DNA of 64,000 nucleotides from Candidatus Enterousia sp. (lineage in GTDB: Bacteria > Pseudomonadota > Alphaproteobacteria > Rs-D84). Below, piece after piece: positions 1 through 64,000 of this stretch. Below the pieces are notes generated by a model. That model searched no databases, was not told the origin of the DNA, and was given only the letters and a program-made list of their open reading frames with translations. The stretch spans positions 6,100 to 70,099 of the forward strand of contig JBGUKY010000021.1 of assembly GCA_045114635.1 (NCBI GenBank), written 5' to 3'. Position numbers and translations under genes: made by a program. Numbering within the stretch: the first letter of the stretch is position 1; each line of letters opens with the position of its first letter.

Positions 1-2803
1 CTTGTTTACATAAAGCAGCAGCACTATCAAGCGATGCTTTCGCATCTTGTAATTTTGCCTTTGCAGATTCAAGAGAATCTCCACCCTCGCTTTCTGCTGC
101 TGTGTTAATACTGATATCATTTATCATTTCAGCATAATTTATACAAGAAGATTTCTTTTGTTTTGCAGATGAAGAGGCACCGTTCGCAACATTTGATTTA
201 TTTAACCATTTGCCCAAAACGCCGGATTCTGTCAAACCTGTACCAATTGCACCGCCACCCAAAAGACCGGCAACCGCGCCCCATGCATATTTAGATTTTG
301 TAGATGAAGAATTCACCAAATTACCATTTGAATCACGTACTTTAAGTCCAGCATCAACCAAAGCTTGTTCGCCAACCTTTTCTGTGATTTTTTGTAATGT
401 TTTATCGTCTATCCAAGAACCACATGTGAATGCATCACCAACCGCGAAATACGCTGTTGCTTTATCACCCAAAACTTCTTGGATTGCACGATCGTCTGAT
501 GTGACTGTGATACGTGCACGACAGAACGAACCATACAAATCATTAGATGCTTTGAATTGTTTTGTGGTCAAACCTTTCATATTATAATTCTTCGGGATCT
601 TGTTAGAATTCAATTTTACCCACATGAATGTTGAACCATTTTCAGCAGCACCCATAATACCACCGTTGTTTTGAGCCAAGCACATACCTTGTTCTTTTGT
701 AAGTTTAGCATTGTATTTTGCCTGGGCTTCTTTTTCAACATCAGCCAACAATTCTTGGAACAAAGATGTTCCGGCATTATCTAATTTATAATCAGCTATG
801 TTTTGATATACAGGTGTATCATATACACATCCGTTTTCGTCCATTATACCAATACATTGACCTTCGTCACTTGGTTCTTCTTGGATTCCAGCAGGACAAT
901 CATCACTTGGATTTGATACTGTACATGCAATCAAAACTTTATCAGGATTTTCAACAAGAGTTGCTGTTGTTGAATTTGCATCTCTCCATGCGCTTCTGAC
1001 AGAAGTGTTTGCACCCCAAGAATCTGTATCTGTTGTTAATTTATTAATAGCAATCTTTAAATGTTCATTACATACAGATGAATCTTTAACAGTATTCAAG
1101 CACAAACCGATAACAATATTGTAATCAAGAACGCCACCCATTTTATTCATACTGTTATCAAATTTTGCCTGGCCAGTACTATATGTTCCAGACATAACAT
1201 CTGTTCTGTTACGATAGCAACTTTCATAATCTTTACCACACATAGATTTTACACAAGACAATGCAACTGTTTGACATTGTTTACGCATATTTTCAATTGC
1301 GGCATCATTATAAGATGTTGCCAATGTTGCATTCAAAGATGCGATTACACCAATTGGATCCGCAGATACGCTTGAATCTTCTGGATAAAGTGTTGTGAAA
1401 ACACTGTTTTCATCATTCATATATCCAGCAAACAAACTACCCTGACTTAAAACTGCTGCATATTGGCAGTTCGCATCTGTATCTACAATAGCACGACAAG
1501 CAGATCTTACTTCTTTATAAGATTTAGGTGCCTTGGTAATATTGACTTCACCTGTGGAAGCATCACGAGATTGCGAATAACAAACAGATCCGATACCACC
1601 ACCGCAAGAACGCATAGCACAAGATGAAATTGTATCAATACACTTATCTTGAACCTTGGCATCAAATTTATCTGTTATTTGATTTATTTTATCTTTCAAT
1701 GCAGTAAAACGTCCAAATTCACCATTGTACATATCATCGAACACTTCACTTACATTATCAGGATCTGTCAAAACAGATTCTTTTGTAACCGGTTTTGCCT
1801 TTACAGTCATATAACAATATCTGTTTGAACCGATTGTTTGCTGGCATTCTTGACGGATATAGTTCGCAACTTCGCGTTTTGTTGTGATTTGAGAAATTTC
1901 CATTAAATCTTGTGCTGTCACAGCACGACCACCATTAGTTGCATCAGCAATTCTTATCAAGATTTCAGGACGATCTTCAATACATTTGTTTGGATTTTTC
2001 GAACAAGCATTCAAAATACATTGATCTGTAACCTTGTTACATGTAGCAACAGCATTATTTACAGCCAACGCAGCGCCTTCTGTAATCATTTCAGACAATC
2101 TTGAACCGCTTGCAGGTTGTAAAGACGACGCAGCAGCTGTTGATCCGAACAATTCTGTTTTTCCAGCAACTTGACAACGTGCTAATGTTGAATCACAAGA
2201 CAAAGCTTGTTTTTTGAATTCTTTTGGATCTGTACACAATTCAAAATCTTGGCCACAGATACTTTCTTTGTGTAAACAGGATGTGTATTTTTTAACACAT
2301 TGGTCTGTATCCAAACGATTTTCAATTTGAGCCGCTGTTATCATCTGCCCCAAAACACTGCTTGCTGTTGGGTATGTATATGCAGTGATTTCGCCATTTG
2401 AATCTGTTGTTGCAGATGTTGCAATTGCGTTCAAATCATACGACCCAAACAAAGAGGCACGACCAGCGTTGCTACATTGTGACAAAACATTCAAACATGT
2501 TGGCGTTTTAGCGTGTAACAATATTGTGTTTGTACATTCTTCAAATTCAGAACCGCAAGCATCATTACCCTTGATACAAGCCGAATAGTTATCGATACAA
2601 TCAACGTCTGCCAAATATGTTGTGGAAGTTCCGTTAATAACCGAAGACGTTGTACCGCCTGTGACCGAAGTAATATATCCGGCAATTGACGGTAAACGCG
2701 GCGTTGCCTTTGCCACCATGCTTACGCGTGATGTAGCCGCCATTGCCCCTGGAATCACGGCAAAAATTGACAATAAACCTAATGCTTTGACGATGTTCTT
2801 CAT
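1..2803 (-). CDS. Very large cysteine-rich tandem-repeat secreted/surface protein, partial (>930 aa; C-terminus lies beyond the window start).
   Basis: I read the reverse strand by hand from an ATG at 2803-2801: MKNIVKALGLLSIFAVIPGAMAATS..., a typical Sec signal peptide. The frame stays open to position 1. No competing ORF >100 aa exists on either strand across 1000-2400 in the supplied track, which appears to omit ORFs that run off the window edge. Internal ~50 aa repeats are visible: CIDNYSACIKGNDACGSEFEECTN...CLNVLSQCSNAGRASLFG versus CVKKYTSCLHKESICGQDFELCTD...CDSTLARCQVAGKTELFG. Near the C-terminal end there is a glycine-zipper hydrophobic segment, AWGAVAGLLGGGAIGTGL. The track ORF 2634..2816(-) is a different frame overlapping this start. 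Confidence 0.6.
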   Translation of the reverse strand, partial: MKNIVKALGLLSIFAVIPGAMAATSRVSMVAKATPRLPSIAGYITSVTGGTTSSVINGTSTTYLADVDCIDNYSACIKGNDACGSEFEECTNTILLHAKTPTCLNVLSQCSNAGRASLFGSYDLNAIATSATTDSNGEITAYTYPTASSVLGQMITAAQIENRLDTDQCVKKYTSCLHKESICGQDFELCTDPKEFKKQALSCDSTLARCQVAGKTELFGSTAAASSLQPASGSRLSEMITEGAALAVNNAVATCNKVTDQCILNACSKNPNKCIEDRPEILIRIADATNGGRAVTAQDLMEISQITTKREVANYIRQECQQTIGSNRYCYMTVKAKPVTKESVLTDPDNVSEVFDDMYNGEFGRFTALKDKINQITDKFDAKVQDKCIDTISSCAMRSCGGGIGSVCYSQSRDASTGEVNITKAPKSYKEVRSACRAIVDTDANCQYAAVLSQGSLFAGYMNDENSVFTTLYPEDSSVSADPIGVIASLNATLATSYNDAAIENMRKQCQTVALSCVKSMCGKDYESCYRNRTDVMSGTYSTGQAKFDNSMNKMGGVLDYNIVIGLCLNTVKDSSVCNEHLKIAINKLTTDTDSWGANTSVRSAWRDANSTTATLVENPDKVLIACTVSNPSDDCPAGIQEEPSDEGQCIGIMDENGCVYDTPVYQNIADYKLDNAGTSLFQELLADVEKEAQAKYNAKLTKEQGMCLAQNNGGIMGAAENGSTFMWVKLNSNKIPKNYNMKGLTTKQFKASNDLYGSFCRARITVTSDDRAIQEVLGDKATAYFAVGDAFTCGSWIDDKTLQKITEKVGEQALVDAGLKVRDSNGNLVNSSSTKSKYAWGAVAGLLGGGAIGTGLTESGVLGKWLNKSNVANGASSSAKQKKSSCINYAEMINDISINTAAESEGGDSLESAKAKLQDAKASLDSAAALCKQ

Positions 2804-2889
2804 CCCCTTTCTCCATTTTACTTTGTATTTATTCTATCATAACAAGCAAAATAATGAAAGCGAAAAATGAAGCGTTTTGTGATTATTTT

Positions 2890-3849
2890 TTATTGGTTAT
2901 CAAGAATTTCTTTCAATTCAATCATATCATCTGGCATATGTGCTTTAAAGTGCATTTTTTCACCGGTTATTGGGTGCATAAACTCCAAGATTTCAGCATG
3001 TAACATTTGACCGTTATGTTCGCGCAAAAAATCAAGCAATTCTGGGTCTTTTACGGATCCAATATGCCCCTTTTCACGACCATAAAGTGGGTCACATAAA
3101 ACAGGGAATCCATGTGACGACAAATGAACCCTTATTTGATGGGTTCGTCCGGTCATAAGAGTACAACGAAACATCGAAATACCTGGGCGGGTCCAAACAT
3201 CCATAACATTGACAATTGTATGTGCTGGTTTGCCACCCGTTTTTACCAATGACATTTTTTGTCTATTTCGTGATGAACGAGCAATATTTCCAGTTATTTC
3301 AGCCCCACCCCAAGTTGGAACACCCCAAACAAAAGCAACATATTTACGGGTTAAATCGTGCGCAGAAAAAATCTTTACAAGTCCGCGATATGCGGCATCG
3401 CTTTTCGCAAAAACCATCGCACCACTTGTGTCTTTATCAAGACGATGAACGACCCCGGGCCTTGTTTGGCCACCCAACGCAGACAAATGGGTATAAGCCA
3501 ACAGGTTTTGAACCAATGTCCCTGTTTTATTTCCAGCACTTGGGTACATAACAACACCGCGTGGCTTGTTAATCACAATAATATCATCGTCTTCGTATAA
3601 AATTTCCAAATCAAAATCACTGCTGATATTATCATATGCCACATCAGTCTTTTTTTCAGCAATTTCTACAACAAATTCGTCATTTAATTTTGTTTTTTCA
3701 GACAATTTTAATGGGCGACCGTCAGTGCGATCTATTTTGAATTTTTGAATTTCACTGCGCGAATATTCAGGCATAGAGATTGACAAAAACTTATCAATTC
3801 TTATTCCCACATTTTCTTCATTAACCAAAAATTTTTTGATATCAGCCAT
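2890..3849 (-). CDS. rluD: 23S rRNA pseudouridine synthase, RluA family (RluD-like) with N-terminal S4 domain.
   Basis: Catalytic motif HRLDKDTSGAMVFAK; S4-like N-terminus (IRIDKFLS); 319 aa, the typical RluD size. Confidence 0.75.
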   Translation of the reverse strand: MADIKKFLVNEENVGIRIDKFLSISMPEYSRSEIQKFKIDRTDGRPLKLSEKTKLNDEFVVEIAEKKTDVAYDNISSDFDLEILYEDDDIIVINKPRGVVMYPSAGNKTGTLVQNLLAYTHLSALGGQTRPGVVHRLDKDTSGAMVFAKSDAAYRGLVKIFSAHDLTRKYVAFVWGVPTWGGAEITGNIARSSRNRQKMSLVKTGGKPAHTIVNVMDVWTRPGISMFRCTLMTGRTHQIRVHLSSHGFPVLCDPLYGREKGHIGSVKDPELLDFLREHNGQMLHAEILEFMHPITGEKMHFKAHMPDDMIELKEILDNQ

Positions 3850-4331
3850 TATCTATATTCTGTCCATTTTGGACCTTGTTCACACTTTGAAATATCAATC
3901 GTAAAGTTACGTTTTCCTTCTACTGGACAAGTCAAAATCCCGGTCGAACGAGCCTGGGTTGCATCTTCTGTTGCATTACGCCACGCAAAAGAAATTGTGT
4001 CTGGTTTATAAACACAGACTATACGTAAATGTCCTGACATTTTTCCATTTGGTGACAACCATACACGAACACTGTCTGATTCGCCATAACAAGGAAAAGA
4101 ATCAAGGTAATATAATACCAGACCTTCTTTAACAAGAGATTTATCTGTCCCCTTGATTGTTCCGGTATATTGGTTAAGTTGCAACCCTGTTACCGCAGCC
4201 CAATCAACAGTCGTTGAAAACACGCTTACGCGTTGAACTGGTGCCGGTGCTGGTGGTGGCGGCGTTGACTGTGTATCTGCAAATGCAGCAACACAAAACA
4301 AAGATAAAAATATTATGAAAATATTCTTCAT
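3849..4331 (-). CDS. Small secreted protein with a Pro-rich linker (hypothetical).
   Basis: Signal peptide MKNIFIIFLSLFCVAAFA followed by TPPPPAPAP and a Cys-containing beta-rich region. Start codon overlaps the rluD stop and the ZitP-like gene end, so it looks co-transcribed. Confidence 0.45.
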   Translation of the reverse strand: MKNIFIIFLSLFCVAAFADTQSTPPPPAPAPVQRVSVFSTTVDWAAVTGLQLNQYTGTIKGTDKSLVKEGLVLYYLDSFPCYGESDSVRVWLSPNGKMSGHLRIVCVYKPDTISFAWRNATEDATQARSTGILTCPVEGKRNFTIDISKCEQGPKWTEYR

Positions 4332-4837
4332 TTCGATTCCTTTAATTCAACAGACAATCTTTTAACATTTGTCGGATCAACTGATAACATATGGTTAAAT
4401 GTAACTGTTGTTTTTGATTCAAGCAATGTTGCCGGTGGCATAAAAGTTTGTCGGGACAAAACATTACCCATCGCATCATAGGAAATAATTATTATATTTG
4501 GCAAACCATATATTTCATCTGTTGTATTGGTGATATTACCAGATACAAATATACGATTGTTTCCATTTTCATCCAATACAGTATGTATATTTTTCTCATC
4601 TATCTTTGTAATCAAAGGTTGGCTTTTTTTCATACCAGAAAAATTCATGACAACCACAAAAGAAAATATACAAGCTGCGATAAAAGCACAAACCGCCGCA
4701 ATAAATTTTATCATTGTTTTGTGCTGAAACGGAACCCGTGGTGTCCAAACATGCCCACACACAGCGCACTTCACAGGTGTCGTTGGTGCATGTTCTAAAT
4801 TGTATTCTGTTTTACAAAAATTACATACTATCTTCAT
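4328..4837 (-). CDS. ZitP-like protein: N-terminal MJ0042-type zinc-ribbon, one TM helix, C-terminal DUF3426-like domain.
   Basis: N-terminus MKIVCNFCKTEYNLEHAPTTPVKCAVCGHVW (CxxC...CxxC zinc ribbon). Then TM segment FIAAVCAFIAACIFSFVVV and a ~100 aa beta-rich C-terminal domain. This architecture matches Caulobacter ZitP and its alphaproteobacterial homologues, which control polar pilus biogenesis. Confidence 0.55.
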   Translation of the reverse strand: MKIVCNFCKTEYNLEHAPTTPVKCAVCGHVWTPRVPFQHKTMIKFIAAVCAFIAACIFSFVVVMNFSGMKKSQPLITKIDEKNIHTVLDENGNNRIFVSGNITNTTDEIYGLPNIIIISYDAMGNVLSRQTFMPPATLLESKTTVTFNHMLSVDPTNVKRLSVELKESK

Positions 4838-4874
4838 AAATGAACTCCGTATGATATTTTTATACCATAAATTA

Positions 4875-6203
4875 TTATAAATTCAACATTTCATATTTAG
4901 CACGTATTTGTGTCTGCATATTATTTATCGCATTTATATAATCAGCAACTGTCGCATTCACATTGGCAGAAACCCCACCAAATATTGTTGTCGCAACAGT
5001 TCCTTGATTTGATTCTTGTGCCATTATAATTGAAGCCATACGTGAAAGTTCTGGGGAATTTATATCAACAAAACGTGCCTTACTGTTTTTAATATCCCAA
5101 TAATAAGAGGAATCTTTTGAATCTTGAATTTTATCTGAAATATGTAGTTGTGGTGTCACAGACCCAGTATAACCAACAGATACATATGTCGCATTTATAC
5201 TACCTAAAATTAAATCCATGTCACCTATAATTTTTAACGAAGAAGATTTTCCAGAAGTGTTTGAAACACTAAAACCACTTAAAGTTAAAGTGTTTACATA
5301 CAAATCATTTGTAGAAAAAGAAGAAAATTTTGCCGAATCTGCCAAAGTCAATGTTCCATTGACATTCAGATTCCGAGAATCCGCAGTTAAAGCACCGTTT
5401 ACAACGGCTATATTTGTTGAATATACCGCATCTATGGTTGAACGATTTGCAAAAACTAATGTGGATACATCCAATTTGCCGATTTTTAATTTTTCTTCAA
5501 ATTGTGCTTTATATGCATCTACAAAGCGAATATTTTTTATATCATGTCCATCTAAATTCAAGGCTGATTGCATTGTCGCATCGTCTTCATTTTCTGACGG
5601 CAGTCTCCATAAATATTCTGTATTACCACGTTTTATATTTGTCGTTCCAACCAAACCTTTGGTGTTTGACAAACCAAAATCAGCCGCCGAAGAACGAAAG
5701 GCCCCAAAACCACCGTATGTCACATTACCTTCAACGAAACCAAATTTGCCACCACCCAAGTTAACTATTTCACGTGTACGCATTGGGGATATATCACTAT
5801 TTGTCAAAAGCACTATACCTTGTAACACAGAATTATTTTTATTATCCGAAGATTTCAAAACACGCAGCTGATAATCATCACCATATGTATCAGCAATATA
5901 TTCTGGCAACCCATAATTTATTAAATCATTGATTTTAATATGGGTTATGTTTTTACCCTTTGGACGCATCAGTTCAGTTTTATTTTCAACAATATATCTT
6001 TCAAGTGCATTTTGAACCCTTTCCATTTGTTTTGTTATCGCAACATTTCTTGCACGCAAAACTGCGGTTTGTTGATATCTGAAAACAAACGGTATAATTA
6101 TTGCAGCCAGCGCAACGGTCATCATCAATTCAACAAGCATTCCACCGCGTTGCATATTTTTACGAAAAAGATTCAGTGTTCTCGTCATTATTTCGTATGC
6201 CAA
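4875..6203 (-). CDS. Large type IV pilin-like / pseudopilin-like protein with a class-III signal peptide.
   Basis: MQRGG|MLVELMMTVALAAIIIPFVF: Gly, then a hydrophobic helix with Glu close to +5. The true start may be the internal Met at ~6155, giving a short MQRGG leader like those of the neighbouring genes. Rest of the 442 aa protein is beta-rich and Ser/Thr/Asn-rich. Confidence 0.5.
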   Translation of the reverse strand: MAYEIMTRTLNLFRKNMQRGGMLVELMMTVALAAIIIPFVFRYQQTAVLRARNVAITKQMERVQNALERYIVENKTELMRPKGKNITHIKINDLINYGLPEYIADTYGDDYQLRVLKSSDNKNNSVLQGIVLLTNSDISPMRTREIVNLGGGKFGFVEGNVTYGGFGAFRSSAADFGLSNTKGLVGTTNIKRGNTEYLWRLPSENEDDATMQSALNLDGHDIKNIRFVDAYKAQFEEKLKIGKLDVSTLVFANRSTIDAVYSTNIAVVNGALTADSRNLNVNGTLTLADSAKFSSFSTNDLYVNTLTLSGFSVSNTSGKSSSLKIIGDMDLILGSINATYVSVGYTGSVTPQLHISDKIQDSKDSSYYWDIKNSKARFVDINSPELSRMASIIMAQESNQGTVATTIFGGVSANVNATVADYINAINNMQTQIRAKYEMLNL

Positions 6204-7393
6204 TTTTGTTTTATTATTTTGTTAAATTCATCGGCATCTGGAACTGGTGGAACAGATGCGCGTGTCAAAGTCAATTTTGAAAAAGAAGGTGGTGTCAAAG
6301 AAGGAAACGACCAATTACCTATTTTCAAAGGTGCAACGCCTGCCAACAATAATTCACCAGAAACAGTTATGCCAAAGTTTTCAAAAAACACTAAATCTGT
6401 TGCCGATAAATATGGCGTCAAAAGTTTATTCATAGATATACCACTAAAACCAGAAACACTTCTACCACTTGAAGATTTCAAAATTAAATTACCAGCAACA
6501 TTGACAGAGTTTCCAATTGTTGCTCTATCCACTATCAGTTTACCGTTTGTTGTATATTTATCGTCGTTTAACACTTTCGCTTTGATAAGTCTAAAACCAC
6601 TTGTATCACCCGTCACACGCATAGAAGAAAATGTTATGCTTTCTGAATTCATGTTTGCCCCAGAAGAAAAATATACATTGTTTGCATCAACAACATCTGA
6701 TTCAAGAAACACTGCATCAACATCTATAATTTTAGCAGACAAACCATCAACTTTGGCCGCATTAAATACATTAAAATTATTCATATGTAAGTCACGATTC
6801 ATTTGATTCAAAGCATCTTCGCCCATTGTGCCACGATGCAAGAACCTTGATTTATCTGCCCCTTCAAAATCATGCGATACTCTGAAAATTAAATCACCAA
6901 CATTAAAATCTTCTGGTGCAGACACAGCCCAACTTTGTGAATAGGCGATACCGTCTTCACGTACAACCGCAGCATCTTCACCAATTTGTTTTGCGATATT
7001 TGCCGCTCTGTAATCAGATTTTCCCATATCAAAAGCCAAATAAACATCGCTTATGGACGCACCGTTTACTTTATATCTGTCAATATACCCACTATGAGCA
7101 TCAGCAGATATTTTCTTTAAATCTTCATCAGATAATTTTATTTCTGTTGTATCTTTCCATTGACCTTGATTTACACGAATATAATTTACAACAACATCTC
7201 GTATTTTTACTATTTCATTTGCATGCGCGATATCTTCTGATTCATTAGACATTTCTATAATTTGATTGTACATAAAAGGCGATATAGCAATCACAACAGC
7301 CACAGCCAAAATAACTTCGGTCAATGTTGCACCGTATTGCGAAAACGCGTTTAATCTTTCAAAATATTTTTTACATACAATCACTGCGCCCAC
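6188..7393 (-). CDS. Large type IV pilin-like / pseudopilin-like protein with a class-III signal peptide (long leader).
   Basis: ...FSQYG|ATLTEVILAVAVVIAISPF: Gly, Glu at +5, ~20 aa hydrophobic helix. 401 aa. Overlaps its neighbours, consistent with an operon. Confidence 0.5.
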   Translation of the reverse strand: MGAVIVCKKYFERLNAFSQYGATLTEVILAVAVVIAISPFMYNQIIEMSNESEDIAHANEIVKIRDVVVNYIRVNQGQWKDTTEIKLSDEDLKKISADAHSGYIDRYKVNGASISDVYLAFDMGKSDYRAANIAKQIGEDAAVVREDGIAYSQSWAVSAPEDFNVGDLIFRVSHDFEGADKSRFLHRGTMGEDALNQMNRDLHMNNFNVFNAAKVDGLSAKIIDVDAVFLESDVVDANNVYFSSGANMNSESITFSSMRVTGDTSGFRLIKAKVLNDDKYTTNGKLIVDRATIGNSVNVAGNLILKSSSGRSVSGFSGISMNKLLTPYLSATDLVFFENFGITVSGELLLAGVAPLKIGNWSFPSLTPPSFSKLTLTRASVPPVPDADEFNKIIKQNWHTK

Positions 7394-8723
7394 TCTCTAA
7401 ACATTGTTTTATATTTATTCTTGATTCCAATCTTTGCCAAAAAACATATTGGCATATTATATTTTGTGCCAAGGATTTACTATTATAAGCGACATCCATT
7501 TGATTGATTATATCTTTACAAGAAACTTTTTTGCCTGTTGTATCTTTTGGGTCTGCAATAATTTCAAAAGAATCATTATTTATTCCGTCAACATAAGCAT
7601 CCGGCAAAAGTGTTGTTCCTGCAGGTCTTATATCAATCAATAATGGTCCAGATTGACCATCTAATAATCCATACGAAGTTTGATCACGCAACGATATATT
7701 TGCAGCATATATATTTTTTACATCAACACCTTTTTTGGTGGTATAGGTTAGGCTTTCCGGATCAATATAAACATCTTGTCCACGCGACGCATCCAAAAAA
7801 GAACCGATATCTAATCTATCAACATTAAAACTAAAATTATCAGCACGTACAGCGCCACGAACCAGCCAATCAGAAGGCCCATCAAACCCCGTTCTGCCTT
7901 CGGACATAGAAAAGTCATATACAGACGCAACCTCAGATTCAAACCCACCTGTCGTTCCAAATCTGGAAATAGTACGCAAAGATGCAGACGATGTATTTAT
8001 TTCACCACGCGAAAGAGACAAAGCAGCACCACCATCAGCGCTTTGAAACACCGTTTTATTCGCGTACAAATCTGAAATTTTGTTTTTATCTTTTCTACTT
8101 TCTTCTACACCATAAAGCGACAAAGTAGTAAATTGCGCACTTTCAAATTCACCATTACGCGCAAACAAAACACCTATCTTGTCCACACTTTTTTCATTCA
8201 TATCAAGTTCAGACAAAAAACCGACATTTTCACCTGTTTCTTTTTTTGAAACTATATCGCTGTACATTTCATCAAGCGGTATATCAACTTCGATATTGCT
8301 TCCATTGATCTTTGCATAAAAACCTATTCTTCGCGCCAATTCTGCAAGTTGTATTTTCGACAATTTTCCACTTGTAACATTTATAAAACCGTAAAGCCCG
8401 TCTTCACTTTTGTTGATAATCAAAGATATGTTTTGGTTAAAATGTGTTCTTGGACTAAACCCAAGTGGCAATCCATAATTTTCTAATACTTCTACAAAAT
8501 CTTCTTTGCTCAACTCTTGTTTTTTATACGGCAAATTTTCTTTTTCTTCACGCAAATAAATACGTGCAGCCGATTGTGCCATTTCAATTTGTTCTGTAAC
8601 GGCATACATTTGGGCAGCCATGTCGCGTGATGAAATACGCCGCGCAAAAAAAGGCATAAAAGCAAAAACCAATGTCAATGCTAATAACGCTTGTAACAAA
8701 AAATTACCTGTCTGTTTTTGCAA
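7371..8723 (-). CDS. Large pseudopilin-like protein (GspK/PilX-like: prepilin-type N-terminus but no Glu+5).
   Basis: MQKQTG|NFLLQALLALTLVFAFMPFF, then a 450 aa beta-rich protein with four Cys near the C-terminus. First gene of the minus-strand operon. Confidence 0.4.
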   Translation of the reverse strand: MQKQTGNFLLQALLALTLVFAFMPFFARRISSRDMAAQMYAVTEQIEMAQSAARIYLREEKENLPYKKQELSKEDFVEVLENYGLPLGFSPRTHFNQNISLIINKSEDGLYGFINVTSGKLSKIQLAELARRIGFYAKINGSNIEVDIPLDEMYSDIVSKKETGENVGFLSELDMNEKSVDKIGVLFARNGEFESAQFTTLSLYGVEESRKDKNKISDLYANKTVFQSADGGAALSLSRGEINTSSASLRTISRFGTTGGFESEVASVYDFSMSEGRTGFDGPSDWLVRGAVRADNFSFNVDRLDIGSFLDASRGQDVYIDPESLTYTTKKGVDVKNIYAANISLRDQTSYGLLDGQSGPLLIDIRPAGTTLLPDAYVDGINNDSFEIIADPKDTTGKKVSCKDIINQMDVAYNSKSLAQNIICQYVFWQRLESRINIKQCLESGRSDCM

Positions 8724-8874
8724 AAGCCCCCTCCTACAACCTAAAGCATAGCAATTGAAAAAAATTATTGCAATCAGTTTTAAGATGCTTTAATATTTAA
8801 ATCGTTGAAGAACAAACGGTAAAAATGATTACTGTTTGAAAAGTTTATTTCCTTGAAAAATAAAAAGAAAGAAT

Positions 8875-9192
8875 ATGCCAAACAAAAAAAATCAAACCTC
8901 TGTGGGTCAGATGATTCAACGCTGTCATAAATGGCGTCAAAAAAGAAAACAATATATTGACTTGGCTCGCCAAACAAGTGATGAGATTGAACGCGAACGC
9001 CTTCTTCAAACGGCTGAACATTATGGTCGTATTGTTAATGAAGAACAGGTCAAAATTGATTCTCAGCGCGACCCTAAGGACAAAACGCCAATTCCAGAAG
9101 AAATCGCCGAAGCATCTGAAAATAACGAACAAAACGATGCAAGTGACGATGAAGAAATTGGATTTCCAGATTTTATTACAAATTTGAAATAA
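8875..9192 (+). CDS. DUF4167-family protein (alphaproteobacterial, basic N-terminus).
   Basis: Motif ...DLARQTSDEIERERLLQTAEHYGRIV matches the conserved DUF4167 core (..LARDA...ENYLQHAEHYFRI..). Acidic C-terminal tail. Sits immediately upstream of dnaX. Confidence 0.5.
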   Translation: MPNKKNQTSVGQMIQRCHKWRQKRKQYIDLARQTSDEIERERLLQTAEHYGRIVNEEQVKIDSQRDPKDKTPIPEEIAEASENNEQNDASDDEEIGFPDFITNLK

Positions 9193-9231
9193 TCCGGCCT
9201 CTTTTTTATTGAAATCGTATATTTATTTGCT

Positions 9232-10785
9232 ATGCTTTCCCCTAAAGGAAGCACTATGGATACTAATTATACGGTTTTAGCACGAAAATACAGAAGTCAG
9301 GACTTTGAATCTCTTATTGGTCAAGACGTTTTAGTCAAAACATTAACCACCGCTATTAATACTGGTCGTATTGCACATGCGTACATTTTTACGGGTATTC
9401 GTGGAACTGGAAAAACCAGTACTGCGCGTATTTTAGCCAAGGCATTAAACTGTTTATCTTCTGATCACGCAACAGCAAAACCATGTGGTGTTTGCGAAAA
9501 CTGTCGCGCTATTGCAGCCGGACAACACATTGATGTTATGGAAATTGACGCTGCTTCCCATACAGGTGTTGATAATATGCGTGAAATATTGGACGCAGCA
9601 CTTTACCGTCCAACAAATGCGCGTTACAAAGTTTATATTATCGACGAAGTTCATATGTTATCCACCAGCGCTTTTAACGCGTTGCTTAAAACATTGGAAG
9701 AACCACCTGCACACGTAATATTTATTTTAGCAACAACAGAAATAAGAAAAGTTCCTGTGACCATATTATCACGTTGCCAACGTTTTGATTTGGCACGTGT
9801 ACCTGTTGAAACATTAAAGAAACATTTCGCATGGGTTGCAGAACAAGAAAAGATTGAATTATCAGATGGCGCAAATGAATTATTGGCACGTGCTGCCGAT
9901 GGCTCTGTTCGTGACGGACTTTCACTTCTTGATCAAGCCATCGCTCAAACAGGTGGTCATGTTGATGAAGGCGCTGTTCTTGATATGTTAAAAAGAACAG
10001 ATCGTGGCACAGTTGTTAATTTTATGAAAATTGTTTTATCTGGTGATGTTAATGCTGCATTAAATAAATTAGATGAAATATATAACAATGGCGCAGATTT
10101 GACTATGTTGTTAAATGACATGATGGAATGGACGCATTGGGCAACACGCATGTATCCATCGCTTCGCTTACAAGATGTAACATCTTCACCATATACAGCA
10201 GATCAACGTGAAACCATTCGCAAAATTAACGAAAACATTTCACTTAATACACTTTCACGTATTTGGCAGGTTATGGTTGCATCTGTTTCTGAATTACAGG
10301 CATCTGGTAATCAAAAACAATGTTTTGATATGCTGATTGTTCGTTTGATGCATATTGCAGACATGCCATCAATTCCTGAATTATTAAAACAAGATCAACC
10401 TGCACCGGCAAAAGCAGAGGCAAAACCAGCACCAGAAAAATCAAAAGCCGCGAAAATAAGTACTTCTGACGAATTGGCGACCGCTTTACAAAAAGATCGC
10501 GAATTGTTGTTATATTCTTACTACACAACAAATCTTGAAATAACAGAATTTGAAAATGGAAAAATAAAATATTTTGATCGCAAAGGCGACAAAGATTTTT
10601 CAAACAAACTGGCTTTGTGGTTAAAAGAAAAAACCGGTAAAAATTGGAACCTTGAATTGATTCAAGAAGCACCACACCAACAAACATTGTCAGAACACAC
10701 AAAATCTGAAATTGAATCTGATCCAATGGTGGCAAGTGCAATGGACTTATTCGAAGGCGCAGAAATTGTGAACATATCTAAATAA
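9232..10785 (+). CDS. dnaX: DNA polymerase III subunit gamma/tau.
   Basis: AAA+ Walker A GIRGTGKTS; zinc module CGVCENC; sensor motifs; 517 aa. Confidence 0.92.
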   Translation: MLSPKGSTMDTNYTVLARKYRSQDFESLIGQDVLVKTLTTAINTGRIAHAYIFTGIRGTGKTSTARILAKALNCLSSDHATAKPCGVCENCRAIAAGQHIDVMEIDAASHTGVDNMREILDAALYRPTNARYKVYIIDEVHMLSTSAFNALLKTLEEPPAHVIFILATTEIRKVPVTILSRCQRFDLARVPVETLKKHFAWVAEQEKIELSDGANELLARAADGSVRDGLSLLDQAIAQTGGHVDEGAVLDMLKRTDRGTVVNFMKIVLSGDVNAALNKLDEIYNNGADLTMLLNDMMEWTHWATRMYPSLRLQDVTSSPYTADQRETIRKINENISLNTLSRIWQVMVASVSELQASGNQKQCFDMLIVRLMHIADMPSIPELLKQDQPAPAKAEAKPAPEKSKAAKISTSDELATALQKDRELLLYSYYTTNLEITEFENGKIKYFDRKGDKDFSNKLALWLKEKTGKNWNLELIQEAPHQQTLSEHTKSEIESDPMVASAMDLFEGAEIVNISK

Positions 10786-10801
10786 TCAGGGGGACAAAAA
10801 A

Positions 10802-11257
10802 ATGAGGGAACAATCAGGACGTTCATTGATAGAAATTATCGGCGTACTTGCTATTGGCGCAATTATGGTTTCTGGAACTTATGCGATATATAATTCTACA
10901 AATGCAAAACAAAAAAGATTGATCGCATCAAGTGAATTGGAAAACATTGCAACAAAAACAAAAACACTTCTGGAATATTCTGGTTATATACCTGTATCTG
11001 TTGATTTCTTGATTGAATCTGGCGCGCTATCCAGCGACAAAGCCCCAGCAGGAAGTCAAGATTGGTCGATCACAAGTAATTTTGATGGTACAGAATTTTC
11101 AATCAATTTATCTGGGTTGAGTTTTGATGAATGTGCATATTTCACAACAAAAAAATTTGATTGGACAACACATATAAGCGTTAATGGGTATGACACAAAG
11201 GAAACATCATATTGTCTTAAAACAGGTGACAACAAAATATCATTTTTTGCTAAATAA
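10802..11257 (+). CDS. Type IVa pilin-like protein (prepilin).
   Basis: MREQSG|RSLIEIIGVLAIGAIMVSG: textbook class-III signal with Glu+5. C-terminal Cys pair (ECAYF...SYC) typical of the disulfide-bonded D-region. RBS AGGGGGAC 6 nt after the dnaX stop and no terminator between them. Confidence 0.65.
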   Translation: MREQSGRSLIEIIGVLAIGAIMVSGTYAIYNSTNAKQKRLIASSELENIATKTKTLLEYSGYIPVSVDFLIESGALSSDKAPAGSQDWSITSNFDGTEFSINLSGLSFDECAYFTTKKFDWTTHISVNGYDTKETSYCLKTGDNKISFFAK

Positions 11258-11260
11258 AAT

Positions 11261-11935
11261 ATGAAATTATTAAATTTTGTTTTTGTCAGTTTATGTTTGT
11301 CTGGGTGTTTACAATACCACAGCCCATCACACGACATGTGGAACAAATATCTATACGGCGCAAGTTTTACAGATATGACAGAAACATCACGCACTGCTAA
11401 AATGCCTGTGTATATGGGACGTGGTGGCAAGATTATAACACAAACAGGTGAATTATCTGAAAAAATGCAATATGGTGACAAAAACGCGATAGATAATACA
11501 GTATTGATAAATTATATGGCTAATCTGGAATACGAATTATACGATGCATTGCGCAAACCAGGTCTTTCTGTTCAGCGGGCAGGTACAGATGTTGTTGTAA
11601 TTTTGGTACGCGACAGTATTATGGATCAATCTGTCGCAGACATATCAAGTGACGGCGCAGATACACTTAAAACAATTTCAAAAATATTAAATAAATACAA
11701 TGCAACATTTATGGAAATTGCAGGATATACGGATTCTATGAAAAACAAAAACGCATCATACGCATTATCTTTGGACATGGCAGAACGTGTCGGTGTATAT
11801 TTTTCACAACACAACATTTCAACATCACGTATGTTCATCGTGGGACGTGGCGCGGCACGACCAATTGCTGCCCAAGATGACATTGGCCGTTTAACAAACC
11901 GTCGTGTTGAAATAAGATTGACTCCGGCACGATAA
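11261..11935 (+). CDS. OmpA/MotB-family lipoprotein.
   Basis: Lipobox LSGC at the N-terminus. C-terminal OmpA-like peptidoglycan-binding domain (IAGYTDS...NASYALSLDMAERV...RRVEIRL). Starts 4 nt after the pilin-like gene. Confidence 0.65.
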   Translation: MKLLNFVFVSLCLSGCLQYHSPSHDMWNKYLYGASFTDMTETSRTAKMPVYMGRGGKIITQTGELSEKMQYGDKNAIDNTVLINYMANLEYELYDALRKPGLSVQRAGTDVVVILVRDSIMDQSVADISSDGADTLKTISKILNKYNATFMEIAGYTDSMKNKNASYALSLDMAERVGVYFSQHNISTSRMFIVGRGAARPIAAQDDIGRLTNRRVEIRLTPAR

Positions 11936-12007
11936 AAACACTTTGCGTTTTCATATAAATATTGCTATATTCTTAATAACCAAATAACAAAAACAAAGGA
12001 AGTAAAG

Positions 12008-12667
12008 ATGAAAAAAACAACTGAATTAAACCCAATTTTGAAAAAATATTCTAAACAAGGCATTATTGCTGTTTCTGTTATAGTTGTTGCATTGATTGGT
12101 ATTTTTGCAATATCTGCTATATCACGTAATGTAAGCACAGAAAAAGCAATCGCAGAAGTTTCAACTAATGCCGCAAATGCTGCTGATTTACGTATTGCTG
12201 TTATCAGCATGGAAAAGATACAAATGGAAGCAAAAGTTTTAGAAGATTTACATAAACAACGTGCTTCTTTTGAAAACAAATTAAAAACAAAACTTGAAAA
12301 AGAACAGAAAGCAATCGAAAAAGAAAAAGCAGATATTGAAAAATCTCAAGACGTTTTATCGCAAGAAGCATTGCAACGTCGTGTTGTAGATTATCAACGT
12401 CGCGTAACTGAATTCCAACGTCACTTATCAGAAAGCGCACAATCAATCGAAGCATCATATCAAGACGCTTTACAAACAATCCAAAAGAAACATCTTGATC
12501 CTGTTATTCAAGGTATCATCGCAAAGAAAAAATTGTCTTTGGTAATTGATGGCCGTATGGCACGTATGGGTGACAATGTTAAAGATCTTGATATCACAGA
12601 TGAAGTTGTAAAAGCATTGAACAAAAAAGTTTCATCTGTAAAAATGGCATCACCAAAAGGTTTATAA
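12008..12667 (+). CDS. OmpH/Skp-like periplasmic chaperone.
   Basis: N-terminal anchor/signal, long coiled-coil region, C-terminal ...LDITDEVVKALNKK typical of the OmpH family. Confidence 0.45.
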   Translation: MKKTTELNPILKKYSKQGIIAVSVIVVALIGIFAISAISRNVSTEKAIAEVSTNAANAADLRIAVISMEKIQMEAKVLEDLHKQRASFENKLKTKLEKEQKAIEKEKADIEKSQDVLSQEALQRRVVDYQRRVTEFQRHLSESAQSIEASYQDALQTIQKKHLDPVIQGIIAKKKLSLVIDGRMARMGDNVKDLDITDEVVKALNKKVSSVKMASPKGL

Positions 12668-12687
12668 TAAAACATCAGTAAAAAAAC

Positions 12688-12716
12688 AACCGCCCAAACG
12701 GGCGGTATTTTTTTAT
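12688..12716. terminator. Bidirectional intrinsic terminator between the skp-like gene and infB.
   Basis: Hairpin CCGCCCAAACGGGCGG flanked by an A-run upstream and a T-run downstream. Confidence 0.6.
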
Positions 12717-12729
12717 TGTTCAAACAATA

Positions 12730-15123
12730 TTAAAGTTGTGCTTTGACTTCTTGAACTTCGTAACATTCAACACGATCTCCTTCTTTAAGGTCGTTATATT
12801 TATCGAAACTCATACCAAATTCAACGCCAACACTAACTTCACTAACTTCATTCTTTTCACGACGCATTTCACCAATTTTGCCATCATAGATAACAACATT
12901 GTTGCGCAACAAACGCACAAAAGCAGATTTTTTAATTACGCCTTCACTGACTCTACAACCGGCAACTTTAATACCTTTGCCCACAGTGAACAATGCAATA
13001 ACATCTGCATATCCGATAAAGTTTTCTTTGCGTTCTGGTGCTAATTTACCAGACAATATTTCTTTGATTTCGTCTGTGATACGATAAACAACACTGTGAT
13101 ATCTTATATCAACACCGTTGTTGCGCGCCATATCACGTACAGCAGAATCTGCACGAACATTAAACGCAATAATTACCGCACCAGATGCAGTTGCCAATCT
13201 GATATCACCTTCGGTAATTTGACCAACACCAGCAGATAACAATTCAACACCAGCTTTATCAGAATTAAATCCGCGCAACATATCAGAGATCGCTTCCACA
13301 GATCCTTGAACGTCAGCACGTAAAATAACAGGCAAAGTCAACTTCTTTGTTTCATCACGTTTGGCAAACAATTCTTCGAGCGATGAACGTTTAACAGCAT
13401 TTGCTTTATCTTTTGCTTTTTGAACACGGTATGCAGCAACTTCACGTGTTTGCGCTTCTGTTTCCATAACATGTAATTCGTCACCAGCGCTTGGCACAGA
13501 TTCCAATCCCAAAACCATAGCAGGTTGACCTGGTTTTACAGATTTAACACGAACACCGCTTGAATTTATCAAACCACGAACACGTCCAAATGTTTCACCA
13601 ACTACGAACACATCACCAACAGACAATGTTCCCTGACGAACCAAAACAGTTGCGACAGCGCCAAGTCCTTTTTCCATCTTTGCTTCAACAACATATGCAG
13701 ATGCCAACATATCAGGATCCGCTTTAAGGTCCATAATTTCGGCCTGTAATAAAATAGCCTCTTCTAATTTGTCCAAGCCCATTTTTGTTTTGGCAGATAT
13801 TTCAACACATTGAACATCGCCCCCCATTTCTTCGACCTGAACTTCTTGTTGTAAAAGATCTGTTTTAACACGATATGGATCGGCTTCTGGTAAATCACAT
13901 TTGTTAATAGCAACAATGAATGGGACCTTGGCCGCACGAATATGATTTATTGCCTCGATAGTTTGTGGCATAATTGAATCGTTTGCCGCAACCACTAAAA
14001 CAACAATATCTGCAATTTGTGCACCACGTGCACGCATTGCTGTAAATGTTTCGTGTCCTGGTGTATCCAAGAAAGTTATTATTGCACCAGATTTTGTTTT
14101 AACTTCGTATGATGAAATATGTTGTGTAATTCCACCTGCTTCGCCCGCAACAACATTCGCGTTACGGAATGCGTCTAATAACGAAGTTTTACCATGGTCA
14201 ACGTGACCCACAACTGTCACAACTGGATAACGTGGTTGTAATCTATCTGCGTGTGGTTCTTCTTCCAAAATATTGGCAAAAGGTTTTACATCAACACGTT
14301 TAACTGTTGCACCAAATTCTGTAGCAATCAATTCAGCAGTATCAGCATCAATAGATTGATTTTGAGATGCCATCATACCCATTTCCATCAATTTCTTGAT
14401 AACATTACCAACTTTTTCAGCCATAGCAGCAGCCAAATCTTTCACTGTGATAGTGTCACCAAGTGTAACAACGTGTTCCACTTTCTGTGGCACAGTAAAT
14501 ACAGCACGAGCTTTTTCACGGAAACGTTTTAATGAGGCTTCACTACGTCTGCGATTTGCGCCGCGCAAACCAATTTCATCATCGTCGTCATCTTCTCCAC
14601 CGCCGATAACAATATCATGGATAGAAATTTTTCCACCTTTTTTGAAATCTTTCTTGAAACGGTTTTGTTTAGATCCGCGAACATCATCAGCGTCATCATC
14701 ACGACGATTGTTATGGTTATTAAAGGCGACATTGTTTTTTCTGTTTTCGTGTGTATTTTCACGCACTGGTACAACAACTGCTTCTTCGGCAATTTGTTCT
14801 GTTTCACGTTGTGCCAACTGTTCTTTCACCGCTTCGTATTCGCGATTTTCACGTTCGATTTCTGCTTCACGCGCTTTAAGCGCAGCAGCTTCTTCGGCTT
14901 CGCGTTTTCTGCGTTCTTCATCACGTGCTTTTGCAGCCTCTAATACTGCACGTAATTTTTCATCTGCAGCACTGCGGACTGTTTCAACCTTTTTAGGTTC
15001 TTCACGCAATTCATTATTGCCTGGTGCAACAATACGACGACGACGTTCAACAAAGACCGCGTCGCCTTTCTTACTTTGCACTGCACCAACTGTTACAGAT
15101 TTTCCAAGTGTTAATGTCGCCAT
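12730..15123 (-). CDS. infB: Translation initiation factor IF-2.
   Basis: GTPase motifs [18 protein letters not shown]; 797 aa. Confidence 0.95.
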
Positions 15124-15148
15124 TTTTTAACCTTTGGTTTAACTTGAT

Positions 15149-16693
15149 TTATTCTTCATCACCTTCTGGAACAATACCATATGCCAATTCGCGTGCTTTC
15201 ATAACGATACGTTCTGCAAGACGTTCTGACATATTGTCTTCGCCCAAGATTTCAACCAATTCATCAGATGCAAGGTCAGCCAAATCAGATAATGATTTAA
15301 CATCATTTTCACCAAGCTTCATAATAATTGGACGTTTGATGAAATCGAATTTTAATAAATCGTCACTCATTCCCATCTTGTGTCCATTATCAAAATAATC
15401 TTGTTCAACTTTTGCAAGATAAGCTTTTGCACGATTTTGTAATTCTGTTGCCAATTCTGTATTAAACCCTTCGATAGATTCCAATTCAGATTGTTCAACA
15501 TATGCAATTTCTTCGATGGTTCTGAAACCTTCTGTTATCAACAATTGAGCGATTGTTTCGTCCACATCCAGCGCAGTTGTAAACAATTCTGTCTTTTCTT
15601 TGAATTCTTTTGCACGGCGCTCTTGTTCTTCAGCTTCGCTCATAACATCGATATTCCATCCTGTTAATTGAGACGCCAAACGAACATTTTGACCACGACG
15701 ACCGATTGCCAAAGATTGCTGATCTTCAGTTACAACAACGGCTGCTGTATGTGTATCTTCATCAACAATAATCTTTGCAACTTTTGCTGGTTGCATTGCG
15801 TTAACAATGAATACCGCAGGGTCTTCTGAATACAAAATAACATCGATTTTTTCACCATGACATTCGTTGATAACAGGTTGAATACGTGTTCCCTTGATAC
15901 CAACTGTCATACCAACCGCATCAATAGAAGGATCTTGTGTTTCAACAGCGATTTTAGCATGAGAACCAGGTGCACGAGATACAGATTTGATTTTAATAAT
16001 ACCTTCATAGATTTCTGGAACTTCCTGGGTAAACAATTTTTCCATGAAACTTGGGTGTGTTCTTGTTAAAAAGATTTGTGGGCCAGAATTAGAACGAACA
16101 ACGTCCATAATCAAAGCACGAACACGATCACCAACGGCCAAACGTTCACCAGGAATCAATTCTGTATTTTTGATATAACCTTCGGCTTTGCCATTGATAT
16201 CAACAAAGACATTACCAAATTCGATACGTTTAACAACACCATTTACAATATCGCCAATACTGTCTTTGAATTCTTCGTATTGATTGCCTTTTTCTGCATC
16301 TCTTACACGTGCAGTCATAATTTGACGCGCTGTCTGGAAAGCCATACGACCAAATTCAGGTTCTGGTAACATATCTTCTACAACATCACCAATCTTTGGA
16401 TCTTGTGCATATTTTTTTGCCTTTTCCACAGTCAACATTGTATTTGCATCATATTCATCACCTTTTGCTTCTGGTGATTCAATGACTTCAAACAAACGTT
16501 TTACATGTATTGCGCCATTTTTACGATCTATTTGTGCAACAATGTTAAATTCTTCACCATATTTATGTTTTGCGATTTTTGCGATAGCCGCTTCCAAAGA
16601 TTCGATAACTGTTTCTTTGCTTATCATTTTTTCTTGGGCCAAAGAGTCAATCGCTAATAACAAATCTTGACGTGGCATAGATTCAAAAGACAT
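15149..16693 (-). CDS. nusA: Transcription termination/antitermination factor NusA.
   Basis: S1 and KH domains plus C-terminal acidic repeats; 514 aa; directly upstream of infB. Confidence 0.95.
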   Translation of the reverse strand: MSFESMPRQDLLLAIDSLAQEKMISKETVIESLEAAIAKIAKHKYGEEFNIVAQIDRKNGAIHVKRLFEVIESPEAKGDEYDANTMLTVEKAKKYAQDPKIGDVVEDMLPEPEFGRMAFQTARQIMTARVRDAEKGNQYEEFKDSIGDIVNGVVKRIEFGNVFVDINGKAEGYIKNTELIPGERLAVGDRVRALIMDVVRSNSGPQIFLTRTHPSFMEKLFTQEVPEIYEGIIKIKSVSRAPGSHAKIAVETQDPSIDAVGMTVGIKGTRIQPVINECHGEKIDVILYSEDPAVFIVNAMQPAKVAKIIVDEDTHTAAVVVTEDQQSLAIGRRGQNVRLASQLTGWNIDVMSEAEEQERRAKEFKEKTELFTTALDVDETIAQLLITEGFRTIEEIAYVEQSELESIEGFNTELATELQNRAKAYLAKVEQDYFDNGHKMGMSDDLLKFDFIKRPIIMKLGENDVKSLSDLADLASDELVEILGEDNMSERLAERIVMKARELAYGIVPEGDEE

Positions 16694-16908
16694 TTATTTC
16701 TCCTTCTGATGTTATTTTTATTGCCTTTTATTGAAAGAGCGGGGTTTTGTAACCCCGCCCTTAAAACTTTTTTTAAGAACACGATATATTATTGTGTCCG
16801 AATCGTTAAAAATCAAGCAAAAAATGAAGTAATATTAATATTAAAACTAAATATATTATTGTCTTTGTTGCTTGACGGTATCACTTTTGGGCTTTATACT
16901 TTAAGATT

Positions 16909-17970
16909 ATGAAGATTATTAACAGATATTTTAGGCATCAATTACTGGGTATCTTTGTCATGCTTTTGCTGATTTTGACCGGATTAGCATGGATGATGCA
17001 GATTATGTCTATGATGAAATTCCTAATAAGTTATGGCATAAAATTCACAAGTTTTGTTTATCTTACATCACTTATGATACCGTTCATAGTATCAATAATT
17101 GTTCCGTTTGTGACATTTATCGCCACAATTTTCATTTATAACAAAATGATTACTGAAAATGAAGTAACCGTTATGGCCGCATCTGGACTATCTCCATGGC
17201 AAATTGCAAAACCAGCCATTAAATTATCAATGTGGATAGCAATTGCACATTTTATCTTGAACATATGGCTTGTTCCAGTAAGTCAATCTATGTTTTACAG
17301 CACACAATGGAATCTGCGCTATGGGTTGGCACATTTGAAACTCCAAGAATCTGCGTTTACTAAACTGGCTGATGGATTGGTGGTGTATGTTGATAATGTT
17401 TCTGGACATGATTTGAACCAGGTTATGTTGTCTGATATGCGCGAAGAAGGAAATCAAATGCTTGTTTTTGCTCAACGCGGAAAATTGGTTTCAACCATCC
17501 ATGGACTTTCTATCGTTACTGACAATGGTTCCTTACAGATCCAGGGACGCAACGGTTTTACAACGGGTACTTTTGATAATTTGGATATGGATTTAAATTT
17601 GGTCGAAAACGATAAAGATGCTTCTTTCCGTGTTCGTCGAATACCAACTTTAACTTTATTAAACACTGTATTTTCACAAGAAGATTTCAGACAACACAAA
17701 TTGACATTGGTAGAAATATGTACGCGCATGATCAATCCATTATTGAATATAATACTTGCGATTGTGTGTACGCTTATTTTGTTAAAATCGTCACTTTTGC
17801 GTCGTCGTGCAAGCTTCGCGCCTGCAATGGCTGTATTAGGGATGGCAACAATAATGGCAATGTATATGTCTATGTCTAATATGGTTACAAGTTTGACTGA
17901 TGTTGGTTTATTAGCCATCGGGGTTATTGGTTTATTGCTCATATTGATTGGTATGTTATTGAAAAAATGA
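16909..17970 (+). CDS. LPS export ABC permease, LptF/LptG (YjgP/YjgQ) family.
   Basis: N-terminus MKIINRYFRHQLL..., six predicted TM helices and a periplasmic beta-jellyroll region. Overlaps the lptD start. Confidence 0.7.
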   Translation: MKIINRYFRHQLLGIFVMLLLILTGLAWMMQIMSMMKFLISYGIKFTSFVYLTSLMIPFIVSIIVPFVTFIATIFIYNKMITENEVTVMAASGLSPWQIAKPAIKLSMWIAIAHFILNIWLVPVSQSMFYSTQWNLRYGLAHLKLQESAFTKLADGLVVYVDNVSGHDLNQVMLSDMREEGNQMLVFAQRGKLVSTIHGLSIVTDNGSLQIQGRNGFTTGTFDNLDMDLNLVENDKDASFRVRRIPTLTLLNTVFSQEDFRQHKLTLVEICTRMINPLLNIILAIVCTLILLKSSLLRRRASFAPAMAVLGMATIMAMYMSMSNMVTSLTDVGLLAIGVIGLLLILIGMLLKK

Positions 17971-19997
17971 AAAGCATAAAATTATCTTTACTGATATGTT
18001 TGATTACAACAAATGCTTTTTGTTTGGGTGTCAATATGGATGAACCAAAAACATTAAAATCAGACAAAGTTTATTACAATGTAAAATCAGAAGAAATCAA
18101 GACATCTGGAAATACAGAAATGATCAATGCTTCTGGTCAACGCGTAAAATTGAATGAATTGTCTTTATCAAAAAATAATTCTGGCGGAACCGCTAATGAT
18201 ATTGAACTATGGCTTGGCAGCCATGTTTATATCAAGGCAAAACAAATCACGCGCGACGGTGCAGAAACAGTTGCAAAACACGCAAGATTTACTGCGTGCG
18301 ATGGGTGCGATGCATATGGTAACGCATGGGATATCCATGCAAGAACGATCATCCATGATTCAGAAGAAAAAATGGTGTATTTCCACAATGCGTCTTTTTG
18401 GGTTTATAACGACAATATTCCTATTCTGTGGTTGCCTTATTACGAAATGCCAGATCCAAGTGTAAAATATAAATCTGGTTTGCTGGCACCAAGTTTTAAT
18501 TCCACAAATGGTATGGGAACACAAATCAATATACCTGTGTACATAAACATATCTGATCGACATGATTTAACAACGACTTTTTCATATTTAACGAAAGAAA
18601 ATCCTTTGTTCCAAGCAGAACACAGGTTAAATCTGAATCACTCGGAATTCAGAACAACAGGATCTTTTACACACAACGAAGAAAACAAGAATCGTTGGCA
18701 TTTGTATAACAATGACGTTATAGAACTTGGCGAAAACGCACGCTCTACAATATACATTGCTCGAACATCGGATAAAACATACCTTCAAAAATATGGGTTT
18801 TATGATTATCAACCATACCTTGATTCTGGGGCAAAAATAGAATTGTTTGGGCAGACCAGTTATGCTGTTGCAGATACACATATCTTCCAAGAATTACGTG
18901 AACCAGGTAAAAATCAGACAATACCATCTGGAAATATTTTGCCTAATATCCGCGGAACATATCAAACAGACCCATTTTGGCGCGAAACATATTTTTCATT
19001 TTCTGGCGATGTATTAGCGGTGTCTGGCGATACAGCGGATAGCCAACGCGCTATCGGTGAAGCAAGAATAATTTCCCCATGGACACTTTGGGGTGGCAAT
19101 CGTTTAACATTAAGTGTCGCATCAAGATATGATATTTATAATTTTGATAAAACATCCGTTTGGGAAAACGATCATATAAACGATTCTTATACTGGCATAA
19201 AATCTCGTTTCTTACCAAGCGGTTACATTGAATGGGGATTACCTCTTTACAGTGCAGAATCAGAATGGACATATATAATTGAACCGCGTGCACGATTGAC
19301 AATCATGCAACACACGGATAAAGATTACAAATTTGCAAAAGATAATGATTCTGCTGGACGGTTTTTATCAGATACAACTTTATTCTCTAACAACCGATAT
19401 GCTGGATATGACGTATGGGAAAACGGTAATTTTGTTGATTATGGCGCACGTTGGGCTGCTTTTAATACCAACAATAATATCGAAGTATTTTTGGGGCAAA
19501 CATACGATTTCAATACCAACAAAGAAAACTTTAATGATAACGGGTTCAGAAATGGTTTTTCTGATTACGTTGGTCGTGTTGCTTATTCAAGAAAACATTT
19601 TCAAATATCAAGTCGTTTCCGTAACGATCGCGATAATATGAAATTAAACCACACAGAAAATTCTATATATCTTGGACATGGTAATAATTACCTGTCGTTT
19701 GGACATATATGGGATACACAACCTATTGATATTTATTCTGGCAGTGACAAAGATACACACGAATTGGCTGGTGGTGCCGGTTTACAAATAACCAAACGAA
19801 TAAACGTCAAAGGCTCGGTTATATACAATATTTATGAACATATTATTCAAAGACATTCTGGTGGTATTTTTTATGAACACCCTTGCTATTATTTTTCTTT
19901 GGAATATCAGCGTGATAACGCAACCAAAGATGACTATGTTGGAAATACAACATACCAATTCAAATTTGGTATGAGTATTGATGGTAAACATTATTAA
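17967..19997 (+). CDS. lptD: LPS-assembly outer-membrane protein LptD (OstA family).
   Basis: Signal peptide; 676 aa, beta-rich and aromatic-rich; position between the lptFG-family gene and the surA-like gene matches the conserved alphaproteobacterial order. Confidence 0.55.
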   Translation: MKSIKLSLLICLITTNAFCLGVNMDEPKTLKSDKVYYNVKSEEIKTSGNTEMINASGQRVKLNELSLSKNNSGGTANDIELWLGSHVYIKAKQITRDGAETVAKHARFTACDGCDAYGNAWDIHARTIIHDSEEKMVYFHNASFWVYNDNIPILWLPYYEMPDPSVKYKSGLLAPSFNSTNGMGTQINIPVYINISDRHDLTTTFSYLTKENPLFQAEHRLNLNHSEFRTTGSFTHNEENKNRWHLYNNDVIELGENARSTIYIARTSDKTYLQKYGFYDYQPYLDSGAKIELFGQTSYAVADTHIFQELREPGKNQTIPSGNILPNIRGTYQTDPFWRETYFSFSGDVLAVSGDTADSQRAIGEARIISPWTLWGGNRLTLSVASRYDIYNFDKTSVWENDHINDSYTGIKSRFLPSGYIEWGLPLYSAESEWTYIIEPRARLTIMQHTDKDYKFAKDNDSAGRFLSDTTLFSNNRYAGYDVWENGNFVDYGARWAAFNTNNNIEVFLGQTYDFNTNKENFNDNGFRNGFSDYVGRVAYSRKHFQISSRFRNDRDNMKLNHTENSIYLGHGNNYLSFGHIWDTQPIDIYSGSDKDTHELAGGAGLQITKRINVKGSVIYNIYEHIIQRHSGGIFYEHPCYYFSLEYQRDNATKDDYVGNTTYQFKFGMSIDGKHY

Positions 19998-20012
19998 GGA
20001 AAGGAAACGAAT

Positions 20013-20837
20013 ATGAAAATATTCCTTTATATTTTTACATTATTTTTCATCGGTTTTAACTGTGCATATGCTGCAAGTGTTATTGGTTCTGTCAATGGCA
20101 ACCCAATCACAGATTCTGATATAACTGCACGCACAGAATTGATGGCACGCCAAGGGAAAACATCTGCAACTAATCGCAAGCAGGCATTTCAAAATATAAT
20201 TGATGATTATATAAAACTTGATTATGCGGCAAACTATAATGTTAAACCATCAGATAAAGATGCTGACAAAGAATTAAAACAAATGAATTTAGGCGATATG
20301 GATGCAACGACTCGTTCTATGGCCCGTTTGGCAATGCGTGCAAACATTGCATGGAATGTAGTGATGTCAAAAACAATTGTTCCAAACATCGAAACGACAC
20401 AATCTGATATTGAAGAAGAAAGAACAGCAATTGCACGTGAACATGGATTGCCAATCGAAGTAACCATCTTGCGCCTTATTGATGTACCAAATGATGTTTA
20501 TAAAAAATTATCAAAACCTAAAAATTGTGATAGTGCCGAAAAAATGGTCGAAGATTTGGGTGGATATCCACAAAAAATAACAGCAATGCAATATGAATTA
20601 GCGCCAGATGTTCGTGAACGCATTGCGAATTTACCTTTGCTTACATGGTCCAAGAATGAAAATGGAACTGTATTTTTAGTTTGCGAAGAAAAGAAGGGTA
20701 AAGAATATAAAAATCTTGATGAAATAATCAAACAAAATGCGGTCTATAAAAAGGCATCTTTTAATGCAGACCAACAATTAAAACAATTGCGTCGCAAGGC
20801 TGTAATTATTATTAACGACGACAGATATAAATTATGA
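20013..20837 (+). CDS. SurA N-terminal-domain periplasmic chaperone-like protein.
   Basis: Signal peptide; conserved position lptD-surA-(rlmN); 274 aa with no obvious parvulin domain. Confidence 0.4.
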   Translation: MKIFLYIFTLFFIGFNCAYAASVIGSVNGNPITDSDITARTELMARQGKTSATNRKQAFQNIIDDYIKLDYAANYNVKPSDKDADKELKQMNLGDMDATTRSMARLAMRANIAWNVVMSKTIVPNIETTQSDIEEERTAIAREHGLPIEVTILRLIDVPNDVYKKLSKPKNCDSAEKMVEDLGGYPQKITAMQYELAPDVRERIANLPLLTWSKNENGTVFLVCEEKKGKEYKNLDEIIKQNAVYKKASFNADQQLKQLRRKAVIIINDDRYKL

Positions 20838-21940
20838 AAACAATACTTTTTAATTTGAACGATTCAGAACTTGAACAATTTGTACAAGAATTGGGACAGC
20901 CACGCTTTCGTGCTAAACAAATTCGTGAATGGTTAAACAGGGGTGCACCTGATTTTTCACATATGAAAAACCTGCCCGAAGATTTACGAAATAAATTAAA
21001 CGAAGTCGCCGAAACATTGCCATTAAAAATCGTTAAAAAACTGGAAAGCAGTGACAATCAAACAACCAAGTTTTTGTTGGAACTAAATGATGGAGAACAA
21101 ATAGAATGTGTTTTGATGCGCACAACATACGGCAACAGTGTTTGTGTTTCTTCCCAGGCCGGATGCGCGATGGGATGCAAGTTCTGCGCTTCAACATTAC
21201 TTGGCCTTAAACGTAATTTAACTGTCAATGAAATGTTTTCGCAACTTTTGGTTGCTCAATGGGAATTACGTGGTGATAAATTAGATAAAAAAGATATTCA
21301 TCCAAACGGTGACGCCAATAATGGTGACGTGTCGCATATTGTTGTTATGGGAACCGGCGAACCATTACAAAACACAGAAAACGTTATTGGATTTTTGGAA
21401 CGCGCAAACAGCGAATTAAATATATCTTGGCGCCGCATTACTGTTTCAACATGCGGAATTGTTCCGGGCATAAATGAATTGAATAAGTGGGGACGTCCTA
21501 TCAATCTGGCTATATCACTGCACGCCCCAACAGACGAATTACGAAGCCAAATTATGCCAATCAATAATAAATATAAATTACAAGAGGTTTTAGACGCTGC
21601 ATTCGCGTTTTCAGACACGCACAATCGCCAATTAATGATTGAATATATACTTCTTGGCAAAAAAGACGAAAATGGTGATACAGTGCTTTATAATGCAACA
21701 AATGAATATGCTGAAAAATTGGTCGAATTATTACACGGCCATAATGTTATGGTTAATTTGATACCATGGAACAGTGTGGATGAACGCGATTTCGCATCAC
21801 TTTCCGGAAATGCAGTTCACAGATTCCAAGATATTTTGATTAAAAACGGTATTCATACAAGGATCAGACGTGAAAGGGGGGCTGATATCGGTTCTGCGTG
21901 TGGACAATTAAGATTGAAAAACGCACGGGATAAAAAATGA
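20834..21940 (+). CDS. rlmN: 23S rRNA (A2503-C2)/tRNA methyltransferase RlmN, radical SAM.
   Basis: CAMGCKFC radical-SAM motif; RlmN-type N-terminus; 368 aa. Confidence 0.9.
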   Translation: MKTILFNLNDSELEQFVQELGQPRFRAKQIREWLNRGAPDFSHMKNLPEDLRNKLNEVAETLPLKIVKKLESSDNQTTKFLLELNDGEQIECVLMRTTYGNSVCVSSQAGCAMGCKFCASTLLGLKRNLTVNEMFSQLLVAQWELRGDKLDKKDIHPNGDANNGDVSHIVVMGTGEPLQNTENVIGFLERANSELNISWRRITVSTCGIVPGINELNKWGRPINLAISLHAPTDELRSQIMPINNKYKLQEVLDAAFAFSDTHNRQLMIEYILLGKKDENGDTVLYNATNEYAEKLVELLHGHNVMVNLIPWNSVDERDFASLSGNAVHRFQDILIKNGIHTRIRRERGADIGSACGQLRLKNARDKK

Positions 21941-22686
21941 AATTACGATACATAACATGTTCTGATCCACGCGAACATAATTCGATAAAATCTATTATAT
22001 CACTGGCACGTTTACCACATGCTGAAATTGCTGTCCAATGCCACCCAAGCAAAATGTCCAAGGGTATGCCACGCAACATTTGGTTTAATGAATTATTACG
22101 TGAAGTAAATCAAACATCACGCGTAAGTTTGGCAATACATATAAACAATGAATGGTCCAATGATATTTGTACACGTGGTATTATTCCAGATATTATACTT
22201 GACTGGCTAAAAATCGAAAAACAACATAACAAACCACTTATTAAACGTGTCCAATTAAATATGTCTAAAAACACAGCAGATAATATAAATACAGATGCGT
22301 TGCGTGGTGTATTATATGATTTTCATCATACCGAGTTTATATTTCAATATAACGACAAAACGAAAGATGCGATTGAAAAACTACATAAATCATACGCAAA
22401 GTTTTCAATTCTTTTTGATGCATCTGGCGGCAATGGTATAAGCCCGCAAAATTGGCAAAAACCACCATATGAAAATCATCCAATTGGATACAGTGGTGGA
22501 ATATCACCAGATAATGTTATACGCAACCTCGATAAAATAAATGAAGTTGCTGGCGATCGTGAAATATGGATAGATGCCGAAGGCAAGCTTAAATCACAAA
22601 CATTATTCGAAGACAAGGCATTATTTGATGCAGACACCGCACGCGCATATGTTCGCCGCGCAAATATATGGCAAAGACAGCATTAA
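21937..22686 (+). CDS. Hypothetical protein; C-terminus weakly resembles a TrpF-like (PRAI) TIM-barrel.
   Basis: FDASGGNGISP...GYSGGISPDNV resembles the D.GGTG...LAGGL.P.NV phosphate-binding motifs of PRAI. Start overlaps the rlmN stop (ATGA). Confidence 0.25.
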   Translation: MKLRYITCSDPREHNSIKSIISLARLPHAEIAVQCHPSKMSKGMPRNIWFNELLREVNQTSRVSLAIHINNEWSNDICTRGIIPDIILDWLKIEKQHNKPLIKRVQLNMSKNTADNINTDALRGVLYDFHHTEFIFQYNDKTKDAIEKLHKSYAKFSILFDASGGNGISPQNWQKPPYENHPIGYSGGISPDNVIRNLDKINEVAGDREIWIDAEGKLKSQTLFEDKALFDADTARAYVRRANIWQRQH

Positions 22687-22688
22687 AA

Positions 22689-22712
22689 AAAACCGCTGAA
22701 ACGGCGGTTTTT
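22689..22712. terminator. Bidirectional intrinsic terminator.
   Basis: ACCGCTGAAACGGCGGT hairpin with flanking A-run and T-run. Confidence 0.5.
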
Positions 22713-24744
22713 AATACAGTACACAAGATTGGCCCAATCCATCATCGTGTAGGCTAGCAGATACATTAGGTAAAACTTTATGTACAGATCTCCCCATATG
22801 ACTACATAAATCTAAATCCATACCAACACAAGCTTGTCTTGAACTGCCAACACGTTTTGTTTTACCGCCATACATATTGCAAATTGTATCTATTATTGAA
22901 GAAAAATTTGTTTTTTCTGTTAAAGAATCAAAATGAAAAATGTATTTTCTGCCATCAGTATCTTTACAAGACAAATAATCATCCAGCTTTTTTGTTATAA
23001 AACCATCATCACAATATAAATTTAAATTGTTTTTTTCTGCATATAAACCAATAAGTTTTTTACCTTTGTCTAGATCAGCTTTTGTTTCGCTAAAATCTGG
23101 CACATCTTTATCTGGTCCGACACATTTGTTATTTTTCCACTCCAAATCGCCAATACAATTACATTTCATGCCTTTGCCATCCCAATTATACGCGTTCTTT
23201 TTAACATGTATCTCCAAACAACATGCTTTACCTGCTTCGGTTTTAAACTGTGATGAACAATAACCCTCTGGATTGCTGCTTATTTTATCATCTGTCCATT
23301 GTATTGGTTCGGAAGCATTTTGAAGGCCAGATGTTGTTTCTGTCTTTGCAGAACAAGTAAATGTTTTTTCATTCAATACTGGTTTATCACTTGGACATTC
23401 ACAGATTGTATTTGTTTCATTTTTTACAAGATTACCCTTACATTCTGTCACTTTACATTTATTGCCTTCGACAATCCCATCTTTTGCTTTTAATTTATTC
23501 AATGTAGCAACTTTACATTTTTTTTGGCTTGCTACACCATCATCATCAAGATCTTCGCATTTGTGGGTTTTCCTGTTTTCAACTTTATCTGGGCCACAAT
23601 CACAAACAGTTCCACGCCATGTACCACCACTTTCAGGACTTTCACATGCTGCTTTGAATTTATTTATTTGATCTGCTGTATCTTTTGTACAAACCACATC
23701 TGAATCTAAACCTTTGGAAGCGATCGAATAATTTTTACCATTTAATGTTGTGTGGAAACCAGATTTACATTCTTGGATAAAACATTCCATTGTTCCGCCT
23801 TCGGCTTCTAAATAAACAGCTTTGACGGCATTATTTTGTTTTAAAAATTCAGAACCACACGGATCTTGTTCGGTGCTAGTTTTTGCACGTTTTTCTTTGC
23901 TTTTATCTACCACAGGGGCTGTTGATACAACTTTTTTGTTTTTACCTGGTTCGGTTGTTATAGCGTTTCCTTCTACTTCATCTTCATCGGATTCATCAGC
24001 TATACATTGTTTAGAATCAGGCGTGTAAAAACCATTGTTACATTCATTTATCAAACATTGTACTATTGTTTTTTCTGTATAATCTTCTGGTATAACTTTT
24101 TTTGTTGCCTCTTCTTCAGAAACAGAGGTTATTGTTTTATACGTTTCCCAATTTGTTGTCGCCCAAGCGCCACCGAATTTTGTAGTTTTTATATTGTCTG
24201 ATTTCTTGTTATCATCGTGTCCCTTGCAATTTGTCATAAACTTAATCACAGCATCTGCAAATTGTGAACGCAAAGACGGTGGTAATTCTTCTGGTTCATA
24301 TCCACGTGTAATAACACTATCGCCAGGATTTCCAGCCAAACCATTTATTCTTGCTATATCTTGTGTGGCAATAATTGTTAATGTATGTGTTCTATTGTAT
24401 TCGGCCACCCTTGCCGCTTCTGCAGCTTCTTCTTCAGCTTTTTGTTGTTTTTTTCTGTTATATTCTTTTTCTTTGTCCTGAAGAGTCGTATTTTGTTTTT
24501 CTATTGTTTTAGTATTATCTTTGATTATTTTTGCTTCTGCTATATTTCCAGCAACACCAACAGCAGTTAATCCAAGTGTCGATATTCCGGCAATCTGAAG
24601 TCCCTTATTGGTTCCCATACATTTTTCTAGTTCTTCTATTTTGCGCTGCTTTTCACGCACCAATTGGGTGTAACGCGCAGACGAACCAAAACATATACTT
24701 GGGGTCACTAGCAATAACAAAAAAGACATAAAATATTTTTTCAT
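22711..24744 (-). CDS. Cysteine-rich repeat secreted/surface protein carrying an N-terminal Cys+glycine-zipper module.
   Basis: Signal peptide, then EKCMGTNKGLQIAGISTLGLTAVGVAGNIAEAK, then many Cys-bounded repeats (INECNNGFYTPD / IQECKSGFHTT / CKVTECKGN...). 677 aa. Confidence 0.55.
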   Translation of the reverse strand: MKKYFMSFLLLLVTPSICFGSSARYTQLVREKQRKIEELEKCMGTNKGLQIAGISTLGLTAVGVAGNIAEAKIIKDNTKTIEKQNTTLQDKEKEYNRKKQQKAEEEAAEAARVAEYNRTHTLTIIATQDIARINGLAGNPGDSVITRGYEPEELPPSLRSQFADAVIKFMTNCKGHDDNKKSDNIKTTKFGGAWATTNWETYKTITSVSEEEATKKVIPEDYTEKTIVQCLINECNNGFYTPDSKQCIADESDEDEVEGNAITTEPGKNKKVVSTAPVVDKSKEKRAKTSTEQDPCGSEFLKQNNAVKAVYLEAEGGTMECFIQECKSGFHTTLNGKNYSIASKGLDSDVVCTKDTADQINKFKAACESPESGGTWRGTVCDCGPDKVENRKTHKCEDLDDDGVASQKKCKVATLNKLKAKDGIVEGNKCKVTECKGNLVKNETNTICECPSDKPVLNEKTFTCSAKTETTSGLQNASEPIQWTDDKISSNPEGYCSSQFKTEAGKACCLEIHVKKNAYNWDGKGMKCNCIGDLEWKNNKCVGPDKDVPDFSETKADLDKGKKLIGLYAEKNNLNLYCDDGFITKKLDDYLSCKDTDGRKYIFHFDSLTEKTNFSSIIDTICNMYGGKTKRVGSSRQACVGMDLDLCSHMGRSVHKVLPNVSASLHDDGLGQSCVLY

Positions 24745-25112
24745 TATTCGTTACCTATGTTTTCTATTTTTTTATCCCAAGATTTGAGTTGTTCTTTGTT
24801 TGAAGAAATAGTATCTTTTTGTTCCTTGATTTTTACCCCCTGAACACCAGCAGCAATACCTGTTGATACAACACCAGCCGAACCAATAACAGTTGCAGCA
24901 ACCCAGCCTTTTTTCTGTTTTTCACATTTAGCAATTTCTTCGTCCAATATAGCAATATCATTTTCAAGTATAGCAATAGCTTCTTCTTCATTTAATTCTG
25001 CTTCCATTTCTGCTGCATATTTTTCAGCGGTATGATTTTTTGTCTTTACCGCAGCATCTGCATTGAAAGCACCAAAAGCAATCATCAGAACAAATATAAA
25101 TATATTTTTCAC
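24744..25112 (-). CDS. Small secreted protein with a Cys+glycine-zipper module, paralogous to the N-terminus of the upstream 677 aa gene.
   Basis: Signal peptide MKNIFIFVLMIAFGAFNADA; AKCEKQKKGWVAATVIGSAGVVSTGIAAGVQGVK aligns with the 677 aa protein's module; coiled-coil flanks. Confidence 0.45.
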   Translation of the reverse strand: MKNIFIFVLMIAFGAFNADAAVKTKNHTAEKYAAEMEAELNEEEAIAILENDIAILDEEIAKCEKQKKGWVAATVIGSAGVVSTGIAAGVQGVKIKEQKDTISSNKEQLKSWDKKIENIGNE

Positions 25113-25175
25113 GAAAATCCCCCTGCTCTATTATTTAATATATTATACCATAAAACGCATATATATAAAAACAAA

Positions 25176-25198
25176 AAACCGACCAAAAGGTCGGCTGA
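25176..25198 (-). terminator. Intrinsic terminator downstream of tRNA-Val (minus strand).
   Basis: CCGACCAAAAGGTCGG hairpin followed by a T-run on the minus strand. Confidence 0.5.
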
Positions 25199-25203
25199 AT
25201 TTC

Positions 25204-25280
25204 TGGTGGGCGTTAAGGGACTCAAACCCCTGACCCTCTCGGTGTAAACGAGATGCTCTAATCAACTGAGCTAAACGCCC
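25204..25280 (-). tRNA. tRNA-Val (anticodon TAC).
   Basis: Folded by hand: acceptor GGGCGTT/AACGCCC, D-arm GCTC...GAGC, anticodon stem TCTCG/CGAGA with loop TTTACAC, 3'-CCA encoded. T-loop reads TTTGAGT, which is atypical at position 56. Confidence 0.75.
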
Positions 25281-25330
25281 AAAGCGATAACAATATTACC
25301 TTATTTTTTTTATTTGTCCAGTGTTTTTTA

Positions 25331-25636
25331 TTATTCCAACGAACCTGTGACTTCATTCATTGTCTTTTCAATCAATGCATCTGCCTTATTTTTAGCATCA
25401 GAATATGCATCCATTACATATTTTGAAACCATTTCGGCACCATTTTCCAAAGCCAAAGGCTGAATTACAACGGACAAGACATCATATTTACCGGTCATTG
25501 TTACAATAACATTACCATTTCCAGCAATACCGCGCACCTGCATTTGACCAAGAGAATCTTGTGCGGCCGCTATTTTTGTTTGTAAATCTGCCGCTTGGGC
25601 CATCAATGATTCCATATCCATTGTGTTTGTCTCCAT
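25331..25636 (-). CDS. ybaB: Nucleoid-associated protein YbaB/EbfC.
   Basis: ~100 aa; the MQ...G.AG.G.V.V..G pattern and overall YbaB-family similarity. Confidence 0.8.
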   Translation of the reverse strand: METNTMDMESLMAQAADLQTKIAAAQDSLGQMQVRGIAGNGNVIVTMTGKYDVLSVVIQPLALENGAEMVSKYVMDAYSDAKNKADALIEKTMNEVTGSLE

Positions 25637-25638
25637 TT

Positions 25639-26004
25639 TTATCTTTCGTTTATCATCATCAACTGTACTGCTTTAGCAGGAAGTTCCAAATGTCTTTCCC
25701 AAAAATCATTCAAATAAAGTTTTGGAATGATATTTGTATTTGCATCTTTTAATGCCGCATCATACGTATCAAAAAGATTATTACCACTTAGCATTAAAAA
25801 TAATCTTTTTTGTCCCGATGGCGCAATATCGTATCTGTGCATTTCAAAACGGTATTTACCTGTGATTTCGCTGTGTGCAATACCTGTTAAAAACATACCA
25901 GCTAATATCTCTCTATATTTTGCAACTTGGGCGACAGAGCAGCCTAAATAGGCTGCCCAATCGCTGTCCCTCCATTGTGTTCTATCTTCCATAGCCACAA
26001 TCAA
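25639..26004 (-). CDS. Hypothetical protein (121 aa), co-transcribed upstream of ybaB.
   Basis: ORF with a tight 3 nt junction to ybaB; possible HTH-like stretch (CSVAQVAKYREI). Confidence 0.3.
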   Translation of the reverse strand: MIVAMEDRTQWRDSDWAAYLGCSVAQVAKYREILAGMFLTGIAHSEITGKYRFEMHRYDIAPSGQKRLFLMLSGNNLFDTYDAALKDANTNIIPKLYLNDFWERHLELPAKAVQLMMINER

Positions 26005-26015
26005 GACCTTTGATT

Positions 26016-28172
26016 TTATTTCTTTTCTTTGCCTGTTTTTTGATCAATACCAACCATAGACAAACGTGTTTTACCGCGCTTATCGGTACCAAGGTATTTT
26101 ACAAAAACTTTATCACCAAGGTTGATTTTAGCATCTTCGATTTTTGCTAATCTTTCGCCTGTGATTTCAGAAATATGAACCAAAGATTCAAAGTTTTTCA
26201 AAATCTTTACAAACAAACCAAAATCTTTGATGCCGCTGACTTCACCTTCATAGATTTCTCCAACTTCTGGTTCTGCAACGATTTCTTTGATGCGCGCCAT
26301 GGCTGCATGACCATCTTCTGGGGTCGAAGCCATAATTTTAATACTGCCATCATCTTCTAATTCGATTTGGGTATTTGTTTCACGTGTCAAAGCTTGAATC
26401 ACTGAACCACCTTTGCCGATAACATCACGAACTTTATCCGGATCAATTTTCATTGTATATGCTTGTGGCGCATATTCTGACAATTGTTTACGTGGTGCCT
26501 TGATTGCTTTTTCAATTTTGCCAAGGATGTGCATACGGCCATCTTTTGCCTGGGCCAATGCATGTTCCATGATTTCAAAAGTGATAGATGTGATTTTGAT
26601 ATCCATTTGTAATGCTGTTATACCTTTATCAGTTCCTGTAACTTTAAAGTCCATATCACCAAGGTGATCTTCATCGCCCAAGATATCTGTCAAAATAGCA
26701 TAATCATCGCCTTCTTTGATCAATCCCATCGCGATACCTGCAACCGGACGTTTCATTGGAACACCACCATCCATCATCGCCAATGTAGCACCACATGTTG
26801 TTGCCATTGATGAAGAACCATTTGATTCCAAAATGTCGCTGCATACACGAATTACATAATCAAATTCGCTACGGCTTGGTACCATTGGATGAACAGCACG
26901 CCATGCCAAATTACCGTGACCCAATTCACGACGACCTGGGGATTTCAAACCTTTTGCTTCACCAACTGAATATCCTGGGAAGTTATAATTCAAGATGAAA
27001 TCGCGTTCATCATCACCATCCAAAGATTCAATTGGCAATGCATCTTTGCCACCACCAAGTGTCAAAGATACCAAAGCTTGTGTTTCACCACGTGTAAACA
27101 ATGCGGAACCATGTGCACGTGGCAAAATACCCAATTCAATTTCAATTGGACGAACAGTCTTTGTATCACGACCATCGATACGTGGTTTGCCTTCCAAAAT
27201 ATTGGTGCGCATAATACGTGCGGTAATACCTTCTACAATTTCATCAGCCCAAGATTCCAATGTTGAAGTTGCTGTTTCTGGGAACAATTCAGCAATACGT
27301 GCCTTTGCTTTTGCATGAATTTCAGACAATGTATCAAGACGAACTAATTTTTCTTTGATCAACAAAGCGTCTGTAATTTCAGGTGCAAATTGTTCAAAGT
27401 CTTTTTCCATAACAACGTATTCTTCGCTGTGTTCTGGAATCGCCCAAGGTTCTTTACCTGCTTTTTCAACAAATTCGTTAATTGCTTTGATAACAGTTTG
27501 TTGTTGATCAAAACCGAATTTCACAGCACCTAATGTTGTCTTTTCATCTAATTCACCAATTTCAGATTCAACCATTAACACGCCATCTTTTGTAGCGGCA
27601 ACAACCAAATCCATTTGTGATTCTTCAACTTCTTTCTTGGATGGGTTTAACAAATATTTACCATCTTTATATCCAACACGTGCTGCACCAATTGGGCCTG
27701 CAAAAGGGACACCAGAAATTGCCAATGCGGCAGATGACGCAATCATCGCCAAAATATCAGGTTGATTTTTCTTGTCATAAGAAAATACCTGAGCAATGAT
27801 TTGAACTTTATTTTTAAATGTTTCTGGGAACAAAGGACGTATAGGACGATCAATAAGACGTGCAATCAATGTTTCGCTTACACTTGCTTTACCTTCACGT
27901 CTGTCACGTGATCCTGGGATACGACCAGCGGACGCATATTTTTCTTGGTAATCAACTGTCAAAGGAAAGAAATCTTGACCTTCGACTGCTGTTTTTTCTG
28001 CACATACTGTTGCCAAAACCATTGTTTGACCCATTGTTGCCATAACAGCACCTGTTGCTTGTTTTGCATAACGACCTGTTTCCAAGCGAACAGTTTCATC
28101 ACCGTACTGAAATTCAACAGCAACCGGATTATTTAAAACATTTTTTTCGCCTTTTTTAAACATTCCAAACAT
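26016..28172 (-). CDS. pnp: Polynucleotide phosphorylase.
   Basis: RNase PH, KH and S1 domains; conserved FFPLTVDYQEK and LIDRPIRPLF motifs. Start chosen at MFGMFKK (GGAG RBS 7 nt upstream) rather than the track's extended 28253. Confidence 0.93.
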   Translation of the reverse strand: MFGMFKKGEKNVLNNPVAVEFQYGDETVRLETGRYAKQATGAVMATMGQTMVLATVCAEKTAVEGQDFFPLTVDYQEKYASAGRIPGSRDRREGKASVSETLIARLIDRPIRPLFPETFKNKVQIIAQVFSYDKKNQPDILAMIASSAALAISGVPFAGPIGAARVGYKDGKYLLNPSKKEVEESQMDLVVAATKDGVLMVESEIGELDEKTTLGAVKFGFDQQQTVIKAINEFVEKAGKEPWAIPEHSEEYVVMEKDFEQFAPEITDALLIKEKLVRLDTLSEIHAKAKARIAELFPETATSTLESWADEIVEGITARIMRTNILEGKPRIDGRDTKTVRPIEIELGILPRAHGSALFTRGETQALVSLTLGGGKDALPIESLDGDDERDFILNYNFPGYSVGEAKGLKSPGRRELGHGNLAWRAVHPMVPSRSEFDYVIRVCSDILESNGSSSMATTCGATLAMMDGGVPMKRPVAGIAMGLIKEGDDYAILTDILGDEDHLGDMDFKVTGTDKGITALQMDIKITSITFEIMEHALAQAKDGRMHILGKIEKAIKAPRKQLSEYAPQAYTMKIDPDKVRDVIGKGGSVIQALTRETNTQIELEDDGSIKIMASTPEDGHAAMARIKEIVAEPEVGEIYEGEVSGIKDFGLFVKILKNFESLVHISEITGERLAKIEDAKINLGDKVFVKYLGTDKRGKTRLSMVGIDQKTGKEKK

Positions 28173-28372
28173 ATATTTCTCCATTTTTTGTTTGTTCATA
28201 ATTTTGCGAAGAAAAATTATTCGTTTTTGTATTCTTTCAAAAATCAAATACAAGAAAGAACAATTCTATCTTCGCGACCTGATACGGATTATAAAATATA
28301 TTTATATATTTGCAAGATTTTAGACTAATATTTTTTATTGACAATTTTGTTTTTTGTGTAATTATATAACAC

Positions 28373-29368
28373 ATGATAAAACCATTAAAAACTTTACAAC
28401 AAAATATCCGTTTTGCAGGCGAATGTTTGCAACTAGTAAAACACGCACCTTATTATTTGATATTTAAAACAACCCACTATTGTTGGTATAAATGTCCACA
28501 CTGTTGCGAAAAGGCCGGTCCAGACCAAGAAAAAACATATATTCCCCAAGAAACAATATTCGAAATTTTAAACCAGGCTAAACAAGACCCGCTTTTTATT
28601 AACGAAGTTGTTTTTACTGGCGGGGAAATATTTTCATCGTATAAATTCGGCGACAAAAAATACATTCCAAATTTATTAAATTTTGCAATTCAGAATAATA
28701 TCGGGGTCGACATAAAAACCAATGCCGGATGGGTAAACACCTCTTTTGGTCAAGAAATTTTTAAAGACCTGCGCAAAGTTATAACTGATAACGCCCCAAA
28801 AGAGTATAGATTACCAAAAATTCAAATATCTTTGTCTTTGGATAAATATCACACAAATTGTTTTGAAAATAATTTGAAATTTATTCAAGAATTGGCTGGA
28901 TTACCTGTTATGATTAACATGGCTTCTTTTGTTGGCCAAGAACCAATTGTTCAAGAATTTGAACATCAATTAAAATCAAAATTCAAAACCAAAGAATTAA
29001 TATTTCTTGATTCAAACGAACATTTGTTATCAATTAACGAAAAGATGCTCTTTCAACACAGTTTTGCAAACTTGTTTGACGGTGGACGTGCATCAAAAAA
29101 TCCAGAAGCAAAACACATACAGTATCCACAATTTGCGTTTGTACAACCAAACCGAGGAAAGCTATTAAAATTAGTTGCTTTTGATAACTTTGGACGCGTA
29201 ACATTGGGTGAAAATTCTGGTCGTAAAATTATGACACCATATTTGGACGAAAACAGACAATTGAAACCTCTTCCAAAAATAATGCAAGATTTAAATAAAT
29301 CTGCATTTAAAGAGGCTTTGTATTTTGTATATTACGAAAGAATTTGGAACCCTATACCAACAAGATAA
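28373..29368 (+). CDS. Radical SAM domain protein of unknown function.
   Basis: CWYKCPHCC (Cx3Cx2C) near the N-terminus followed by a VFTGGE SAM-binding motif; 331 aa; own promoter-like TTGACA upstream. Confidence 0.5.
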   Translation: MIKPLKTLQQNIRFAGECLQLVKHAPYYLIFKTTHYCWYKCPHCCEKAGPDQEKTYIPQETIFEILNQAKQDPLFINEVVFTGGEIFSSYKFGDKKYIPNLLNFAIQNNIGVDIKTNAGWVNTSFGQEIFKDLRKVITDNAPKEYRLPKIQISLSLDKYHTNCFENNLKFIQELAGLPVMINMASFVGQEPIVQEFEHQLKSKFKTKELIFLDSNEHLLSINEKMLFQHSFANLFDGGRASKNPEAKHIQYPQFAFVQPNRGKLLKLVAFDNFGRVTLGENSGRKIMTPYLDENRQLKPLPKIMQDLNKSAFKEALYFVYYERIWNPIPTR

Positions 29369-30232
29369 TTACAATCCCATTTTTTCTTTCATTTCTATTA
29401 AAACAGGTGTTTTTATACCCAATTTTTCAGCCCTGTGAATAAGACCGCGCAATGCAAATATACCCTCTACAGTGCCAGTATATTGTTCCCCACGTGCGAT
29501 TGCTTCGCCCGCTGAAAAATTACGACTTGTTGGCGATGTTGCAGAAAGAAACAAATCACCCACACCACAAAGACCATGAAATGTTCCGCAATTTGCGCCC
29601 ATTTCGACAGCAATATCAACAATTTCATCCCAAGCCCGTGTAAATATAAGCGCACGTTCGTTTTCACCACCTGATTTTATTGTTAAATATCCAGATATCA
29701 AAGATTCTGCGTTTTTACCAACACCACAAATTTGTGCACCAATAAAATCATCACTATCTTGTAAATACAGCGCAGATAAAGCAATATGACCACCTGCCCT
29801 TACTCGTTCATTTCCAGCAATAGTTGACCCAGTTGGAACACCGGTTGCAACTTCACGTGCAAATTGTGGACCAGACAACACACCAAAATCTTTACATTCT
29901 GGAATTTCTGTATTCAAGATTTCAGACATGAATTCACCAGTTTCGCCTTCCATACCCTTTGTACAGATTAAAACCGGTTGATTATTGTAAACAGCGCGCA
30001 TTTTTTTTACTGTTTCACGAAAAAAAGCCGCTGGAGTAACAACAAGCCAATATTCACAATCTTTTAAATCTGCCATCTCTGCAGTTCTGGTGACACGTTC
30101 TGGTTTTGGTAAATCAGCCAAACCATCAAATAATCCCATGTAAGCCCAATGAATAACTTCATTACCAGATTTAGCACAAGTATAAGCCAGCGCAGTGCCC
30201 CATGCACCTGCCCCAAACACACCTATTTTCAT
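29369..30232 (-). CDS. gpsA: NAD(P)H-dependent glycerol-3-phosphate dehydrogenase.
   Basis: GAGAWGTALA Rossmann motif; GpsA family similarity throughout; 287 aa. Confidence 0.85.
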   Translation of the reverse strand: MKIGVFGAGAWGTALAYTCAKSGNEVIHWAYMGLFDGLADLPKPERVTRTAEMADLKDCEYWLVVTPAAFFRETVKKMRAVYNNQPVLICTKGMEGETGEFMSEILNTEIPECKDFGVLSGPQFAREVATGVPTGSTIAGNERVRAGGHIALSALYLQDSDDFIGAQICGVGKNAESLISGYLTIKSGGENERALIFTRAWDEIVDIAVEMGANCGTFHGLCGVGDLFLSATSPTSRNFSAGEAIARGEQYTGTVEGIFALRGLIHRAEKLGIKTPVLIEMKEKMGL

Positions 30233-31845
30233 TTTAATTTCCTTATCTTTTTCTGAACAAAAGGCACAACTATCAAACCATCATCTGATAAATCTAGCGC
30301 ATGATTATATGCCTTGATTGCACGGTCCGTATCGCCTTGCTTATCGTAAAAATCCCCAAGATGTTCGTAAATAGAAGAAGTCGGAGTCATTGCACCAACA
30401 CGTTCCAATATATCGAGAGCGTTTTCTACACCCTCTTTTTTCTCTACAATGACACTCAATAAATCCCAAGCAGTTGTATCAGATGTATTCATTTTAATCA
30501 AAGCCATTGTATATTTATACGCTTCATCAAGATTTTTATCTTGCAAAGCCCATACACGTGCCTGTAATAACACGGTATCAAGACCAACACCGCCTATTTT
30601 CTCTTTAATAGCATCCAAATCGTTTTGGGCACGTTCAGCATCATTAAACATAATGTAAACATACGCACGCTGTTTAAGGAAATACACTTCCCCTTCGATT
30701 GGCAAATCTTTTTGTCTAAGAGCACGATTTATAACAGCCAAAGCATGCGACTTATCGCCATTTTTTATGCTATTTCTTCCAACAATTTGAACAGCTGGCA
30801 CAAACCATGGATTTTTATGTGCAATTTTTTCTATCTCTTTAATATCATTTGCTTTTTCAGCAATTTTTAACTGTCCAAACAAATACAACGGGGTTGATTT
30901 TGAAATTTTATTAAAACTAGTTTTATAATCTCCTGCATTGTAATAATAATATTGTCCAAGATAATAATTTATTGCATCCATATTCGTCCCATCACCAATA
31001 ATTTCTGCGAAACGTAAAAACATCAAAGACAAATCTGTATAAAGCATTATCTGGGCGTGAGATACAGTTTGAACCAAACTAAAAACCAAATTATTTTTAT
31101 AGCCTTCAAAATTAGACCAATCTGGAATATCGGTATAATTCAGCATGTACATTCCACCGACTTTTGCCAGAAAATCGTCACGCAAAATTTCCATATCTTC
31201 ATTCATACCGTTATGTTTATAAAACGACATCAAATAAAGATAATCATTAACGTTCATAAATTCAGGATGAACATTCGCGAATTCTTTTGTCGCAGTATCA
31301 ATGTCGTTATTAAGTACTGCAATTTGCCCACGAATAAAAGATTTCCAATTTGTATCAACTTTTAACGAATCTATGAATTTTGCAGTATCTTTCGGATTTT
31401 TTGTTTTTGACCCAGAAAAAATACGAATTGGCGCCGCCAAAATTGAAGTATCTTTATTATGCCTTTTATATACCGCTTTCCAATCATCTTTTTGAATCAA
31501 ATACGCATCATAAATCAATCTTTCTACAACATCTTTGGAATCTTTGAAAGATTCTGCATTTTGCGGCATTTTACCACCAAAGAATTCTGTTAAATTTTTG
31601 ATTTGAATTATGTTTTTGTTATCCGCTTTGACTTCGCTTATCATCTTTGAAGCGTTTTCAAAATCGTTTATGTAAAGTGCGTGCTGTGCCGCCAAAAAAG
31701 ACCCAAAATCAGTATCAAAAACAGCACCGCCCTGCTCTTGATTTTGAACACTCATAGTCGCTATTTTTTGCCCTAACAAACAAGAGCAAAAAACAACTAC
31801 CGCAATAAAAAACGGCACAGTATAAAAACTTTTAATTTCTTTCAT
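30229..31845 (-). CDS. Membrane-anchored tetratricopeptide-repeat protein.
   Basis: N-terminal TM helix (FYTVPFFIAVVVFCSCLL) and multiple TPR-like helical repeats. Start moved to MKEIKS (31845) so it no longer overlaps divergent rsmG. Confidence 0.5.
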   Translation of the reverse strand: MKEIKSFYTVPFFIAVVVFCSCLLGQKIATMSVQNQEQGGAVFDTDFGSFLAAQHALYINDFENASKMISEVKADNKNIIQIKNLTEFFGGKMPQNAESFKDSKDVVERLIYDAYLIQKDDWKAVYKRHNKDTSILAAPIRIFSGSKTKNPKDTAKFIDSLKVDTNWKSFIRGQIAVLNNDIDTATKEFANVHPEFMNVNDYLYLMSFYKHNGMNEDMEILRDDFLAKVGGMYMLNYTDIPDWSNFEGYKNNLVFSLVQTVSHAQIMLYTDLSLMFLRFAEIIGDGTNMDAINYYLGQYYYYNAGDYKTSFNKISKSTPLYLFGQLKIAEKANDIKEIEKIAHKNPWFVPAVQIVGRNSIKNGDKSHALAVINRALRQKDLPIEGEVYFLKQRAYVYIMFNDAERAQNDLDAIKEKIGGVGLDTVLLQARVWALQDKNLDEAYKYTMALIKMNTSDTTAWDLLSVIVEKKEGVENALDILERVGAMTPTSSIYEHLGDFYDKQGDTDRAIKAYNHALDLSDDGLIVVPFVQKKIRKLK

Positions 31846-31870
31846 AATAAAATATGTTAGAATAAATCTT

Positions 31871-32431
31871 ATGAAAATAGAAGAAAAATTTATTAGATAC
31901 GAAGAATCGCTCAAAGAATGGTCAACAAAAATGAACCTTGTTGCCCCAAGCACTTTGAACGACATTCAAACACGCCACATCAAAGACAGCGCGCAACTAG
32001 CAAAGTTTTTACCAAAAAACACAAATATTATCGATTTGGGCAGCGGCGCCGGATTTCCTGGCGTTGTATTGGCTATTTTAGGTTGGAACGTGACCTGTAT
32101 CGAATCAATCAGTAAAAAAACACGTTTTTTACAAGCATTGAAACAAGAACTAGATTTACCAAACCTTACCATTATCAATGATAGAATCGAAAATTATCTT
32201 TCAAAAACACCGGTAAATACCGGCGATTTTGTATTCACCGCACGTGCTTTTGCCCCTTTGATTAAAATTTTAGATTACACACAAAAAACAAATTGCCGGC
32301 TTTTTCTGTTAAAAGGCCGGGAAATAGAATCAGAAATAACAATCGCAAAAACAAAATATAAATTCGATTACAAATTACATAAATCTGAAACAGGCGACGG
32401 CTTTATAATATGTATAAACAATGTAAAATAA
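31871..32431 (+). CDS. rsmG: 16S rRNA m7G527 methyltransferase RsmG (GidB).
   Basis: DLGSGAGFPGVVLAI SAM motif; N-terminus ...RHIKDS; 186 aa. Confidence 0.85.
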   Translation: MKIEEKFIRYEESLKEWSTKMNLVAPSTLNDIQTRHIKDSAQLAKFLPKNTNIIDLGSGAGFPGVVLAILGWNVTCIESISKKTRFLQALKQELDLPNLTIINDRIENYLSKTPVNTGDFVFTARAFAPLIKILDYTQKTNCRLFLLKGREIESEITIAKTKYKFDYKLHKSETGDGFIICINNVK

Positions 32432-32542
32432 CGGATTTATTTCACATGAAACAACAAATAACTTATTGATTAAAGTCGTTTTTAATATTTATATTGACTA
32501 TTTTTTTACTATTTTATATGCTGTTTTCAAATATAAGGAAAG

Positions 32543-33322
32543 TTGAAGATGGCGAAAATAATATCGTTTGCAAATCAAAAAGGCGGTGTTGGCAAAACAA
32601 CAACCGCTATTAATATCGCAGCATCACTCGCTGCAATAAAAAAACGTGTTTTATTAATAGACCTTGATTCCCAAGGGAACGCCGGAACAGGTCTCGGTTT
32701 TGTTCGCGCATCGCACAAACAAAGCGTGTACGGTGTGCTTATGGGCACTGCAAGCGTTGCTGAAAACATTCTTACCACCGCTGTTCCAAACATGCACTTG
32801 CTTCCAGCCTCTGCAAAATTAGCGGGCGCTGAACTAGATATGCTTGATCTAGAAAATCGCGAATACCGACTTCGCGATGCATTAAAAACGATACAAAATA
32901 ATTATGATTATATTTTAATTGATTGCCCGCCAAATTTGGGAATGTTGACAATAAATGCTTTGTCTGCATCAGATTATGTAATCATACCACTTCAGTGTGA
33001 ATTTTTCGCACTCGAAGGTGTTCAACATTTGCTTTCTACGATTAAAGCCATACAACAAAAATGGAATCCAAATCTTGATATTTTAGGCATGGTTTTAACC
33101 ATGTACGACAAAAAACTTGGGCTTACACGCGCTGTCGAAGAAGATGTTCGCAACACTTTTGGCAACAAAGTTTTCAAAACTGTTGTTCCGCGTAACGTAC
33201 GTGTTTCCGAAGCGCCGAGTCATGGCAAACCTGCCCTATTTTATGATTTCAAATCTACTGGGGCCCAAGCCTATTTACGTGTTGCAACCGAAGTTGTAAA
33301 CGCACTTGAACAAAGGGATTGA
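32543..33322 (+). CDS. parA: Chromosome partitioning ATPase ParA.
   Basis: Deviant Walker A KGGVGKTTT; 259 aa. Confidence 0.9.
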   Translation: MKMAKIISFANQKGGVGKTTTAINIAASLAAIKKRVLLIDLDSQGNAGTGLGFVRASHKQSVYGVLMGTASVAENILTTAVPNMHLLPASAKLAGAELDMLDLENREYRLRDALKTIQNNYDYILIDCPPNLGMLTINALSASDYVIIPLQCEFFALEGVQHLLSTIKAIQQKWNPNLDILGMVLTMYDKKLGLTRAVEEDVRNTFGNKVFKTVVPRNVRVSEAPSHGKPALFYDFKSTGAQAYLRVATEVVNALEQRD

Positions 33323-34197
33323 ATATGTCAAAGTTTTTAGGAAAATCACTTGCACAATTAAACGAAGAAATGGGACAAATACCAGACATCTCGGTGTTGA
33401 CAGGATCAGAACGTGTTGTTGTAAAACCAATACCTTTGGTTCAAATAAGTCCTAATCCAGACCAGCCAAGAAAAATATTTAATGAACAAGAATTAAATGA
33501 TCTGGCCGAATCAATAAAAGAAAAGGGCGTATTGGTTCCTATTATTTTACGCAGTGTCCAAAACAAACCTTATCTTTATGAAATTGTTGCTGGCGAACGC
33601 AGATACCGTGCAGCACAAAGGGCAGGGCTTAGTGAAATCCCAGCCATAGTAAAAACTTTGACCGATGAAAATGCAATGGAAATCGCATTGATTGAAAACA
33701 TTCAACGCGAAAACCTTAACCCAATCGAAGAAGCCGAAGGTTATAAAAACCTTATGGAAAAATGTCACTATTCATTGGAAGAAGTATCAAAACTGATCGG
33801 AAAATCTGTTAGTTATATAAGGAATCTTATGCGAATCGATTCTTTACCAGAATCAGTTAAACAATTAATTATCGATGGAAAAATATCGGCATCACACGCA
33901 CGCACAATTGCGGTGTCAGAAAACCCAGAACAATTGGCACACGACATTATAAACAATAACATGTCCGTCGCCGAAACACAGAAGAAAGTTAAAAATTCGA
34001 ATCGGTCTAAAAACAGTCGTAATATTGTAAAATCTGGACTGGATGCGCAATATATAGCAAAAATCGAATTAAAACTTTCAAAACATCTGGAAACATCTGT
34101 AAAATTACGCGAAAAACGTGGCGGAGCGGGGCAATTTGTTATTTCATTTGACAATCGTATTCAAATGGAAGATTTGATCAATAAATTATCAAAATAA
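33319..34197 (+). CDS. parB: Chromosome partitioning protein ParB.
   Basis: ParB box GERRYRAA plus an HTH region; overlaps the parA stop. Confidence 0.9.
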   Translation: MNMSKFLGKSLAQLNEEMGQIPDISVLTGSERVVVKPIPLVQISPNPDQPRKIFNEQELNDLAESIKEKGVLVPIILRSVQNKPYLYEIVAGERRYRAAQRAGLSEIPAIVKTLTDENAMEIALIENIQRENLNPIEEAEGYKNLMEKCHYSLEEVSKLIGKSVSYIRNLMRIDSLPESVKQLIIDGKISASHARTIAVSENPEQLAHDIINNNMSVAETQKKVKNSNRSKNSRNIVKSGLDAQYIAKIELKLSKHLETSVKLREKRGGAGQFVISFDNRIQMEDLINKLSK

Positions 34198-34198
34198 A

Positions 34199-34228
34199 AA
34201 TACCGGCATTCGCCGGTGTTTTTTTTAT
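34199..34228. terminator. Bidirectional intrinsic terminator after parB.
   Basis: ACCGGCATTCGCCGGT hairpin with an A-run and a T8-run. Confidence 0.6.
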
Positions 34229-34818
34229 TTAAATTCATATATAAATAATTTATGTGGATATTTTTTATTGTTGTATCTTGTATAACCACGCCCAGCATCT
34301 ATTATACGCACAGGTTTTATGTTATCTAATTTAAAATCTAAACATATTAACACATTGAACCGTCTTTTATATTTTTTCAAATTTTGAACATGTACTGGGC
34401 CAAGATATGCAATTCCTATATCAAAAACATTGTTGGTTTTATCGAGATATTTATACGCATCGCACCATATTGTTTTAGTTTTTCCAAAATAAAACAAATC
34501 CATAACAGTTGAAAAGAAAGCAGAAAAAGCCATATTTTCAAGTGCCAAAACCTTTGTGTTTGTATGTCGTTGAATATATCGCGCTAAATTACCATAACCA
34601 GACCCGATATCGCACACTGTTTTGGCATTTTTATAATATGTGTTTATTTGTTCAATAATTTTTTGGCGTGTTTTTTTAGGGGTATCAACATTAGGTGGTT
34701 GATTCATAATGCACGCACAGTAAAAATACTCTATGAATTTGATAGCAAGATACAATTCAAAACAAACTATTAAACCGATAAAAATGTAAAAGATTACAAA
34801 CATATGCGCACTTCCCAT
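34225..34818 (-). CDS. Membrane-anchored class I SAM-dependent methyltransferase-like protein.
   Basis: N-terminal TM helix; motif I VCDIGSGYGNLARYI; 197 aa. Confidence 0.4.
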   Translation of the reverse strand: MGSAHMFVIFYIFIGLIVCFELYLAIKFIEYFYCACIMNQPPNVDTPKKTRQKIIEQINTYYKNAKTVCDIGSGYGNLARYIQRHTNTKVLALENMAFSAFFSTVMDLFYFGKTKTIWCDAYKYLDKTNNVFDIGIAYLGPVHVQNLKKYKRRFNVLICLDFKLDNIKPVRIIDAGRGYTRYNNKKYPHKLFIYEFK

Positions 34819-34863
34819 TATATTTATTATATCACAAATATTAGTGGTTATTAAATATAAAAG

Positions 34864-34886
34864 AACACCGGCAATCGCCGGTGTTC
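34864..34886 (-). terminator. Intrinsic terminator after pal.
   Basis: CACCGGCAATCGCCGGTG hairpin. Confidence 0.45.
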
Positions 34887-34905
34887 TTGAATAACAAAAG
34901 CTAAA

Positions 34906-35322
34906 TTATTTAACTGTTGTTGTTGCGTTACGATTGTATTTCCAAACGTCTTCGCCAGAACCTTTAACCAATGGGCGTTCTTTACCGTAAGAGATTGTAG
35001 AAATACGGGAAGCAGCTATACCGTCTTTAACCAAAACTGCTTTTGCAGCGTTTGCACGGCGTGCACCCAAAGCCAAGTTGTATTCTGTAGAGCCACGTTC
35101 ATCGCAATTACCAGCGATCTGGATTTTTGTGTCTTCGTGGTTTTTCATATACAAAGCTTGACCCAACAAGTTGTCGTGTGCTTCGTCAGAAATTTCTGCT
35201 GAATTAAACGCAAAGAAAACGCGTTGATTGTTCAAGTCAGAAGGTTCAACAATACCGGATCCACCGCAAGCGGCCAACAATCCAGCAACACCAGCTAATA
35301 AAGCAAAATTTAATATTTTCAT
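34906..35322 (-). CDS. pal: Peptidoglycan-associated lipoprotein (OmpA family).
   Basis: Lipobox LAAC; OmpA-like domain (NCDERGSTEYNLALGARRANA); 138 aa. Confidence 0.75.
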   Translation of the reverse strand: MKILNFALLAGVAGLLAACGGSGIVEPSDLNNQRVFFAFNSAEISDEAHDNLLGQALYMKNHEDTKIQIAGNCDERGSTEYNLALGARRANAAKAVLVKDGIAASRISTISYGKERPLVKGSGEDVWKYNRNATTTVK

Positions 35323-35397
35323 GAAAATACTCCCTTGAGTTTTTGTTGCTCAGTGTATATTCTATATCAAGGAATACGAAAAAGCAAGGAATAAAAG

Positions 35398-36141
35398 ATG
35401 GGAAACAAAGCTTTACAAGATTTGAATATGGCTGGTGTACGTTGGGAAATATCAGAAGATCCAATAAAACAAGAAGCAAAAAAAGAACCAGTACAACAAA
35501 CACTTCTTTCAACAAAAGAAGGCTCAAAGCCAATTATTATACCTGCCGCAGCGCCCATCACACTTGAAACAGTAAATTCTATGGTAAACCGTCCCAATGA
35601 CATCGATTCGCTTTTACGTATGATTGCAGAATTCAATCATCCTCTTCGTAACGGTGCAACAAATGTGGTTATGCCAAATATCGCAACTAACCCAAACGGA
35701 CTTTTAATAATTACAGACTTGCCAAGTTCCGATGATGACTTATCTGGCACAATACTGTCTGGACCAGCAGGTGAATTAACCGACAAAATGCTTTCTGCGA
35801 TTAATATGTCGCGCGAAAACGTTTCTATTATTCCTTTACTGTTCTGGCGCACGCCTGGCGGTCGCACTCCAAGTCGCGAAGAACTAGATTTATCAACACC
35901 TTTTGTGCAAAAAATGATATCCATGTTATCGCCACGCGTGATAATAACACTTGGAACTTTAAGCACCACTGAAGTCGCAAAAACCAATTTGACTGACAAA
36001 CATGGCGCAGAAATAACTACAGATCAAGGATATACAATTGTGCCAATGTATCATCCTAATTATTTAATTTTGAAACCAAGTGCAAAAAAAGATGTTTGGG
36101 ATGCACTTCAAAATATTCAAAAATTGTTGAAAAACCCTTAA
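35398..36141 (+). CDS. Uracil-DNA glycosylase superfamily (family-4-like) protein without Fe-S cysteines.
   Basis: UDG-fold motifs (...GPAGELTDKML..., ...MYHPNYLI...); ~90 aa N-terminal extension; no Cys residues at all. Confidence 0.4.
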   Translation: MGNKALQDLNMAGVRWEISEDPIKQEAKKEPVQQTLLSTKEGSKPIIIPAAAPITLETVNSMVNRPNDIDSLLRMIAEFNHPLRNGATNVVMPNIATNPNGLLIITDLPSSDDDLSGTILSGPAGELTDKMLSAINMSRENVSIIPLLFWRTPGGRTPSREELDLSTPFVQKMISMLSPRVIITLGTLSTTEVAKTNLTDKHGAEITTDQGYTIVPMYHPNYLILKPSAKKDVWDALQNIQKLLKNP

Positions 36142-36196
36142 AAATGTTTAATAATTTGCGCATAAGTTAAAAAGGAGCACAACTATTAAACCTAAT

Positions 36197-36733
36197 ATGA
36201 ATAACGGCAAGGCTCGCGATATGGGCCCACGTATGAACGAAAAAATATTTACAAAATCTGTTCAAGTAATAAGCCAAGATGGACAAAATCTGGGCACCAT
36301 GGAAACACAAGACGCTTTAAACATGGCGTATGATATGGGTCTTGATTTGGTTGAAATAAATGCCAATTCTACACCTGTATTGGTAAAAATTATGGATTAT
36401 GGCAAATACAAATACGAACAGAAAAAACGTGCTAATGAAGCCCGCAAAAAACAAAAAACAATCGAATTAAAAGAAGTTTGGGTAAAACCTTTCATCGAAG
36501 AAAACGATTTGAATATCAAACTTAAAAAAGTTTTTGAATTCTTGGGCGAAGGCAATAAAGTAAAAATTGCTGTTATGACCAAAGGAAACAAAAAAGTTTT
36601 GGCACGCGGTCGTGATGCTGTTCAACAATTGTTCGAACACATTATTGAATTGATTGGTGACAAGGGAACACTTGAATCAAAATCAAAACCAGACGATCGA
36701 ACAAAATCAATAATTATTGCGCCTGCAAAATAA
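36197..36733 (+). CDS. infC: Translation initiation factor IF-3.
   Basis: ...LVEINANSTPVLVKIMDYGKYKYE... matches the IF3 N- and C-domains; 178 aa. Confidence 0.9.
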   Translation: MNNGKARDMGPRMNEKIFTKSVQVISQDGQNLGTMETQDALNMAYDMGLDLVEINANSTPVLVKIMDYGKYKYEQKKRANEARKKQKTIELKEVWVKPFIEENDLNIKLKKVFEFLGEGNKVKIAVMTKGNKKVLARGRDAVQQLFEHIIELIGDKGTLESKSKPDDRTKSIIIAPAK

Positions 36734-36734
36734 T

Positions 36735-36760
36735 TACCGCCCAAACGGGCGGTTTTTTAT
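36735..36760 (+). terminator. Intrinsic terminator after infC.
   Basis: CCGCCCAAACGGGCGG followed by a T6-run. Confidence 0.6.
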
Positions 36761-36834
36761 ATAAATATCTCTGTATTATTTGTTGCAAATCATACTTTTA
36801 TGGGGTATCTTAATCAAAAACAAAAGGACATAAA

Positions 36835-37038
36835 ATGGATGCGCAAAAACTTTCTTTTGAAGAAGCATATAAACAATTAACAGAACTTGTTCAAAAAATG
36901 GAAAGCGGCGAAATGCCATTGGCTGATTCTGTTGCAGCATATGAACAAGGAATCAAATTAAAAGCATATTGCGAACAATTACTAAAAGAAGCCGAATTAA
37001 AAATCGAAACATTGAAAGTGACCAATACTGGTGAATAA
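36835..37038 (+). CDS. xseB: Exodeoxyribonuclease VII small subunit.
   Basis: 67 aa; LSFEEAYKQLTELVQKMESGEMPLADSVAAYEQG fits the XseB family. Confidence 0.8.
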   Translation: MDAQKLSFEEAYKQLTELVQKMESGEMPLADSVAAYEQGIKLKAYCEQLLKEAELKIETLKVTNTGE

Positions 37039-39541
37039 TATGGCCGAAAAGAATAAACTTTCCCCAGTGATGCAACAATACGTTGATATGAAATCTGAAA
37101 ATCCAGATGCATTATTGATGTTTCGCTTGGGCGATTTTTACGAGGCTTTTTTTGAAGATGCTAAAACAGTAAGTGAAACTTTATCACTTGTTTTGACACA
37201 TCGTGGTACGGACGGATTTGGTGTTGATGTCCCAATGTGTGGTATTCCATGGCATGCATCAGATAATTATTTTGGAAGATTGGTAAAGGCTGGATTCAAA
37301 GTCGCACTTGTTGAACAAATGGAAACGCCACAACAGGCAAAACAACGTGGACACAAATACATTGAAAGAAAGGTTGTACGCGTTTTAACACCTGGAACAT
37401 TGACTGATGAAAATCTGCTTACACCAAAAAAATCTAATTTTTTGATATCCATTGTTCCACTGGAAAATGCACGATTTGATTTGGCAGGTTGCGATATATC
37501 CACTGGTGAATTTTTTATTGGCGAAACAGATTGTATTATCGATGATATGATTCGCATAAATCCTGCAGAAATAATTTATCCAGAAAAAGATGCAGAAAAA
37601 CAGATAATAAAAAATCTTCGTGAAATATATAAAACGACCCCTGTTTATGAAAAACTTTATTTACGTTCTGATATCAATTTAATTGTATCACATGTATTTG
37701 GTGGAAATGTTAAATCAGATAATAACGAAAATATTTCTGCAATAAGATTATTGGCTGGATATTTATTTAACACACAAAGGGGTGCCAATATATCTTTCCG
37801 CGCACCATACAGTTTTAAGTCTGGTCGTCAATTATTGATTGATTCATCAACTTGGAAAAGTTTGGAAATAGATGCACCTATAAACGATGGTGGCACATGT
37901 TTATTAGACGTAATTGATCAAACAAAAACAGCATCAGGTGCACGTAAATTGCGTTCTTATTTACGAACTTTACCTGGTGATAAAGACACTATTATCCAAC
38001 GCCAAGAACATATCGGACATTTATTAACCAATCATTCTTTAATGGCAGAAATTGCATCTGTGTTAACACGCACACCTGATGTTAATCGCGCACTTTCAAG
38101 ATTGTTGTCTGGTCGCGGAACACCACGTGATTTGAAAAATGTTTCTGAATTTTTATCGATTTTGGATACCATAAAAAATGTCGGCAAAAAACTTGATGTT
38201 ATATTGTCTGAAAAGTTTGCCTCAATAGACACACACGATGGTTTGGCAAATGAATTGATATTGGCGCTCAATGATGAATTACCAACATTTTTCCGTGATG
38301 GCAATGTGATTAAGAAAGGTTTTAATCCATCACTTGATAAAATGCGTTCTCTTTCAAATGGTGCAATGGAAACAATTGCAGGCTTACAGGCACAATATAT
38401 AAACGAAACAAATATAAATACACTTAAAATAAAATATAACAATATACTTGGGTATTTTATAGAGGTTCCATCCGCCCGCGCTGATGTTTTAATGGCACCA
38501 GAATCAGGATTTATACATCGTCAAACAATGGCTGGAAACATGCGTTTCACGACACCAGCTTTGATTGATTTGGATAACGATGTACGAAGTGCCTCTGAAA
38601 AAGCCGCAGCCATAGAAGCAGATATAATAAATGAATTTATCGAAAAGATACGCGCGGTATCAAATGATTTGATGAATACTGTTGATTTGGTTGCCGATGT
38701 TGATGTTTGGCTTTCACTTGCAAATGTTGCTGATATTTATTCTTGGGTTCGTCCGACAATAACACAAAACAATGAATTTGAAATTGTTGGTGGTCGCCTT
38801 CCTGTAATTGAATACGTTTTACGCAAAACAGGTGATAATTTTGTTAAAAACGATTGTAATTTGAATACAAAACCTATTGCATTATTGACTGGTCCAAATA
38901 TGGCTGGTAAATCAACATATTTGCGTCAAAACGCCATATTGGTTGTATTGTCACATTTGGGATCCTTTGTTCCGGCAGCATCGGCAAAGATAGGTATTTG
39001 CGATCAATTATTCAGTCGTGTTGGTGCTTCTGATAATTTAGCAGCGGGTCAATCTACATTTATGGTAGAAATGGTTGAAACATCAAACATATTAAATCGC
39101 GCAACAGATAAATCTTTCATTATATTTGATGAAATAGGGCGCGGCACATCAACTTTTGACGGTATGGCTATTGCCCAGGCTGTACTTGAATACCTTAACG
39201 AATTGGGTGCACGCACACTTTTCGCAACGCATTATCATGAACTAACGAAATTAGTAGGGGATGAAAATCTTAACAATGTAACATGTCTTACAATTGATGT
39301 TCGCGAGCACAATAACGATATAATATTCTTACATAAAATAATTGATGGGGTTGCAAATCGCTCTTATGGTATTGCGGTTGCCAAAATGGCTGGTATGCCA
39401 GAAAGAATTGTTAAACGCGCTGAATCTGTTTTGGAAAATCTTGAATCAGATACTCCAAATACAAACAAGCAAATAAAACCTTCTGTTAAACCAATTGTAG
39501 AAGAAGAAAAACCAAAATCACAATTATCACTTTTTGGATAA
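37031..39541 (+). CDS. mutS: DNA mismatch repair protein MutS.
   Basis: Walker A GPNMAGKST; mismatch-binding N-domain with GDFYE; 836 aa. Confidence 0.95.
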   Translation: MNNMAEKNKLSPVMQQYVDMKSENPDALLMFRLGDFYEAFFEDAKTVSETLSLVLTHRGTDGFGVDVPMCGIPWHASDNYFGRLVKAGFKVALVEQMETPQQAKQRGHKYIERKVVRVLTPGTLTDENLLTPKKSNFLISIVPLENARFDLAGCDISTGEFFIGETDCIIDDMIRINPAEIIYPEKDAEKQIIKNLREIYKTTPVYEKLYLRSDINLIVSHVFGGNVKSDNNENISAIRLLAGYLFNTQRGANISFRAPYSFKSGRQLLIDSSTWKSLEIDAPINDGGTCLLDVIDQTKTASGARKLRSYLRTLPGDKDTIIQRQEHIGHLLTNHSLMAEIASVLTRTPDVNRALSRLLSGRGTPRDLKNVSEFLSILDTIKNVGKKLDVILSEKFASIDTHDGLANELILALNDELPTFFRDGNVIKKGFNPSLDKMRSLSNGAMETIAGLQAQYINETNINTLKIKYNNILGYFIEVPSARADVLMAPESGFIHRQTMAGNMRFTTPALIDLDNDVRSASEKAAAIEADIINEFIEKIRAVSNDLMNTVDLVADVDVWLSLANVADIYSWVRPTITQNNEFEIVGGRLPVIEYVLRKTGDNFVKNDCNLNTKPIALLTGPNMAGKSTYLRQNAILVVLSHLGSFVPAASAKIGICDQLFSRVGASDNLAAGQSTFMVEMVETSNILNRATDKSFIIFDEIGRGTSTFDGMAIAQAVLEYLNELGARTLFATHYHELTKLVGDENLNNVTCLTIDVREHNNDIIFLHKIIDGVANRSYGIAVAKMAGMPERIVKRAESVLENLESDTPNTNKQIKPSVKPIVEEEKPKSQLSLFG

Positions 39542-39544
39542 ACA

Positions 39545-40417
39545 ATGGACGCATTTGTAATCTTGGATAAAGATAGCGGCACATTCAGCAGAACTGCTGG
39601 ATGGCGTGTTGCCAGAATGTTCAATGAAAAGAAATTTGGACATATTGGAACACTTGATCCGATGGCAAGTGGGGTTTTGGTTGTTGCACTTGGAAACGCC
39701 ACAAAAATGATACCGTTTATTGAAGATATTCAAGACAACAAAAAAGAATATCTGTTTGGACTTAAATTCGGAATTGATACAGATTCTTTGGATATAACTG
39801 GGAATATAAAACAAACAAACGATGTTATCCCAAACGAAAACGATATCATCGACGCTTGTGATAAAATAAAAGAAAGAAAAGAACAAGTTCCACCACAATT
39901 TTCGGCTATTCATGTAGATGGTCAACGAGCATATGAATTGGCAAGACGTGGTCAATATATAAAAATGAAATCACGCCCAGTCACTATATATGAACTTGAA
40001 TATGCCGGTAAAGGCCGAGACAATGAATATAATTTTCGTGTCGTTTGTTCACGCGGAACATATGTTCGATCAATCGTTCGTGATATCGCAGAATTATGTG
40101 GTGCGATTGCTACAACAACGTATATACGCCGTATTGCGACAAATGGTTTTGACATAAAAAATGCTGTAAAACTTGATTTTTTGGAAAATCTGGTTAATAA
40201 TGATGAACGCGTCGAAGAATATTTGATGCAGCCTGATTGTGCACTGGGGGACATTCCGGTAATCAATTTGGACGATAAAGACATCGTACTTTATAGAAAT
40301 GGTGGCTTTATCAAAACGGGTGAAAGCGACGGTTTGTATCGCGTTTATTCAAACAAAACCTTTGTTGGAATAGGGCAGCTAACAAACGGTACACTTAAAC
40401 CAAAAAGAACACTTTAA
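39545..40417 (+). CDS. truB: tRNA pseudouridine-55 synthase TruB.
   Basis: HIGTLDPMASGVL catalytic motif; 290 aa. Confidence 0.9.
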   Translation: MDAFVILDKDSGTFSRTAGWRVARMFNEKKFGHIGTLDPMASGVLVVALGNATKMIPFIEDIQDNKKEYLFGLKFGIDTDSLDITGNIKQTNDVIPNENDIIDACDKIKERKEQVPPQFSAIHVDGQRAYELARRGQYIKMKSRPVTIYELEYAGKGRDNEYNFRVVCSRGTYVRSIVRDIAELCGAIATTTYIRRIATNGFDIKNAVKLDFLENLVNNDERVEEYLMQPDCALGDIPVINLDDKDIVLYRNGGFIKTGESDGLYRVYSNKTFVGIGQLTNGTLKPKRTL

Positions 40418-40435
40418 ATAAAAAAAGGATTAACA

Positions 40436-40708
40436 ATGTCCGTAACAAAACAAAAGAAAAGCGAATTGGTCGCTGCATTCAAAACCAGCGAACATGACAA
40501 TGGTGGTTCTGCTGCAGCTCAAGTTGCAGTTTTGACAGAACGTATTCGCAATTTGACAGAACACATGAAAAACAACCACAAAGACGAACACTCTAAACGT
40601 GGTTTGTTATTGATGGTTAACCGCCGTAAGAAATTATTGGCATACATCAAGAACAATGATGTTTCTGAATACGAAGACTTAATTAAGAAATTAGGTTTGC
40701 GTAAATAA
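40436..40708 (+). CDS. rpsO: 30S ribosomal protein S15.
   Basis: 90 aa; ...GSAAAQVAVLTERIRNLTEHMK..HKDEHSKRGLL... is a classic S15 sequence. Confidence 0.95.
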   Translation: MSVTKQKKSELVAAFKTSEHDNGGSAAAQVAVLTERIRNLTEHMKNNHKDEHSKRGLLLMVNRRKKLLAYIKNNDVSEYEDLIKKLGLRK

Positions 40709-40711
40709 TAA

Positions 40712-40740
40712 AAAACCGGCAAATGCCGGTTTTTTTAAAG
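40712..40740. terminator. Bidirectional intrinsic terminator between rpsO and the sspB-like gene.
   Basis: ACCGGCAAATGCCGGT hairpin with an A-run and a T6-run. Confidence 0.65.
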
Positions 40741-41205
40741 ATTCTTTTTCTTTCTGAACTCGTCCAAAGAAACAACCCTTTTATCATCTGGAACAGTATC
40801 TGGTTTTTCTTCCAACGGCAACTCTGGTGTTTCTGTTGTTTGTTCTGCCGCTTTTTGACGCGGATGAAACGATAACATAAACTCTGTAGATGGGTCTTTG
40901 AATTCAACCAATGCAGAAAAAGGAACACGTATAAAGAATGGACGGCCATCAAAAGTCAATTGCACACCAAACTCTTTATCAGACACATTCAAATTATTAT
41001 ATGAATATTGTAAAACAATAGTCATTGTATCAGGATATCTGATTCTTAAAAAATCGGGCAAAACAACACCGGGCGCACGTGTTTTGAATGTGATAAAAAA
41101 TCCTGCATCGTCGCCCAAACCATTGTATTGCGCATAAATAAGTGCTTCTTTGACAACGGATTTTAATGCGTTATCTAATAACTGTTGATAATCTATCTTA
41201 TGCAT
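40735..41205 (-). CDS. SspB-like ClpXP adaptor (alphaproteobacterial type).
   Basis: The pattern P.VVL...TMTIVLQYSYNNLNV.D..F.V.L.F.GRP..I.VPF.AL tracks the SspB fold. Flexible acidic/Pro-rich linker and a basic C-terminal tail (EFRKKKNL). Confidence 0.4.
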   Translation of the reverse strand: MHKIDYQQLLDNALKSVVKEALIYAQYNGLGDDAGFFITFKTRAPGVVLPDFLRIRYPDTMTIVLQYSYNNLNVSDKEFGVQLTFDGRPFFIRVPFSALVEFKDPSTEFMLSFHPRQKAAEQTTETPELPLEEKPDTVPDDKRVVSLDEFRKKKNL

Positions 41206-42287
41206 CTTTTTTCTCCGCTATAACTATATTACTTATTTCGCCATTAACGCAAGTAACAAATAAAGCATCTGGGATATCTTTGAATATATTTATTGAAACA
41301 CCTGTTGCCCAAACCTGAGCATCAGATTCATTCAAATCAGCAAATAACTTTGTACGCGCATTTTCGTCCAAATGTGCGGCTGCTTCATCTAATAAAATTA
41401 TTGGTTTTGCGCCTGTTTTAACGTGTATTAATTTTGCATGCGCCAATATTAAATCAATCAATATAGATTTTTGTTGACCAGTAGATGTTATTTGTGCTGG
41501 CAAATTTAATTTTTTATTGAATACGCCAAAATCAGATTTGTGAACCCCATCTATGACCATTTTGTCACCAATCAATTCACGATTATTTTGTAGATATTCG
41601 AAATACTTTGTTTCTGCTGCTGCTGCAGTATTTTCTAACACTAATTTTTCAACACTACCATCAACAGATACAGCACCTGTTTCAAAGAAATAATTTATTT
41701 CTGATGCATATCTTATACGACCAGCCGCCACAGATATAGATGTTGCCGCAATTTGTTTATCAATAGCATCCAACCAATTATTATCAGCACCGCTTTTTAT
41801 TGCGCCAGCGCGTTCGGACATCAATTTATTAAGTCGTGCAATTCTTCCCATATGCGAAGGTTCAAAACTTGCCGCCAATCTATCAAAAAAAGCCCGACGA
41901 TCAGCAGATGATTCCATAAAAATACGGTCTTCTTTTGGGGTCAACCAAACAATTCGCAATTTTTTAGAAAGTTCTGACAGAGCTACATTTTCATTATCTA
42001 TTTTCGCATGACGATTCGTATCACCAGGATTTAAAAACACACATACATCACTTTCATCACACGTTGTCGCAAAAACAGAAAATCCACCATCGCCATTGAA
42101 ACGCGCCATTGTTTGAATTTCTGCACCACGAATACCACGTTCACCACAAAGCAAAGACAATGCCTCTAAAACAGCAGTTTTCCCTGCGCCATTATCGCCT
42201 GTGATAATGATATTTTTTACATCACCGATATTGATTCGTGAACAAGTATGATTTCTGAAATTAGTAAGAGTAATTTGACTTATCATT
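41198..42287 (-). CDS. recF: DNA replication and repair protein RecF.
   Basis: Walker A GDNGAGKTAVLEA; ABC-type signature; start taken at MISQITLTNFRNH. Confidence 0.85.
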
Positions 42288-42294
42288 TTCAATG

Positions 42295-42368
42295 TGGAGG
42301 CCAGGGTCGGAATCGAACCGGCATCCAAGGATTTGCAGTCCTCTGCATAACCACTCTGCCACCTGGCC
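42295..42368 (-). tRNA. tRNA-Cys (anticodon GCA).
   Basis: Folded by hand: acceptor GGCCAGG/CCTGGCC, 3-bp D-stem, anticodon loop CTGCAAA, T-loop TTCGATT, CCA encoded; 74 nt. Confidence 0.8.
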
Positions 42369-42486
42369 TTTCGCGTAAGCTCATATTAGGCAAAAAACGA
42401 ACATATTTCAACATAAAAATGAAGCAAAACGACAAAAGAATTTGTTCCGATATTTTTTGGCCCCAAAAACAGATATCTTATATGTT

Positions 42487-43800
42487 ATGAGGTATTTTTA
42501 TGTGTTTTTTGTCTGTTGCCCACTATGTGCGCATGCTGTTTCAGACTGCGCAACCATAAAACATGTGCCGGACAAAGAAATAACTCTTGTCGAAGTGATA
42601 GATCTTGGGCTTTGTCGCAATCCAAATACTGCGGCTGCATACGCCACATTACAATCACAAAGATATACAAAAAATGCAGCCCATTCATATTATTTACCTA
42701 CGGTATCCGGCAGCACTGGCGCAAACAGATCTCATACAGAACACGAAGATTGGGAATACAGTGCATCTTTATCTGCATCTTATTTAATTTTTGATTTTGG
42801 AAAACGCGAATCTGATTTTGCACAAACCCTTGCAGCATACCGCGCAGCAGGTTTTGATTATGACGAAACTATTCAAAATTTTATCTATTCTATTATCGGT
42901 GCATATTATGAATTGTTGAACATGGATGCAAATGTATTATCTGCTCAATCTGCATTAAAAGTTGCACAAACAGCAAAAGACACAGCAGACAAAAAATATA
43001 AATCTGGGGTTGTTGCACGCGCTGATGTTTATACCGCAGACACGAACTTGGCATCATCACAATTGGCTTTGGAACGAGCAAAAAACAATCGTGAAATTGC
43101 AAAAGGCACTCTTTTAAACATTCTTTCTTTTTCGACTAATCAGAATATAAAAATAAAAGACATGCCAATATCTTTTGGAAGTGATGCCGAAAGCGAAAAT
43201 ATTGATAAACTTATATCAATAGCACAAAAACAAAGGCCAGATTTATTAAAAGCAAAATCACAAACAAACGCTGCTTGGCATCGTCGTAACAGTGCCTTTT
43301 TGAAAAGACTCCCATCAATTTCTGTTAATGGCGGGGTTACAACAACAGATAAAACTGTTGGTGGCATGTTTGAACATATGACGCTTAAAACACATGGCAA
43401 TATCGGATTTTCTGCATCTATGCCGATATTCACTGGTTTTTTGAACTATTATAATGCACGGTCTGCAAATGCTGACTATGAAAACAAACAGTATACAGAA
43501 CAAAATATTTCCAACAATGCAATGATGGATGTTTTCACCGCTTATCAAAATTATAAAACAGCAAAGACCGTTTTAAAACAGACAGAGAAACTTCTTAAAT
43601 CTGCGACAGAAAGTGAACGTGCTATGTCAGGTATGTACAAGGTTGGTCGTGCAACCATGCTTGATTGGCAATCAGCACAATCTGATTTAGTGAATGCTCG
43701 CAATCAACATAACAGTGCAAAATATGATCTTTTTATAAAACGCGCCGCTGTTGCATTGGCCATTGGAGACATAAAAAAAGGTCTAAAGGATAACCAATAA
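42487..43800 (+). CDS. TolC-family outer-membrane efflux protein.
   Basis: Signal peptide; two helical repeat halves typical of TolC/OprM; first gene of a tolC-macA-macB cluster. Confidence 0.7.
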   Translation: MRYFYVFFVCCPLCAHAVSDCATIKHVPDKEITLVEVIDLGLCRNPNTAAAYATLQSQRYTKNAAHSYYLPTVSGSTGANRSHTEHEDWEYSASLSASYLIFDFGKRESDFAQTLAAYRAAGFDYDETIQNFIYSIIGAYYELLNMDANVLSAQSALKVAQTAKDTADKKYKSGVVARADVYTADTNLASSQLALERAKNNREIAKGTLLNILSFSTNQNIKIKDMPISFGSDAESENIDKLISIAQKQRPDLLKAKSQTNAAWHRRNSAFLKRLPSISVNGGVTTTDKTVGGMFEHMTLKTHGNIGFSASMPIFTGFLNYYNARSANADYENKQYTEQNISNNAMMDVFTAYQNYKTAKTVLKQTEKLLKSATESERAMSGMYKVGRATMLDWQSAQSDLVNARNQHNSAKYDLFIKRAAVALAIGDIKKGLKDNQ

Positions 43801-44972
43801 TGGAAACAGAAAAGCCATCATTCATAAAAAGATTATTGAATTATATCTGGCGCAACAAGTGGTGGATAGCAATAATCGTAATAACTATTATTTTGTTTTG
43901 TTTGTGGTTGTGTCCGTCTTCAAAATCTAAAAAGAAAGAATATATCACCATCGATATAACACGTGGTGATATAACACAAACTGTAACAGCCACCGGTGAA
44001 ATACAGCCTGTAAACACCATCAATGTTGGATCACAAGTTTCAGGCACAATAGAAAACATATTTGTTGATTATAATTCACGCGTAAAAAAAGGTGATGTTT
44101 TATTAACCATCGAACCTTCGGTTTTACAATCAACTGTGGACGAAGCTTTAGCATCACTTGATTCAATGAAATCAGAATTAAAATACGCAAAAAGCGAATA
44201 CAATCGCAATCAATCTTTATATGCCGACGGATTTATTTCACGCGCAGAAATGGAAAAATCTCAAACCGTTTATGAACAAGCGCAACAAGCGGTAAACAAA
44301 GCACAATACGCATATGAACGCGCAGTCACAAATCTTGGGTATGCAACAATTACTTCGCCAGTTGATGGAACTGTTATTTCGCGTAAAGTAGACAAAGGGC
44401 AAACTGTAGCCGCTTCATTTCAAACACCGGATCTTTTTGAAATAGCCGAAGATTTATCAAAAATGCAAATTGAAACAGCCGTATCCGAAGCCGATATAGG
44501 CATGATCAAAGATGGTATGCCCGTCACTTTCACTGTGGATGCATATCCAAATATTACTTTCAACGGACACGTTCAACAAATAAGATTGTCCCCAACAAAT
44601 GTTTCGAATGTTGTTGTTTATACTGTTGTAATAGATGTTGATAATTCTGATTTAAAATTGATGCCTGGAATGACAGCGTTTGTGACAGTAGTTGTGGCAA
44701 ATGCCAAAGATGCATGGAAAACAAAAAATTCAAGTCTTTTGATTCGTTCTTATAAAAACTTTGTTGATAATATAAGCGACAACATAACACCCAAAACACA
44801 CCTTGCAATAAAGCGTGGCAAAGAAACTTTATTTATTCCATACAAACGCGGAATTACGACGCCAACTGAAACCCAAATTATATCCGATGATTTACGCGAA
44901 AACGACAAAATCATAGTTGGATTCACAGGTCAAACAACAACAAATAAAAGCAGCATGCGACCAAGAATGTAA
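43800..44972 (+). CDS. macA: Periplasmic adaptor (HlyD/MacA family membrane fusion protein).
   Basis: N-terminal TM helix, coiled-coil hairpin, lipoyl and beta-barrel domains; 390 aa. Confidence 0.75.
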   Translation: METEKPSFIKRLLNYIWRNKWWIAIIVITIILFCLWLCPSSKSKKKEYITIDITRGDITQTVTATGEIQPVNTINVGSQVSGTIENIFVDYNSRVKKGDVLLTIEPSVLQSTVDEALASLDSMKSELKYAKSEYNRNQSLYADGFISRAEMEKSQTVYEQAQQAVNKAQYAYERAVTNLGYATITSPVDGTVISRKVDKGQTVAASFQTPDLFEIAEDLSKMQIETAVSEADIGMIKDGMPVTFTVDAYPNITFNGHVQQIRLSPTNVSNVVVYTVVIDVDNSDLKLMPGMTAFVTVVVANAKDAWKTKNSSLLIRSYKNFVDNISDNITPKTHLAIKRGKETLFIPYKRGITTPTETQIISDDLRENDKIIVGFTGQTTTNKSSMRPRM

Positions 44973-44973
44973 T

Positions 44974-45720
44974 ATGAAGAACCAAACAAATATTATCGTT
45001 TTGAATAAAATAAACAAAAGTTTTCCACTTGCCATCGGTGGTTCGCAACAGGTTTTATTTGATATAAATCTTACTATCAGATCTGGTGAATTTGTTGCAA
45101 TTATGGGACCAAGTGGTTCTGGCAAATCAACATGTATGAATATTATTGGCGCATTAGATAGTGCGACCAGCGGAACATACGAATTATACAACAAAGATAT
45201 AACCACCATGACTGCAGATGATTTAGCAACTGTAAGAAATGAATATATCGGCTTTGTTTTTCAAAACTTTAATTTGTTATCAAAAAGAACTATCCTTGAT
45301 AACGTTATGTTGCCATTAATGTATCGTGGCTGGGTTATGAATGATCGGATAAGTCGCGCACGCGAAATGCTCCGTCTTGTCGGCCTTGAAAACTTTGAAA
45401 CATATTTTCCAACACAACTATCAGGCGGAATGAAACAACGTGTAGCAATTGCGCGCGCTTTATCTGGCAACCCTAAATTAATATTGGCTGACGAACCCAC
45501 AGGTTCGCTCGATTCAAAAATGGGAAACGAAATATTAAGATTTTTTGAAAAATTAAATCGTGATTTTGGAATAACCATAATAATGATTACACACGAATTT
45601 GAAATTGCACAATATACACGTCGCATTATTCATATTTTCGATGGGCGAATTACTTACGATGGCCCAGTCCCTAAAAGCGAAATAACTTTATTGAAATCAG
45701 AAAAAAAGCACTCAAAATGA
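44974..45720 (+). CDS. macB: ABC transporter ATP-binding protein, MacB/LolD type.
   Basis: Walker A GPSGSGKST; signature LSGGMKQRVAIARAL; start placed immediately after the macA stop. Confidence 0.85.
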   Translation: MKNQTNIIVLNKINKSFPLAIGGSQQVLFDINLTIRSGEFVAIMGPSGSGKSTCMNIIGALDSATSGTYELYNKDITTMTADDLATVRNEYIGFVFQNFNLLSKRTILDNVMLPLMYRGWVMNDRISRAREMLRLVGLENFETYFPTQLSGGMKQRVAIARALSGNPKLILADEPTGSLDSKMGNEILRFFEKLNRDFGITIIMITHEFEIAQYTRRIIHIFDGRITYDGPVPKSEITLLKSEKKHSK

Positions 45721-46934
45721 CTATTGGTGACATATTAAAAGAATCTTGGATTTCAATAAGCGGCAATAAATTGCGCTCTTTTTTGACTGTCCTTGGTATT
45801 ATTATTGGTGTGATGGCTGTGGTAATAATGGTTGCAGTTGGGGAAACAGTTCAAAAATCTATTACAGATCAATTTTCTGCACTTGGAACAAATACTATTG
45901 TTATTCGCGCTGGCGCCGCGCGTACCGGTGGAGTAAGGACAGGGAACAAACAAACCCTGACAATAACAGACGGCGAACAAATAAAAAGATTAGCTGATGT
46001 CACATTTGTATCGCCTGCACAAATGGGATCTGCCCAGATTATATATGGCAATAAAAATTGGTCCACAATAGTATTAGGCGCTTCGCCTGATTACGCAGCT
46101 ATTCAAGATATAGATGTCGAATACGGAACATTTTTTGATGACAATGCAGTAAAAAGTGCGGCAACTTATGCGGTTATCGGACCAGATACAGCAACTGAAC
46201 TGGGATTACCAGAAAATCCGGTTGGGGAAATTATTCGAATTCAAAATATGCCTTTTGTTGTTATCGGTGTTATGAAGGCACGTGGAGATTCATCATTTGG
46301 ATCCCAAGACGATATGATTATAATTCCAATCACAACACTAAAAAAGCGGTTACAAGGTTCAAAGTTTCCAGATGCAGTTACGATGATAGCATTAAAAATA
46401 TATAACGATTCTGATAACAATGTTGTGATTGAACAACTTACATCTCTTTTGCGTCAACGCCATAAATTAAAAGACAGCGATGAAGACGATTTTCAAATTA
46501 CAGATATGAAACAAATCATGGAAACAATGGATACAGTTACTGGTTATCTTAAACTTTTATTGATTGCCATTGCAGCCGTATCATTATTAGTTGGATCAAT
46601 TGGTATTATGAACATGATGCTGGTATCTGTTGCAGAAAGAACACGCGAAATAGGGGTACGCAAAGCAATCGGAGCCAAAGAACGTGTAATAATAATTCAG
46701 TTTTTATCCGAATCAATAATGATATCTTTTATCGGATCAATGATTGGTCTTGTTCTTGGTGTAGGTTTGTCCCAAGGTGTTGGTCGATTGATATTACATT
46801 ATAATGTTCCGTTTTCCATATGGCCGGTTATATTATCTGTAACTGTTGCAGTTGTTGTTGGTTTGGCATCAGGTGTTATGCCAGCAATCAAAGCCGCCAA
46901 ATTGAACCCGATTGACAGTTTAAGATATGAATAA
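45717..46934 (+). CDS. ABC transporter permease, FtsX/MacB type.
   Basis: MacB-type periplasmic domain between TM1 and TM2; C-terminal FtsX 4-TM domain; 405 aa. Confidence 0.8.
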   Translation: MTIGDILKESWISISGNKLRSFLTVLGIIIGVMAVVIMVAVGETVQKSITDQFSALGTNTIVIRAGAARTGGVRTGNKQTLTITDGEQIKRLADVTFVSPAQMGSAQIIYGNKNWSTIVLGASPDYAAIQDIDVEYGTFFDDNAVKSAATYAVIGPDTATELGLPENPVGEIIRIQNMPFVVIGVMKARGDSSFGSQDDMIIIPITTLKKRLQGSKFPDAVTMIALKIYNDSDNNVVIEQLTSLLRQRHKLKDSDEDDFQITDMKQIMETMDTVTGYLKLLLIAIAAVSLLVGSIGIMNMMLVSVAERTREIGVRKAIGAKERVIIIQFLSESIMISFIGSMIGLVLGVGLSQGVGRLILHYNVPFSIWPVILSVTVAVVVGLASGVMPAIKAAKLNPIDSLRYE

Positions 46935-46935
46935 A

Positions 46936-46962
46936 AACACCGGCAAATGCCGGTATTTTTTA
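46936..46962. terminator. Bidirectional intrinsic terminator between the ABC permease gene and accC.
   Basis: CACCGGCAAATGCCGGT hairpin with flanking A-run and T-run. Confidence 0.6.
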
Positions 46963-48339
46963 TTCTTTATTTTCTTCTGTTTTTTCTTCAACCTTTTGTT
47001 CGGCTAAAAAATGTTCCAACCAATGATTATCTGTTTTTAATTGGCGAACATCAGAATTATCCAACAACTTTTTCTGTAAAGGTATTGTTGTTTTAATACC
47101 TTCGATTACAAATTCATCCAATGCACGTTCTGCACGCATAATACATGCAGGCCTTGATTGGGCATGAACAATTAATTTTGCAATCATAGAATCATACGTA
47201 GATGGAATTGTATATCCGGTATATGCCGCACTGTCCACGCGCACCCCAAGCCCACCCGAAGGTGCATATAATGCTATCTTTCCAGGGTTAGGTATAAATG
47301 TTTCTGGATCTTCGGCGTTAATACGAAATTCGATTGCATGTCCATGTGCAATAAGGTTTGATTGCGTATAACCCAATTTTTCACCAGCAGCAATTCTGAT
47401 TTGTTCACGTACCAAATCAATACCATAAACCATTTCTGTTACCGGATGTTCCACTTGTAATCTTGTATTCATTTCAAGGAAATAAAATTTGCCATCTTCG
47501 AACATAAATTCGAAAGTTCCAGCATTTGTATATTTCATTTTCTTGGCAGCGGCTTTACAAACCTCTATCATATCATCGCGTTGCTTTTGGGTTAATATTG
47601 CCGCAGGACATTCTTCCATGACCTTTTGGTTTTTACGTTGAAGCGAGCAATCACGTTCACCGAAAATAACCACATTGCCATGTTTATCGCCCAAAACTTG
47701 AAATTCAATATGACGTGGATGTAACAATAATTTTTCCATATAAAGAGTATCGTCACCAAAAGCAGATTTAGATTCAGCCTTTACAATCGGGAATGCTTCT
47801 CTTAATTCGTTGGCATTATTTATCGCACGCATACCACGACCACCACCACCAGCAGCAGCCTTGATCATAACTGGATACCCAATTTTATCAGCCCAAACAA
47901 GCGCATCTTCGACATCGCGCAGCGCACCATCTGATCCAGGAACAATTGGCAAACCACATTTAATAGCAGTGTGTTTAGCATTAACTTTATCACCCATTTT
48001 GCGAATCATATCACTGCTTGGCCCAATCCAAATAAGCCCATGCTGTTCAACCTTGTCCACAAAGTCAGCGCGTTCAGATAAAAAACCATATCCAGGGTGA
48101 ATAGCGTCAGCATTTGTTAACAAAGCCGCCGTCAATATCGCAGATTCATTAAGATAAGATTCAGATGATTGTGCCGGACCAATACATACAGATTCGTCAG
48201 CCAATTTAACATGCATCGCATCTTTATCCGCAGTAGAATAAACCGCGACAGTACGTATTCCCATATCACGACACGCACGAATAACACGCAATGCGATTTC
48301 ACCACGATTAGCGATTAAAACTTTTTTGATTTGTGGCAT
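46960..48339 (-). CDS. accC: Acetyl-CoA carboxylase biotin carboxylase subunit.
   Basis: ATP-grasp motifs, GGGGRGMR, EMNTRLQVEHPVTE; 459 aa. Confidence 0.95.
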   Translation of the reverse strand: MPQIKKVLIANRGEIALRVIRACRDMGIRTVAVYSTADKDAMHVKLADESVCIGPAQSSESYLNESAILTAALLTNADAIHPGYGFLSERADFVDKVEQHGLIWIGPSSDMIRKMGDKVNAKHTAIKCGLPIVPGSDGALRDVEDALVWADKIGYPVMIKAAAGGGGRGMRAINNANELREAFPIVKAESKSAFGDDTLYMEKLLLHPRHIEFQVLGDKHGNVVIFGERDCSLQRKNQKVMEECPAAILTQKQRDDMIEVCKAAAKKMKYTNAGTFEFMFEDGKFYFLEMNTRLQVEHPVTEMVYGIDLVREQIRIAAGEKLGYTQSNLIAHGHAIEFRINAEDPETFIPNPGKIALYAPSGGLGVRVDSAAYTGYTIPSTYDSMIAKLIVHAQSRPACIMRAERALDEFVIEGIKTTIPLQKKLLDNSDVRQLKTDNHWLEHFLAEQKVEEKTEENKE

Positions 48340-48350
48340 GGTCCACCCCG

Positions 48351-48782
48351 TTATTCTATTACGATAATAGGTGTATCAAATTCAACAGCCATTCCATCGG
48401 TCACCAAAATCTCTTTGACGACACCATCAACATCAGATTTAATAGGGTTAAATGTTTTCATGGCTTCTACCAGCGCAACAGTGTCGCCAGCCTTGACTTC
48501 GCTTCCAACTTTAACAAAAGGTTTGGCACCTGGTTCTGGGGCAAGATATGCAACACCGACCATGGGCGATTTTAATACGTGACCGGATAATTTTGTTTCG
48601 TTATTTCCTTTGCCTGCCTGTGGCACAAAACCAACTGGCGCAGCCACTGCCTGTTGTTTAGATAAATGAATATGTTTACGATATAAACCCAATAACAGCT
48701 GACGTTCCAGATCCAATTCTGTTATGCCCATTTCATCCATCAATTTGGACATATTTTCAACTGTTGACCTAAAAGAAGACAT
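48351..48782 (-). CDS. accB: Biotin carboxyl carrier protein.
   Basis: EAMKTFN biotinylation motif; Pro/Ala linker; 143 aa. Confidence 0.9.
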   Translation of the reverse strand: MSSFRSTVENMSKLMDEMGITELDLERQLLLGLYRKHIHLSKQQAVAAPVGFVPQAGKGNNETKLSGHVLKSPMVGVAYLAPEPGAKPFVKVGSEVKAGDTVALVEAMKTFNPIKSDVDGVVKEILVTDGMAVEFDTPIIVIE

Positions 48783-48846
48783 AATTAAAAATCCTTTTTA
48801 TTTGTGTATATATTACATTAATTTTATCACATTGTATTTTTAGATG

Positions 48847-49077
48847 TCAAGGAACGGGATCGTATCCACATCCACCACCAGGTCGGCACCTTGATATGCG
48901 TTTCATTCCAAGCCATGTTCCATGTATCAAACCATATTTTTCAATTGCTTGTTTGGTATATTCGCTGCAAGTCGGTATAAATCTACATGCTGCACGACCA
49001 CCAATAAAAGGCGATATACATAATTGATAAAACCTGACTAATTTGCAGCCAATTTTGGTAAAAAAATCGTTTTTCAT
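48847..49077 (-). CDS. yidD: Membrane protein insertion efficiency factor YidD.
   Basis: 76 aa; YQ..ISP......CRF.P.CSEY...A....G...G.......RI.RC.P...GG.DPVP. Confidence 0.8.
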
Positions 49078-49400
49078 TGTGAGATTTTCTTTAATGCTTG
49101 TGCCATCTTCGCACGCCCAGTATCACGCGAACATTCCAAAATTGGTTCGCGCGCAATAAAAATATAGTCGAAATCCAGCAACATCAAATCTTCATTGGCC
49201 GCAATCCAATCGCGTAACAAACGTTTAGCGCGATTCCTTTGTACTGCCAATTTAAAGATTTTCTTTGGCACAACCAAACCATATCTTGCATCTGGTTTAG
49301 CGGCTGCTTTTGCCTTGGTCATAAAGTAATCATTTGCCACTGACGGATCATTTGGCAATGTAATAAAATCTTTGTATCTTCGTATAGTTTTTCTTTTCAT
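49074..49400 (-). CDS. rnpA: RNase P protein component.
   Basis: ...[20 protein letters not shown]... RNR motif. Start taken at MKRKTIRR; the track's upstream extension is hydrophobic junk. No rpmH upstream. Confidence 0.75.
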
Positions 49401-49515
49401 GCCAAGAATTATATCAGAATATAAGGAAAAGCAAATAAAAAAGCAAAATTTGCTATGCGTGCTTGATTTTTTCAAACCCTGTTTTATAATGCGAAAAACA
49501 AAGACAAGGGATTGA

Positions 49516-50568
<1,053 letters not shown>

Positions 50569-50570
50569 AA

Positions 50571-50594
50571 ACACCGGCAACCGCCGGTTTTTTA
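50571..50594 (+). terminator. Intrinsic terminator after mreB.
   Basis: ACCGGCAACCGCCGGT hairpin followed by a T6-run. Confidence 0.6.
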
Positions 50595-50622
50595 TTGCAA
50601 ATCTGAATTTCGGTGTTATAAT
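50595..50622 (+). promoter_or_regulatory. Sigma70-like promoter for tRNA-Val (GAC).
   Basis: TTGCAA, 16 nt spacer, TATAAT; the tRNA starts 11 nt downstream. Confidence 0.45.
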
Positions 50623-50633
50623 GCCTGTGCTTT

Positions 50634-50710
50634 GGGTGGTTAGCTCAGTTGGCTAGAGCGTCACGTTGACATCGTGGAGGTCGTTGGTTCGAGCCCAATA
50701 CCACCCACCA
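50634..50710 (+). tRNA. tRNA-Val (anticodon GAC).
   Basis: Folded by hand: acceptor GGGTGGT/ACCACCC, D-arm GCTCAGTTGGCTAGAGC, anticodon loop TTGACAT, T-arm GGTTCGAGCCC, CCA encoded. Confidence 0.9.
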
Positions 50711-50769
50711 GTTTCAAAAAAGATAGCCAAAAGCTATCTTTTTTTTATTAAAATCAAGAGGCACAAACA

Positions 50770-52743
50770 ATGGCAAAAAAATATCTTATTACTACTGCAC
50801 TTCCTTATATAAACGGCGAATTGCATTTGGGACATCTTGTTGGTTGTTATTTACCAAGTGATGTCTATGCGCGTTTTTGTCGTGCGATGTCGCGTGATGT
50901 GTTATATATTTGCGGTGCAGACGAACATGGTACAACTGCTGTTGTTGGTGCCGCCAAGGAAGGGTTACCAATTATTGAATACAACAATAAATATTATGAA
51001 AAACAAAAGAAATCTTTTCATAATTTTAATTTATCATTTGATTTGTTCGGTCGCACACACACTGAATTACAAGAAGAATTGATTCATGATTTGTTCACAC
51101 GTCTTGATGAACAAGGTTTAATAGAAGAACGCGAAACAATTCAACCTTACAGTGTTGATGACGGTATGTTTTTGGCAGATCGTCAATTAAACGGGACTTG
51201 TCCAAACTGTGGTTATGAAAAGGCCCGCGGTGATCAATGCGATAAATGCAGTGCCACATACGAAGCATCTGAATTAATAAATCCTCATTCAACAATATCC
51301 GGATCAACAAATATTGAAATGCGTCCAACAAAAAACCTGTTTTTCAAAGCTTCTAAAATGCAAGACGAATGGAAAAAATGGTTGGACGAGCATGCACCAA
51401 AATGGTCAAAAACCGCATCTGCTATCGCACGCGGTTGGGCAAACGAAGGATTACGTGACACATCAATTACACGTGATTTGTCGTGGGGAATCCCTGTAAA
51501 CAAACCAGGATACGAAAACAAAGTTTTCTATGTTTGGTTTGATGCACCATGGGGTTATGTTTCTATATCACAAGCTGCAAATAAAGATTGGGCGACATGG
51601 TGGAAAAATCCAGATTGTTATTATGCGCAATTTATGGGTAAAGATAATGTAAAGTTTCATGCGATATTTTTCCCAGAACAACAATTGGCTATGCACGACA
51701 ACTGGAAAACTGTTGATATGTTAAAATCAATGAATTTCCTTAATTTCGAAGATGGAAAGTTTTCAAAATCAGAACATAACGGCATATTCCTTGATGAAGC
51801 TATTGATATCGCACCAAGCGACGCATGGAGATATGCATTAATGGCATCTGCACCAGAAACAGATGATTACTATTTCAAAATCGATCGTTTCGCAGATATT
51901 GTTAATAAAGATTTGAATGGTATGCTTGGTAATTTTGTATCACGTGTTTGCAAATTATCGAACAAAAACTTTGGAAATATTGTTCCAAATTCAGACGGTT
52001 TAGACAGCGAATTAAAATCAAGAATTGATGAAAAATTATCTGAATTAACCGACGCACTTGAAAAATGCGAATTTCGCGCAAGTATATTCGCGTTGCGTTC
52101 GTTATGGGCAATTGGAAACGAATATATGACCGAAAAAGAACCATGGGCATTGGTTAAAAACGGCGATATGGACACGGCCGCACATGTGTTAAACAACTGT
52201 TTCCAATTGATTGATTTTTATGCACGTGTATCTGCACCGTTTATACCTGATACTGCGATCAAGATGCAAAATATTTTTGCAACCAAAAACGATTTATCTT
52301 GGCCGTCTGAATTTTTACCACGTGTAAAAAATGGCACAGAATTCACAATTCCAGAAAACTTGTTTGAAAGAATTGATGATGACAAAGTAAAATATTTACA
52401 AGATAAATATTCATCTAAAAAACAAATTTGCTTAAAGGTTGTAAAAATCATTGATGTCAAAGATCATCCTGAACGTGAAAATCTACATGTTTTAACAATC
52501 AATGATGGAACACAAAATTATACTATTGTTTGCGGTGCACCAAATGTTAAAAAAGATATGTTGGCTGTATTTGCACCAATTGGTGCAATATTACCCAAAA
52601 CAGGTAAACCAATTAAACCACGCAATGTTGTTGGCGTTGAATCTGCTGGTATGTTATGTAGTGCATCTGAATTGAATATATCTGATAACGATTCTGAACT
52701 TTATGAAATAACAGATGCATCTAAATTTGGAAAAGATTTTTAA
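50770..52743 (+). CDS. metG: Methionyl-tRNA synthetase with C-terminal tRNA-binding (EMAP/Trbp111-like) domain.
   Basis: HLGH and KFSKS motifs; zinc knuckle CPNCG...CDKC; 657 aa. Confidence 0.95.
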   Translation: MAKKYLITTALPYINGELHLGHLVGCYLPSDVYARFCRAMSRDVLYICGADEHGTTAVVGAAKEGLPIIEYNNKYYEKQKKSFHNFNLSFDLFGRTHTELQEELIHDLFTRLDEQGLIEERETIQPYSVDDGMFLADRQLNGTCPNCGYEKARGDQCDKCSATYEASELINPHSTISGSTNIEMRPTKNLFFKASKMQDEWKKWLDEHAPKWSKTASAIARGWANEGLRDTSITRDLSWGIPVNKPGYENKVFYVWFDAPWGYVSISQAANKDWATWWKNPDCYYAQFMGKDNVKFHAIFFPEQQLAMHDNWKTVDMLKSMNFLNFEDGKFSKSEHNGIFLDEAIDIAPSDAWRYALMASAPETDDYYFKIDRFADIVNKDLNGMLGNFVSRVCKLSNKNFGNIVPNSDGLDSELKSRIDEKLSELTDALEKCEFRASIFALRSLWAIGNEYMTEKEPWALVKNGDMDTAAHVLNNCFQLIDFYARVSAPFIPDTAIKMQNIFATKNDLSWPSEFLPRVKNGTEFTIPENLFERIDDDKVKYLQDKYSSKKQICLKVVKIIDVKDHPERENLHVLTINDGTQNYTIVCGAPNVKKDMLAVFAPIGAILPKTGKPIKPRNVVGVESAGMLCSASELNISDNDSELYEITDASKFGKDF

Positions 52744-53069
52744 TGGAAAACGAACAACGTAAATCTTATAGAAAGAAACCAACAATTCATAAAGTGAACG
52801 TGTTTCATATGCATTCTTTATTCAGATTTTTATATATTTCTTGCGAAACCTGCAAATTTGAACACAGATGCCACGATACTAAACACAAACGCGAAATATG
52901 TACAGTATCAAGAAACGCTGAAAAATTATTGATTCCTTTTACACACGGTCGTGTTTCAAGTTTTTTAGCAGACGAATTTTATATACTCGTTAAACACAAA
53001 GAAGAAAAACAATTAAAAGATATTTTTAAATTCTTGCGAATGAAATATGTAAAGAAAAATGCCAGATAA
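52743..53069 (+). CDS. Hypothetical small Cys/His-containing protein (possibly non-coding).
   Basis: ORF only; ATGA overlap with the metG stop. Confidence 0.2.
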   Translation: MENEQRKSYRKKPTIHKVNVFHMHSLFRFLYISCETCKFEHRCHDTKHKREICTVSRNAEKLLIPFTHGRVSSFLADEFYILVKHKEEKQLKDIFKFLRMKYVKKNAR

Positions 53070-53595
53070 CAAATTGATTTTGATGTCTTGCTGTGCACCA
53101 TGTTCATGTGGTGCTATTAAACAGTTGGCAAACAAAGAAATCCCTGGCATAGACGATTTTATCGTGATGTTTTTTAATCCGAATATTTTTCCGGAATCCG
53201 AATACAAAAAACGCCTTAATGAGCAAATAAAATATTGTGAAAAACTTGGTGTAAAATATGTTATTGGCGATTATGATCATGATGATTGGCGCAACGCTGT
53301 ATGCGGTCTTGAAAACGAACCGGAACGTGGTGCAAGATGCAGTAAATGTTTTGCGTATCGTTTTTGTTATGCACGTGAATATGCAAAAAAACATGGTTTT
53401 GATGCAATTGCTTCTGTATTTGGTGTATCACGTTTCAAAGATCAAAATCAGGTTGATTATGCTGCAAATGAATCTTGTGGCAACATAAAATATTTACCAA
53501 TTAAATGGAACGAAGAATTGCGTCAACAAATCAATCACGAAACTGATTTTTATCGTCAAAAATATTGCGGTTGCGAATTCAGTAAAAGAGATTAA
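53059..53595 (+). CDS. queH: Epoxyqueuosine reductase QueH (DUF208).
   Basis: N-terminal LILMSCCAPCS motif; conserved C-terminal Cys cluster (KYCGCEFS); 178 aa. Confidence 0.65.
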   Translation: MPDNKLILMSCCAPCSCGAIKQLANKEIPGIDDFIVMFFNPNIFPESEYKKRLNEQIKYCEKLGVKYVIGDYDHDDWRNAVCGLENEPERGARCSKCFAYRFCYAREYAKKHGFDAIASVFGVSRFKDQNQVDYAANESCGNIKYLPIKWNEELRQQINHETDFYRQKYCGCEFSKRD

Positions 53596-53597
53596 AT

Positions 53598-54083
53598 ATG
53601 GCAGAATTTTGGGATGTTTATGATATCAACGGTAAAAAGTTGAATAAAATTATTCAACGTGGCAAAGACTGCCTTGGTGACAATGAATACCATATGGGCT
53701 CTGCTGTTTTTATCAAAGATAATGATGATTTTTTAATTCAACAAAGATCTTTAAAAAAAGATTTATATCCTGGCAAATGGTCTATAACTGGCGGCTCTGC
53801 CTTGGCTGGCGAAGATGCAAAACAATGTGCTGTACGCGAAGTTATGGAAGAATTGGGTATAAAAATAAATCCACAAAATCTTAAACAAATATACAGTTTT
53901 ACCGCACGTCAATGTATCTTTAACATATTTGTAACATCTGTACCAAAAACAACAAAAACCACACGTCAGGTTGAAGAAGTTGAACAAATCGCGTGGGTAT
54001 CGCGTCAAAAAATGCTCGATTTATATCATGATGGGGACTTTATGTTGCCTTTCATAGATGAAATGTTAAAACGCATCAAATAA
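53598..54083 (+). CDS. NUDIX hydrolase.
   Basis: Nudix box GGSALAGEDAKQCAVREVMEELGI. Confidence 0.75.
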   Translation: MAEFWDVYDINGKKLNKIIQRGKDCLGDNEYHMGSAVFIKDNDDFLIQQRSLKKDLYPGKWSITGGSALAGEDAKQCAVREVMEELGIKINPQNLKQIYSFTARQCIFNIFVTSVPKTTKTTRQVEEVEQIAWVSRQKMLDLYHDGDFMLPFIDEMLKRIK

Positions 54084-54151
54084 TAGATAATAATTTGATT
54101 TTTGCTTTTATTCTTCTATAATTTTATATGAAATATAACAAAAGGACAGAT

Positions 54152-55036
54152 ATGTCATCTATCTATGTTTTCCCAGGTCAAGGCGCACAAGCTGTGGGAA
54201 TGGGACTTGATTTATACCAAAATAACACGGATGCACGCGCTGTTTTTGATGAAATGGATGCGGCATTGAACGAAAAATTGTCGGATATTATTTTTAATGG
54301 TCCGATTGAAACTTTGACTTTAACAGCAAACGTTCAACCAGCGATACTCGCAACATCTATCGCAATGTTTCGTGCCGGCAATTTTCCAAAACCAGATTAT
54401 GTGGCCGGACACTCGCTCGGCGAATATACCGCACTTTGTGCCGCTGGCGCATTGTCTTTGACAGATGCAATTAAATTGGTAAGACTTCGTGGTGAATCTA
54501 TGCAAAATGCCGTTCCTGCGGGTCAGGGCGCAATGGCTGTAATATTAGGTATCGAATATGATGCTTTGAAAACTGTTTGTGAAAAGGCAGAATCTGAAAC
54601 AGGTGGCGTATGTGATATTGCAAATGATAATTGCCCGGGTCAAATTGTTATATCTGGTGCAAATAACACAATTGAACGCGCTATGGAACTTGCAAAAGAA
54701 GCAGGTGCAAAACGTGCTATGAAATTGGCATTATCTGTTCCGCCACATTCACGTTTAATGGAACCGGTTGTTACTGTTATGAAAAAAGCATTGGATGAAA
54801 TCGAAATCAAAACACCAATTGTTCCAATTATTTCTAATAAAACATGCACACCTTTGACAGATGTCAATGAAATCAAAGATGCATTGCTTTACCAAATAAC
54901 ACATGGTGTTCGTTGGCGCGAAAGTGTTATGGAAATGGTCAACCTTGGCATTGATGATTTAACTGAAATCGGCCCAGGCGAAGCATTGATTGGTATGACA
55001 AAACGCACAACAGATAAAATTAACGCACATAAATAG
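54152..55036 (+). CDS. fabD: Malonyl CoA-ACP transacylase.
   Basis: FPGQGAQ and GHSLGEY motifs; start placed at MSSIYVF, which has an AAGGA RBS. Confidence 0.9.
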   Translation: MSSIYVFPGQGAQAVGMGLDLYQNNTDARAVFDEMDAALNEKLSDIIFNGPIETLTLTANVQPAILATSIAMFRAGNFPKPDYVAGHSLGEYTALCAAGALSLTDAIKLVRLRGESMQNAVPAGQGAMAVILGIEYDALKTVCEKAESETGGVCDIANDNCPGQIVISGANNTIERAMELAKEAGAKRAMKLALSVPPHSRLMEPVVTVMKKALDEIEIKTPIVPIISNKTCTPLTDVNEIKDALLYQITHGVRWRESVMEMVNLGIDDLTEIGPGEALIGMTKRTTDKINAHK

Positions 55037-55045
55037 GGGATAAAT

Positions 55046-55771
55046 ATGTTTGAATTAAAAGATAAAGTCGTTTTAATCACAGGTGCCACAGGTGGTATCG
55101 GTGGTGCAATCGCAGAACAAATGAAGGCAGCCGGTGCAACAGTTGTTGTAACTGGACGCAATCTTGAAAAATTATCTGCGTTTGATGATTCTTTTATAAA
55201 GATTCAATCTGATTTATCCATTGATGGCGCTGCTGAAAAATTGATAGCAGATACAATTGAAAAGGCTGGTCATATTGATGTTTTAATCAACAACGCTGGC
55301 ATTACTGCTGATACATTGATGATGCGCATGACTGACGAACAATTCGATAATGTTTTGAATACAAACTTACGTGCAACATTTAAAATGTGTAGGGCTGCAA
55401 TCATGCCAATGATGAAACAAAGATTTGGTCGTATTATCAATATGGCTTCCATAGTTGGTGTTGTCGGTGGTGTTGGCCAAACAAATTATGCAGCAAGCAA
55501 AGGTGGAATTATAGCAATGACAAAATCTATTGCAGCAGAAGTTGCTTCACGCGGAATTACTGCAAACTCTATCGCACCAGGATTTATCAAAACACCTATG
55601 ACAGATGTTTTGAGTGACGAATTAAAGGCAAAATATCTTGAACAAATACCAGCGGGTCGTTTTGGTGAACCAATCGATGTTGCAAACACTTGTGTGTTCT
55701 TGGCAAGTGACGAAGCTTCATATATAAACGGCCAAACAATTCATGTAAACGGTGGTATGGGACGTTTTTAA
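55046..55771 (+). CDS. fabG: 3-oxoacyl-ACP reductase.
   Basis: SDR motifs [15 protein letters not shown]; 241 aa. Confidence 0.85.
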
Positions 55772-55775
55772 TAAA

Positions 55776-57428
55776 ATGCAAAACTTTGACGTGATTGTTA
55801 TCGGTGGTGGACATGCCGGGGTAGAGGCCGCGGCAGCTGCCGCACGTCGTAGTGCAAAGACTTTGTTAATAACAATGCGCGAAAGCGATATTGGCGCAAT
55901 GTCTTGTAATCCATCTATTGGTGGACCAGGCAAATCACAAATGGTTGCTGAAATGGCTGTATTTGGTGGGGTTATGCCATATGCTGCAGATTCATCTGGT
56001 ATTCATTGGCGAACATTGAATGCAACACATGGTGCCGCGACACAGGCACTTCGTGCACAAATAGATCGTAATTTTTATCATAATGCAGTAATGAAGATTT
56101 TGAAATCAACAAAAAATCTTGATGTTGTTTTTGAATCTGTTATTGATCTTGATTTACAAAATAAAATTATCAATAAAAAATATTCTGCAAAATCTATTGT
56201 TTTAACAACTGGCACTTTCTTAGGTGGACTTGTTACACGCGGAAATGAAAAAATTAAATCTGGTCGTTTAATGGATAATGGTGAATACCAGGAAAACGAT
56301 TCGCATATATCAAAAGTTTTAAGTAATGCAGGTTTTGAATTATTAAGATTAAAGACCGGGACACCGGCACGTATTTATCGCGATAGTATTGATTTTAGTG
56401 TTTGTGAAGAACAACCAGGCGACACACCACATGATTGGTTTGGAATTGGCGATAATAACAATACGATAAACGATAAATGTTTTATTACACATACAAACGA
56501 AACAACACATGAAATAATTCGTGAAAACATAAAAAATGCACCAATGTATAACGGTGATATTCGCGGTCTTGGCCCGCGTTATTGTCCATCATTGGAAGAT
56601 AAAGTTATGCGTTTTCCAGAACATAAAACACACCATGTGTTTTTGGAACCAGAAGGTTTCGGTAGTGATTTAATTTATCCAAACGGCATATCGACCAGTT
56701 TTGGTGCAGATATCCAAGATAAATGGATACGTACTATCCCAGGCCTTGAAAATGCACGCATTGCGCGTTACGGATATGCAATTGAATACGATGCAATTGA
56801 TGCACGTACATTAAAAAATACATTGGAATCAAAAGATTTTCCTGGTCTGTTTTTTGCTGGCCAAATCAATGGAACATCTGGATATGAAGAAGCCGCCGCC
56901 CAGGGTTTAATTGCTGGCGCAAACGCCGCTGCACACGCATTAGATATTGAACCTTTGATAATCGACAGAACTAATTCTATGATTGGTGTTTTGATTGACG
57001 ACATAACAACACTTGGTGTTGATGAACCATATCGTATGTTCACTTCGCGTGCCGAATATCGCCTTAATCTTCGCGCAGATAACGCAATACTGCGATTGGG
57101 TGAAATGTCCGAAAAGATCGGTTTGATTTCACACGATTTACATGAACAAGTTTTAAAAATGCGCAAAAGTACTGCTGTTGAAAACGACAAATTTTATGCC
57201 GGTTATATTGAAAGAAATGAACGCGAAATTGCGAACTATAAACGCGACAGCCAATTAAAAATACCAGCTAATTTTGACTATAAAGAATTATCAGGCCTTA
57301 CCAATGAATTGGTTGAAAAATTAACAAAAACACGTCCTGAAAATATTGCTGCATTGTCCAGAATCCCTGGAATAACACCGGCCGGAATCATGGTAGTATT
57401 ACGCAAAATAAAAAGTGGAAATAAATAA
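55776..57428 (+). CDS. mnmG: tRNA uridine-5-carboxymethylaminomethyl modification enzyme MnmG (GidA).
   Basis: FAD motif [11 protein letters not shown]; GPRYCPS; C-terminal GidA-specific domain (...[17 protein letters not shown]). Confidence 0.9.
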
Positions 57429-57453
57429 AAATATATACTAATATCCCCATATC

Positions 57454-57529
57454 GCCGGAATAGCTCAGTTGGTAGAGCATCTCATTCGTAATGAGGGGGT
57501 CGCAGGTTCAAATCCTGTTTCCGGCACCA
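57454..57529 (+). tRNA. tRNA-Thr (anticodon CGT).
   Basis: Folded by hand: acceptor GCCGGAA/TTCCGGC, D-arm GCTCAGTTGGTAGAGC, anticodon loop TTCGTAA, T-loop TTCAAAT, CCA encoded. Confidence 0.9.
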
Positions 57530-57538
57530 TCATAAAAA

Positions 57539-57562
57539 ATACCGGCATTTGCCGGTATTTTT
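57539..57562. terminator. Bidirectional intrinsic terminator between tRNA-Thr and nth.
   Basis: ACCGGCATTTGCCGGT hairpin with an A-run and a T-run. Confidence 0.6.
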
Positions 57563-58235
57563 ATATTTTTTTATCTTTCGCATTACACCACTTTGCAACC
57601 GGACAATTTTCACAATTTGGACGAAGTGCTTTACATGTATAACGACCATGTAAAACCATTACATGATTTACCATTGCGTGATATTTTTGTGGAATTATTT
57701 TTAATAATTTTTCTTCGACTTTTTCTGGTGTGTTTTCTGCTTCACCAACCCAACCATATCGATGTGCATTTCGAAACACATGTGTATCAACACCAATATT
57801 TGGCGCATCCCATAAAACATTCATAATCACATTTGCTGTCTTTTGACCGACGCCAGCCAAATTCATCAATTCAGCACGATTATGATATTTTTGTGGAAAC
57901 TTGTAATTTTTATCATCGCTGTCTTTATCTTTTAATTGGGCCGACAATTTTATTATGTTTTCGGCCTTGTTATTAAAGAAAGAAATTACGCGTATATGTT
58001 TTTTTAACCCATCAAGTCCAAGTTTTAACATTTTATCTGGGGTTGGCGCAATTTTGAAAAGTCCTGGTGTTACTTCATTTACTTTCTTATCAGTTGCCTG
58101 CGCAGACAAAATAACCGCAACTGCAAAAGTAAATTCATTTGTAGAATATAATTCAGACCGGATATTCATATTCAATGTGGGACACACATTTTCAAAATAA
58201 ATATCCGGCGAAAGAGTTATTTTCGATTTAGCCAT
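57561..58235 (-). CDS. nth: Endonuclease III.
   Basis: HhH-GPD motif (LAGVGQKTANVIM) and C-terminal 4Fe-4S cluster CKALRPNCENCPVAKWC. Confidence 0.9.
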   Translation of the reverse strand: MAKSKITLSPDIYFENVCPTLNMNIRSELYSTNEFTFAVAVILSAQATDKKVNEVTPGLFKIAPTPDKMLKLGLDGLKKHIRVISFFNNKAENIIKLSAQLKDKDSDDKNYKFPQKYHNRAELMNLAGVGQKTANVIMNVLWDAPNIGVDTHVFRNAHRYGWVGEAENTPEKVEEKLLKIIPQKYHAMVNHVMVLHGRYTCKALRPNCENCPVAKWCNAKDKKI

Positions 58236-61200
58236 TTACTTTTTCGATATTGATTGCGAAATTGTAATCTTCGATTTGTTTTTCAAATTGATTGGCGTCG
58301 CCAGCACCCATTTCAACAATCAAAGCATCATGCATTATGCGTTTTTTGTGTGCTTCGATTGCGTTATGAAGTGCGACATCTGCTGTATAGGTCAATTTGA
58401 TTCTATCTGAAACATCTAAATCTGCGGCTTTACGTGAATCTTGGATAAAGCGCAACGCATCGTTTACCAAACCCTCGGCAACTAATTCGCTGTTTATTTC
58501 TGTATTCAAAACAACGACCGCTGTATTATCTGGTAAAGCACTTCCTGTTATGCCTTCTTTCACAGTTAAACGGTTTTCAAATTCGTCAGCATTTAAAACA
58601 TTTTCACCAACGACCAATTTATCACCATCTAATGTATATTCACCACGTTTAACAGCCGGTATAATATCTTTCAAAGCACCGCCAAGGCGCGCACCAATTT
58701 TTGGTGTAATCAGATAAACAAAACTGTCTGCAACATTGTGAATATCATCAACAAACTTTACTTTTTTAACATTTAATTCGTCTTTGATAATATCTGCATA
58801 ATCACCCATTTCTATGCCGGCAATAGTTGCATCCGCAAGTGGCAAACGATTGCGCAATTTATATTGTTCACGTAATTGTTTTCCGGTCGATACTATCATT
58901 TGAACACGACGCATATCATTCAAGATTTTTTCGTCTGTGTTTGTTGCTGTTGGCCAATCTTGTAAATGTACAGATTCTTCACCGGTCAGGTTTTTGAATA
59001 TATATTCACTGATAAATGGTGCAAAAGGTGCCAAACATTTTGTAAAGTTCACCAATACATAATGTAATGTTTCAAATGCACTTACATCTTCGTCCCAGAA
59101 TCTGTCACGATTACGACGGATATACCAGTTGTTCAAAATATCAAGGAAACGAACAAATTCTTTAACCGCAACATCTGGTTTATATTCATCCAAAGATGAT
59201 GTTGTTGTTTTCACCAATTCGTTTAATTCAGCCAAGATGTATTTATCCAACAAATTGTCCGAACTTGGTTTATTTTCAACAGTAATATTTCCAGCATTAG
59301 CATAAAGTGTAAAGAAATGATATGCATTCCAAAGTGGTGTTAAAATTGTTTTGATTGAATCATTAAATATAACACCTTCTTTATCAACACTGACAGATTC
59401 CGCCTTCATAAAATTGCTGCCTTGGATAAACAAACGCACAGCATCAGCACCTGTTTTTTCAATCTGTTCACTTGGATCAACATAGTTATGTAAAGATTTT
59501 GATAATTTTCTTTTCTGTTCGTCCAAGATCATACCATTTACAGATACTGTTTTAAATGCAGGTTTATCAAACAATGCGGTTGCCATAACCATCAGAGAAT
59601 AAAACCATCCACGTGTCTGATCTTGGCCTTCGATAATATAATCTGCCGGAAAATTATTTTTGAACTTATCCTGATTTTCAAATGGATAATGCAATTGTGC
59701 AAAAGGCATAGATCCACTTTCAAACCAACAATCTAAAACATCAACTATGCGTTTCCAGCCATCTTTTTCCAATTTATCAAGCGTTGGCCGATGCAGATCT
59801 TCAATTTTTACACCAAAGAAATCTTCCATTTCTTTTATTGAACCAAAGATTTTGTATTCGCCATCTTTTTCCCAAATTGGTAATGGAACACCCCAGAATC
59901 TGTTTCGTGATATTCCCCAAGGACGCGCGTTTTCAATCCATGCCATAAAACGATTACCTGCACTTGTCCATGTTGTATCGTTTTTTGTTATTTCAACAAG
60001 ACGTTCGCGAATCTTTGGAACATCAATATACCAAGCATCCGTTGCACGATAGATTAACTTTTCATGACTGCGTGGACCAAAAGGATAGCTGTGTTTATGT
60101 TGATCTTTTTTAACCAAAATACCATTCGTTTTTAACCAATCTATGATTTTAGGGTTGGCTTCAAATATATTTTGTCCCGCCCAATCTTTTACAGTTTTAT
60201 CAAAATTACCATAATCATCAACATTCAAAATTACTGGGAATTTTGGATCAAGTGCTTTTGCCGCAAAATAGTCATCTTCACCAAAAGCTGGCGCGATATG
60301 AACGATACCTGTACCATCGCCGTCGCTTACATAATCAGCAGCAATTATTTGATGTAATAATGGATCAGATTTTTCATAATAATCAAATATTGGTTTATAA
60401 TGCAGACCAACCAAATCTTTACCGAGTAGTGTCTCAAGTTTTTCACTTTCACCAAAAACTTTTTCATATGCTTTCAAACGCGATGCTGCCAAAACATAAA
60501 TATGACCGTCATCGTGACGCATGCGCACATATTCCATTTCTGGATTTACAGCCAATGCAGAATTAGCAGGTAACGTCCATGGTGTTGTTGTCCAAGCAAT
60601 AGCACGATCGCCATTTTCGAGTTCGAACCAAACAGTTACAGTATCATCGACAACATCTTGATATTCGCTGGACGCTTCACTGTTTGATAAAACAGTCCCA
60701 AGTTTCCAATCATATGGGTTAACTTTGAAATCTTTATAAAGCAAACCTTTGTCGTGCAGTTGCTTCAAAGCCCAAATCACAGATTCCATATAATCTTTGT
60801 CCATTGTGCGATACCCCTTGGCATCACCACCATCAACCCAACGACCAATTCTTTCGATAAAGCGCAACCATTCATTTGTATATGTCATAACATCGCTTCT
60901 GCACATATCACAGAAAGCAGCAATACCGTCCTGCTTAACAATATCTTTGGCATTACGCCCTTGCTTTTTTTCAACACTGTTTTCTGCCGGCAACCCATGA
61001 CAATCCCAACCAAGCTCACGAACAACATGAAATCCACGCATAGTTTTATAGCGCGAAACCATATCTTTTATAGCAGATACACCCAAATGTCCCCAGTGTG
61101 GCAAACCGTTTCCAAAAGGAGGGCCATCATAGAAATTAAACGGTTCGCCCATTTTGGTTTTGTTCAAAGATTTATGGAAAGTATCATCTTCACGCCAAAA

Positions 61201-61263
61201 CCCCAGAACACTATGTTCTATTTCTGAAAAATTAGCCTTTGGATCTGTCTTTTTATATGTCAT
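58228..61263 (-). CDS. ileS: Isoleucyl-tRNA synthetase (long, type-2-like).
   Basis: HWGH-type HIGH motif and KLSKS; 1011 aa. Confidence 0.95.
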   Translation of the reverse strand: MTYKKTDPKANFSEIEHSVLGFWREDDTFHKSLNKTKMGEPFNFYDGPPFGNGLPHWGHLGVSAIKDMVSRYKTMRGFHVVRELGWDCHGLPAENSVEKKQGRNAKDIVKQDGIAAFCDMCRSDVMTYTNEWLRFIERIGRWVDGGDAKGYRTMDKDYMESVIWALKQLHDKGLLYKDFKVNPYDWKLGTVLSNSEASSEYQDVVDDTVTVWFELENGDRAIAWTTTPWTLPANSALAVNPEMEYVRMRHDDGHIYVLAASRLKAYEKVFGESEKLETLLGKDLVGLHYKPIFDYYEKSDPLLHQIIAADYVSDGDGTGIVHIAPAFGEDDYFAAKALDPKFPVILNVDDYGNFDKTVKDWAGQNIFEANPKIIDWLKTNGILVKKDQHKHSYPFGPRSHEKLIYRATDAWYIDVPKIRERLVEITKNDTTWTSAGNRFMAWIENARPWGISRNRFWGVPLPIWEKDGEYKIFGSIKEMEDFFGVKIEDLHRPTLDKLEKDGWKRIVDVLDCWFESGSMPFAQLHYPFENQDKFKNNFPADYIIEGQDQTRGWFYSLMVMATALFDKPAFKTVSVNGMILDEQKRKLSKSLHNYVDPSEQIEKTGADAVRLFIQGSNFMKAESVSVDKEGVIFNDSIKTILTPLWNAYHFFTLYANAGNITVENKPSSDNLLDKYILAELNELVKTTTSSLDEYKPDVAVKEFVRFLDILNNWYIRRNRDRFWDEDVSAFETLHYVLVNFTKCLAPFAPFISEYIFKNLTGEESVHLQDWPTATNTDEKILNDMRRVQMIVSTGKQLREQYKLRNRLPLADATIAGIEMGDYADIIKDELNVKKVKFVDDIHNVADSFVYLITPKIGARLGGALKDIIPAVKRGEYTLDGDKLVVGENVLNADEFENRLTVKEGITGSALPDNTAVVVLNTEINSELVAEGLVNDALRFIQDSRKAADLDVSDRIKLTYTADVALHNAIEAHKKRIMHDALIVEMGAGDANQFEKQIEDYNFAINIEKVNG

Positions 61264-61420
61264 TTATTTGCCTTTTTATATTAAAAATGGCGCTTTACGC
61301 GCCTCAGCCAACGCCAAAGCGCAGTGCCATTTATTTAATAATAATTATCGTGTTTGTTTTCATGCCCTTATTTATACAATGAATATATCCAAAAATCAAG
61401 TTTTTGATACCGTTATATGT

Positions 61421-61460
61421 TTGACAAATTGCTTGACTTGTCAAAAATACTATATATAAT
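61421..61460 (+). promoter_or_regulatory. Promoter with an overlapping inverted-repeat operator candidate.
   Basis: TTGACAA-N10-TTGTCAA palindrome (61421-61444) overlapping -35 TTGACT (61433-61438), a 16 nt spacer and -10 TATAAT (61455-61460), upstream of the ORF at 61488. Confidence 0.4.
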
Positions 61461-61487
61461 ACAAGCGAAAAAACAAAAAGGCAAATA

Positions 61488-61817
61488 ATGACATATAAAA
61501 CAAGTAATGAATGCGGTGAAATTATCGATGCTCTTTTAACCGATGACATTAGTTCTACACCGGTAACTTCTATCACAGATCAAATGTATCTTATCGGTAA
61601 TGGAAAGGCTTTTATAACTGTCCAATGCGACACCAAAGGCAAAGAAAAACAAGCCTTCTGTATAAAACATATTAAAAAAGACACAAAATATATTAAAATC
61701 ACCGAACAAAAAAAAGCAAAACTTATTAGTGATGCTTGTAAATTAAGACTTGCGGCTTTTTTGCGTGAACATGCAAAAATTGAAAAAATCAACCACCGTT
61801 TTGAAATAACAAGATAA
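61488..61817 (+). CDS. Hypothetical protein (109 aa).
   Basis: ORF with the promoter above; no recognisable motif. Confidence 0.3.
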   Translation: MTYKTSNECGEIIDALLTDDISSTPVTSITDQMYLIGNGKAFITVQCDTKGKEKQAFCIKHIKKDTKYIKITEQKKAKLISDACKLRLAAFLREHAKIEKINHRFEITR

Positions 61818-61821
61818 AACA

Positions 61822-62223
61822 ATGATTGCTAACAAAGACACAAAATTTACAACAAAAGACAAAGCCAAAGAAATGGCAATATATATTGCATACTGTCCTG
61901 AAACAGAAATGCTTATAGAAACCACACATGAAATTTCCCCAACTGGTGTTGCAACAGTAAAAACTTTTTCATACACAAACGGATTAACACAAATAAAATA
62001 TAACAAATGGATTGTTGAAGGCGCAAAATTAGCAACAGAAATGAAACTGCCGGGACACGAAAAACACAATCACTTGGTCCAAGGTTCAGCCGTTCGTGTT
62101 TTATCAAAACAATTTAATCATATATTTAAATTTTATGGCGAAGATGCGAAAGATATAATAAATGCATGTGAACAAAATCGCTTACTAGAAATATTAATAA
62201 TAACTAATAATTTACAAAGATAA
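61822..62223 (+). CDS. Hypothetical protein (133 aa).
   Basis: Starts 4 nt after the previous ORF; followed by a strong terminator. Confidence 0.3.
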   Translation: MIANKDTKFTTKDKAKEMAIYIAYCPETEMLIETTHEISPTGVATVKTFSYTNGLTQIKYNKWIVEGAKLATEMKLPGHEKHNHLVQGSAVRVLSKQFNHIFKFYGEDAKDIINACEQNRLLEILIITNNLQR

Positions 62224-62224
62224 A

Positions 62225-62256
62225 AAAACACCGGCAAATGCCGGTGTTTTTATTTT
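62225..62256. terminator. Bidirectional intrinsic terminator between the hypothetical ORF pair and pheT.
   Basis: CACCGGCAAATGCCGGTG hairpin with an A7-run and a T-run. Confidence 0.65.
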
Positions 62257-62257
62257 G

Positions 62258-64000
62258 TTATGCACGCAATTTTGCGCCACATTTAGATTCTATATTTTTA
62301 ATTACTTTATCTTGTATCTCTAATAATTCCTTGTCAGACATATTGTGATCAGGATAAATAGTAATTGTGAACGCTATTGATTTTTGACCGTTACCCATAT
62401 CAAATGCATCAAATACAACAACGTCTGCGATATTTGAATCAGATGCAAATGCTGTGGCAACTATCTTTTGCGATTCAAAAACACCATCCATTACAAATGC
62501 AAAATCACGTGTAATCGGCATAAAATCTGTCAAAGGCATCTTTTTGTGCTTTGGATTTTTTGGTAAATCTTCGATATTTTCAACCAATGCGACAAATACT
62601 TTTGTTTTGATATGTAATTGTTTTGCAACACTTGGATGTAATTGACCAAATTCACCCAAAACTTTTTTACCCTGAACAATTTTACCATAAACATATGGGT
62701 GTGCCCAACGTGGTGCATTCGAAGAATCTATTGTGTATTTTTGATTTCCAAGTAATGATACCAAATCAGATTTAACATCAAAAACATCAATATTTCTGTT
62801 GCGTTTTTGCCAATGTTTAGGTGATGTTTCGCCACTGCGAACTATGCATAACGAAGTATGTTGTTCACCGGGTTTGTCGCCATCAAAAACAGTTCCGACT
62901 TCGAACATGTTCAAATCAGAAAAACCACGCTTTTCATTGTTAGATACAGCGATCAAAAGATTTCCCAACAGGTTATTTCTTGCCGTATCCAAATCAACAA
63001 TTATTGGATTTGCAACTTTGATAATTGGTTTATCTGTTAATAATTCTTCTACTTTGGAATTACCAAAACCAAAAGAAACATGTTCATTTAAACCACGCTT
63101 TGCTAATTTTTGTTTTAACGCCAAATTCATATCGTTATGAATCGCATTTATTGTTGTTGGTTGCAAATCTTTCAATCCAATTTTTTCATAACCATAAATG
63201 CGTATCAATTCAGAAATTATATTTTCAGGTATAACAATATCTGTTCTTTGTGGGTTTGGCGTAACAATCCAATTTTTACCATTTGCTTTTACATCAAAAT
63301 GTAATTTTTTCAAAATATCTTTTTGGATTTTTTCATCCAACTTTATACCTGTCTTTTGTTCAAATATTGATGGATTATACACAACAGATTCTGGTGTATA
63401 AGACAAACGACCAGCACCCGTAACATTTACAATTTTACCACCACATTCATCCATTATGATTTTTGCAGCCAAAGATAAAGCACGCAATGTACCATCTGGA
63501 TTTATACCACGTTCATATCTGTATGAAGAGTCTGTAGATATGCCATATCTTTTTGCTGTTTTACGAATAAACACAGGATCAAAATACGCAGATTCCAAGA
63601 TAATATTTCTTGTTTTATCAGTTGTTGATGCACGCATACCGCCGACAACACCTGCCAATGCTAAAATACCCGCATCATCTGTTATAACCAAATCTTTATC
63701 ACACAATTCGTGTTCGTTTCCAAAAAGATCTGTGAACTTTTCACCATTTTTTGCCATACGAACAGTAATATCACCGATAATTTCATCCGCATCAAAACAA
63801 TGCATAGGTTGCGCCAAATCATAGCAAATATAATTAGTAGCATCTATTGGCGCATTCTTTGGATTAATACCGGCACTGCGCAAACGATTTTGAATCATTT
63901 GATTTGACGGCGCGTTTTTGATGCCTTCTATTTCACAAAAACGATATGTTGGACAAGCACCCGATGCCAAAAGATTTACTTTTCTTTTACCTTTTACTGC
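62258..64000 (-). CDS. pheT: Phenylalanine-tRNA ligase beta subunit, partial (N-terminus beyond the window end).
   Basis: B3/4 and B5 domains; C-terminal FDVY-type anticodon-binding domain; frame stays open to the window edge. Confidence 0.85.
   Translation of the reverse strand, partial: AVKGKRKVNLLASGACPTYRFCEIEGIKNAPSNQMIQNRLRSAGINPKNAPIDATNYICYDLAQPMHCFDADEIIGDITVRMAKNGEKFTDLFGNEHELCDKDLVITDDAGILALAGVVGGMRASTTDKTRNIILESAYFDPVFIRKTAKRYGISTDSSYRYERGINPDGTLRALSLAAKIIMDECGGKIVNVTGAGRLSYTPESVVYNPSIFEQKTGIKLDEKIQKDILKKLHFDVKANGKNWIVTPNPQRTDIVIPENIISELIRIYGYEKIGLKDLQPTTINAIHNDMNLALKQKLAKRGLNEHVSFGFGNSKVEELLTDKPIIKVANPIIVDLDTARNNLLGNLLIAVSNNEKRGFSDLNMFEVGTVFDGDKPGEQHTSLCIVRSGETSPKHWQKRNRNIDVFDVKSDLVSLLGNQKYTIDSSNAPRWAHPYVYGKIVQGKKVLGEFGQLHPSVAKQLHIKTKVFVALVENIEDLPKNPKHKKMPLTDFMPITRDFAFVMDGVFESQKIVATAFASDSNIADVVVFDAFDMGNGQKSIAFTITIYPDHNMSDKELLEIQDKVIKNIESKCGAKLRA

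Follow-up and report, generated by a model that had tools for sequence, protein, structure and literature searches.

The closest described relatives of the proteins studied here are the PilV proteins of the type IVb thin pilus (IncI1/R64 and Salmonella Typhi; PF04917). The gene pilV is the last one of a pilI-V cluster that also codes for a secretin, an ATPase, a platform protein and a peptidase, and it carries a shufflon, in which C-terminal segments between short repeats can be inverted and to which an Rci recombinase belongs. Structural analogues are TcpB of Vibrio cholerae and CofB of ETEC, type IVb minor pilins which initiate pilus assembly, are located at the tip, are encoded by single genes and form homo-oligomers (tip trimers); in this type, a type IVb pilin-domain fold is followed by large C-terminal beta domains. 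In the minor-pilin complexes of type II secretion systems and type IVa pili, the subunit that is assembled first lacks Glu5. Finally, ZitP (Caulobacter crescentus CC_2215) regulates polar pilus biogenesis, for which its DUF3426 domain is needed, and also PopZ, and the residue W35 of this protein is required for binding of PopZ (PMC5182065). Our work deals with a locus that encodes three relatives of PilV, designated P1, P2 and P3, and a ZitP-like protein: It seems probable to us, though by no means certain, that P1 to P3 are PilV-type minor pilins of a filament tip, that a PilS-like filament is primed on them, and that the apparatus is positioned in a ZitP-like manner.

The locus lies in a window of 64 kb, i. 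e. the whole stretch of DNA that was analysed. The host is a member of Rs-D84 (Candidatus Enterousia), an uncultured order of the Alphaproteobacteria that is common in gut and rumen. The genomes of this order have about 0.7-1 Mb, and the suspicion of the first-pass annotation that the window comes from an alphaproteobacterium with a reduced genome has thus been borne out. Six genes lie closely packed in a row on the minus strand: P1, P2, P3, a gene for a zinc-ribbon/transmembrane/DUF3426-type protein, a gene for a secreted protein, and rluD (see Table 1). The block of three open reading frames for 400-450 aa followed by the ZitP-like gene was confirmed at the sites given before. The genes had been described as overlapping, and they do so for P1/P2 (23 nt), P2/P3 (1 nt), the ZitP-like gene and the gene of the secreted protein (4 nt), and the latter and rluD (1 nt); P3 and the ZitP-like gene are separated by a gap of 37 nt, and therefore overlap is not common to all neighbouring pairs. 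P1 starts with TTG, six nucleotides behind an AGGAGG, and the leader of P2 comprises 18-21 aa, with GTG at 7393 or GTG at 7384 as the start. The longest open reading frame of P3 covers 4875-6203(-), corresponding to 442 aa; however, ATG at 6188 is the likely start, since it shares the sequence TAATG with the stop codon of P2 and agrees with the 437-aa calls in the databases.

Table 1. Genes of the pilin-related locus; positions are counted from the first nucleotide of the window.
Feature	Position	Strand	Remark
P1, PilV-superfamily prepilin-like protein, 450 aa	7371..8723	-	ORF present as described
P2, PilV-superfamily prepilin-like protein, 401 aa	6188..7393	-	ORF present as described
P3, PilV-superfamily prepilin-like protein, 437 aa	4875..6188	-	ATG at 6188 as likely start
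ZitP-like bitopic protein, 169 aa	4328..4837	-	FxLYD_dom match; Zn_ribbon_4 below cut-off
Secreted protein without known family, 160 aa	3849..4331	-	Sec signal peptide
rluD-type 23S rRNA pseudouridine synthase	2890..3849	-	TIGR00005 240 bits, PF00849
PilS/TcpA-like type IV pilin, 151 aa	10802..11257	+	Orthologue profile and PDB matches
OmpA-family peptidoglycan-binding lipoprotein, 224 aa	11261..11935	+	PF00691 1.8e-11, YiaD-like

Several lines of sequence comparison place P1, P2 and P3, as distant relatives, in a superfamily that is already known, namely PilV/Shufflon_N, which comprises type IVb tip adhesins. First, a profile search with P3 in 1.84 billion representatives retrieved proteins annotated as PilV and Shufflon_N. 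Second, hhalign against a set of PilV proteins gave probabilities of 99.6% for P3 (E 1.9e-23 across 250 columns), 98.3% for P2 and 96.4% for P1. Third, a canonical PilV, encoded in the complete type IVb gene cluster of L084, found P3 genes at 8.9e-13 when used as a tblastn query. Finally, the P3 profile matched Geobacter PilA-N in the PDB (E 0.0023 and 0.0069). The three proteins can also be aligned with each other across their first 200-250 residues (P2-P3 98.4%, P2-P1 91.5% in hhalign), and judged by these alignments they are three ancient paralogues. The homology is remote: Shufflon_N gave weak matches in only two of 49 P3 and three of 50 P2 orthologues, and the window proteins themselves fall below every Pfam/NCBIfam threshold; they are therefore to be regarded as relatives within the superfamily rather than as members defined by Pfam. 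One might argue from the latter result, from a Foldseek search of the PDB that returned no pilin and from a P2 profile without a pilin match in the PDB that P1 to P3 are ordinary signal-anchor proteins which resemble prepilins by their hydrophobic composition. This idea is largely refuted by the PilV homology found in the profile search, with hhalign and with tblastn, and we consider it highly improbable. The membership in a known superfamily also corrects two earlier statements: The proteins had been attributed to an undescribed type IV filament and called far bigger than ordinary minor pilins, whereas the PilV/Shufflon_N tip adhesins have the same size.

The N-termini of the three proteins fit this relationship. 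Each has a short basic leader that ends in an invariant glycine, as in class III signals. In the 75-81 orthologue sequences in which the motif was counted, Gly(-1) is present in 80/80 sequences of P1, 78/78 of P2 and 75/75 of P3. The class-III-like signals proposed in the first-pass annotation are thus real and conserved, and one of the three proteins indeed lacks Glu5: In P1, the leader MQKQTG is followed by NFLLQALLA, and the residue at +5 is Gln in all 80 sequences. P2 (SQYG/ATLTE) has Glu at this position in 77 of 78 sequences and Asp in one; for P3, Glu was found in 73 of 75 sequences and Asp in two. Cleavage of P3 had been placed within GG/MLVE, but the invariant glycine moves the site to MQRG/GMLVE. 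A six-frame scan of the window for the motif plus a hydrophobic stretch returned these three genes only. The models for N-terminal methylation (PF07963 and TIGR02532) did not match P1 to P3 of the window at E<1; nine of 50 P2 orthologues match the N_methyl model (best 5.7e-4).

About 2 kb from the trio there is a gene for a 151-aa pilin, which had been overlooked before. Its product has the site MREQSG/RSLIE and two invariant cysteines (111 and 138), and both G(-1) and E+5 are present in 75/75 orthologues. In the window, this protein reaches 17.4 bits with the N-terminal methylation model (cut-off 21.2); 38 of 42 orthologues match N_methyl and 21 of 42 match the PilS N-terminal model. In the PDB, PilA-N (0.002) and TcpA (0.008 across 113 residues) were matched. 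The protein is a candidate for the major subunit. Its gene is part of a dnaX-pilin-OmpA lipoprotein row and is syntenic in 74 of 80 loci. The gene for the OmpA-family lipoprotein starts 4 nt past the pilin stop and is also syntenic; whether it is part of the pilin system is uncertain.

The predicted structure of P1 shows a pilin fold, in which the N-terminus forms an alpha-helix of about 53 residues that packs against an antiparallel beta-sheet. The middle of this model and the model of P3 are of low confidence, and the description of the large domains as beta-rich stands on such models. These domains had also been called Ser/Thr/Asn-rich, and a content of 22-28% of the three residues in the C-terminal parts corresponds to a moderate enrichment only. 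The C-terminal domain of P1 has four conserved cysteines (402, 424, 441 and 449). The C-terminal halves are divergent yet well conserved, and conservation is even along each of the three proteins, unlike in a diversifying adhesin.

The locus is widely distributed. We found 935 homologues of P1 and 914 of P3, and 166 GTDB species genomes contain P1. Synteny of the block was seen in each of the 80 species loci that were fetched, and the orthologues from about 80 species share 45-55% identity overall. The dN/dS ratios of 0.05-0.12 are close to those of rluD and dnaX and demonstrate strong purifying selection. The order P1-P2-P3 is retained in more distant lineages; in L087 and L088, two more loci, three genes likewise stand in tandem, and the P3 orthologue is the last of them. 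The succession of the trio and the ZitP-like gene was found in the window and in the syntenic loci but it is not universal: Four genes lie between them in one other lineage, and in another one recO follows the trio. In every lineage seen, the trio sits among housekeeping genes.

In agreement with the first-pass annotation, no gene for an assembly ATPase, a platform protein, a secretin or a prepilin peptidase is present in the window, and the flanks of about 10 kb of 80 related loci did not contain them either. The type IVb machinery proteins of the L084 cluster had no tblastn match in the window or the loci, and of a type IVb pil cluster around the trio, only the PilS-like pilin was found. Rs-D84 lack most biosynthetic pathways, including nucleotide biosynthesis, and are suspected to depend on other cells; in the only published metabolic reconstruction of the order, type IV pili are named just for a different lineage (PMC12306168). 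The lack of machinery in about 75 kb of contiguous context, the silence of the reconstruction on such pili in Rs-D84, the housekeeping surroundings and the uniform conservation without a variable tip would all fit a loss of the filament machinery, which left P1 to P3 and the small pilin behind as membrane-anchored relics, i. e. as periplasmic envelope proteins that are either cut or uncut and are kept in the inner membrane by the helices at their N-termini. However, Gly(-1) and Glu5 serve only cleavage by the peptidase and the registration of filament subunits, and their presence in 97-100% of the sequences of four proteins in about 80 species is not expected if there is no role in a filament. 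Moreover, a genome of 0.7-1 Mb should drop about 4.5 kb of useless genes, and the low dN/dS ratios speak against decay. We therefore regard the loss of the filament as quite unlikely.

The 169-aa protein encoded behind the trio consists of a CxxC...CxxC zinc ribbon (residues 1-32), a transmembrane helix (about 43-66) and a C-terminal domain of the DUF3426/FxLYD type (95-164). The ZitP architecture that had been proposed for it is supported by the family rather than by the window copy: In the window, the protein matches only FxLYD_dom in NCBIfam (28.3 bits, cut-off 23), it has no match to PF11906 (DUF3426), and its zinc ribbon stays below the curated cut-offs (Zn_ribbon_4 26.7 versus 30.3; also 15.8 versus 20.9). 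Among the orthologues, Zn_ribbon_4 was found in 44/44 and DUF3426 (PF11906) in 27/44 proteins (best 1.5e-6). In the zinc ribbon, the cysteines C5, C8, C24 and C27 never vary, and W31 almost never does. In the PDB, the zinc-ribbon profile matched the AgmX zinc ribbon (0.002) and 2nb9 (0.016), which we take to be the zinc ribbon of ZitP. The alignment with 2nb9, whose sequence starts MILTCPECASRYF, places Trp on Trp. Of the ZitP basic patch (K18, R24, R27 and R34), R27 is replaced by Lys and R34 by Val in the 169-aa protein, and R24 falls into a four-residue deletion. The gene for the secreted 160-aa protein shows translational coupling with both of its neighbours, the ZitP-like gene and rluD. 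After its Sec signal peptide, this protein has a conserved core, RVS(V/I)FST..DW..VTG...LYYLD.FPCYG; it had been called Pro-rich, and while secretion holds, the Pro-rich stretch is a short, non-conserved linker behind the signal peptide. The genes for the zinc-ribbon protein, the secreted protein and RluD also form a triad in a distant locus (L082). The last gene of the row, rluD, is a housekeeping gene and probably only a co-transcribed neighbour. It is followed by the gene for a secreted protein that is rich in Cys and has about 1000-1100 aa.

How might these proteins act together? We suggest that P1, P2 and P3 are made as prepilins, and that a prepilin peptidase cuts them behind the invariant glycine of the basic leader. 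Via their hydrophobic alpha1-N helices, the three proteins would then assemble in the inner membrane to form a priming or tip complex, on which the filament of the PilS-like pilin could polymerise. By analogy with GspK-type subunits, P1 with its Gln instead of Glu5 might be the first and outermost subunit, for which a salt bridge to an earlier subunit would not be needed. The exposed tip would be made up of the C-terminal halves; it plausibly attaches to another cell or surface, or takes up material, in the partner-dependent Rs-D84. Positioning of the apparatus may be the task of the co-transcribed ZitP-like protein, just as the pilus of Caulobacter is positioned by ZitP. A more specific version of this idea, which we put forward only tentatively, is a heterotrimeric tip capped by P1 on a type IVb-like filament for attachment or uptake, which is positioned in a ZitP-like manner and for which the assembly genes are dispersed or divergent. 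Such a tip might be seen as a three-gene version of the homo-oligomeric tips of TcpB and CofB. The four pilin-like proteins could also form a periplasmic piston similar to that of type II secretion, or a competence pilus, rather than an adhesive surface pilus. This structure would export the large secreted proteins rich in Cys of which these genomes encode many, such as the one after rluD, or import DNA as a source of the nucleotides that Rs-D84 cannot synthesize (PMC12306168), and both the presence of one subunit without Glu5, as in GspK, and the label "type II secretion system protein" that some databases give to P3 homologues would fit. Sequence and fold, however, favour type IVb pilins (PilV, PilS, TcpA/B, CofA/B) over GspG-K and ComG, neither T2SSK, which is marked by an alpha-helical insertion in the pilin fold, nor T2SSG or a similar domain was matched in the window proteins, and a length of 400-450 aa is typical for minor pilins of type IVb tips. 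A pseudopilus thus appears rather unlikely to us.

In comparison with PilV, the Rs-D84 proteins have in common the size of about 400-475 aa, the G(-1) of the prepilin leader and the E+5 behind it (P1 differs by its Gln5), an N-terminal constant region which is homologous across about 250 residues and includes the YLWR...ATM.S.LNL.GHDI.N block, and a PilS-type pilin as partner. The identity of PilV to the trio is only 21-24%. In contrast to the shufflon of PilV, the trio consists of fixed paralogues whose order is conserved: The region 3849-8900 contains only short AT-rich chance repeats and no sfx-like inverted repeats, and no recombinase is encoded among the open reading frames of the window. 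Moreover, the genes are chromosomal and have housekeeping surroundings, whereas pilV belongs to the pilI-V cluster. Thus, the PilV family, for which conjugative plasmids and enteric pathogens are the main known sources, extends to chromosomal contexts in Alphaproteobacteria, and the strictly conserved, strongly selected set of one PilS-like and three PilV-like genes is a candidate for an organelle for partner attachment. No sequence homology to TcpB and CofB was detected, and their single genes contrast with the three paralogues of Rs-D84. The earlier comparison with GspK and PilX has turned out to be an analogy only: P1 likewise lacks Glu5, and the trio is likewise a conserved multi-gene set of minor pilins. 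The ZitP-like protein shares with ZitP the three-part architecture and the four zinc-binding cysteines, and the Trp equivalent to W35 is kept in the family, whereas AgmX has Ile. It is shorter than ZitP (169 versus 245 aa), and the linker, too, has a much smaller length. ZitP serves the Tad/Cpa (type IVc) pilus in Caulobacter, whereas the pilins described here are type IVb-like; with this locus, a ZitP-like gene is found beside pilin genes outside Caulobacter.

Three lines of evidence indicate, at the level of sequence, that P1, P2 and P3, the three large prepilin-like proteins of the minus strand, are remote chromosomal relatives of PilV that fall below the Pfam threshold by themselves; all three were unmatched when the window proteins were compared with Pfam and NCBIfam. 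First, a HMMER search with the P3 profile against 1.84 billion representatives returned 210 clusters at E<0.001, among them proteins of the Pfam family Shufflon_N (1e-25 to 1e-67), one of which bears the NCBI name 'shufflon system plasmid conjugative transfer pilus tip adhesin PilV'. Second, hhalign aligned P3 with PilV proteins over 250 columns (P3 16-274 / PilV 10-273; 99.6%, E 1.9e-23), and gave 98.3% for P2 and 96.4% for P1. Finally, the PilV-like protein of locus L084 matched the P3 genes of 68 loci in a tblastn search of the window and the 80 Rs-D84 loci containing P1 (best 8.9e-13). The first-pass annotation had called the three proteins far bigger than ordinary minor pilins; their size is in fact normal for the PilV family, and the N-terminal module of about 230 residues is also present on other members, proteins of 500-1100 aa. 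We rejected P1 as a member of the GspK type and retained GspK as an analogy. A group of proteins (P0339, P0346, P0348, P0354, P0355 and others; about 900-1140 aa) have a near-identical prepilin-like start (...QKGSMMVEALAMLGLITMVTPVLYKKAAERTTELQDIN) and carry the PilV-like module (about 230 residues) followed by a C-terminal extension of roughly 700-900 aa. The three scanned, P0339, P0355 and P0386, matched no Pfam family. The contigs are short (L089); like those of the family members in L085, L087 and L088, they do not extend far enough to show machinery.

P1, P2 and P3 are paralogous over their first 200-250 residues (hhalign 91.5-98.4%), and the fold assignment thus extends from P1 to P2 and P3. 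In the AlphaFold model of P1, confidence is good for residues 1-150 (block means 53-95, mostly >70), where a helix (7-59) packs on a beta-sheet, and for residues 377-450, and low for residues 152-376. The Foldseek check proposed in the first-pass annotation brought no support: the P1 model had no match in the PDB at E<0.1, pilins included, and the P3 model was poor (pLDDT 51, from 121 homologues of 70-94% identity). The null Foldseek result probably stems from the roughly 225 disordered residues of the P1 model and from the deposited pilin structures, which we assume to lack, as a rule, the N-terminal part of the helix. Compared with PDB sequences, the P3 profile (49 species) matched Geobacter PilA-N (E 0.0023 and 0.0069) from the leader through alpha1, and the P2 profile matched no pilin.

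A glycine before the hydrophobic segment is invariant in each of the three proteins (75-81 orthologue sequences, 45-55% identical to the window proteins). Five positions further on, P1 has glutamine in 80 of 80 sequences, and P2 and P3 have glutamate (77/78 and 73/75, otherwise aspartate). When all six frames of the window were scanned for G-x4-[EDQ] with an uncharged hydrophobic stretch after it, the P1, P2 and P3 genes were the only ones recovered. The P1 leader has 6 aa, that of P2 18-21 aa and that of P3 about 15 aa; the +1 residues are N/S, A/S and G/S, respectively, never Phe; long leaders and +1 residues other than Phe are type IVb traits.

The six minus-strand genes P1, P2, P3, ZnR (a ZitP-like zinc-ribbon protein), Sec160 (a secreted protein) and rluD are tightly packed: P1 and P2 overlap by 23 nt, the pairs P2/P3, ZnR/Sec160 and Sec160/rluD by 1-4 nt, and 37 nt separate P3 from ZnR. 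A promoter and terminator scan gave counts no higher than expected by chance and nothing usable within the operon.

Coordinates of the features discussed, in window positions
Feature	Position	Strand	Remarks
Cys-rich secreted protein	1-2833	-	944+ aa; runs off window start
rluD	2890-3849	-	
Sec160	3849-4331	-	160 aa
ZnR	4328-4837	-	169 aa
P3	4875-6188	-	437 aa; longest ORF from 6203
P2	6188-7393	-	401 aa
P1	7371-8723	-	450 aa; TTG start, AGGAGG 6 nt ahead
dnaX, pilin, OmpA-type lipoprotein row	9232-11935	+	gaps 17 and 4 nt
Pilin151	10802-11257	+	151 aa; start MREQSG/RSLIE
Secreted protein pair	22711-25112	-	677 aa and 122 aa
tRNA-Cys with recF	41198-42368		TTG of longest recF ORF at 42328
tRNA-Cys	42295-42368	-	

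The window has a G+C content of about 36%, and its remaining genes are housekeeping genes (nusA, infB, lptFGD, surA, pnp, parAB, mutS, macAB-tolC, accBC, mreB, metG, fabDG, mnmG, ileS and pheT); an Rfam scan of the window found four tRNAs and nothing else. A long minus-strand ORF starts in the apparently ORF-free first part of the window and runs out of it; it encodes a very large secreted Cys-rich protein (MKNIVKALGLLSIFAVIPGAMA...) directly downstream of rluD. In the loci checked, RluD is followed by a secreted Cys-rich protein of some 1000-1100 aa (1098 aa in L001, L001:15920-19216; 1011-1051 aa in the others), and this position recurs in the six loci examined. Elsewhere in the window, two adjacent secreted proteins, each with a signal peptide and a Glu/Lys-rich N-terminal segment, matched no Pfam family. 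The longest recF ORF overlaps the tRNA-Cys gene at its 5' end, and the true recF start must therefore be further downstream. A sequence identical to the window's IleS is present in the public run assembly L086 (Logan SRR25030098 contig, 8.7 kb), so that run sampled either the source organism itself or a strain very close to it, in short contigs only. This contig places pheT, pheS, rplT and one more small gene past the right end of the window.

The host lineage is the order Rs-D84, the genomes of which measure 0.67-1.6 Mb and lack most biosynthetic pathways, and for which dependence on other cells has been proposed (PMC12306168). Our literature search found no paper describing pili in this order. 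P1 and P3 have more than 900 homologues each, nearly all unnamed; a concatenated P1+P2+P3 query taken from a divergent species, intended to broaden the alignments, retrieved no sequences. Among the GTDB species genomes scanned, 166 contain P1, and 80 loci were kept. Most of these carry the title Candidatus Enterousia, uncultured Alphaproteobacteria/proteobacterium or 'Rickettsiales bacterium' MAGs, and they come from rumen, faeces and, judging from isolate names, termite gut. Every locus that is long enough has the same order: Skp, OmpA lipoprotein, Pilin151, DnaX and DUF4167, then divergently P1, P2, P3, ZnR, Sec160 and RluD. In L002, the distance between the trio and dnaX with the genes beyond exceeds that of every other locus by about 2.1 kb, which suggests an insertion between the DUF4167 gene (~9848) and dnaX (~7331). 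L066 (OZ246409.1, a 716,531 bp chromosome) is titled 'uncultured Muribaculaceae bacterium', yet it carries the whole Rs-D84 syntenic block with 47-74% protein identity; the label looks wrong, and the record could represent a closed Rs-D84 chromosome that measures only 716 kb.

The plus-strand neighbour Pilin151, a PilS/TcpA-like pilin overlooked in the first-pass annotation, is the obvious candidate for a major subunit. Its G(-1), E+5 and two cysteines are invariant, its orthologues match N_methyl (38/42) and the PilS N-terminal family (21/42), and its profile matches PilA-N (0.002) and, over 113 residues, the type IVb pilin TcpA (0.008). The gene lies in an unusual row, with gaps of 17 nt to dnaX upstream and 4 nt to an OmpA-type lipoprotein gene downstream, and appears to be co-transcribed with dnaX, the DNA polymerase III tau/gamma gene; the row is kept in 74 of the 80 loci.

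ZnR has four invariant cysteines, a TM helix and a C-terminal domain. The ZitP-like architecture proposed earlier held up: all 44 orthologues match Zn_ribbon_4. DUF3426 was recovered in 27 of the 44, whereas the window copy itself matches FxLYD_dom only. The ZnR profile matches the AgmX zinc ribbon (E 0.002) and PDB 2nb9 (E 0.016), which we take from its sequence to be the ZitP zinc ribbon, the entry code being unconfirmed by paper text. The Trp required in ZitP for PopZ binding is conserved, but the basic patch is not fully so. Domain matches together with the conserved Cys and Trp residues thus support a shared architecture; ZitP orthology and function are putative.

Tandem trios that end with the P3 orthologue are also present in other uncultured lineages (L082, L083, L087, L088). 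In L082, the trio (444/461/487 aa), again with Gln at +5 in its first gene, is followed by four opposite-strand genes, a 242-aa ZnR protein, a Sec160 homologue and RluD. In L083, the trio (487/423/544 aa), the best HMM matches of which fall in the order P1, P2, P3, adjoins rimP-nusA-infB and is followed by recO; L087 and L088 hold further trios on contigs too short to show machinery. That three diverged paralogues keep their order speaks for roles that are distinct and non-redundant, and the variable neighbourhood shows that the ZitP-like gene is not an obligatory companion.

Taken together, the findings are best read as a type IVb-like pilin set, with a PilS-like protein as the major subunit and three PilV-like proteins as minor subunits. 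The minor subunits would prime assembly and form the tip, with P1, which lacks Glu5, as the outermost subunit; we infer processing, assembly and surface exposure of the set. The main weakness of the pilus reading is that ~75 kb of context contain no assembly gene: there is no type IV filament assembly gene in the 64-kb window, and the machinery proteins of L084 had no tblastn match in the window and the 80 loci. Two rivals have to be considered here: the proteins may be retained membrane-anchored relics, or they may build a secretion or DNA-uptake pseudopilus. A third rival, that the N-termini are plain signal anchors, is essentially excluded. As to selection, comparison with three close relatives gave dN/dS values of 0.05-0.12 for P1-P3, 0.09-0.11 for Pilin151 and 0.05-0.06 for rluD and dnaX, and conservation is even along each protein, with no hypervariability at the C-terminus.

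The PilV/Shufflon_N family and its fold are already known. What is new for the pilin set is the host, a reduced-genome uncultured alphaproteobacterial order, and the neighbourhood with a ZitP-like gene, as well as two departures from known systems. In contrast to PilV/shufflon systems, P1-P3 have no shufflon (a search found no shufflon-type repeats), and a fixed arrangement of three paralogues takes its place. Moreover, L084 holds a complete type IVb cluster (secretin, PilO, T2SSE ATPase, T2SSF platform, three PilS pilins, a second ATPase and two Shufflon_N genes) in which the PilV-like gene lies with the machinery, whereas P1-P3 stand apart from it in the available context.

Follow-up and report, generated by a model that had tools for sequence, protein, structure and literature searches.

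A conserved pilin-like gene of probable type IVb class between dnaX and an OmpA-domain lipoprotein gene in Candidatus Enterousia

In the 64,000-nt stretch of Candidatus Enterousia DNA analysed here (the window), an intact dnaX gene of the alphaproteobacterial type, with DUF3646, was followed on the same strand by a gene for a 151-aa pilin-like protein, an OmpA-domain lipoprotein gene and skp. Genes for three large pilin-like proteins (p450, p401 and p442) and two smaller genes lay upstream of dnaX in the opposite orientation (Table 1). dnaX was apparently the first gene of a putative operon. The usual gene order in most bacteria is dnaX-ybaB-recR. Here, as the preliminary description had noted, the slot after dnaX was filled by the pilin gene and ybaB was located 14 kb away, where it is now linked to pnp. 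Family scans of window ORFs of at least 120 aa gave no RecR-like match, and tblastn of the window with an E. coli RecR query returned nothing.

Table 1. Features of the dnaX-pilin locus, in window positions
Feature	Position	Strand	Basis
160-aa secreted protein	3849-4331	-	sequence, family scans
169-aa Zn-ribbon/TM/FxLYD-domain protein	4328-4837	-	family scans
The two small genes above, same direction as large paralogs	3849-4837	-	syntenic in 39/51 loci
p442, ~437-442 aa, N-terminus RG↓GMLVE (Glu at +5)	4875-6203	-	sequence, 42 orthologs
p401, 401 aa, N-terminus YG↓ATLTE (Glu at +5)	6188-7393	-	sequence, orthologs
p450, 450 aa, N-terminus G↓NFLLQ (Gln in place of Glu at +5)	7371-8723	-	sequence, 45 orthologs
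dnaX (DNA polymerase III gamma/tau)	9232-10785	+	NF006585, 615 bits; PF13177, PF12169, PF22608, PF12362
dnaX-pilin spacer, 16 nt, TCAGGGGGACAAAAAA	10786-10801	+	sequence; GGGGG ribosome-binding site at 10789-10793
Pilin-like gene, 151 aa, probable type IVb class	10802-11257	+	conservation, AF2, Foldseek, profiles
Leader MREQSG, 6 residues	10802-10819	+	predicted cleavage G6↓R7
OmpA_C-like peptidoglycan-binding-domain lipoprotein, 224 aa, lipobox LSGC	11261-11935	+	PF00691
skp/ompH periplasmic chaperone	12008-12667	+	PF03938, 61.4 bits; last gene before terminator
Bidirectional intrinsic terminator	12689-12706	.	7-bp stem of which 6 pairs are GC; each strand has a T run
ybaB/ebfC	25331-25636	-	PF02575, 72.1 bits; follows pnp and a 121-aa ORF

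The comparison with related genomes that had been proposed as a check covered 51 species representatives of Candidatus Enterousia and its relatives, which are reduced-genome gut Alphaproteobacteria. The order dnaX, pilin gene, OmpA-domain lipoprotein gene was kept among them: the pilin gene was situated directly 3' of dnaX in 51/51 and the lipoprotein gene 3' of the pilin gene in 50/51. skp was present in 46/51 loci and was followed by lpxD-fabZ in deeper lineages. Candidatus Enterousia belongs to the order Rs-D84 and is uncultured and widespread in the gut; its genomes measure about 0.75-1 Mb, flagella and a respiratory chain are lacking, and reliance on partner organisms has been suggested (PMC12306168). 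The same comparative paper on the order reported type IV pilus genes only for another lineage, not for Rs-D84 (PMC12306168), and our literature search found no paper about pilins in Enterousia or Rs-D84.

The protein encoded after dnaX begins with MREQSG↓RSLIEIIGVLAIGAIM, with Gly at -1 and Glu at +5 (E11). The predicted cleavage would leave a mature product of 145 aa, composed of a hydrophobic α1 helix and a globular domain, and the two cysteines of the protein are Cys111 and Cys138. The ORF was matched by 281 protein clusters of ~151 aa and was carried by all 51 species representatives, which rules out a chance ORF. Residues M1, E3, S5, G6, R7, S8, L9, E11, C111 and C138 were invariant in the 50 species of the conservation set, in which the pilin was otherwise 39-87% identical. 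The ORF is a real gene, and its pattern of conservation indicates strong purifying selection. Horizontal insertion was ruled out as well, the GC content of the pilin gene being that of its flanks and its position being fixed in all species. The same applies to a Sec signal peptide, given the Glu within the hydrophobic core, the unbroken predicted helix from residue 9 to 60 and the alignment with the mature TcpA N-terminus. The class III signal-like N-terminus, Glu at +5 and the conserved Cys pair bear out the earlier recognition of a pilin-type gene. The N-terminus is not the textbook prepilin one that had been stated: an invariant Arg replaces Phe at +1, and the N_methyl model (PF07963) scored 17.4 bits, under its cut-off of 21.2. 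To our knowledge, no characterised pilin displays Arg at +1.

The junction between dnaX and the pilin gene was compact. The GGGGG motif lies 8 nt 5' of the pilin ATG, no terminator was found between the two genes by the terminator scan, and both sequence and scan thus agreed with the 16-nt spacer, ribosome-binding site and missing terminator described previously. The junction RNA appeared unstructured (z = +1.0) and Rfam recorded no family in the region. Where it was measured, the dnaX-pilin spacer ranged from -1 nt up to 25 nt, with stop/start overlap in several species, and the gap between the pilin and lipoprotein genes from -11 to +5 nt in the 35 species for which the start was located, the lipobox Cys being kept. 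Because these conserved spacers are so short, co-transcription of the pilin gene with dnaX, as already proposed, and with the lipoprotein gene is very likely. Translational coupling across the three genes, including that of the lipoprotein gene to the pilin gene, is probable. Spacers in the order dnaX-pilin-lipoprotein-skp leave no room for a terminator; the first strong one after dnaX is the hairpin found between skp and the convergent infB gene.

The lipoprotein gene directly follows the pilin gene, as previously indicated, with a gap of 3 nt (its ATG begins at the fourth base after the pilin stop). Its product starts with MKLLNFVFVSLCLSGC, including the LSGC lipobox, and contains an OmpA_C domain (PF00691, 44.7 bits for a gathering score of 27.2). 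It remained under all NCBIfam equivalog cut-offs, the best being YiaD (92.6 versus 175), with Pal at 23.7 versus 125; the MotB, TssL and IcmN/DotK equivalog models likewise did not score above cut-off.

The 151-aa protein had been assigned to the classical type IVa pilins. Fold and profile homology indicate type IVb instead, the closest systems being the major pilins TcpA of V. cholerae, bundlin (BfpA) of EPEC, CofA/LngA of ETEC and PilS of R64/Salmonella Typhi. The AF2 model (pLDDT 79, with values below 50 for the first 27 residues) displayed a helix from residue 9 to 60, four strands and a helix bearing C111. When this model was compared with PDB structures by Foldseek, the best 13 matches were all CofA, TcpA and PilS (TM score up to 0.71, query-normalised), these were the only proteins with E below 0.06, and no type IVa pilin, pseudopilin or GspG was present among the 50 matches listed. 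The predicted fold is therefore that of type IVb pilins.

A link at the sequence level emerged only when distant relatives were added. The profile of the close family (A1) gave nothing significant against PDB sequences. It was clearly related to the profile of its distant relatives (A4) in hhalign (99.7%, E 4e-26), and the latter reached TcpA (7e-14), BfpA (7e-9) and CofA (2e-7) through the globular domain; whole-subunit homology to type IVb pilins is thus supported via the chain leading from A1 through A4 to TcpA, BfpA and CofA. The A4-TcpA alignment matched G6↓R7 with the site at which TcpA is cleaved, and paired the family's first conserved Cys with the Cys in the TcpA motif GLTQAQC. Matches of A4 to type IVa pilins (best 6e-7) did not extend past position 87 of the 151 in the profile, so that neither the profile reach nor the Foldseek matches listed revealed a type IVa-like globular domain. 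The 151-aa protein alone matched neither the NCBIfam pilin models nor PF00114, nor did it directly match PF08805 (PilS), its membership being established via transitive profiles and predicted fold. PF08805 was detected in 15/40 superfamily members (E up to 0.01), with scores of 26.1 and 29 bits for two of them, above the 22-bit cut-off, and PF05307 (Bundlin) in 6/40.

With TcpA, BfpA, CofA and PilS, the Enterousia pilin shares the cleavage motif G↓x(S/T)L(I/L)E, Glu at +5, a residue other than Phe at +1 (R7), the long α1 helix, the predicted fold and profile homology that includes the first Cys of the disulfide; the C-terminal-half Cys pair is also typical, the disulfide itself being putative. 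Unlike these pilins, it displays a leader of 6 residues instead of ~13-30, a mature size of 145 instead of ~180-200 aa and an invariant Arg at +1, and it lies under the threshold of every pilin-domain model. Its gene is likewise located outside any pilus operon, between dnaX and the lipoprotein gene of a reduced chromosome. In its leader the protein resembles type IVa pilins, whose leaders count 5-7 residues with Gly as the last, and G6 is invariant. The other type IVa marks at this end of the protein, Phe at +1 (G↓FTLIE) and an N_methyl score above threshold, were missing. GspG, defined by a G↓FTLIE start, its own fold and a gsp operon, fits no better, given Arg at +1 and a window devoid of gsp genes. 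Homology to type IVb pilins was shown by the profiles and the predicted fold, and the Enterousia pilin is an unannotated and previously undescribed variant within this known class. The explanation as a whole, namely that the protein is a small, divergent and filament-forming pilin precursor of the TcpA/bundlin/CofA/PilS superfamily, appears reasonably probable. The family adds to the type IVb class miniature subunits whose leader counts 6 residues and whose +1 residue is Arg, and it is missed by both the N_methyl and PilS annotation models.

Relatives of the Enterousia pilin displayed leaders of 5-12 residues, and those starting with G↓RS(M/L)(I/V)E were encoded in R64-like type IVb operons together with secretin, ATPase and platform genes. 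The nearest annotated relatives are the major pilins of such R64-like pil operons (PilL-V), found on Polaromonas sp. JS666 plasmid 2 and in the metagenomic loci L142 and L114. The latter two group genes for a TcpQ lipoprotein, a PilN secretin, PilO2, an ATPase, T2SSF, a pilin and a PilT-like ATPase. These are contiguous in the R64-like operons, whereas pilin-like genes alone were seen in Enterousia. The L142 pilin (SG↓RSMVE) has the Arg+1 motif in common with the Enterousia protein. Locus L063 carried T2SSE, T2SSF and two pilin genes, followed by genes for pilin-like proteins of 376 and 504 aa. Its 156-aa pilin was 31% identical to the 151-aa protein (E 7e-13 against 12 window proteins and 5e-11 against five pilins). 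BLASTP of the 151-aa protein within a five-sequence set gave 6e-10 for the Polaromonas pilin and 1e-7 for the L142 pilin; the tblastn match to Polaromonas plasmid 2 was weak (E 4e-3 against 7.3 Gb).

The proteins encoded between 4.8 and 8.7 kb had been proposed as tip components. They are paralogous (p442-p450, E 5e-9; p442-p401, E 3e-7), and the true start of p442 is probably a conserved Met at 6188, overlapping the p401 stop. G(-1) and E/D/Q(+5) were conserved across all orthologs of the three proteins: p450 kept G(-1) and Q(+5) in 45/45 orthologs, and the pilin-type motif of p442 was kept in 42. Initiator or tip subunits often lack Glu at +5. Because pilin-type N-termini are kept, p450, p401 and p442 are plausible minor or tip subunits, as had been suggested. 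They resemble TcpB, CofB and PilV, the large pilin-like partners of type IVb systems, in combining such N-termini with a size three times that of the major subunit, and the 376-aa and 504-aa proteins encoded after the L063 pilin genes offer a parallel to these large minor pilins. Unlike in the TcpB, CofB and PilV systems, there are three paralogs instead of one, one of them with Gln at +5, and no sequence likeness or reliable fold likeness to these partners was detectable past the N-terminal segment. p450 had no Pfam or NCBIfam match. The p401 family counted 646 homologs; its profile aligned with pilins over the N-terminal segment only and found nothing in the PDB, and for the large proteins in general no likeness to pilins was detectable beyond ~40 N-terminal residues. 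The p401 AF2 model was poor (pLDDT 44), only a long N-terminal helix and a few strands being of moderate confidence.

Assembly genes were not found in the vicinity. Pfam scans of essentially all window ORFs of at least 120 aa recorded housekeeping genes only, and neither a T2SSE ATPase, a T2SSF platform, an A24 prepilin peptidase nor a secretin was among them. The 7 kb of contig past the window contained no machinery, only rplT-pheST, and no machinery genes came up when 1.08 Mb of loci (±10 kb) from 51 related species were scanned by motif and by tblastn. ATPase, platform, peptidase and secretin genes occurred in one operon for L063 and L142, not at the Enterousia locus. A protein search with the secretin fragment of locus L094 recovered no PilN-type secretin from Enterousia, all those found belonging to a related lineage of 42-50% GC. 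In one gut lineage of Alphaproteobacteria, whose pilins bear GRSMIE, TcpQ and a PilN-type secretin were encoded among housekeeping genes, therefore dispersal of the machinery does occur. Since a related gut lineage disperses these genes, their absence beside the Enterousia pilin gene says little.

If the 151-aa protein is a type IVb pilin, it would be inserted in the inner membrane via its hydrophobic α1 helix, and MREQSG would be removed at G6↓R7 by a prepilin peptidase encoded elsewhere. A type IVb ATPase/platform/secretin machine, dispersed in the genome, would polymerise the subunits into a pilus or a short pseudopilus. The three large paralogs, encoded divergently upstream of dnaX, would prime or cap assembly, and the coupled OmpA-domain lipoprotein would fasten the filament machine to peptidoglycan. 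Being transcribed with dnaX, the pilin gene would be expressed constitutively. Assembly of the protein into a filament is inferred here from sequence relationships, and the role of such a filament would probably be attachment to, or uptake (DNA included) from, host or neighbour cells, the organism being thought to depend on partners. Type IV pili serve attachment to, or uptake from, partner cells in Patescibacteria. A tentative and more specific reading, possible but on the improbable side, is that of a minimal, genome-dispersed type IVb filament in which a mini-pilin with an obligatory Arg at +1 and three novel tip or initiator subunits of 400-450 aa, joined as a heterotrimer, are tied to dnaX and the lipoprotein, together forming an organelle for attachment to, or uptake from, partner cells. 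A stronger version would have no canonical ATPase or peptidase at all, an unrecognised machine handling the pilin-like proteins. The conserved "hypothetical" pilin gene, the three large pilin-like proteins and the coupled lipoprotein are a candidate attachment or uptake organelle of Enterousia, and pilin genes were found embedded in core housekeeping operons without a dedicated pilus operon.

Alternatively, the protein may be a relic that kept the pilin fold and anchor and no longer polymerises, the pilus machine having been lost, and that now serves periplasmic envelope maintenance together with the OmpA lipoprotein and Skp. Searches empty of machinery in both the window and the 1.08 Mb of related loci fit this idea, as do surroundings devoted to envelope biogenesis (the lipoprotein gene and skp, with lpxD-fabZ in deeper lineages), the heavily reduced genomes and the lack of any report of type IV pili in Rs-D84 (PMC12306168). 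We nevertheless consider it unlikely. Gly(-1) and Glu(+5) were invariant in 50 species, both positions were kept in three more pilin-like families at the locus, and a buried Glu is not expected to last in a plain membrane anchor exempt from pilin-type processing or assembly, which argues against a relic. So do the near sequence relatives within complete type IVb operons and the dispersed TcpQ and PilN secretin that the related gut lineage keeps.

A pseudopilin, forming a short periplasmic pseudopilus for type II secretion-like export or competence DNA uptake and no surface pilus, is decidedly unlikely. The mature size of 145 aa and the 6-residue leader resemble those of GspG or ComGC-type subunits, relatives bear the IMG names PulG or PilE, ComP_DUS was weakly matched by 3/40 superfamily members, and in related lineages dprA was located close to the pilin and secretin genes. 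Protein secretion by type IVb systems, TCP and CFA/III among them, counts in the same direction. Against these points stand the lack of a GspG-type structure among the Foldseek matches listed, the gsp genes that were not found, and the closest operons, which are pilus operons of R64/PilS type and encode a large subunit resembling PilV as well as a PilT-like ATPase.

Finally, a classical type IVa major pilin served by a PilBCDMNOPQ-type machine is highly improbable: the leader of 6 residues, the ~145-aa mature size, Glu at +5 and the C-terminal Cys pair would suit it, but the invariant Arg in place of Phe at +1, the N_methyl score under threshold with no PF00114 or NCBIfam pilin match, Foldseek matches listed that were exclusively type IVb and a profile following TcpA, BfpA and CofA through the globular domain where type IVa matches stop all speak against it, as does the location of its relatives in R64-like type IVb operons.

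The predicted fold and the profile homology of the 151-aa protein encoded downstream of dnaX both place it in the type IVb class of pilins. Its N-terminus follows the class III signal pattern at -1 (Gly) and +5 (Glu); the "textbook prepilin N-terminus" of the preliminary description fails at +1, where the family displays an invariant Arg instead of Phe. The Pfam N_methyl model scored 17.4 bits, under its cut-off of 21.2, and none of the NCBIfam pilin models matched. The AlphaFold2 model (mean pLDDT 79, below 50 for the N-terminal 27 residues) displayed one long helix spanning residues 9-60 and, after it, a short one, a pair of strands, a C111-bearing helix and two more strands. Its top Foldseek matches in PDB were all type IVb pilins, i.e. 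CofA (9iuf, 3s0t, 3vor), TcpA (8uhf, 3hrv) and PilS (1q5f), with E-values from 3e-4 and TM scores (normalised to the query) up to 0.71. The 50 PDB matches listed included neither a type IVa pilin nor a pseudopilin. The initial designation as a classical type IVa pilin is therefore abandoned here.

Only 151 clusters were recovered when 1.8 billion representatives were searched exhaustively with a profile. The distant ones shared the start ...SG/RS(M/L)(I/V)E(M)LGVLAI, with the predicted cleavage site after SG, and the two Cys. Aligned with hhalign, the profile of these distant relatives and that of the close family of the window protein were homologous (99.7%, E 4e-26). The distant profile further matched TcpA (7e-14), bundlin BfpA (7e-9) and CofA (2e-7) in PDB; in the TcpA alignment, G6/R7 fell on the TcpA cleavage site and the first conserved Cys of the family stood opposite that of the TcpA GLTQAQC motif. 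Pfam PilS (PF08805) was found in 15 of 40 superfamily members (the scores seen, for two of them, were both above cut-off) and Bundlin in 6 of 40. A weak direct tblastn match of the window protein (27% identity, E 4e-3, in 7.3 Gb searched) lay on a Polaromonas plasmid whose R64-like pil operon encodes the matched "type 4 pilus major pilin". Within the type IVb class, the window protein departs by its 6-residue leader, its mature length of 145 aa and its Arg at +1. Five separate stretches of P0213, a 1684-aa protein, matched positions 76-142 of the pilin profile, its globular part, as if this giant protein had reused a pilin head domain as a repeat.

Features of the window and of related loci
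Feature	Position	Strand	Remarks
Cys-rich secreted protein, >944 aa	1-2835	-	runs off window start; 1053 aa in relatives; no Pfam match
169-aa and 160-aa proteins	3849-4837	-	169 aa: N-terminal MJ0042-type zinc ribbon, TM segment, FxLYD domain; 160 aa: Pro-rich, secreted
Three large pilin-like genes	4875-8723	-	450, 401 and ~440 aa; divergent from dnaX
105-aa acidic protein	8875-9192	+	weak DUF4167 match; immediately 5' of dnaX
dnaX-pilin spacer, 16 nt	dnaX stop ends 10785	+	TCAGGGGGACAAAAAA; GGGGG ribosome-binding site 8 nt before ATG
Pilin-like ORF, 151 aa	10802-11257	+	N-terminus MREQSGRSLIEIIGVLAIGAIMVSG
OmpA lipoprotein ORF	11261-11935	+	starts 3 nt past pilin stop; lipoprotein signal MKLLNFVFVSLCLSGC
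skp/ompH	12008-12667	+	next after OmpA lipoprotein gene
Terminator, bidirectional hairpin	12689-12706	both	first convincing one, after skp/ompH; common to convergent infB-nusA
Cys-rich secreted protein, 677 aa	22711-24744	-	no Pfam match
122-aa secreted protein	24744-25112	-	precedes the 677-aa protein
tRNA gene	25207-25280		after ybaB
pnp/121-aa ORF/ybaB/tRNA	25207-26004	-	adjacent stop and start codons; 121-aa ORF without Pfam match
ybaB	25331-25636	-	PF02575, 72 bits; behind pnp and 121-aa ORF
L063 (44% GC)			T2SSE, T2SSF, 156-aa and 164-aa pilins, 376-aa and 504-aa pilin-like proteins
L142 and L114 (45% GC)			TcpQ lipoprotein, PilN secretin, PilO2, ATPase, T2SSF, 188-aa pilin, PilT-like ATPase
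L007	8377-11145		GRSMIE-type pilins between uvrC/rluD
L064	4735-5199		GRSMIE-type pilins between uvrC/rluD
L149 (also L150, L151)	9026-12782		TcpQ-domain protein, PilN-type secretin (543 aa), 322-aa protein
L094	2-469		fragment of the secretin of this mini-cluster
L059	11950-14205		dnaX-pilin-OmpA-skp runs on into lpxD-fabZ
L057	12007-14326		dnaX-pilin-OmpA-skp runs on into lpxD-fabZ

The arrangement first read from the sequence was confirmed in every particular: an ORF after dnaX with its ribosome-binding site, no terminator, an OmpA lipoprotein gene, a displaced ybaB and recR undetected in the window (Pfam scans of ORFs, tblastn with an approximate RecR query). At the dnaX-pilin junction, the terminator scan gave no terminator-like site, no Rfam family was found and the RNA had no more structure than its shuffled counterparts (z = +1.0). 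The lipoprotein displayed an OmpA_C domain (PF00691, 44.7 bits, cut-off 27.2) and remained under all named equivalog cut-offs (YiaD 92.6 vs 175; Pal 23.7 vs 125). Near pnp, rpsO was not seen, its usual place being before that gene.

At cluster level, 281 homologs were collected, nearly all of exactly 151 aa and "hypothetical" where any name was given. In a scan limited to a single genome for each species, the gene turned up in 51 representatives, several labelled Candidatus Enterousia and the others "Alphaproteobacteria bacterium" or mislabelled MAGs. The synteny comparison proposed in the preliminary description placed dnaX directly upstream in all 51 loci and the OmpA lipoprotein gene next downstream in 50. 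Spacers between dnaX and the pilin gene ranged from -1 to 25 nt where measurable, with stop/start codon overlap in several species, and pilin-OmpA gaps from -11 to +5 nt, the lipobox Cys being kept (35 species with a located OmpA start). Such spacers leave no room for a terminator; from their geometry, co-transcription with dnaX is the default reading and translation is probably coupled. Residues M1, E3, S5, G6, R7, S8, L9, E11, C111 and C138 were invariant across 50 species whose pilins are merely 39-87% identical. The operon may begin with the gene of the 105-aa protein, which 46 of 51 species have kept. In the deepest lineages (L059 and L057), the continuation into lpxD-fabZ makes the pilin-OmpA pair the leading genes of an outer-membrane biogenesis cluster, which is broken up in the window; in L005, lpxD lies beyond rluD.

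The three large pilin-like proteins, previously described as putative tip proteins, were distant paralogs of one another without any Pfam, NCBIfam or PDB sequence match. Their pilin-like N-termini were kept in every ortholog: G/NFLLQ (Gln at +5) for the 450-aa, G/A(S/T)x(T/L)E for the 401-aa and G/(G/S)MLVE for the ~440-aa protein. These starts and their size agree with the earlier proposal, but similarity to pilins was undetectable beyond ~40 residues, and the AlphaFold2 model of the 401-aa protein was too poor for use. Of the 51 species, 42-45 have these genes alongside the pilin locus; L057 and L059, the two deepest lineages whose flanks are complete, lack them. By analogy, the trio fits the pattern of the type IVb large minor pilins TcpB, CofB and PilV, in size, N-termini and one subunit lacking Glu+5, and likewise that of the two L063 proteins of 376 and 504 aa. 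The neighbouring 169-aa and 160-aa genes are co-oriented with the trio and rluD, and syntenic in 39 of 51 species.

Relatives of the window protein occurred inside pilus machines. In L063, the 164-aa pilin matched PilS (29 bits) and the 156-aa pilin shared 31% identity with the window protein across 126 residues. Loci L142 and L114 carry a full R64-like set, and their 188-aa pilin begins with ...EQSG, followed across the predicted cleavage site by RSMVEMLGVLAI. The Arg+1 start is thus a subfamily trait and not an Enterousia oddity and, judging from these gene sets, is handled by canonical type IVb machinery. Other gut alphaproteobacterial lineages (42-50% GC) harboured GRSMIE pilin genes between uvrC and rluD, single or five in tandem (paralogs of 150-169 aa). 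Since rluD also adjoins the large pilin-like cluster of the window, this hints at an ancestral pilin-rluD linkage. Genes for TcpQ and a PilN-type secretin were located ~9.5 kb from GRSMIE pilins, among sufBD, rpsT, plsY, dprA and dnaA, indicating that scattered pilus machinery does occur in this group; database copies of the secretin of this mini-cluster, which belongs to a lineage of the same 42-50% GC range, were mostly fragments.

In the window (~36% GC, a low value), scanning essentially every ORF of at least 120 aa with Pfam revealed housekeeping genes only (e.g. lptFG/lptD, rlmN, pnp, parAB, infC, mutS, truB, recF-like, macAB-tolC-like, accBC, mreB, metG, ileS, pheT), and 7 kb more of the contig held only rplT-pheST. 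No gene for an ATPase, a platform protein, an A24 peptidase or a secretin emerged from motif and tblastn searches of the pilin gene surroundings in the 51 species (1.08 Mb in total). The host is an uncultured gut or rumen alphaproteobacterium (order Rs-D84 in GTDB, Alphaproteobacteria in NCBI). Enterousia genomes span 0.75-1.0 Mb, without flagella, TCA cycle or respiratory chains, and a partner-dependent lifestyle was suggested; in the same comparative paper, a different lineage is the only one for which type IV pilus genes are mentioned (PMC12306168).

We favour, with some reserve, the view that a dispersed machine builds a type IVb-type filament, of which the ORF encodes the major subunit or the only small one. 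The precursor would be cleaved at G6/R7 and polymerised by that machine, the three large paralogs would start or cap the filament, the coupled lipoprotein would tie the apparatus to peptidoglycan and transcription from the dnaX promoter would make expression constitutive. The case for an active system is best made by the absolute conservation, over deep divergence, of Gly at -1 and of Glu or Gln at +5 in four separate protein families, which is hard to explain if these were mere membrane anchors. This conservation likewise makes a relic, i.e. a non-polymerising pilin-fold envelope protein, rather unlikely. A short pseudopilus, serving secretion or the uptake of DNA, would share the mechanism of the favoured filament but differ in length and role; this reading has a small chance of being correct. 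A classical type IVa major pilin is highly improbable, contradicted by Arg+1, the N_methyl score and the type IVb fold matches.

The family is unannotated and escapes standard pilin models, while being a recognisable offshoot of a known class. It is unusual in its miniature size, short leader, obligatory Arg+1 and three novel large partner proteins, as well as in being fixed in a dnaX-OmpA-skp operon of a reduced genome, replacing ybaB-recR.

The very large Cys-rich secreted proteins of the window may be adhesin-like or otherwise located at the surface of this reduced-genome organism; the 677-aa one shares a segment with the 122-aa protein (30% identity over 59 aa, E 5e-4). Finally, the alphaproteobacterial dnaX-pilin-OmpA locus was encountered in public MAGs labelled Muribaculaceae or Bacteroidales (L030, L042, L057, L058), records of this kind including the 716-kb "chromosome" OZ246409.1, and the labels of these four loci look wrong.

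Follow-up and report, generated by a model that had tools for sequence, protein, structure and literature searches.

Organization of the A-B locus

The window, a 64,000-nucleotide stretch of a Candidatus Enterousia contig, carries two adjacent genes on its minus strand, here called A and B. Gene A (24744..25112, minus strand) encodes a protein of 122 aa from a GTG start preceded by the ribosome-binding sequence GGGGGA, and gene B (22711..24744, minus strand) encodes a protein of 677 aa from an ATG start. Both open reading frames were confirmed on the minus strand at the coordinates given by an earlier sequence-only reading of this DNA, and the module strings quoted in that reading were found in both proteins. 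The stop codon of A and the ATG of B overlap by 1 nt in the sequence TAATG. Upstream of A, a promoter-like site (25142..25169, minus strand) was identified by consensus match only; it consists of TTTATA, a 16-nt spacer, and a TG-extended TATAAT (10/12 matches) and is located downstream of the tRNA-Val terminator (25196-25177). A terminator-like hairpin with a T-run (22692..22705, minus strand) lies 6 nt past the stop codon of B. Based on the promoter-like site, the 1-nt overlap, and the terminator-like hairpin, A and B are predicted to form one bicistronic minus-strand operon.

The locus is syntenic among relatives, where it lies between YbaB/tRNA-Val and RlmN/LptD. Nearby genes include LptD, LptFG, OmpA, a SurA-like gene, and RlmN, and the presence of LptD, LptFG, and OmpA shows that the organism is diderm.

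Features of protein A

The N-terminus of A, read by eye from the sequence, resembles a signal peptide (MKNIFIFVLMIAFGAFNADA, followed by AV) that is conserved in the family (aa 1-20; 25053..25112, minus strand), with cleavage inferred after A-D-A. The A module (aa 44-120; 24753..24983, minus strand), delimited by the family alignment and column profile, comprises in order three heptads, Cys63, a Lys collar, a glycine-zipper segment, and a second helix. The heptads (EEAIAIL/ENDIAIL/DEEIAKC) are encoded by a 21-nt tandem repeat at 24922-24978. The invariant Cys63 (codon 24924..24926, minus strand), which is the sole Cys of the mature protein, occupies heptad position d, the position taken by Leu in the two heptads before it. 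In the column profile, almost all positions of the glycine-zipper hydrophobic segment (aa 69-92, GWVAATVIGSAGVVSTGIAAGVQG; 24837..24908, minus strand) are invariant across the family, and this GWVAAT...VQG segment has K62, K65, K67, and K68 on one side and K94 and K96 on the other.

We found 145 homologs of A at 50-81% identity, and the family formed 162 clusters at 50% identity among 1.84 billion representatives. Helix covariation was observed in the module at i+3/4/7, and mutual-information covariation across 245 non-redundant A sequences confirmed the helical periodicity. Long-range pairs were weak (z about 3.5), had i+j values of around 150, and lay near the edges of the alignment; they fit a hairpin and a straight helix alike. 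The AF2 monomer model of A was poor and uninformative (pLDDT 56.8). Foldseek with this model gave no match, and the A profile, searched against PDB sequences, yielded only chance matches such as sirtuin-6 and designed coils. The label PF26768, precomputed for two A homologs, was not reproduced in our Pfam scan.

Features of the B module

The N-terminus of B, also read by eye, is likewise signal-peptide-like (MKKYFMSFLLLLVTPSICFG, followed by SS; aa 1-20; 24685..24744, minus strand), and the family alignment places the inferred cleavage after C-F-G. Direct reading thus agreed with the earlier proposal that both proteins carry signal peptides. A lipoprotein reading of Cys18 of B was rejected; as this residue is G, T, A, or V in homologs, it does not mark a lipobox. 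The B module (aa 22-100; 24445..24681, minus strand), paralogous to that of A, comprises a basic helix, Cys42, a glycine-zipper segment, and a long helix. The invariant Cys42 (codon 24619..24621, minus strand) corresponds to Cys63 of A in the alignment and is the one odd Cys in B. The hydrophobic segment defined by the column profile (aa 48-71, GLQIAGISTLGLTAVGVAGNIAEA; 24532..24603, minus strand) had an AF2 pLDDT below 50. For B, 79 homologs were found.

Homology of the two modules

In both modules, an invariant Cys stands six residues before the Gly that opens a 24-residue segment rich in small residues, so that the Cys-to-Gly spacing is the same in A and B. The column profiles showed G, A, S, or T to be invariant every 3-4 positions over ~24 residues in both families. 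This near-invariant hydrophobic segment, with its stripe of small residues, is unlike a generic anchor. Simple Hessa-scale sums, which are indicative only and also scored signal peptides as positive, gave about +3 to +4 kcal/mol for the hydrophobic segments. This corresponds to moderate hydrophobicity, and membrane insertion is therefore not assured.

Could the likeness of A and B be accidental, a product of the composition of Gly/Ala-rich hydrophobic stretches beside charged helices? The weak pairwise BLASTP match (E=0.016) would be compatible with this, but the family profiles argue strongly against it. Alignment of the A and B families by hhalign gave a probability of 95.1% (E 3.2e-8) and a score of 49.5, as compared with 15.5 ± 4.0 (maximum 25.8) for 40 column shuffles that preserved composition and segments and 20.5 for a reversed profile. 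A second hhalign run gave 96.1% and E 3.1e-9 over 105 columns. Furthermore, each module HMM retrieved the other protein as its second-best match among the 706 ORFs of the window (E=4e-4), and the Cys-to-Gly spacing is identical in genes that are always neighbors. We therefore give the accident explanation almost no credence. The modules are truly homologous, as the sequence-only reading had proposed on the basis of the shared Cys and glycine zipper, and the shuffles and reciprocal matches place their similarity above that expected from Gly/Ala low complexity.

The same reading had assigned a similar module to the giant protein at the left end of the window (positions 1-2803; P0349, 1063 aa), and this assignment did not hold. 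BLASTP gave E=0.41, and no HMM match was obtained at E≤10. In hhalign, the giant's family scored 20 and 13 against the A and B profiles (probabilities 1.8% and 0.2%); these scores lie within the shuffle range, and the giant is therefore not a family member. It has no Cys ahead of its Gly-rich helix.

The helix preceding the module Cys is oppositely charged in the two proteins, acidic in A but basic in B. Over the 18 residues before the Cys, the 307 A proteins averaged a charge of -2.45 and the 115 B proteins one of +2.06. Further Cys residues downstream of the module Cys were absent from 304 of 307 A proteins, and 112/114 B proteins contained an even number of Cys residues (2-58) after it. This absence in A and this parity in B indicate that each subunit keeps one unpaired Cys.

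The variable ectodomain of B

The remainder of B is a variable ectodomain (aa 120-677; 22714..24387, minus strand) containing 30 Cys residues. AF2 predicted confident domains at about residues 120-257, 294-340, 356-470, and 480-677 (pLDDT 79). Foldseek of the B model against PDB and BFVD gave no match at E≤0.001, the best values being 0.2 (PDB) and 0.007 (BFVD). Two repeated Cys motifs had been described in this protein. The motif EC[NK][NS]GF[YH]T indeed occurs twice, as ECNNGFYT at residue 234 and ECKSGFHT at residue 325, whereas C-x-V-T-E-C is present in one copy only, CKVTEC at residue 430.

The Cys spacing resembles the EGF-like pattern CxxxxCxxGF rather than CxxC pairs, and one relative matched the extracellular-type Cys-rich CPL1-like family in Pfam. 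As the downstream Cys counts are even and often not multiples of 4 (e.g. 6, 10, 14, 18, 22, and 30), the Cys residues of B are likely to form disulfides rather than Zn sites.

The core of the C-terminal domain (aa 548-628; 22861..23103, minus strand), delimited by HMM match and hhalign, aligned with stand-alone secreted "C" proteins (hhalign probability 96.8%, E 2.4e-10). In other genomes, the C genes come after mini A'-B' pairs. Because the stand-alone C proteins carry their own signal peptides, the C-terminal domain of B is also likely to be exported.

Between relatives, the neighboring proteins were 75-96% identical and the B module 55-79% identical, while the ectodomain showed 31-46% identity over part of its length or was undetectable. 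The length of B ranged from 100 to 890 aa. These comparisons show an ectodomain that is modular and hypervariable, with a turnover far faster than that of its neighbors.

Distribution, pairing, and repeat tracts

We surveyed 53 loci, representing 44 distinct cassettes, in Candidatus Enterousia-like gut and rumen genomes. The B gene directly followed the A gene in 44/44 distinct cassettes, with the B module always N-terminal. Variants included A-B-B, B-A-B, and A-B-A-B, and some loci held more B than A genes. Cassettes were duplicated as whole units, A and B together, and the module identities of A and B co-varied across cassettes (Spearman 0.62). A followed by B is thus seen as an obligate ordered pair in one predicted operon. 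The cassette is specific to the Enterousia lineage. All relatives examined have it, some in duplicate. The presence of 2-3 cassettes in some genomes of less than 1 Mb bears out the earlier suggestion of a multigene family.

Scans of A, B, mini B', the C protein, and the giant against Pfam, NCBIfam, and PHROGs gave no above-threshold family. The view that the family has no named homolog was also borne out, with nothing from Pfam, PHROGs, PDB sequence search, or Foldseek and sub-threshold matches only from NCBIfam. The module of coiled coil, Cys, and glycine zipper shared by A and B is thus apparently an uncatalogued protein module.

In four paralogous cassettes of other genomes, (AC)n tracts were present at the 5' end of the A' coding sequence. 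The tract was in frame at n=6, 9, and 18 (mini cassettes L043, L048, and L051) and out of frame at n=14 (L041). Some paralogous mini cassettes thus bear putative phase-variation signatures. The window's own cassette contains no short tandem repeat tract that sets the reading frame.

Matches of A to the XaxA model

In NCBIfam, 82/82 A-family members matched NF033928 (XaxA) at E≤0.01, with a best value of 1.1e-8, and 0/10 segment-shuffled or reversed A controls matched at E≤1; the match therefore depends on residue order. The window A scored 23.4 bits (E 3.2e-5), below the curated cutoff of 125 bits, with its residues 40-117 aligned to positions 179-255 of the model (77/339 model positions). Fourteen A-family members also matched NheC, and single members matched MakA or MakE. 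No XaxA match was found in the B family, of which single members weakly matched NheC or MakE. An XaxB-named match was found in 0/77 B-family members at E≤0.01, a count to be read with the presence of an XaxB model in the library unconfirmed. XaxA has an architecture of about 340-410 aa with a tail helical bundle, neck, and head, and its hydrophobic coiled-coil tip reaches halfway across the membrane, with a conserved Arg/Lys belt behind it (PMC6086661).

A proposed model for the A-B pair

In what we consider the best reading of these data, with about an even chance of being correct, A and B would make up a disulfide-locked membrane-insertion anchor on which a variable ectodomain is displayed. 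The operon would be self-contained and supply two Sec-exported paralogous subunits acting as a pair. The mature subunits would share a module of ~75 residues, made up of a heptad helix, Cys, a Lys-rich collar, a 24-residue Gly/Ala/Ser/Thr zipper, and a long helix, with the module Cys in the heptad core (position d) in A and assigned there by alignment in B. A parallel heteromeric coiled coil would join the acidic helix of A to the basic helix of B and be locked by a putative Cys63(A)-Cys42(B) disulfide; A-A and B-B homodimers would account for the lone Cys equally well. The adjoining glycine-zipper segments may then pack helix to helix and, we infer, enter a membrane, either as a re-entrant tip that spans half of it, as in XaxA, or by passing through the outer membrane. 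In both modes, the two ends of the segment would remain outside the cytoplasm, because the module Cys lies on its N-terminal side and the disulfide-rich domain on its C-terminal side.

The 560-residue ectodomain of B, with a predicted 15 disulfides, would thereby be anchored in the envelope of a partner-dependent bacterium or on its surface, where it may serve as a fast-evolving contact or recognition domain, which in other cassettes would be represented by the separate C protein. Because a shared insertion module is combined with a fast-changing, disulfide-rich outer domain, the pair probably acts as surface gear for contact with other cells. The sequence-only reading had described an oligomerizing membrane anchor or pore-like element, which is still the most sensible description and is made firmer by the Cys parity, the helix charges, and the likeness to the XaxA tip.

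Alternative explanations

A and B might instead be a minimal Sec-exported binary alpha-pore-forming system, kin to the heads of XaxAB/YaxAB in the ClyA superfamily. Released or presented at the surface, the pair would insert its glycine-zipper tips into a partner-cell membrane and oligomerize to a pore or conduit, possibly for metabolite uptake, with the variable domain of B as the receptor-binding part. The order-dependent NF033928 matches throughout the A family, the resemblance of the Lys collars of A to the Arg/Lys belt behind the XaxA tip (PMC6086661), and the A-then-B gene order shared with XaxAB all speak for this, and a glycine zipper that hardly varies would be suited to lining a channel. 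It would also fit an organism without standard transporters that is proposed to depend on partner cells (PMC12306168). However, the scores fall far under the curated cutoff (23 vs 125 bits), the 77 matched positions of the 339 in the model leave out the tail and neck domains, and B offers no XaxA match, with weak NheC or MakE matches confined to single members. Neither XaxA nor YaxA was retrieved from PDB sequences by the A profile, even at E≤10, and the cassette keeps a syntenic place among housekeeping genes in all relatives, as a core envelope component would do more typically than a toxin. We regard such a toxin-like pore as unlikely. Doubtful, too, is the bolder proposal that A-B(-C) is a new minimal two-component membrane-insertion device, distantly kin or convergent to XaxAB heads, with which the reduced-genome, partner-dependent Enterousia would dock onto another cell and insert into its membrane. 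The disulfide-locked glycine-zipper bundle would then be the conduit or anchor, and the hypervariable, partly phase-variable Cys-rich domain would decide which partner is recognized.

The conserved core-genome position beside LptD, LptFG, the SurA-like gene, and RlmN would also suit an ordinary structural envelope pair, such as a periplasmic coiled-coil tether or scaffold of the FtsB/FtsL, Lpp, or spanin-like kind, in which the Cys-rich part of B would be a plain periplasmic domain with no role in cell contact. Both proteins would then be seen as small coiled-coil proteins with one hydrophobic segment, and some members do show weak, sub-threshold matches to FtsL, DivIC, Rz-like LysB, TolA, and Lpp. 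All of these matches are sporadic (1-5 members) and confined to coiled-coil regions, however, and the topology is unlike that of FtsB/FtsL, in that the signal peptide is cleavable and the hydrophobic segment lies in mid-protein. A domain that is swapped or shuffled between close relatives would be unexpected in a housekeeping scaffold, as would 2-3 paralogous cassettes in a genome of <1 Mb or frame-shifting (AC)n tracts; this explanation thus seems rather improbable. A single ~24-residue hydrophobic stretch with Lys on both flanks could also be a single-pass inner-membrane helix, which would place the Cys-rich region of B in the cytoplasm as a metal-binding domain, and Cys-rich regions can in principle bind zinc. 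This arrangement is very hard to reconcile with Cys counts that are even yet often not multiples of four, EGF-like CxxxxCxxGF spacing in place of CxxC pairs, the CPL1-like match of one relative to an extracellular-type family, and stand-alone C proteins with signal peptides of their own. The segment itself is rich in G, A, S, and T and only moderately hydrophobic.

Implications for Enterousia

Candidatus Enterousia, a widespread uncultured lineage of gut and rumen, lacks respiration and standard transporters and has been proposed to subsist on other cells (PMC12306168). Its genomes (order Rs-D84) are <1 Mb and encode many hypothetical membrane proteins, and an obligately symbiotic or parasitic lifestyle has been put forward for it (PMC12306168). 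The cassette is a concrete candidate for the interface of Enterousia with other cells, because it is lineage-specific, is found in every relative examined, combines a highly conserved two-subunit module with the fastest-evolving domain of its neighborhood, and bears phase-variation signatures in its paralogs. The module predicts one intermolecular disulfide, acid-base pairing in the coiled coil, and hydrophobic segments with both ends outside the cytoplasm.

Comparison with known systems

Like XaxA/YaxA, the cassette is a two-gene system in A-then-B order, and A shares with XaxA a coiled coil with a moderately hydrophobic tip, its Lys collars resembling the basic belt (PMC6086661). Unlike XaxA, which has about 400 aa, A consists of 122 aa with no tail bundle or neck and possesses a Sec signal peptide and an invariant Cys. 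The partner B also differs from that of XaxAB in carrying a large disulfide-rich domain and having no consistent match to a ClyA-family model.

With Gly-zipper_Omp, Gly-zipper_YMGG, Rick_17kDa_Anti, and SlyB/Pcp, A and B have in common export in a diderm and (G/A/S)xxx(G/A/S) repeats in a hydrophobic segment, suited to helix-to-helix packing. None of Gly-zipper_Omp, Gly-zipper_YMGG, and Rick_17kDa_Anti was matched by A, B, or the giant in Pfam at E≤1, a null to be read with the HMMER filters in mind, as these lose most matches above about E 0.1. A lipobox Cys is typical of SlyB, Pcp, and the 17-kDa antigen, whereas A (A-D-A/A) and B lack a lipobox. The flanking heptad coiled coils, invariant Cys, and obligate paralogous partner of A and B are absent from the known glycine-zipper families.

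FtsB/FtsL (DivIC) likewise consist of two small paralog-like proteins, each with one hydrophobic segment beside a coiled coil, and form a heteromer. Their HMMs gave sporadic sub-threshold matches only (E 0.004-0.03). FtsB and FtsL have an uncleaved N-terminal anchor, whereas A and B have a cleavable signal peptide and an internal segment; A and B further differ in their conserved Cys, multiple cassettes per genome, and variable ectodomain.

Phase-variable surface families include the outer-membrane protein genes of Helicobacter pylori, with CT repeats, and opa of Neisseria, with CTCTT repeats. As in these families, the cassettes encode paralogous exported proteins with rapidly diverging, putatively exposed domains, and the mini cassettes of other genomes have frame-switching short repeats after the start codon and ahead of the signal-peptide core. 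The H. pylori and Neisseria families, however, are single-gene beta-barrel outer-membrane proteins, whereas A and B would constitute a helical two-subunit module.

A and B form an operon and share a module

Genes A and B are arranged in tandem on the minus strand. Gene A (25112-24744, 122 aa) starts with GTG and is directly followed by gene B (24744-22711, 677 aa), with the A stop codon overlapping the B ATG by one base (TAATG). A tRNA-Val gene (25280-25204), a terminator-like hairpin (25196-25177), a promoter-like site with an extended -10 (25169-25142, 10/12 matches) and the ribosome-binding site GGGGGA lie upstream of A, and a second terminator-like hairpin (22705-22692) follows B. The promoter-like site, ribosome-binding site, flanking hairpins and overlapping codons indicate that A and B constitute their own bicistronic operon. 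Both N-termini have an n-region with Lys, a hydrophobic core and a site of the small-x-small type (ADA|A in A, CFG|S in B), features kept in homologues, and were read as Sec signal peptides.

The sequence-only reading had grouped A, B and the giant protein at the left end of the window into one family sharing a module, in which a single conserved Cys precedes a glycine-zipper helix between coiled coils. This held for A and B. In pairwise BLASTP, the two proteins matched barely above chance (E=0.016 across 59 residues). The A family comprised 145 homologues (50-81% identity) and the B family 79, with conservation in B confined to the first ~100 residues (50-74% identity) and the remainder variable. 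Aligning the A-family profile to that of the B-family N-termini gave Prob 95.1%, E 3.2e-8 and a score of 49.5, and hhalign on the full alignments gave 96.1% and E 3.1e-9 over 105 columns, pairing A Cys63 with B Cys42. When columns were permuted only inside the signal peptide, first helix, hydrophobic segment and second helix (n=40), the score fell to 15.5 +/- 4.0 (maximum 25.8); a reversed profile scored 20.5. Among 706 stop-to-stop ORFs from the whole window, each module HMM retrieved the partner protein as its second-best match (E=4e-4), and no further ORF fell below E=0.05. Because profile scores exceeded those of the shuffles and the HMM matches were reciprocal, low-complexity Gly/Ala composition fails to explain the similarity, and chance resemblance is hardly credible. 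Judged from these profiles, A and B are paralogous through the shared module, which was absent from Pfam, NCBIfam, PHROGs and PDB. Of two Cys motifs described as repeated in B, EC[NK][NS]GF[YH]T was present in two copies (residues 234 and 325) and CxVTEC in a single one.

The giant protein had to be removed from the family. The ORF at 1-2803 accounts for the first 934 residues of a protein whose full length is 1063 aa (P0349) and which has more than 880 homologues, the best 120 of which showed 49-83% identity. Near its C-terminus are two Gly-rich hydrophobic segments ~130 residues apart, with no Cys ahead of the Gly-rich helix. Similarity to the module was at noise level: E=0.41 for this helix against A in BLASTP, no module HMM match at E<=10, and, for its family in hhalign, Prob 1.8% with the A profile and 0.2% with the B profile (scores 20 and 13, within the shuffle distribution).

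The giant ORF lies on the minus strand and continues past the left window edge; its product is secreted and Cys-rich, lacks a Pfam family and has a very conserved C-terminal tail (EVGEHIQCYLG..ELGSYGD). Nearby, an RluD-like ORF that looks like a pseudouridine synthase is closely followed by a 160 aa ORF (3849-4331, minus strand), whose product has a signal peptide, a linker reading PPPPAPAP and several Cys, also without a Pfam family. Three consecutive large ORFs of 442, 401 and 450 aa (4875-8723, minus strand) have pilin-like hydrophobic N-termini and no Pfam match, and a 151 aa ORF (10802-11257, plus strand) matches the prepilin N-methylation motif PF07963 below threshold (E 0.003, 17.4 bits vs cutoff 21.2). 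These four ORFs may represent a divergent set of type IV pilus or type II secretion pseudopilins.

Pairing and distribution of the cassettes

Scanning one genome per species recovered 47 loci, all from MAGs of rumen or gut origin that bear the label Candidatus Enterousia, Alphaproteobacteria or uncultured proteobacterium; in several cases, two or three loci came from one genome. A and B are an obligate, ordered pair: wherever both were readable, an A-type gene (97-171 aa) directly preceded a B-type gene (100-890 aa across loci), whose module begins near residue 23. The gene order common to relatives is PNPase, a 118-121 aa orphan, YbaB, tRNA-Val, A and B, followed by a convergent 249 aa orphan, RlmN, a SurA-like gene, LptD, LptFG, NusA and IF2. 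In the window, the 249 aa (21937-22686, plus strand) and 121 aa (25639-26004, minus strand) orphans beside the cassette are syntenic with and 57-79% identical to those of relatives, and neither has a Pfam match.

Cassette variants were also found, namely B-A-B (L007), A-B-B (L030 and L032) and A-B-A-B (L034, whose two B proteins measure 838 and 890 aa), so B-type genes can locally outnumber A-type genes. Identities of the A and B modules co-varied across 44 distinct cassettes (Spearman 0.62), and paralogous cassettes of one genome had diverged in both genes, indicating that cassettes duplicate whole.

When 1.84 billion protein representatives were searched exhaustively with the A-profile HMM, only 162 clusters were returned. 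The best 150 of these spanned 59-247 aa and all kept the motif C-x4-(K)x-W-x-A-T-x-x-G-x-x-G-x-x-x-T-G-x-x-A-x-x-Q. The few named clusters were labelled Alphaproteobacteria, with one Bacteroidia. The latter is a distant member from a sorted-cell assembly (P0264, 'Bacteroidia bacterium', GHT57913.1), and stems either from mis-binning of a contig or from a rare case of the family beyond Alphaproteobacteria.

Divergence of the B ectodomain and a repeat tract in A'

A subset of loci, the mini cassettes, encodes three proteins: A' (~100-130 aa), B' (~125 aa; the module plus a short tail with two or four Cys) and C, a separate secreted Cys-rich protein of 190-230 aa. Homology links the C family to the C-terminal domain of B in the window (residues ~548-628; hhalign Prob 96.8%, E 2.4e-10), as also backed by an HMM match. 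On this homology, the window B is a B-C fusion with extra Cys-rich domains inserted. AF2 modelled the B ectodomain with mean pLDDT 79 as domains at ~120-257, 294-340, 356-470 and 480-677, and the hydrophobic segment with pLDDT <50. Foldseek found no counterpart of the ectodomain model in PDB or BFVD.

Between the window and related genomes, neighbouring proteins were 75-96% identical (PNPase ~95%, RlmN ~91%, LptD ~80%), A 54-75% and the B module 55-79%. The B ectodomain showed 31-46% identity over 91-348 of 567 residues, or similarity was undetectable.

Four mini cassettes contain an (AC)n tract at the 5' coding end of A', past the start codon and ahead of the hydrophobic core of the signal peptide. 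It encodes (Thr-His)n in frame with A' as (AC)9 (L043:5930-5947), (AC)6 (L048:5970-5981) and (AC)18 (L051:5958-5993). With (AC)14 (L041:5935-5962), the A' body is out of frame and a stop follows after 27 codons; one added AC unit would bring it back into frame. Across the ~610 kb examined, (AC)n>=5 tracts numbered only five, four being those in A'. Such tracts are the classical mark of exposed proteins that undergo slipped-strand phase variation, and those in A' are likely to act as a phase-variation switch. No (AC)n tract is present in the cassette of the window itself.

Cysteines, charge and topology

The Cys count past the module Cys was even in 112/114 B proteins (2 to 58), in many cases without being a multiple of four, which indicates that the ectodomain Cys pair mutually as disulfides in an oxidising compartment. 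A cytoplasmic location of the Cys-rich region is accordingly very improbable. No further Cys occurred in 304/307 A proteins. This leaves exactly one unpaired Cys in each subunit, at the aligned position. In A, the preceding helix consists of three tandem heptads (EEAIAIL/ENDIAIL/DEEIAKC) ending in the invariant Cys and encoded by a 21-nt tandem repeat of 2.7 copies (24922-24978); the Cys takes the Leu position of the two earlier heptads. Such a core position is well suited to an interchain disulfide. Mean net charge over the 18 residues of this helix was -2.45 in A (n=307) and +2.06 in B (n=115), as an A-B heteromeric zipper would need.

Nearly every position of the hydrophobic segment is invariant, with a G/A/S/T stripe each 3-4 residues, a pattern that speaks for specific packing between helices and not for a generic anchor. 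On the N side of the segment is the module Cys, and on its C side the disulfide-rich domain, which has its own signal peptide in mini cassettes. As both sides would be extracytoplasmic, the segment is not a simple single-pass inner-membrane helix. It could be a re-entrant half-spanning tip, cross the outer membrane, or stay buried until a target membrane is met. Nearby genes for LptD, LptFG and OmpA show that the organism is diderm.

Possible function of A and B

All 82 A-family members tested matched NF033928, the NCBIfam model of alpha-xenorhabdolysin binary toxin subunit A (XaxA; best E 1.1e-8), with window A residues 40-117 aligned to model positions 179-255 of 339. Other models were matched by fewer members (NheC 14, MakA 1, MakE 1). 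None of 10 segment-shuffled or reversed A versions matched NF033928 at E<=1, so the signal depends on residue order, not composition alone. In XaxA, a coiled-coil hydrophobic tip enters and half-spans the membrane, next to a conserved Arg/Lys belt (PMC6086661) that resembles the Lys collars flanking the A segment. However, the scores fell well short of the 125-bit cutoff, the match took in just a quarter of the model, the B family had no NF033928-type match, and an A-profile PDB sequence search did not retrieve XaxA/YaxA. Membership of A in the XaxA family was therefore rejected, and the likeness was kept as a functional analogy or very remote relationship. A minimal XaxAB-like binary pore is, on this balance, an unlikely description of A-B. 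A plain envelope scaffold also seems quite doubtful.

Enterousia (order Rs-D84) has genomes <1 Mb without a TCA cycle, respiration or standard uptake transporters, and has been proposed to live as an obligate symbiont or parasite whose many hypothetical membrane proteins may mediate contact with other cells (PMC12306168). We infer that A and B would assemble through the glycine zipper into a heteromer locked by a disulfide, which would insert in a membrane and hold the B ectodomain on its extracytoplasmic side. Of the readings considered, this one has the best support: the chances seem evenly balanced that A-B is such a disulfide-locked insertion module bearing a fast-evolving disulfide-rich ectodomain, and its most likely role would be contact with partner cells. 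Among known kinds of system, the A-B module may be likened to glycine-zipper or alpha-helical insertion modules and to variable surface-protein families.
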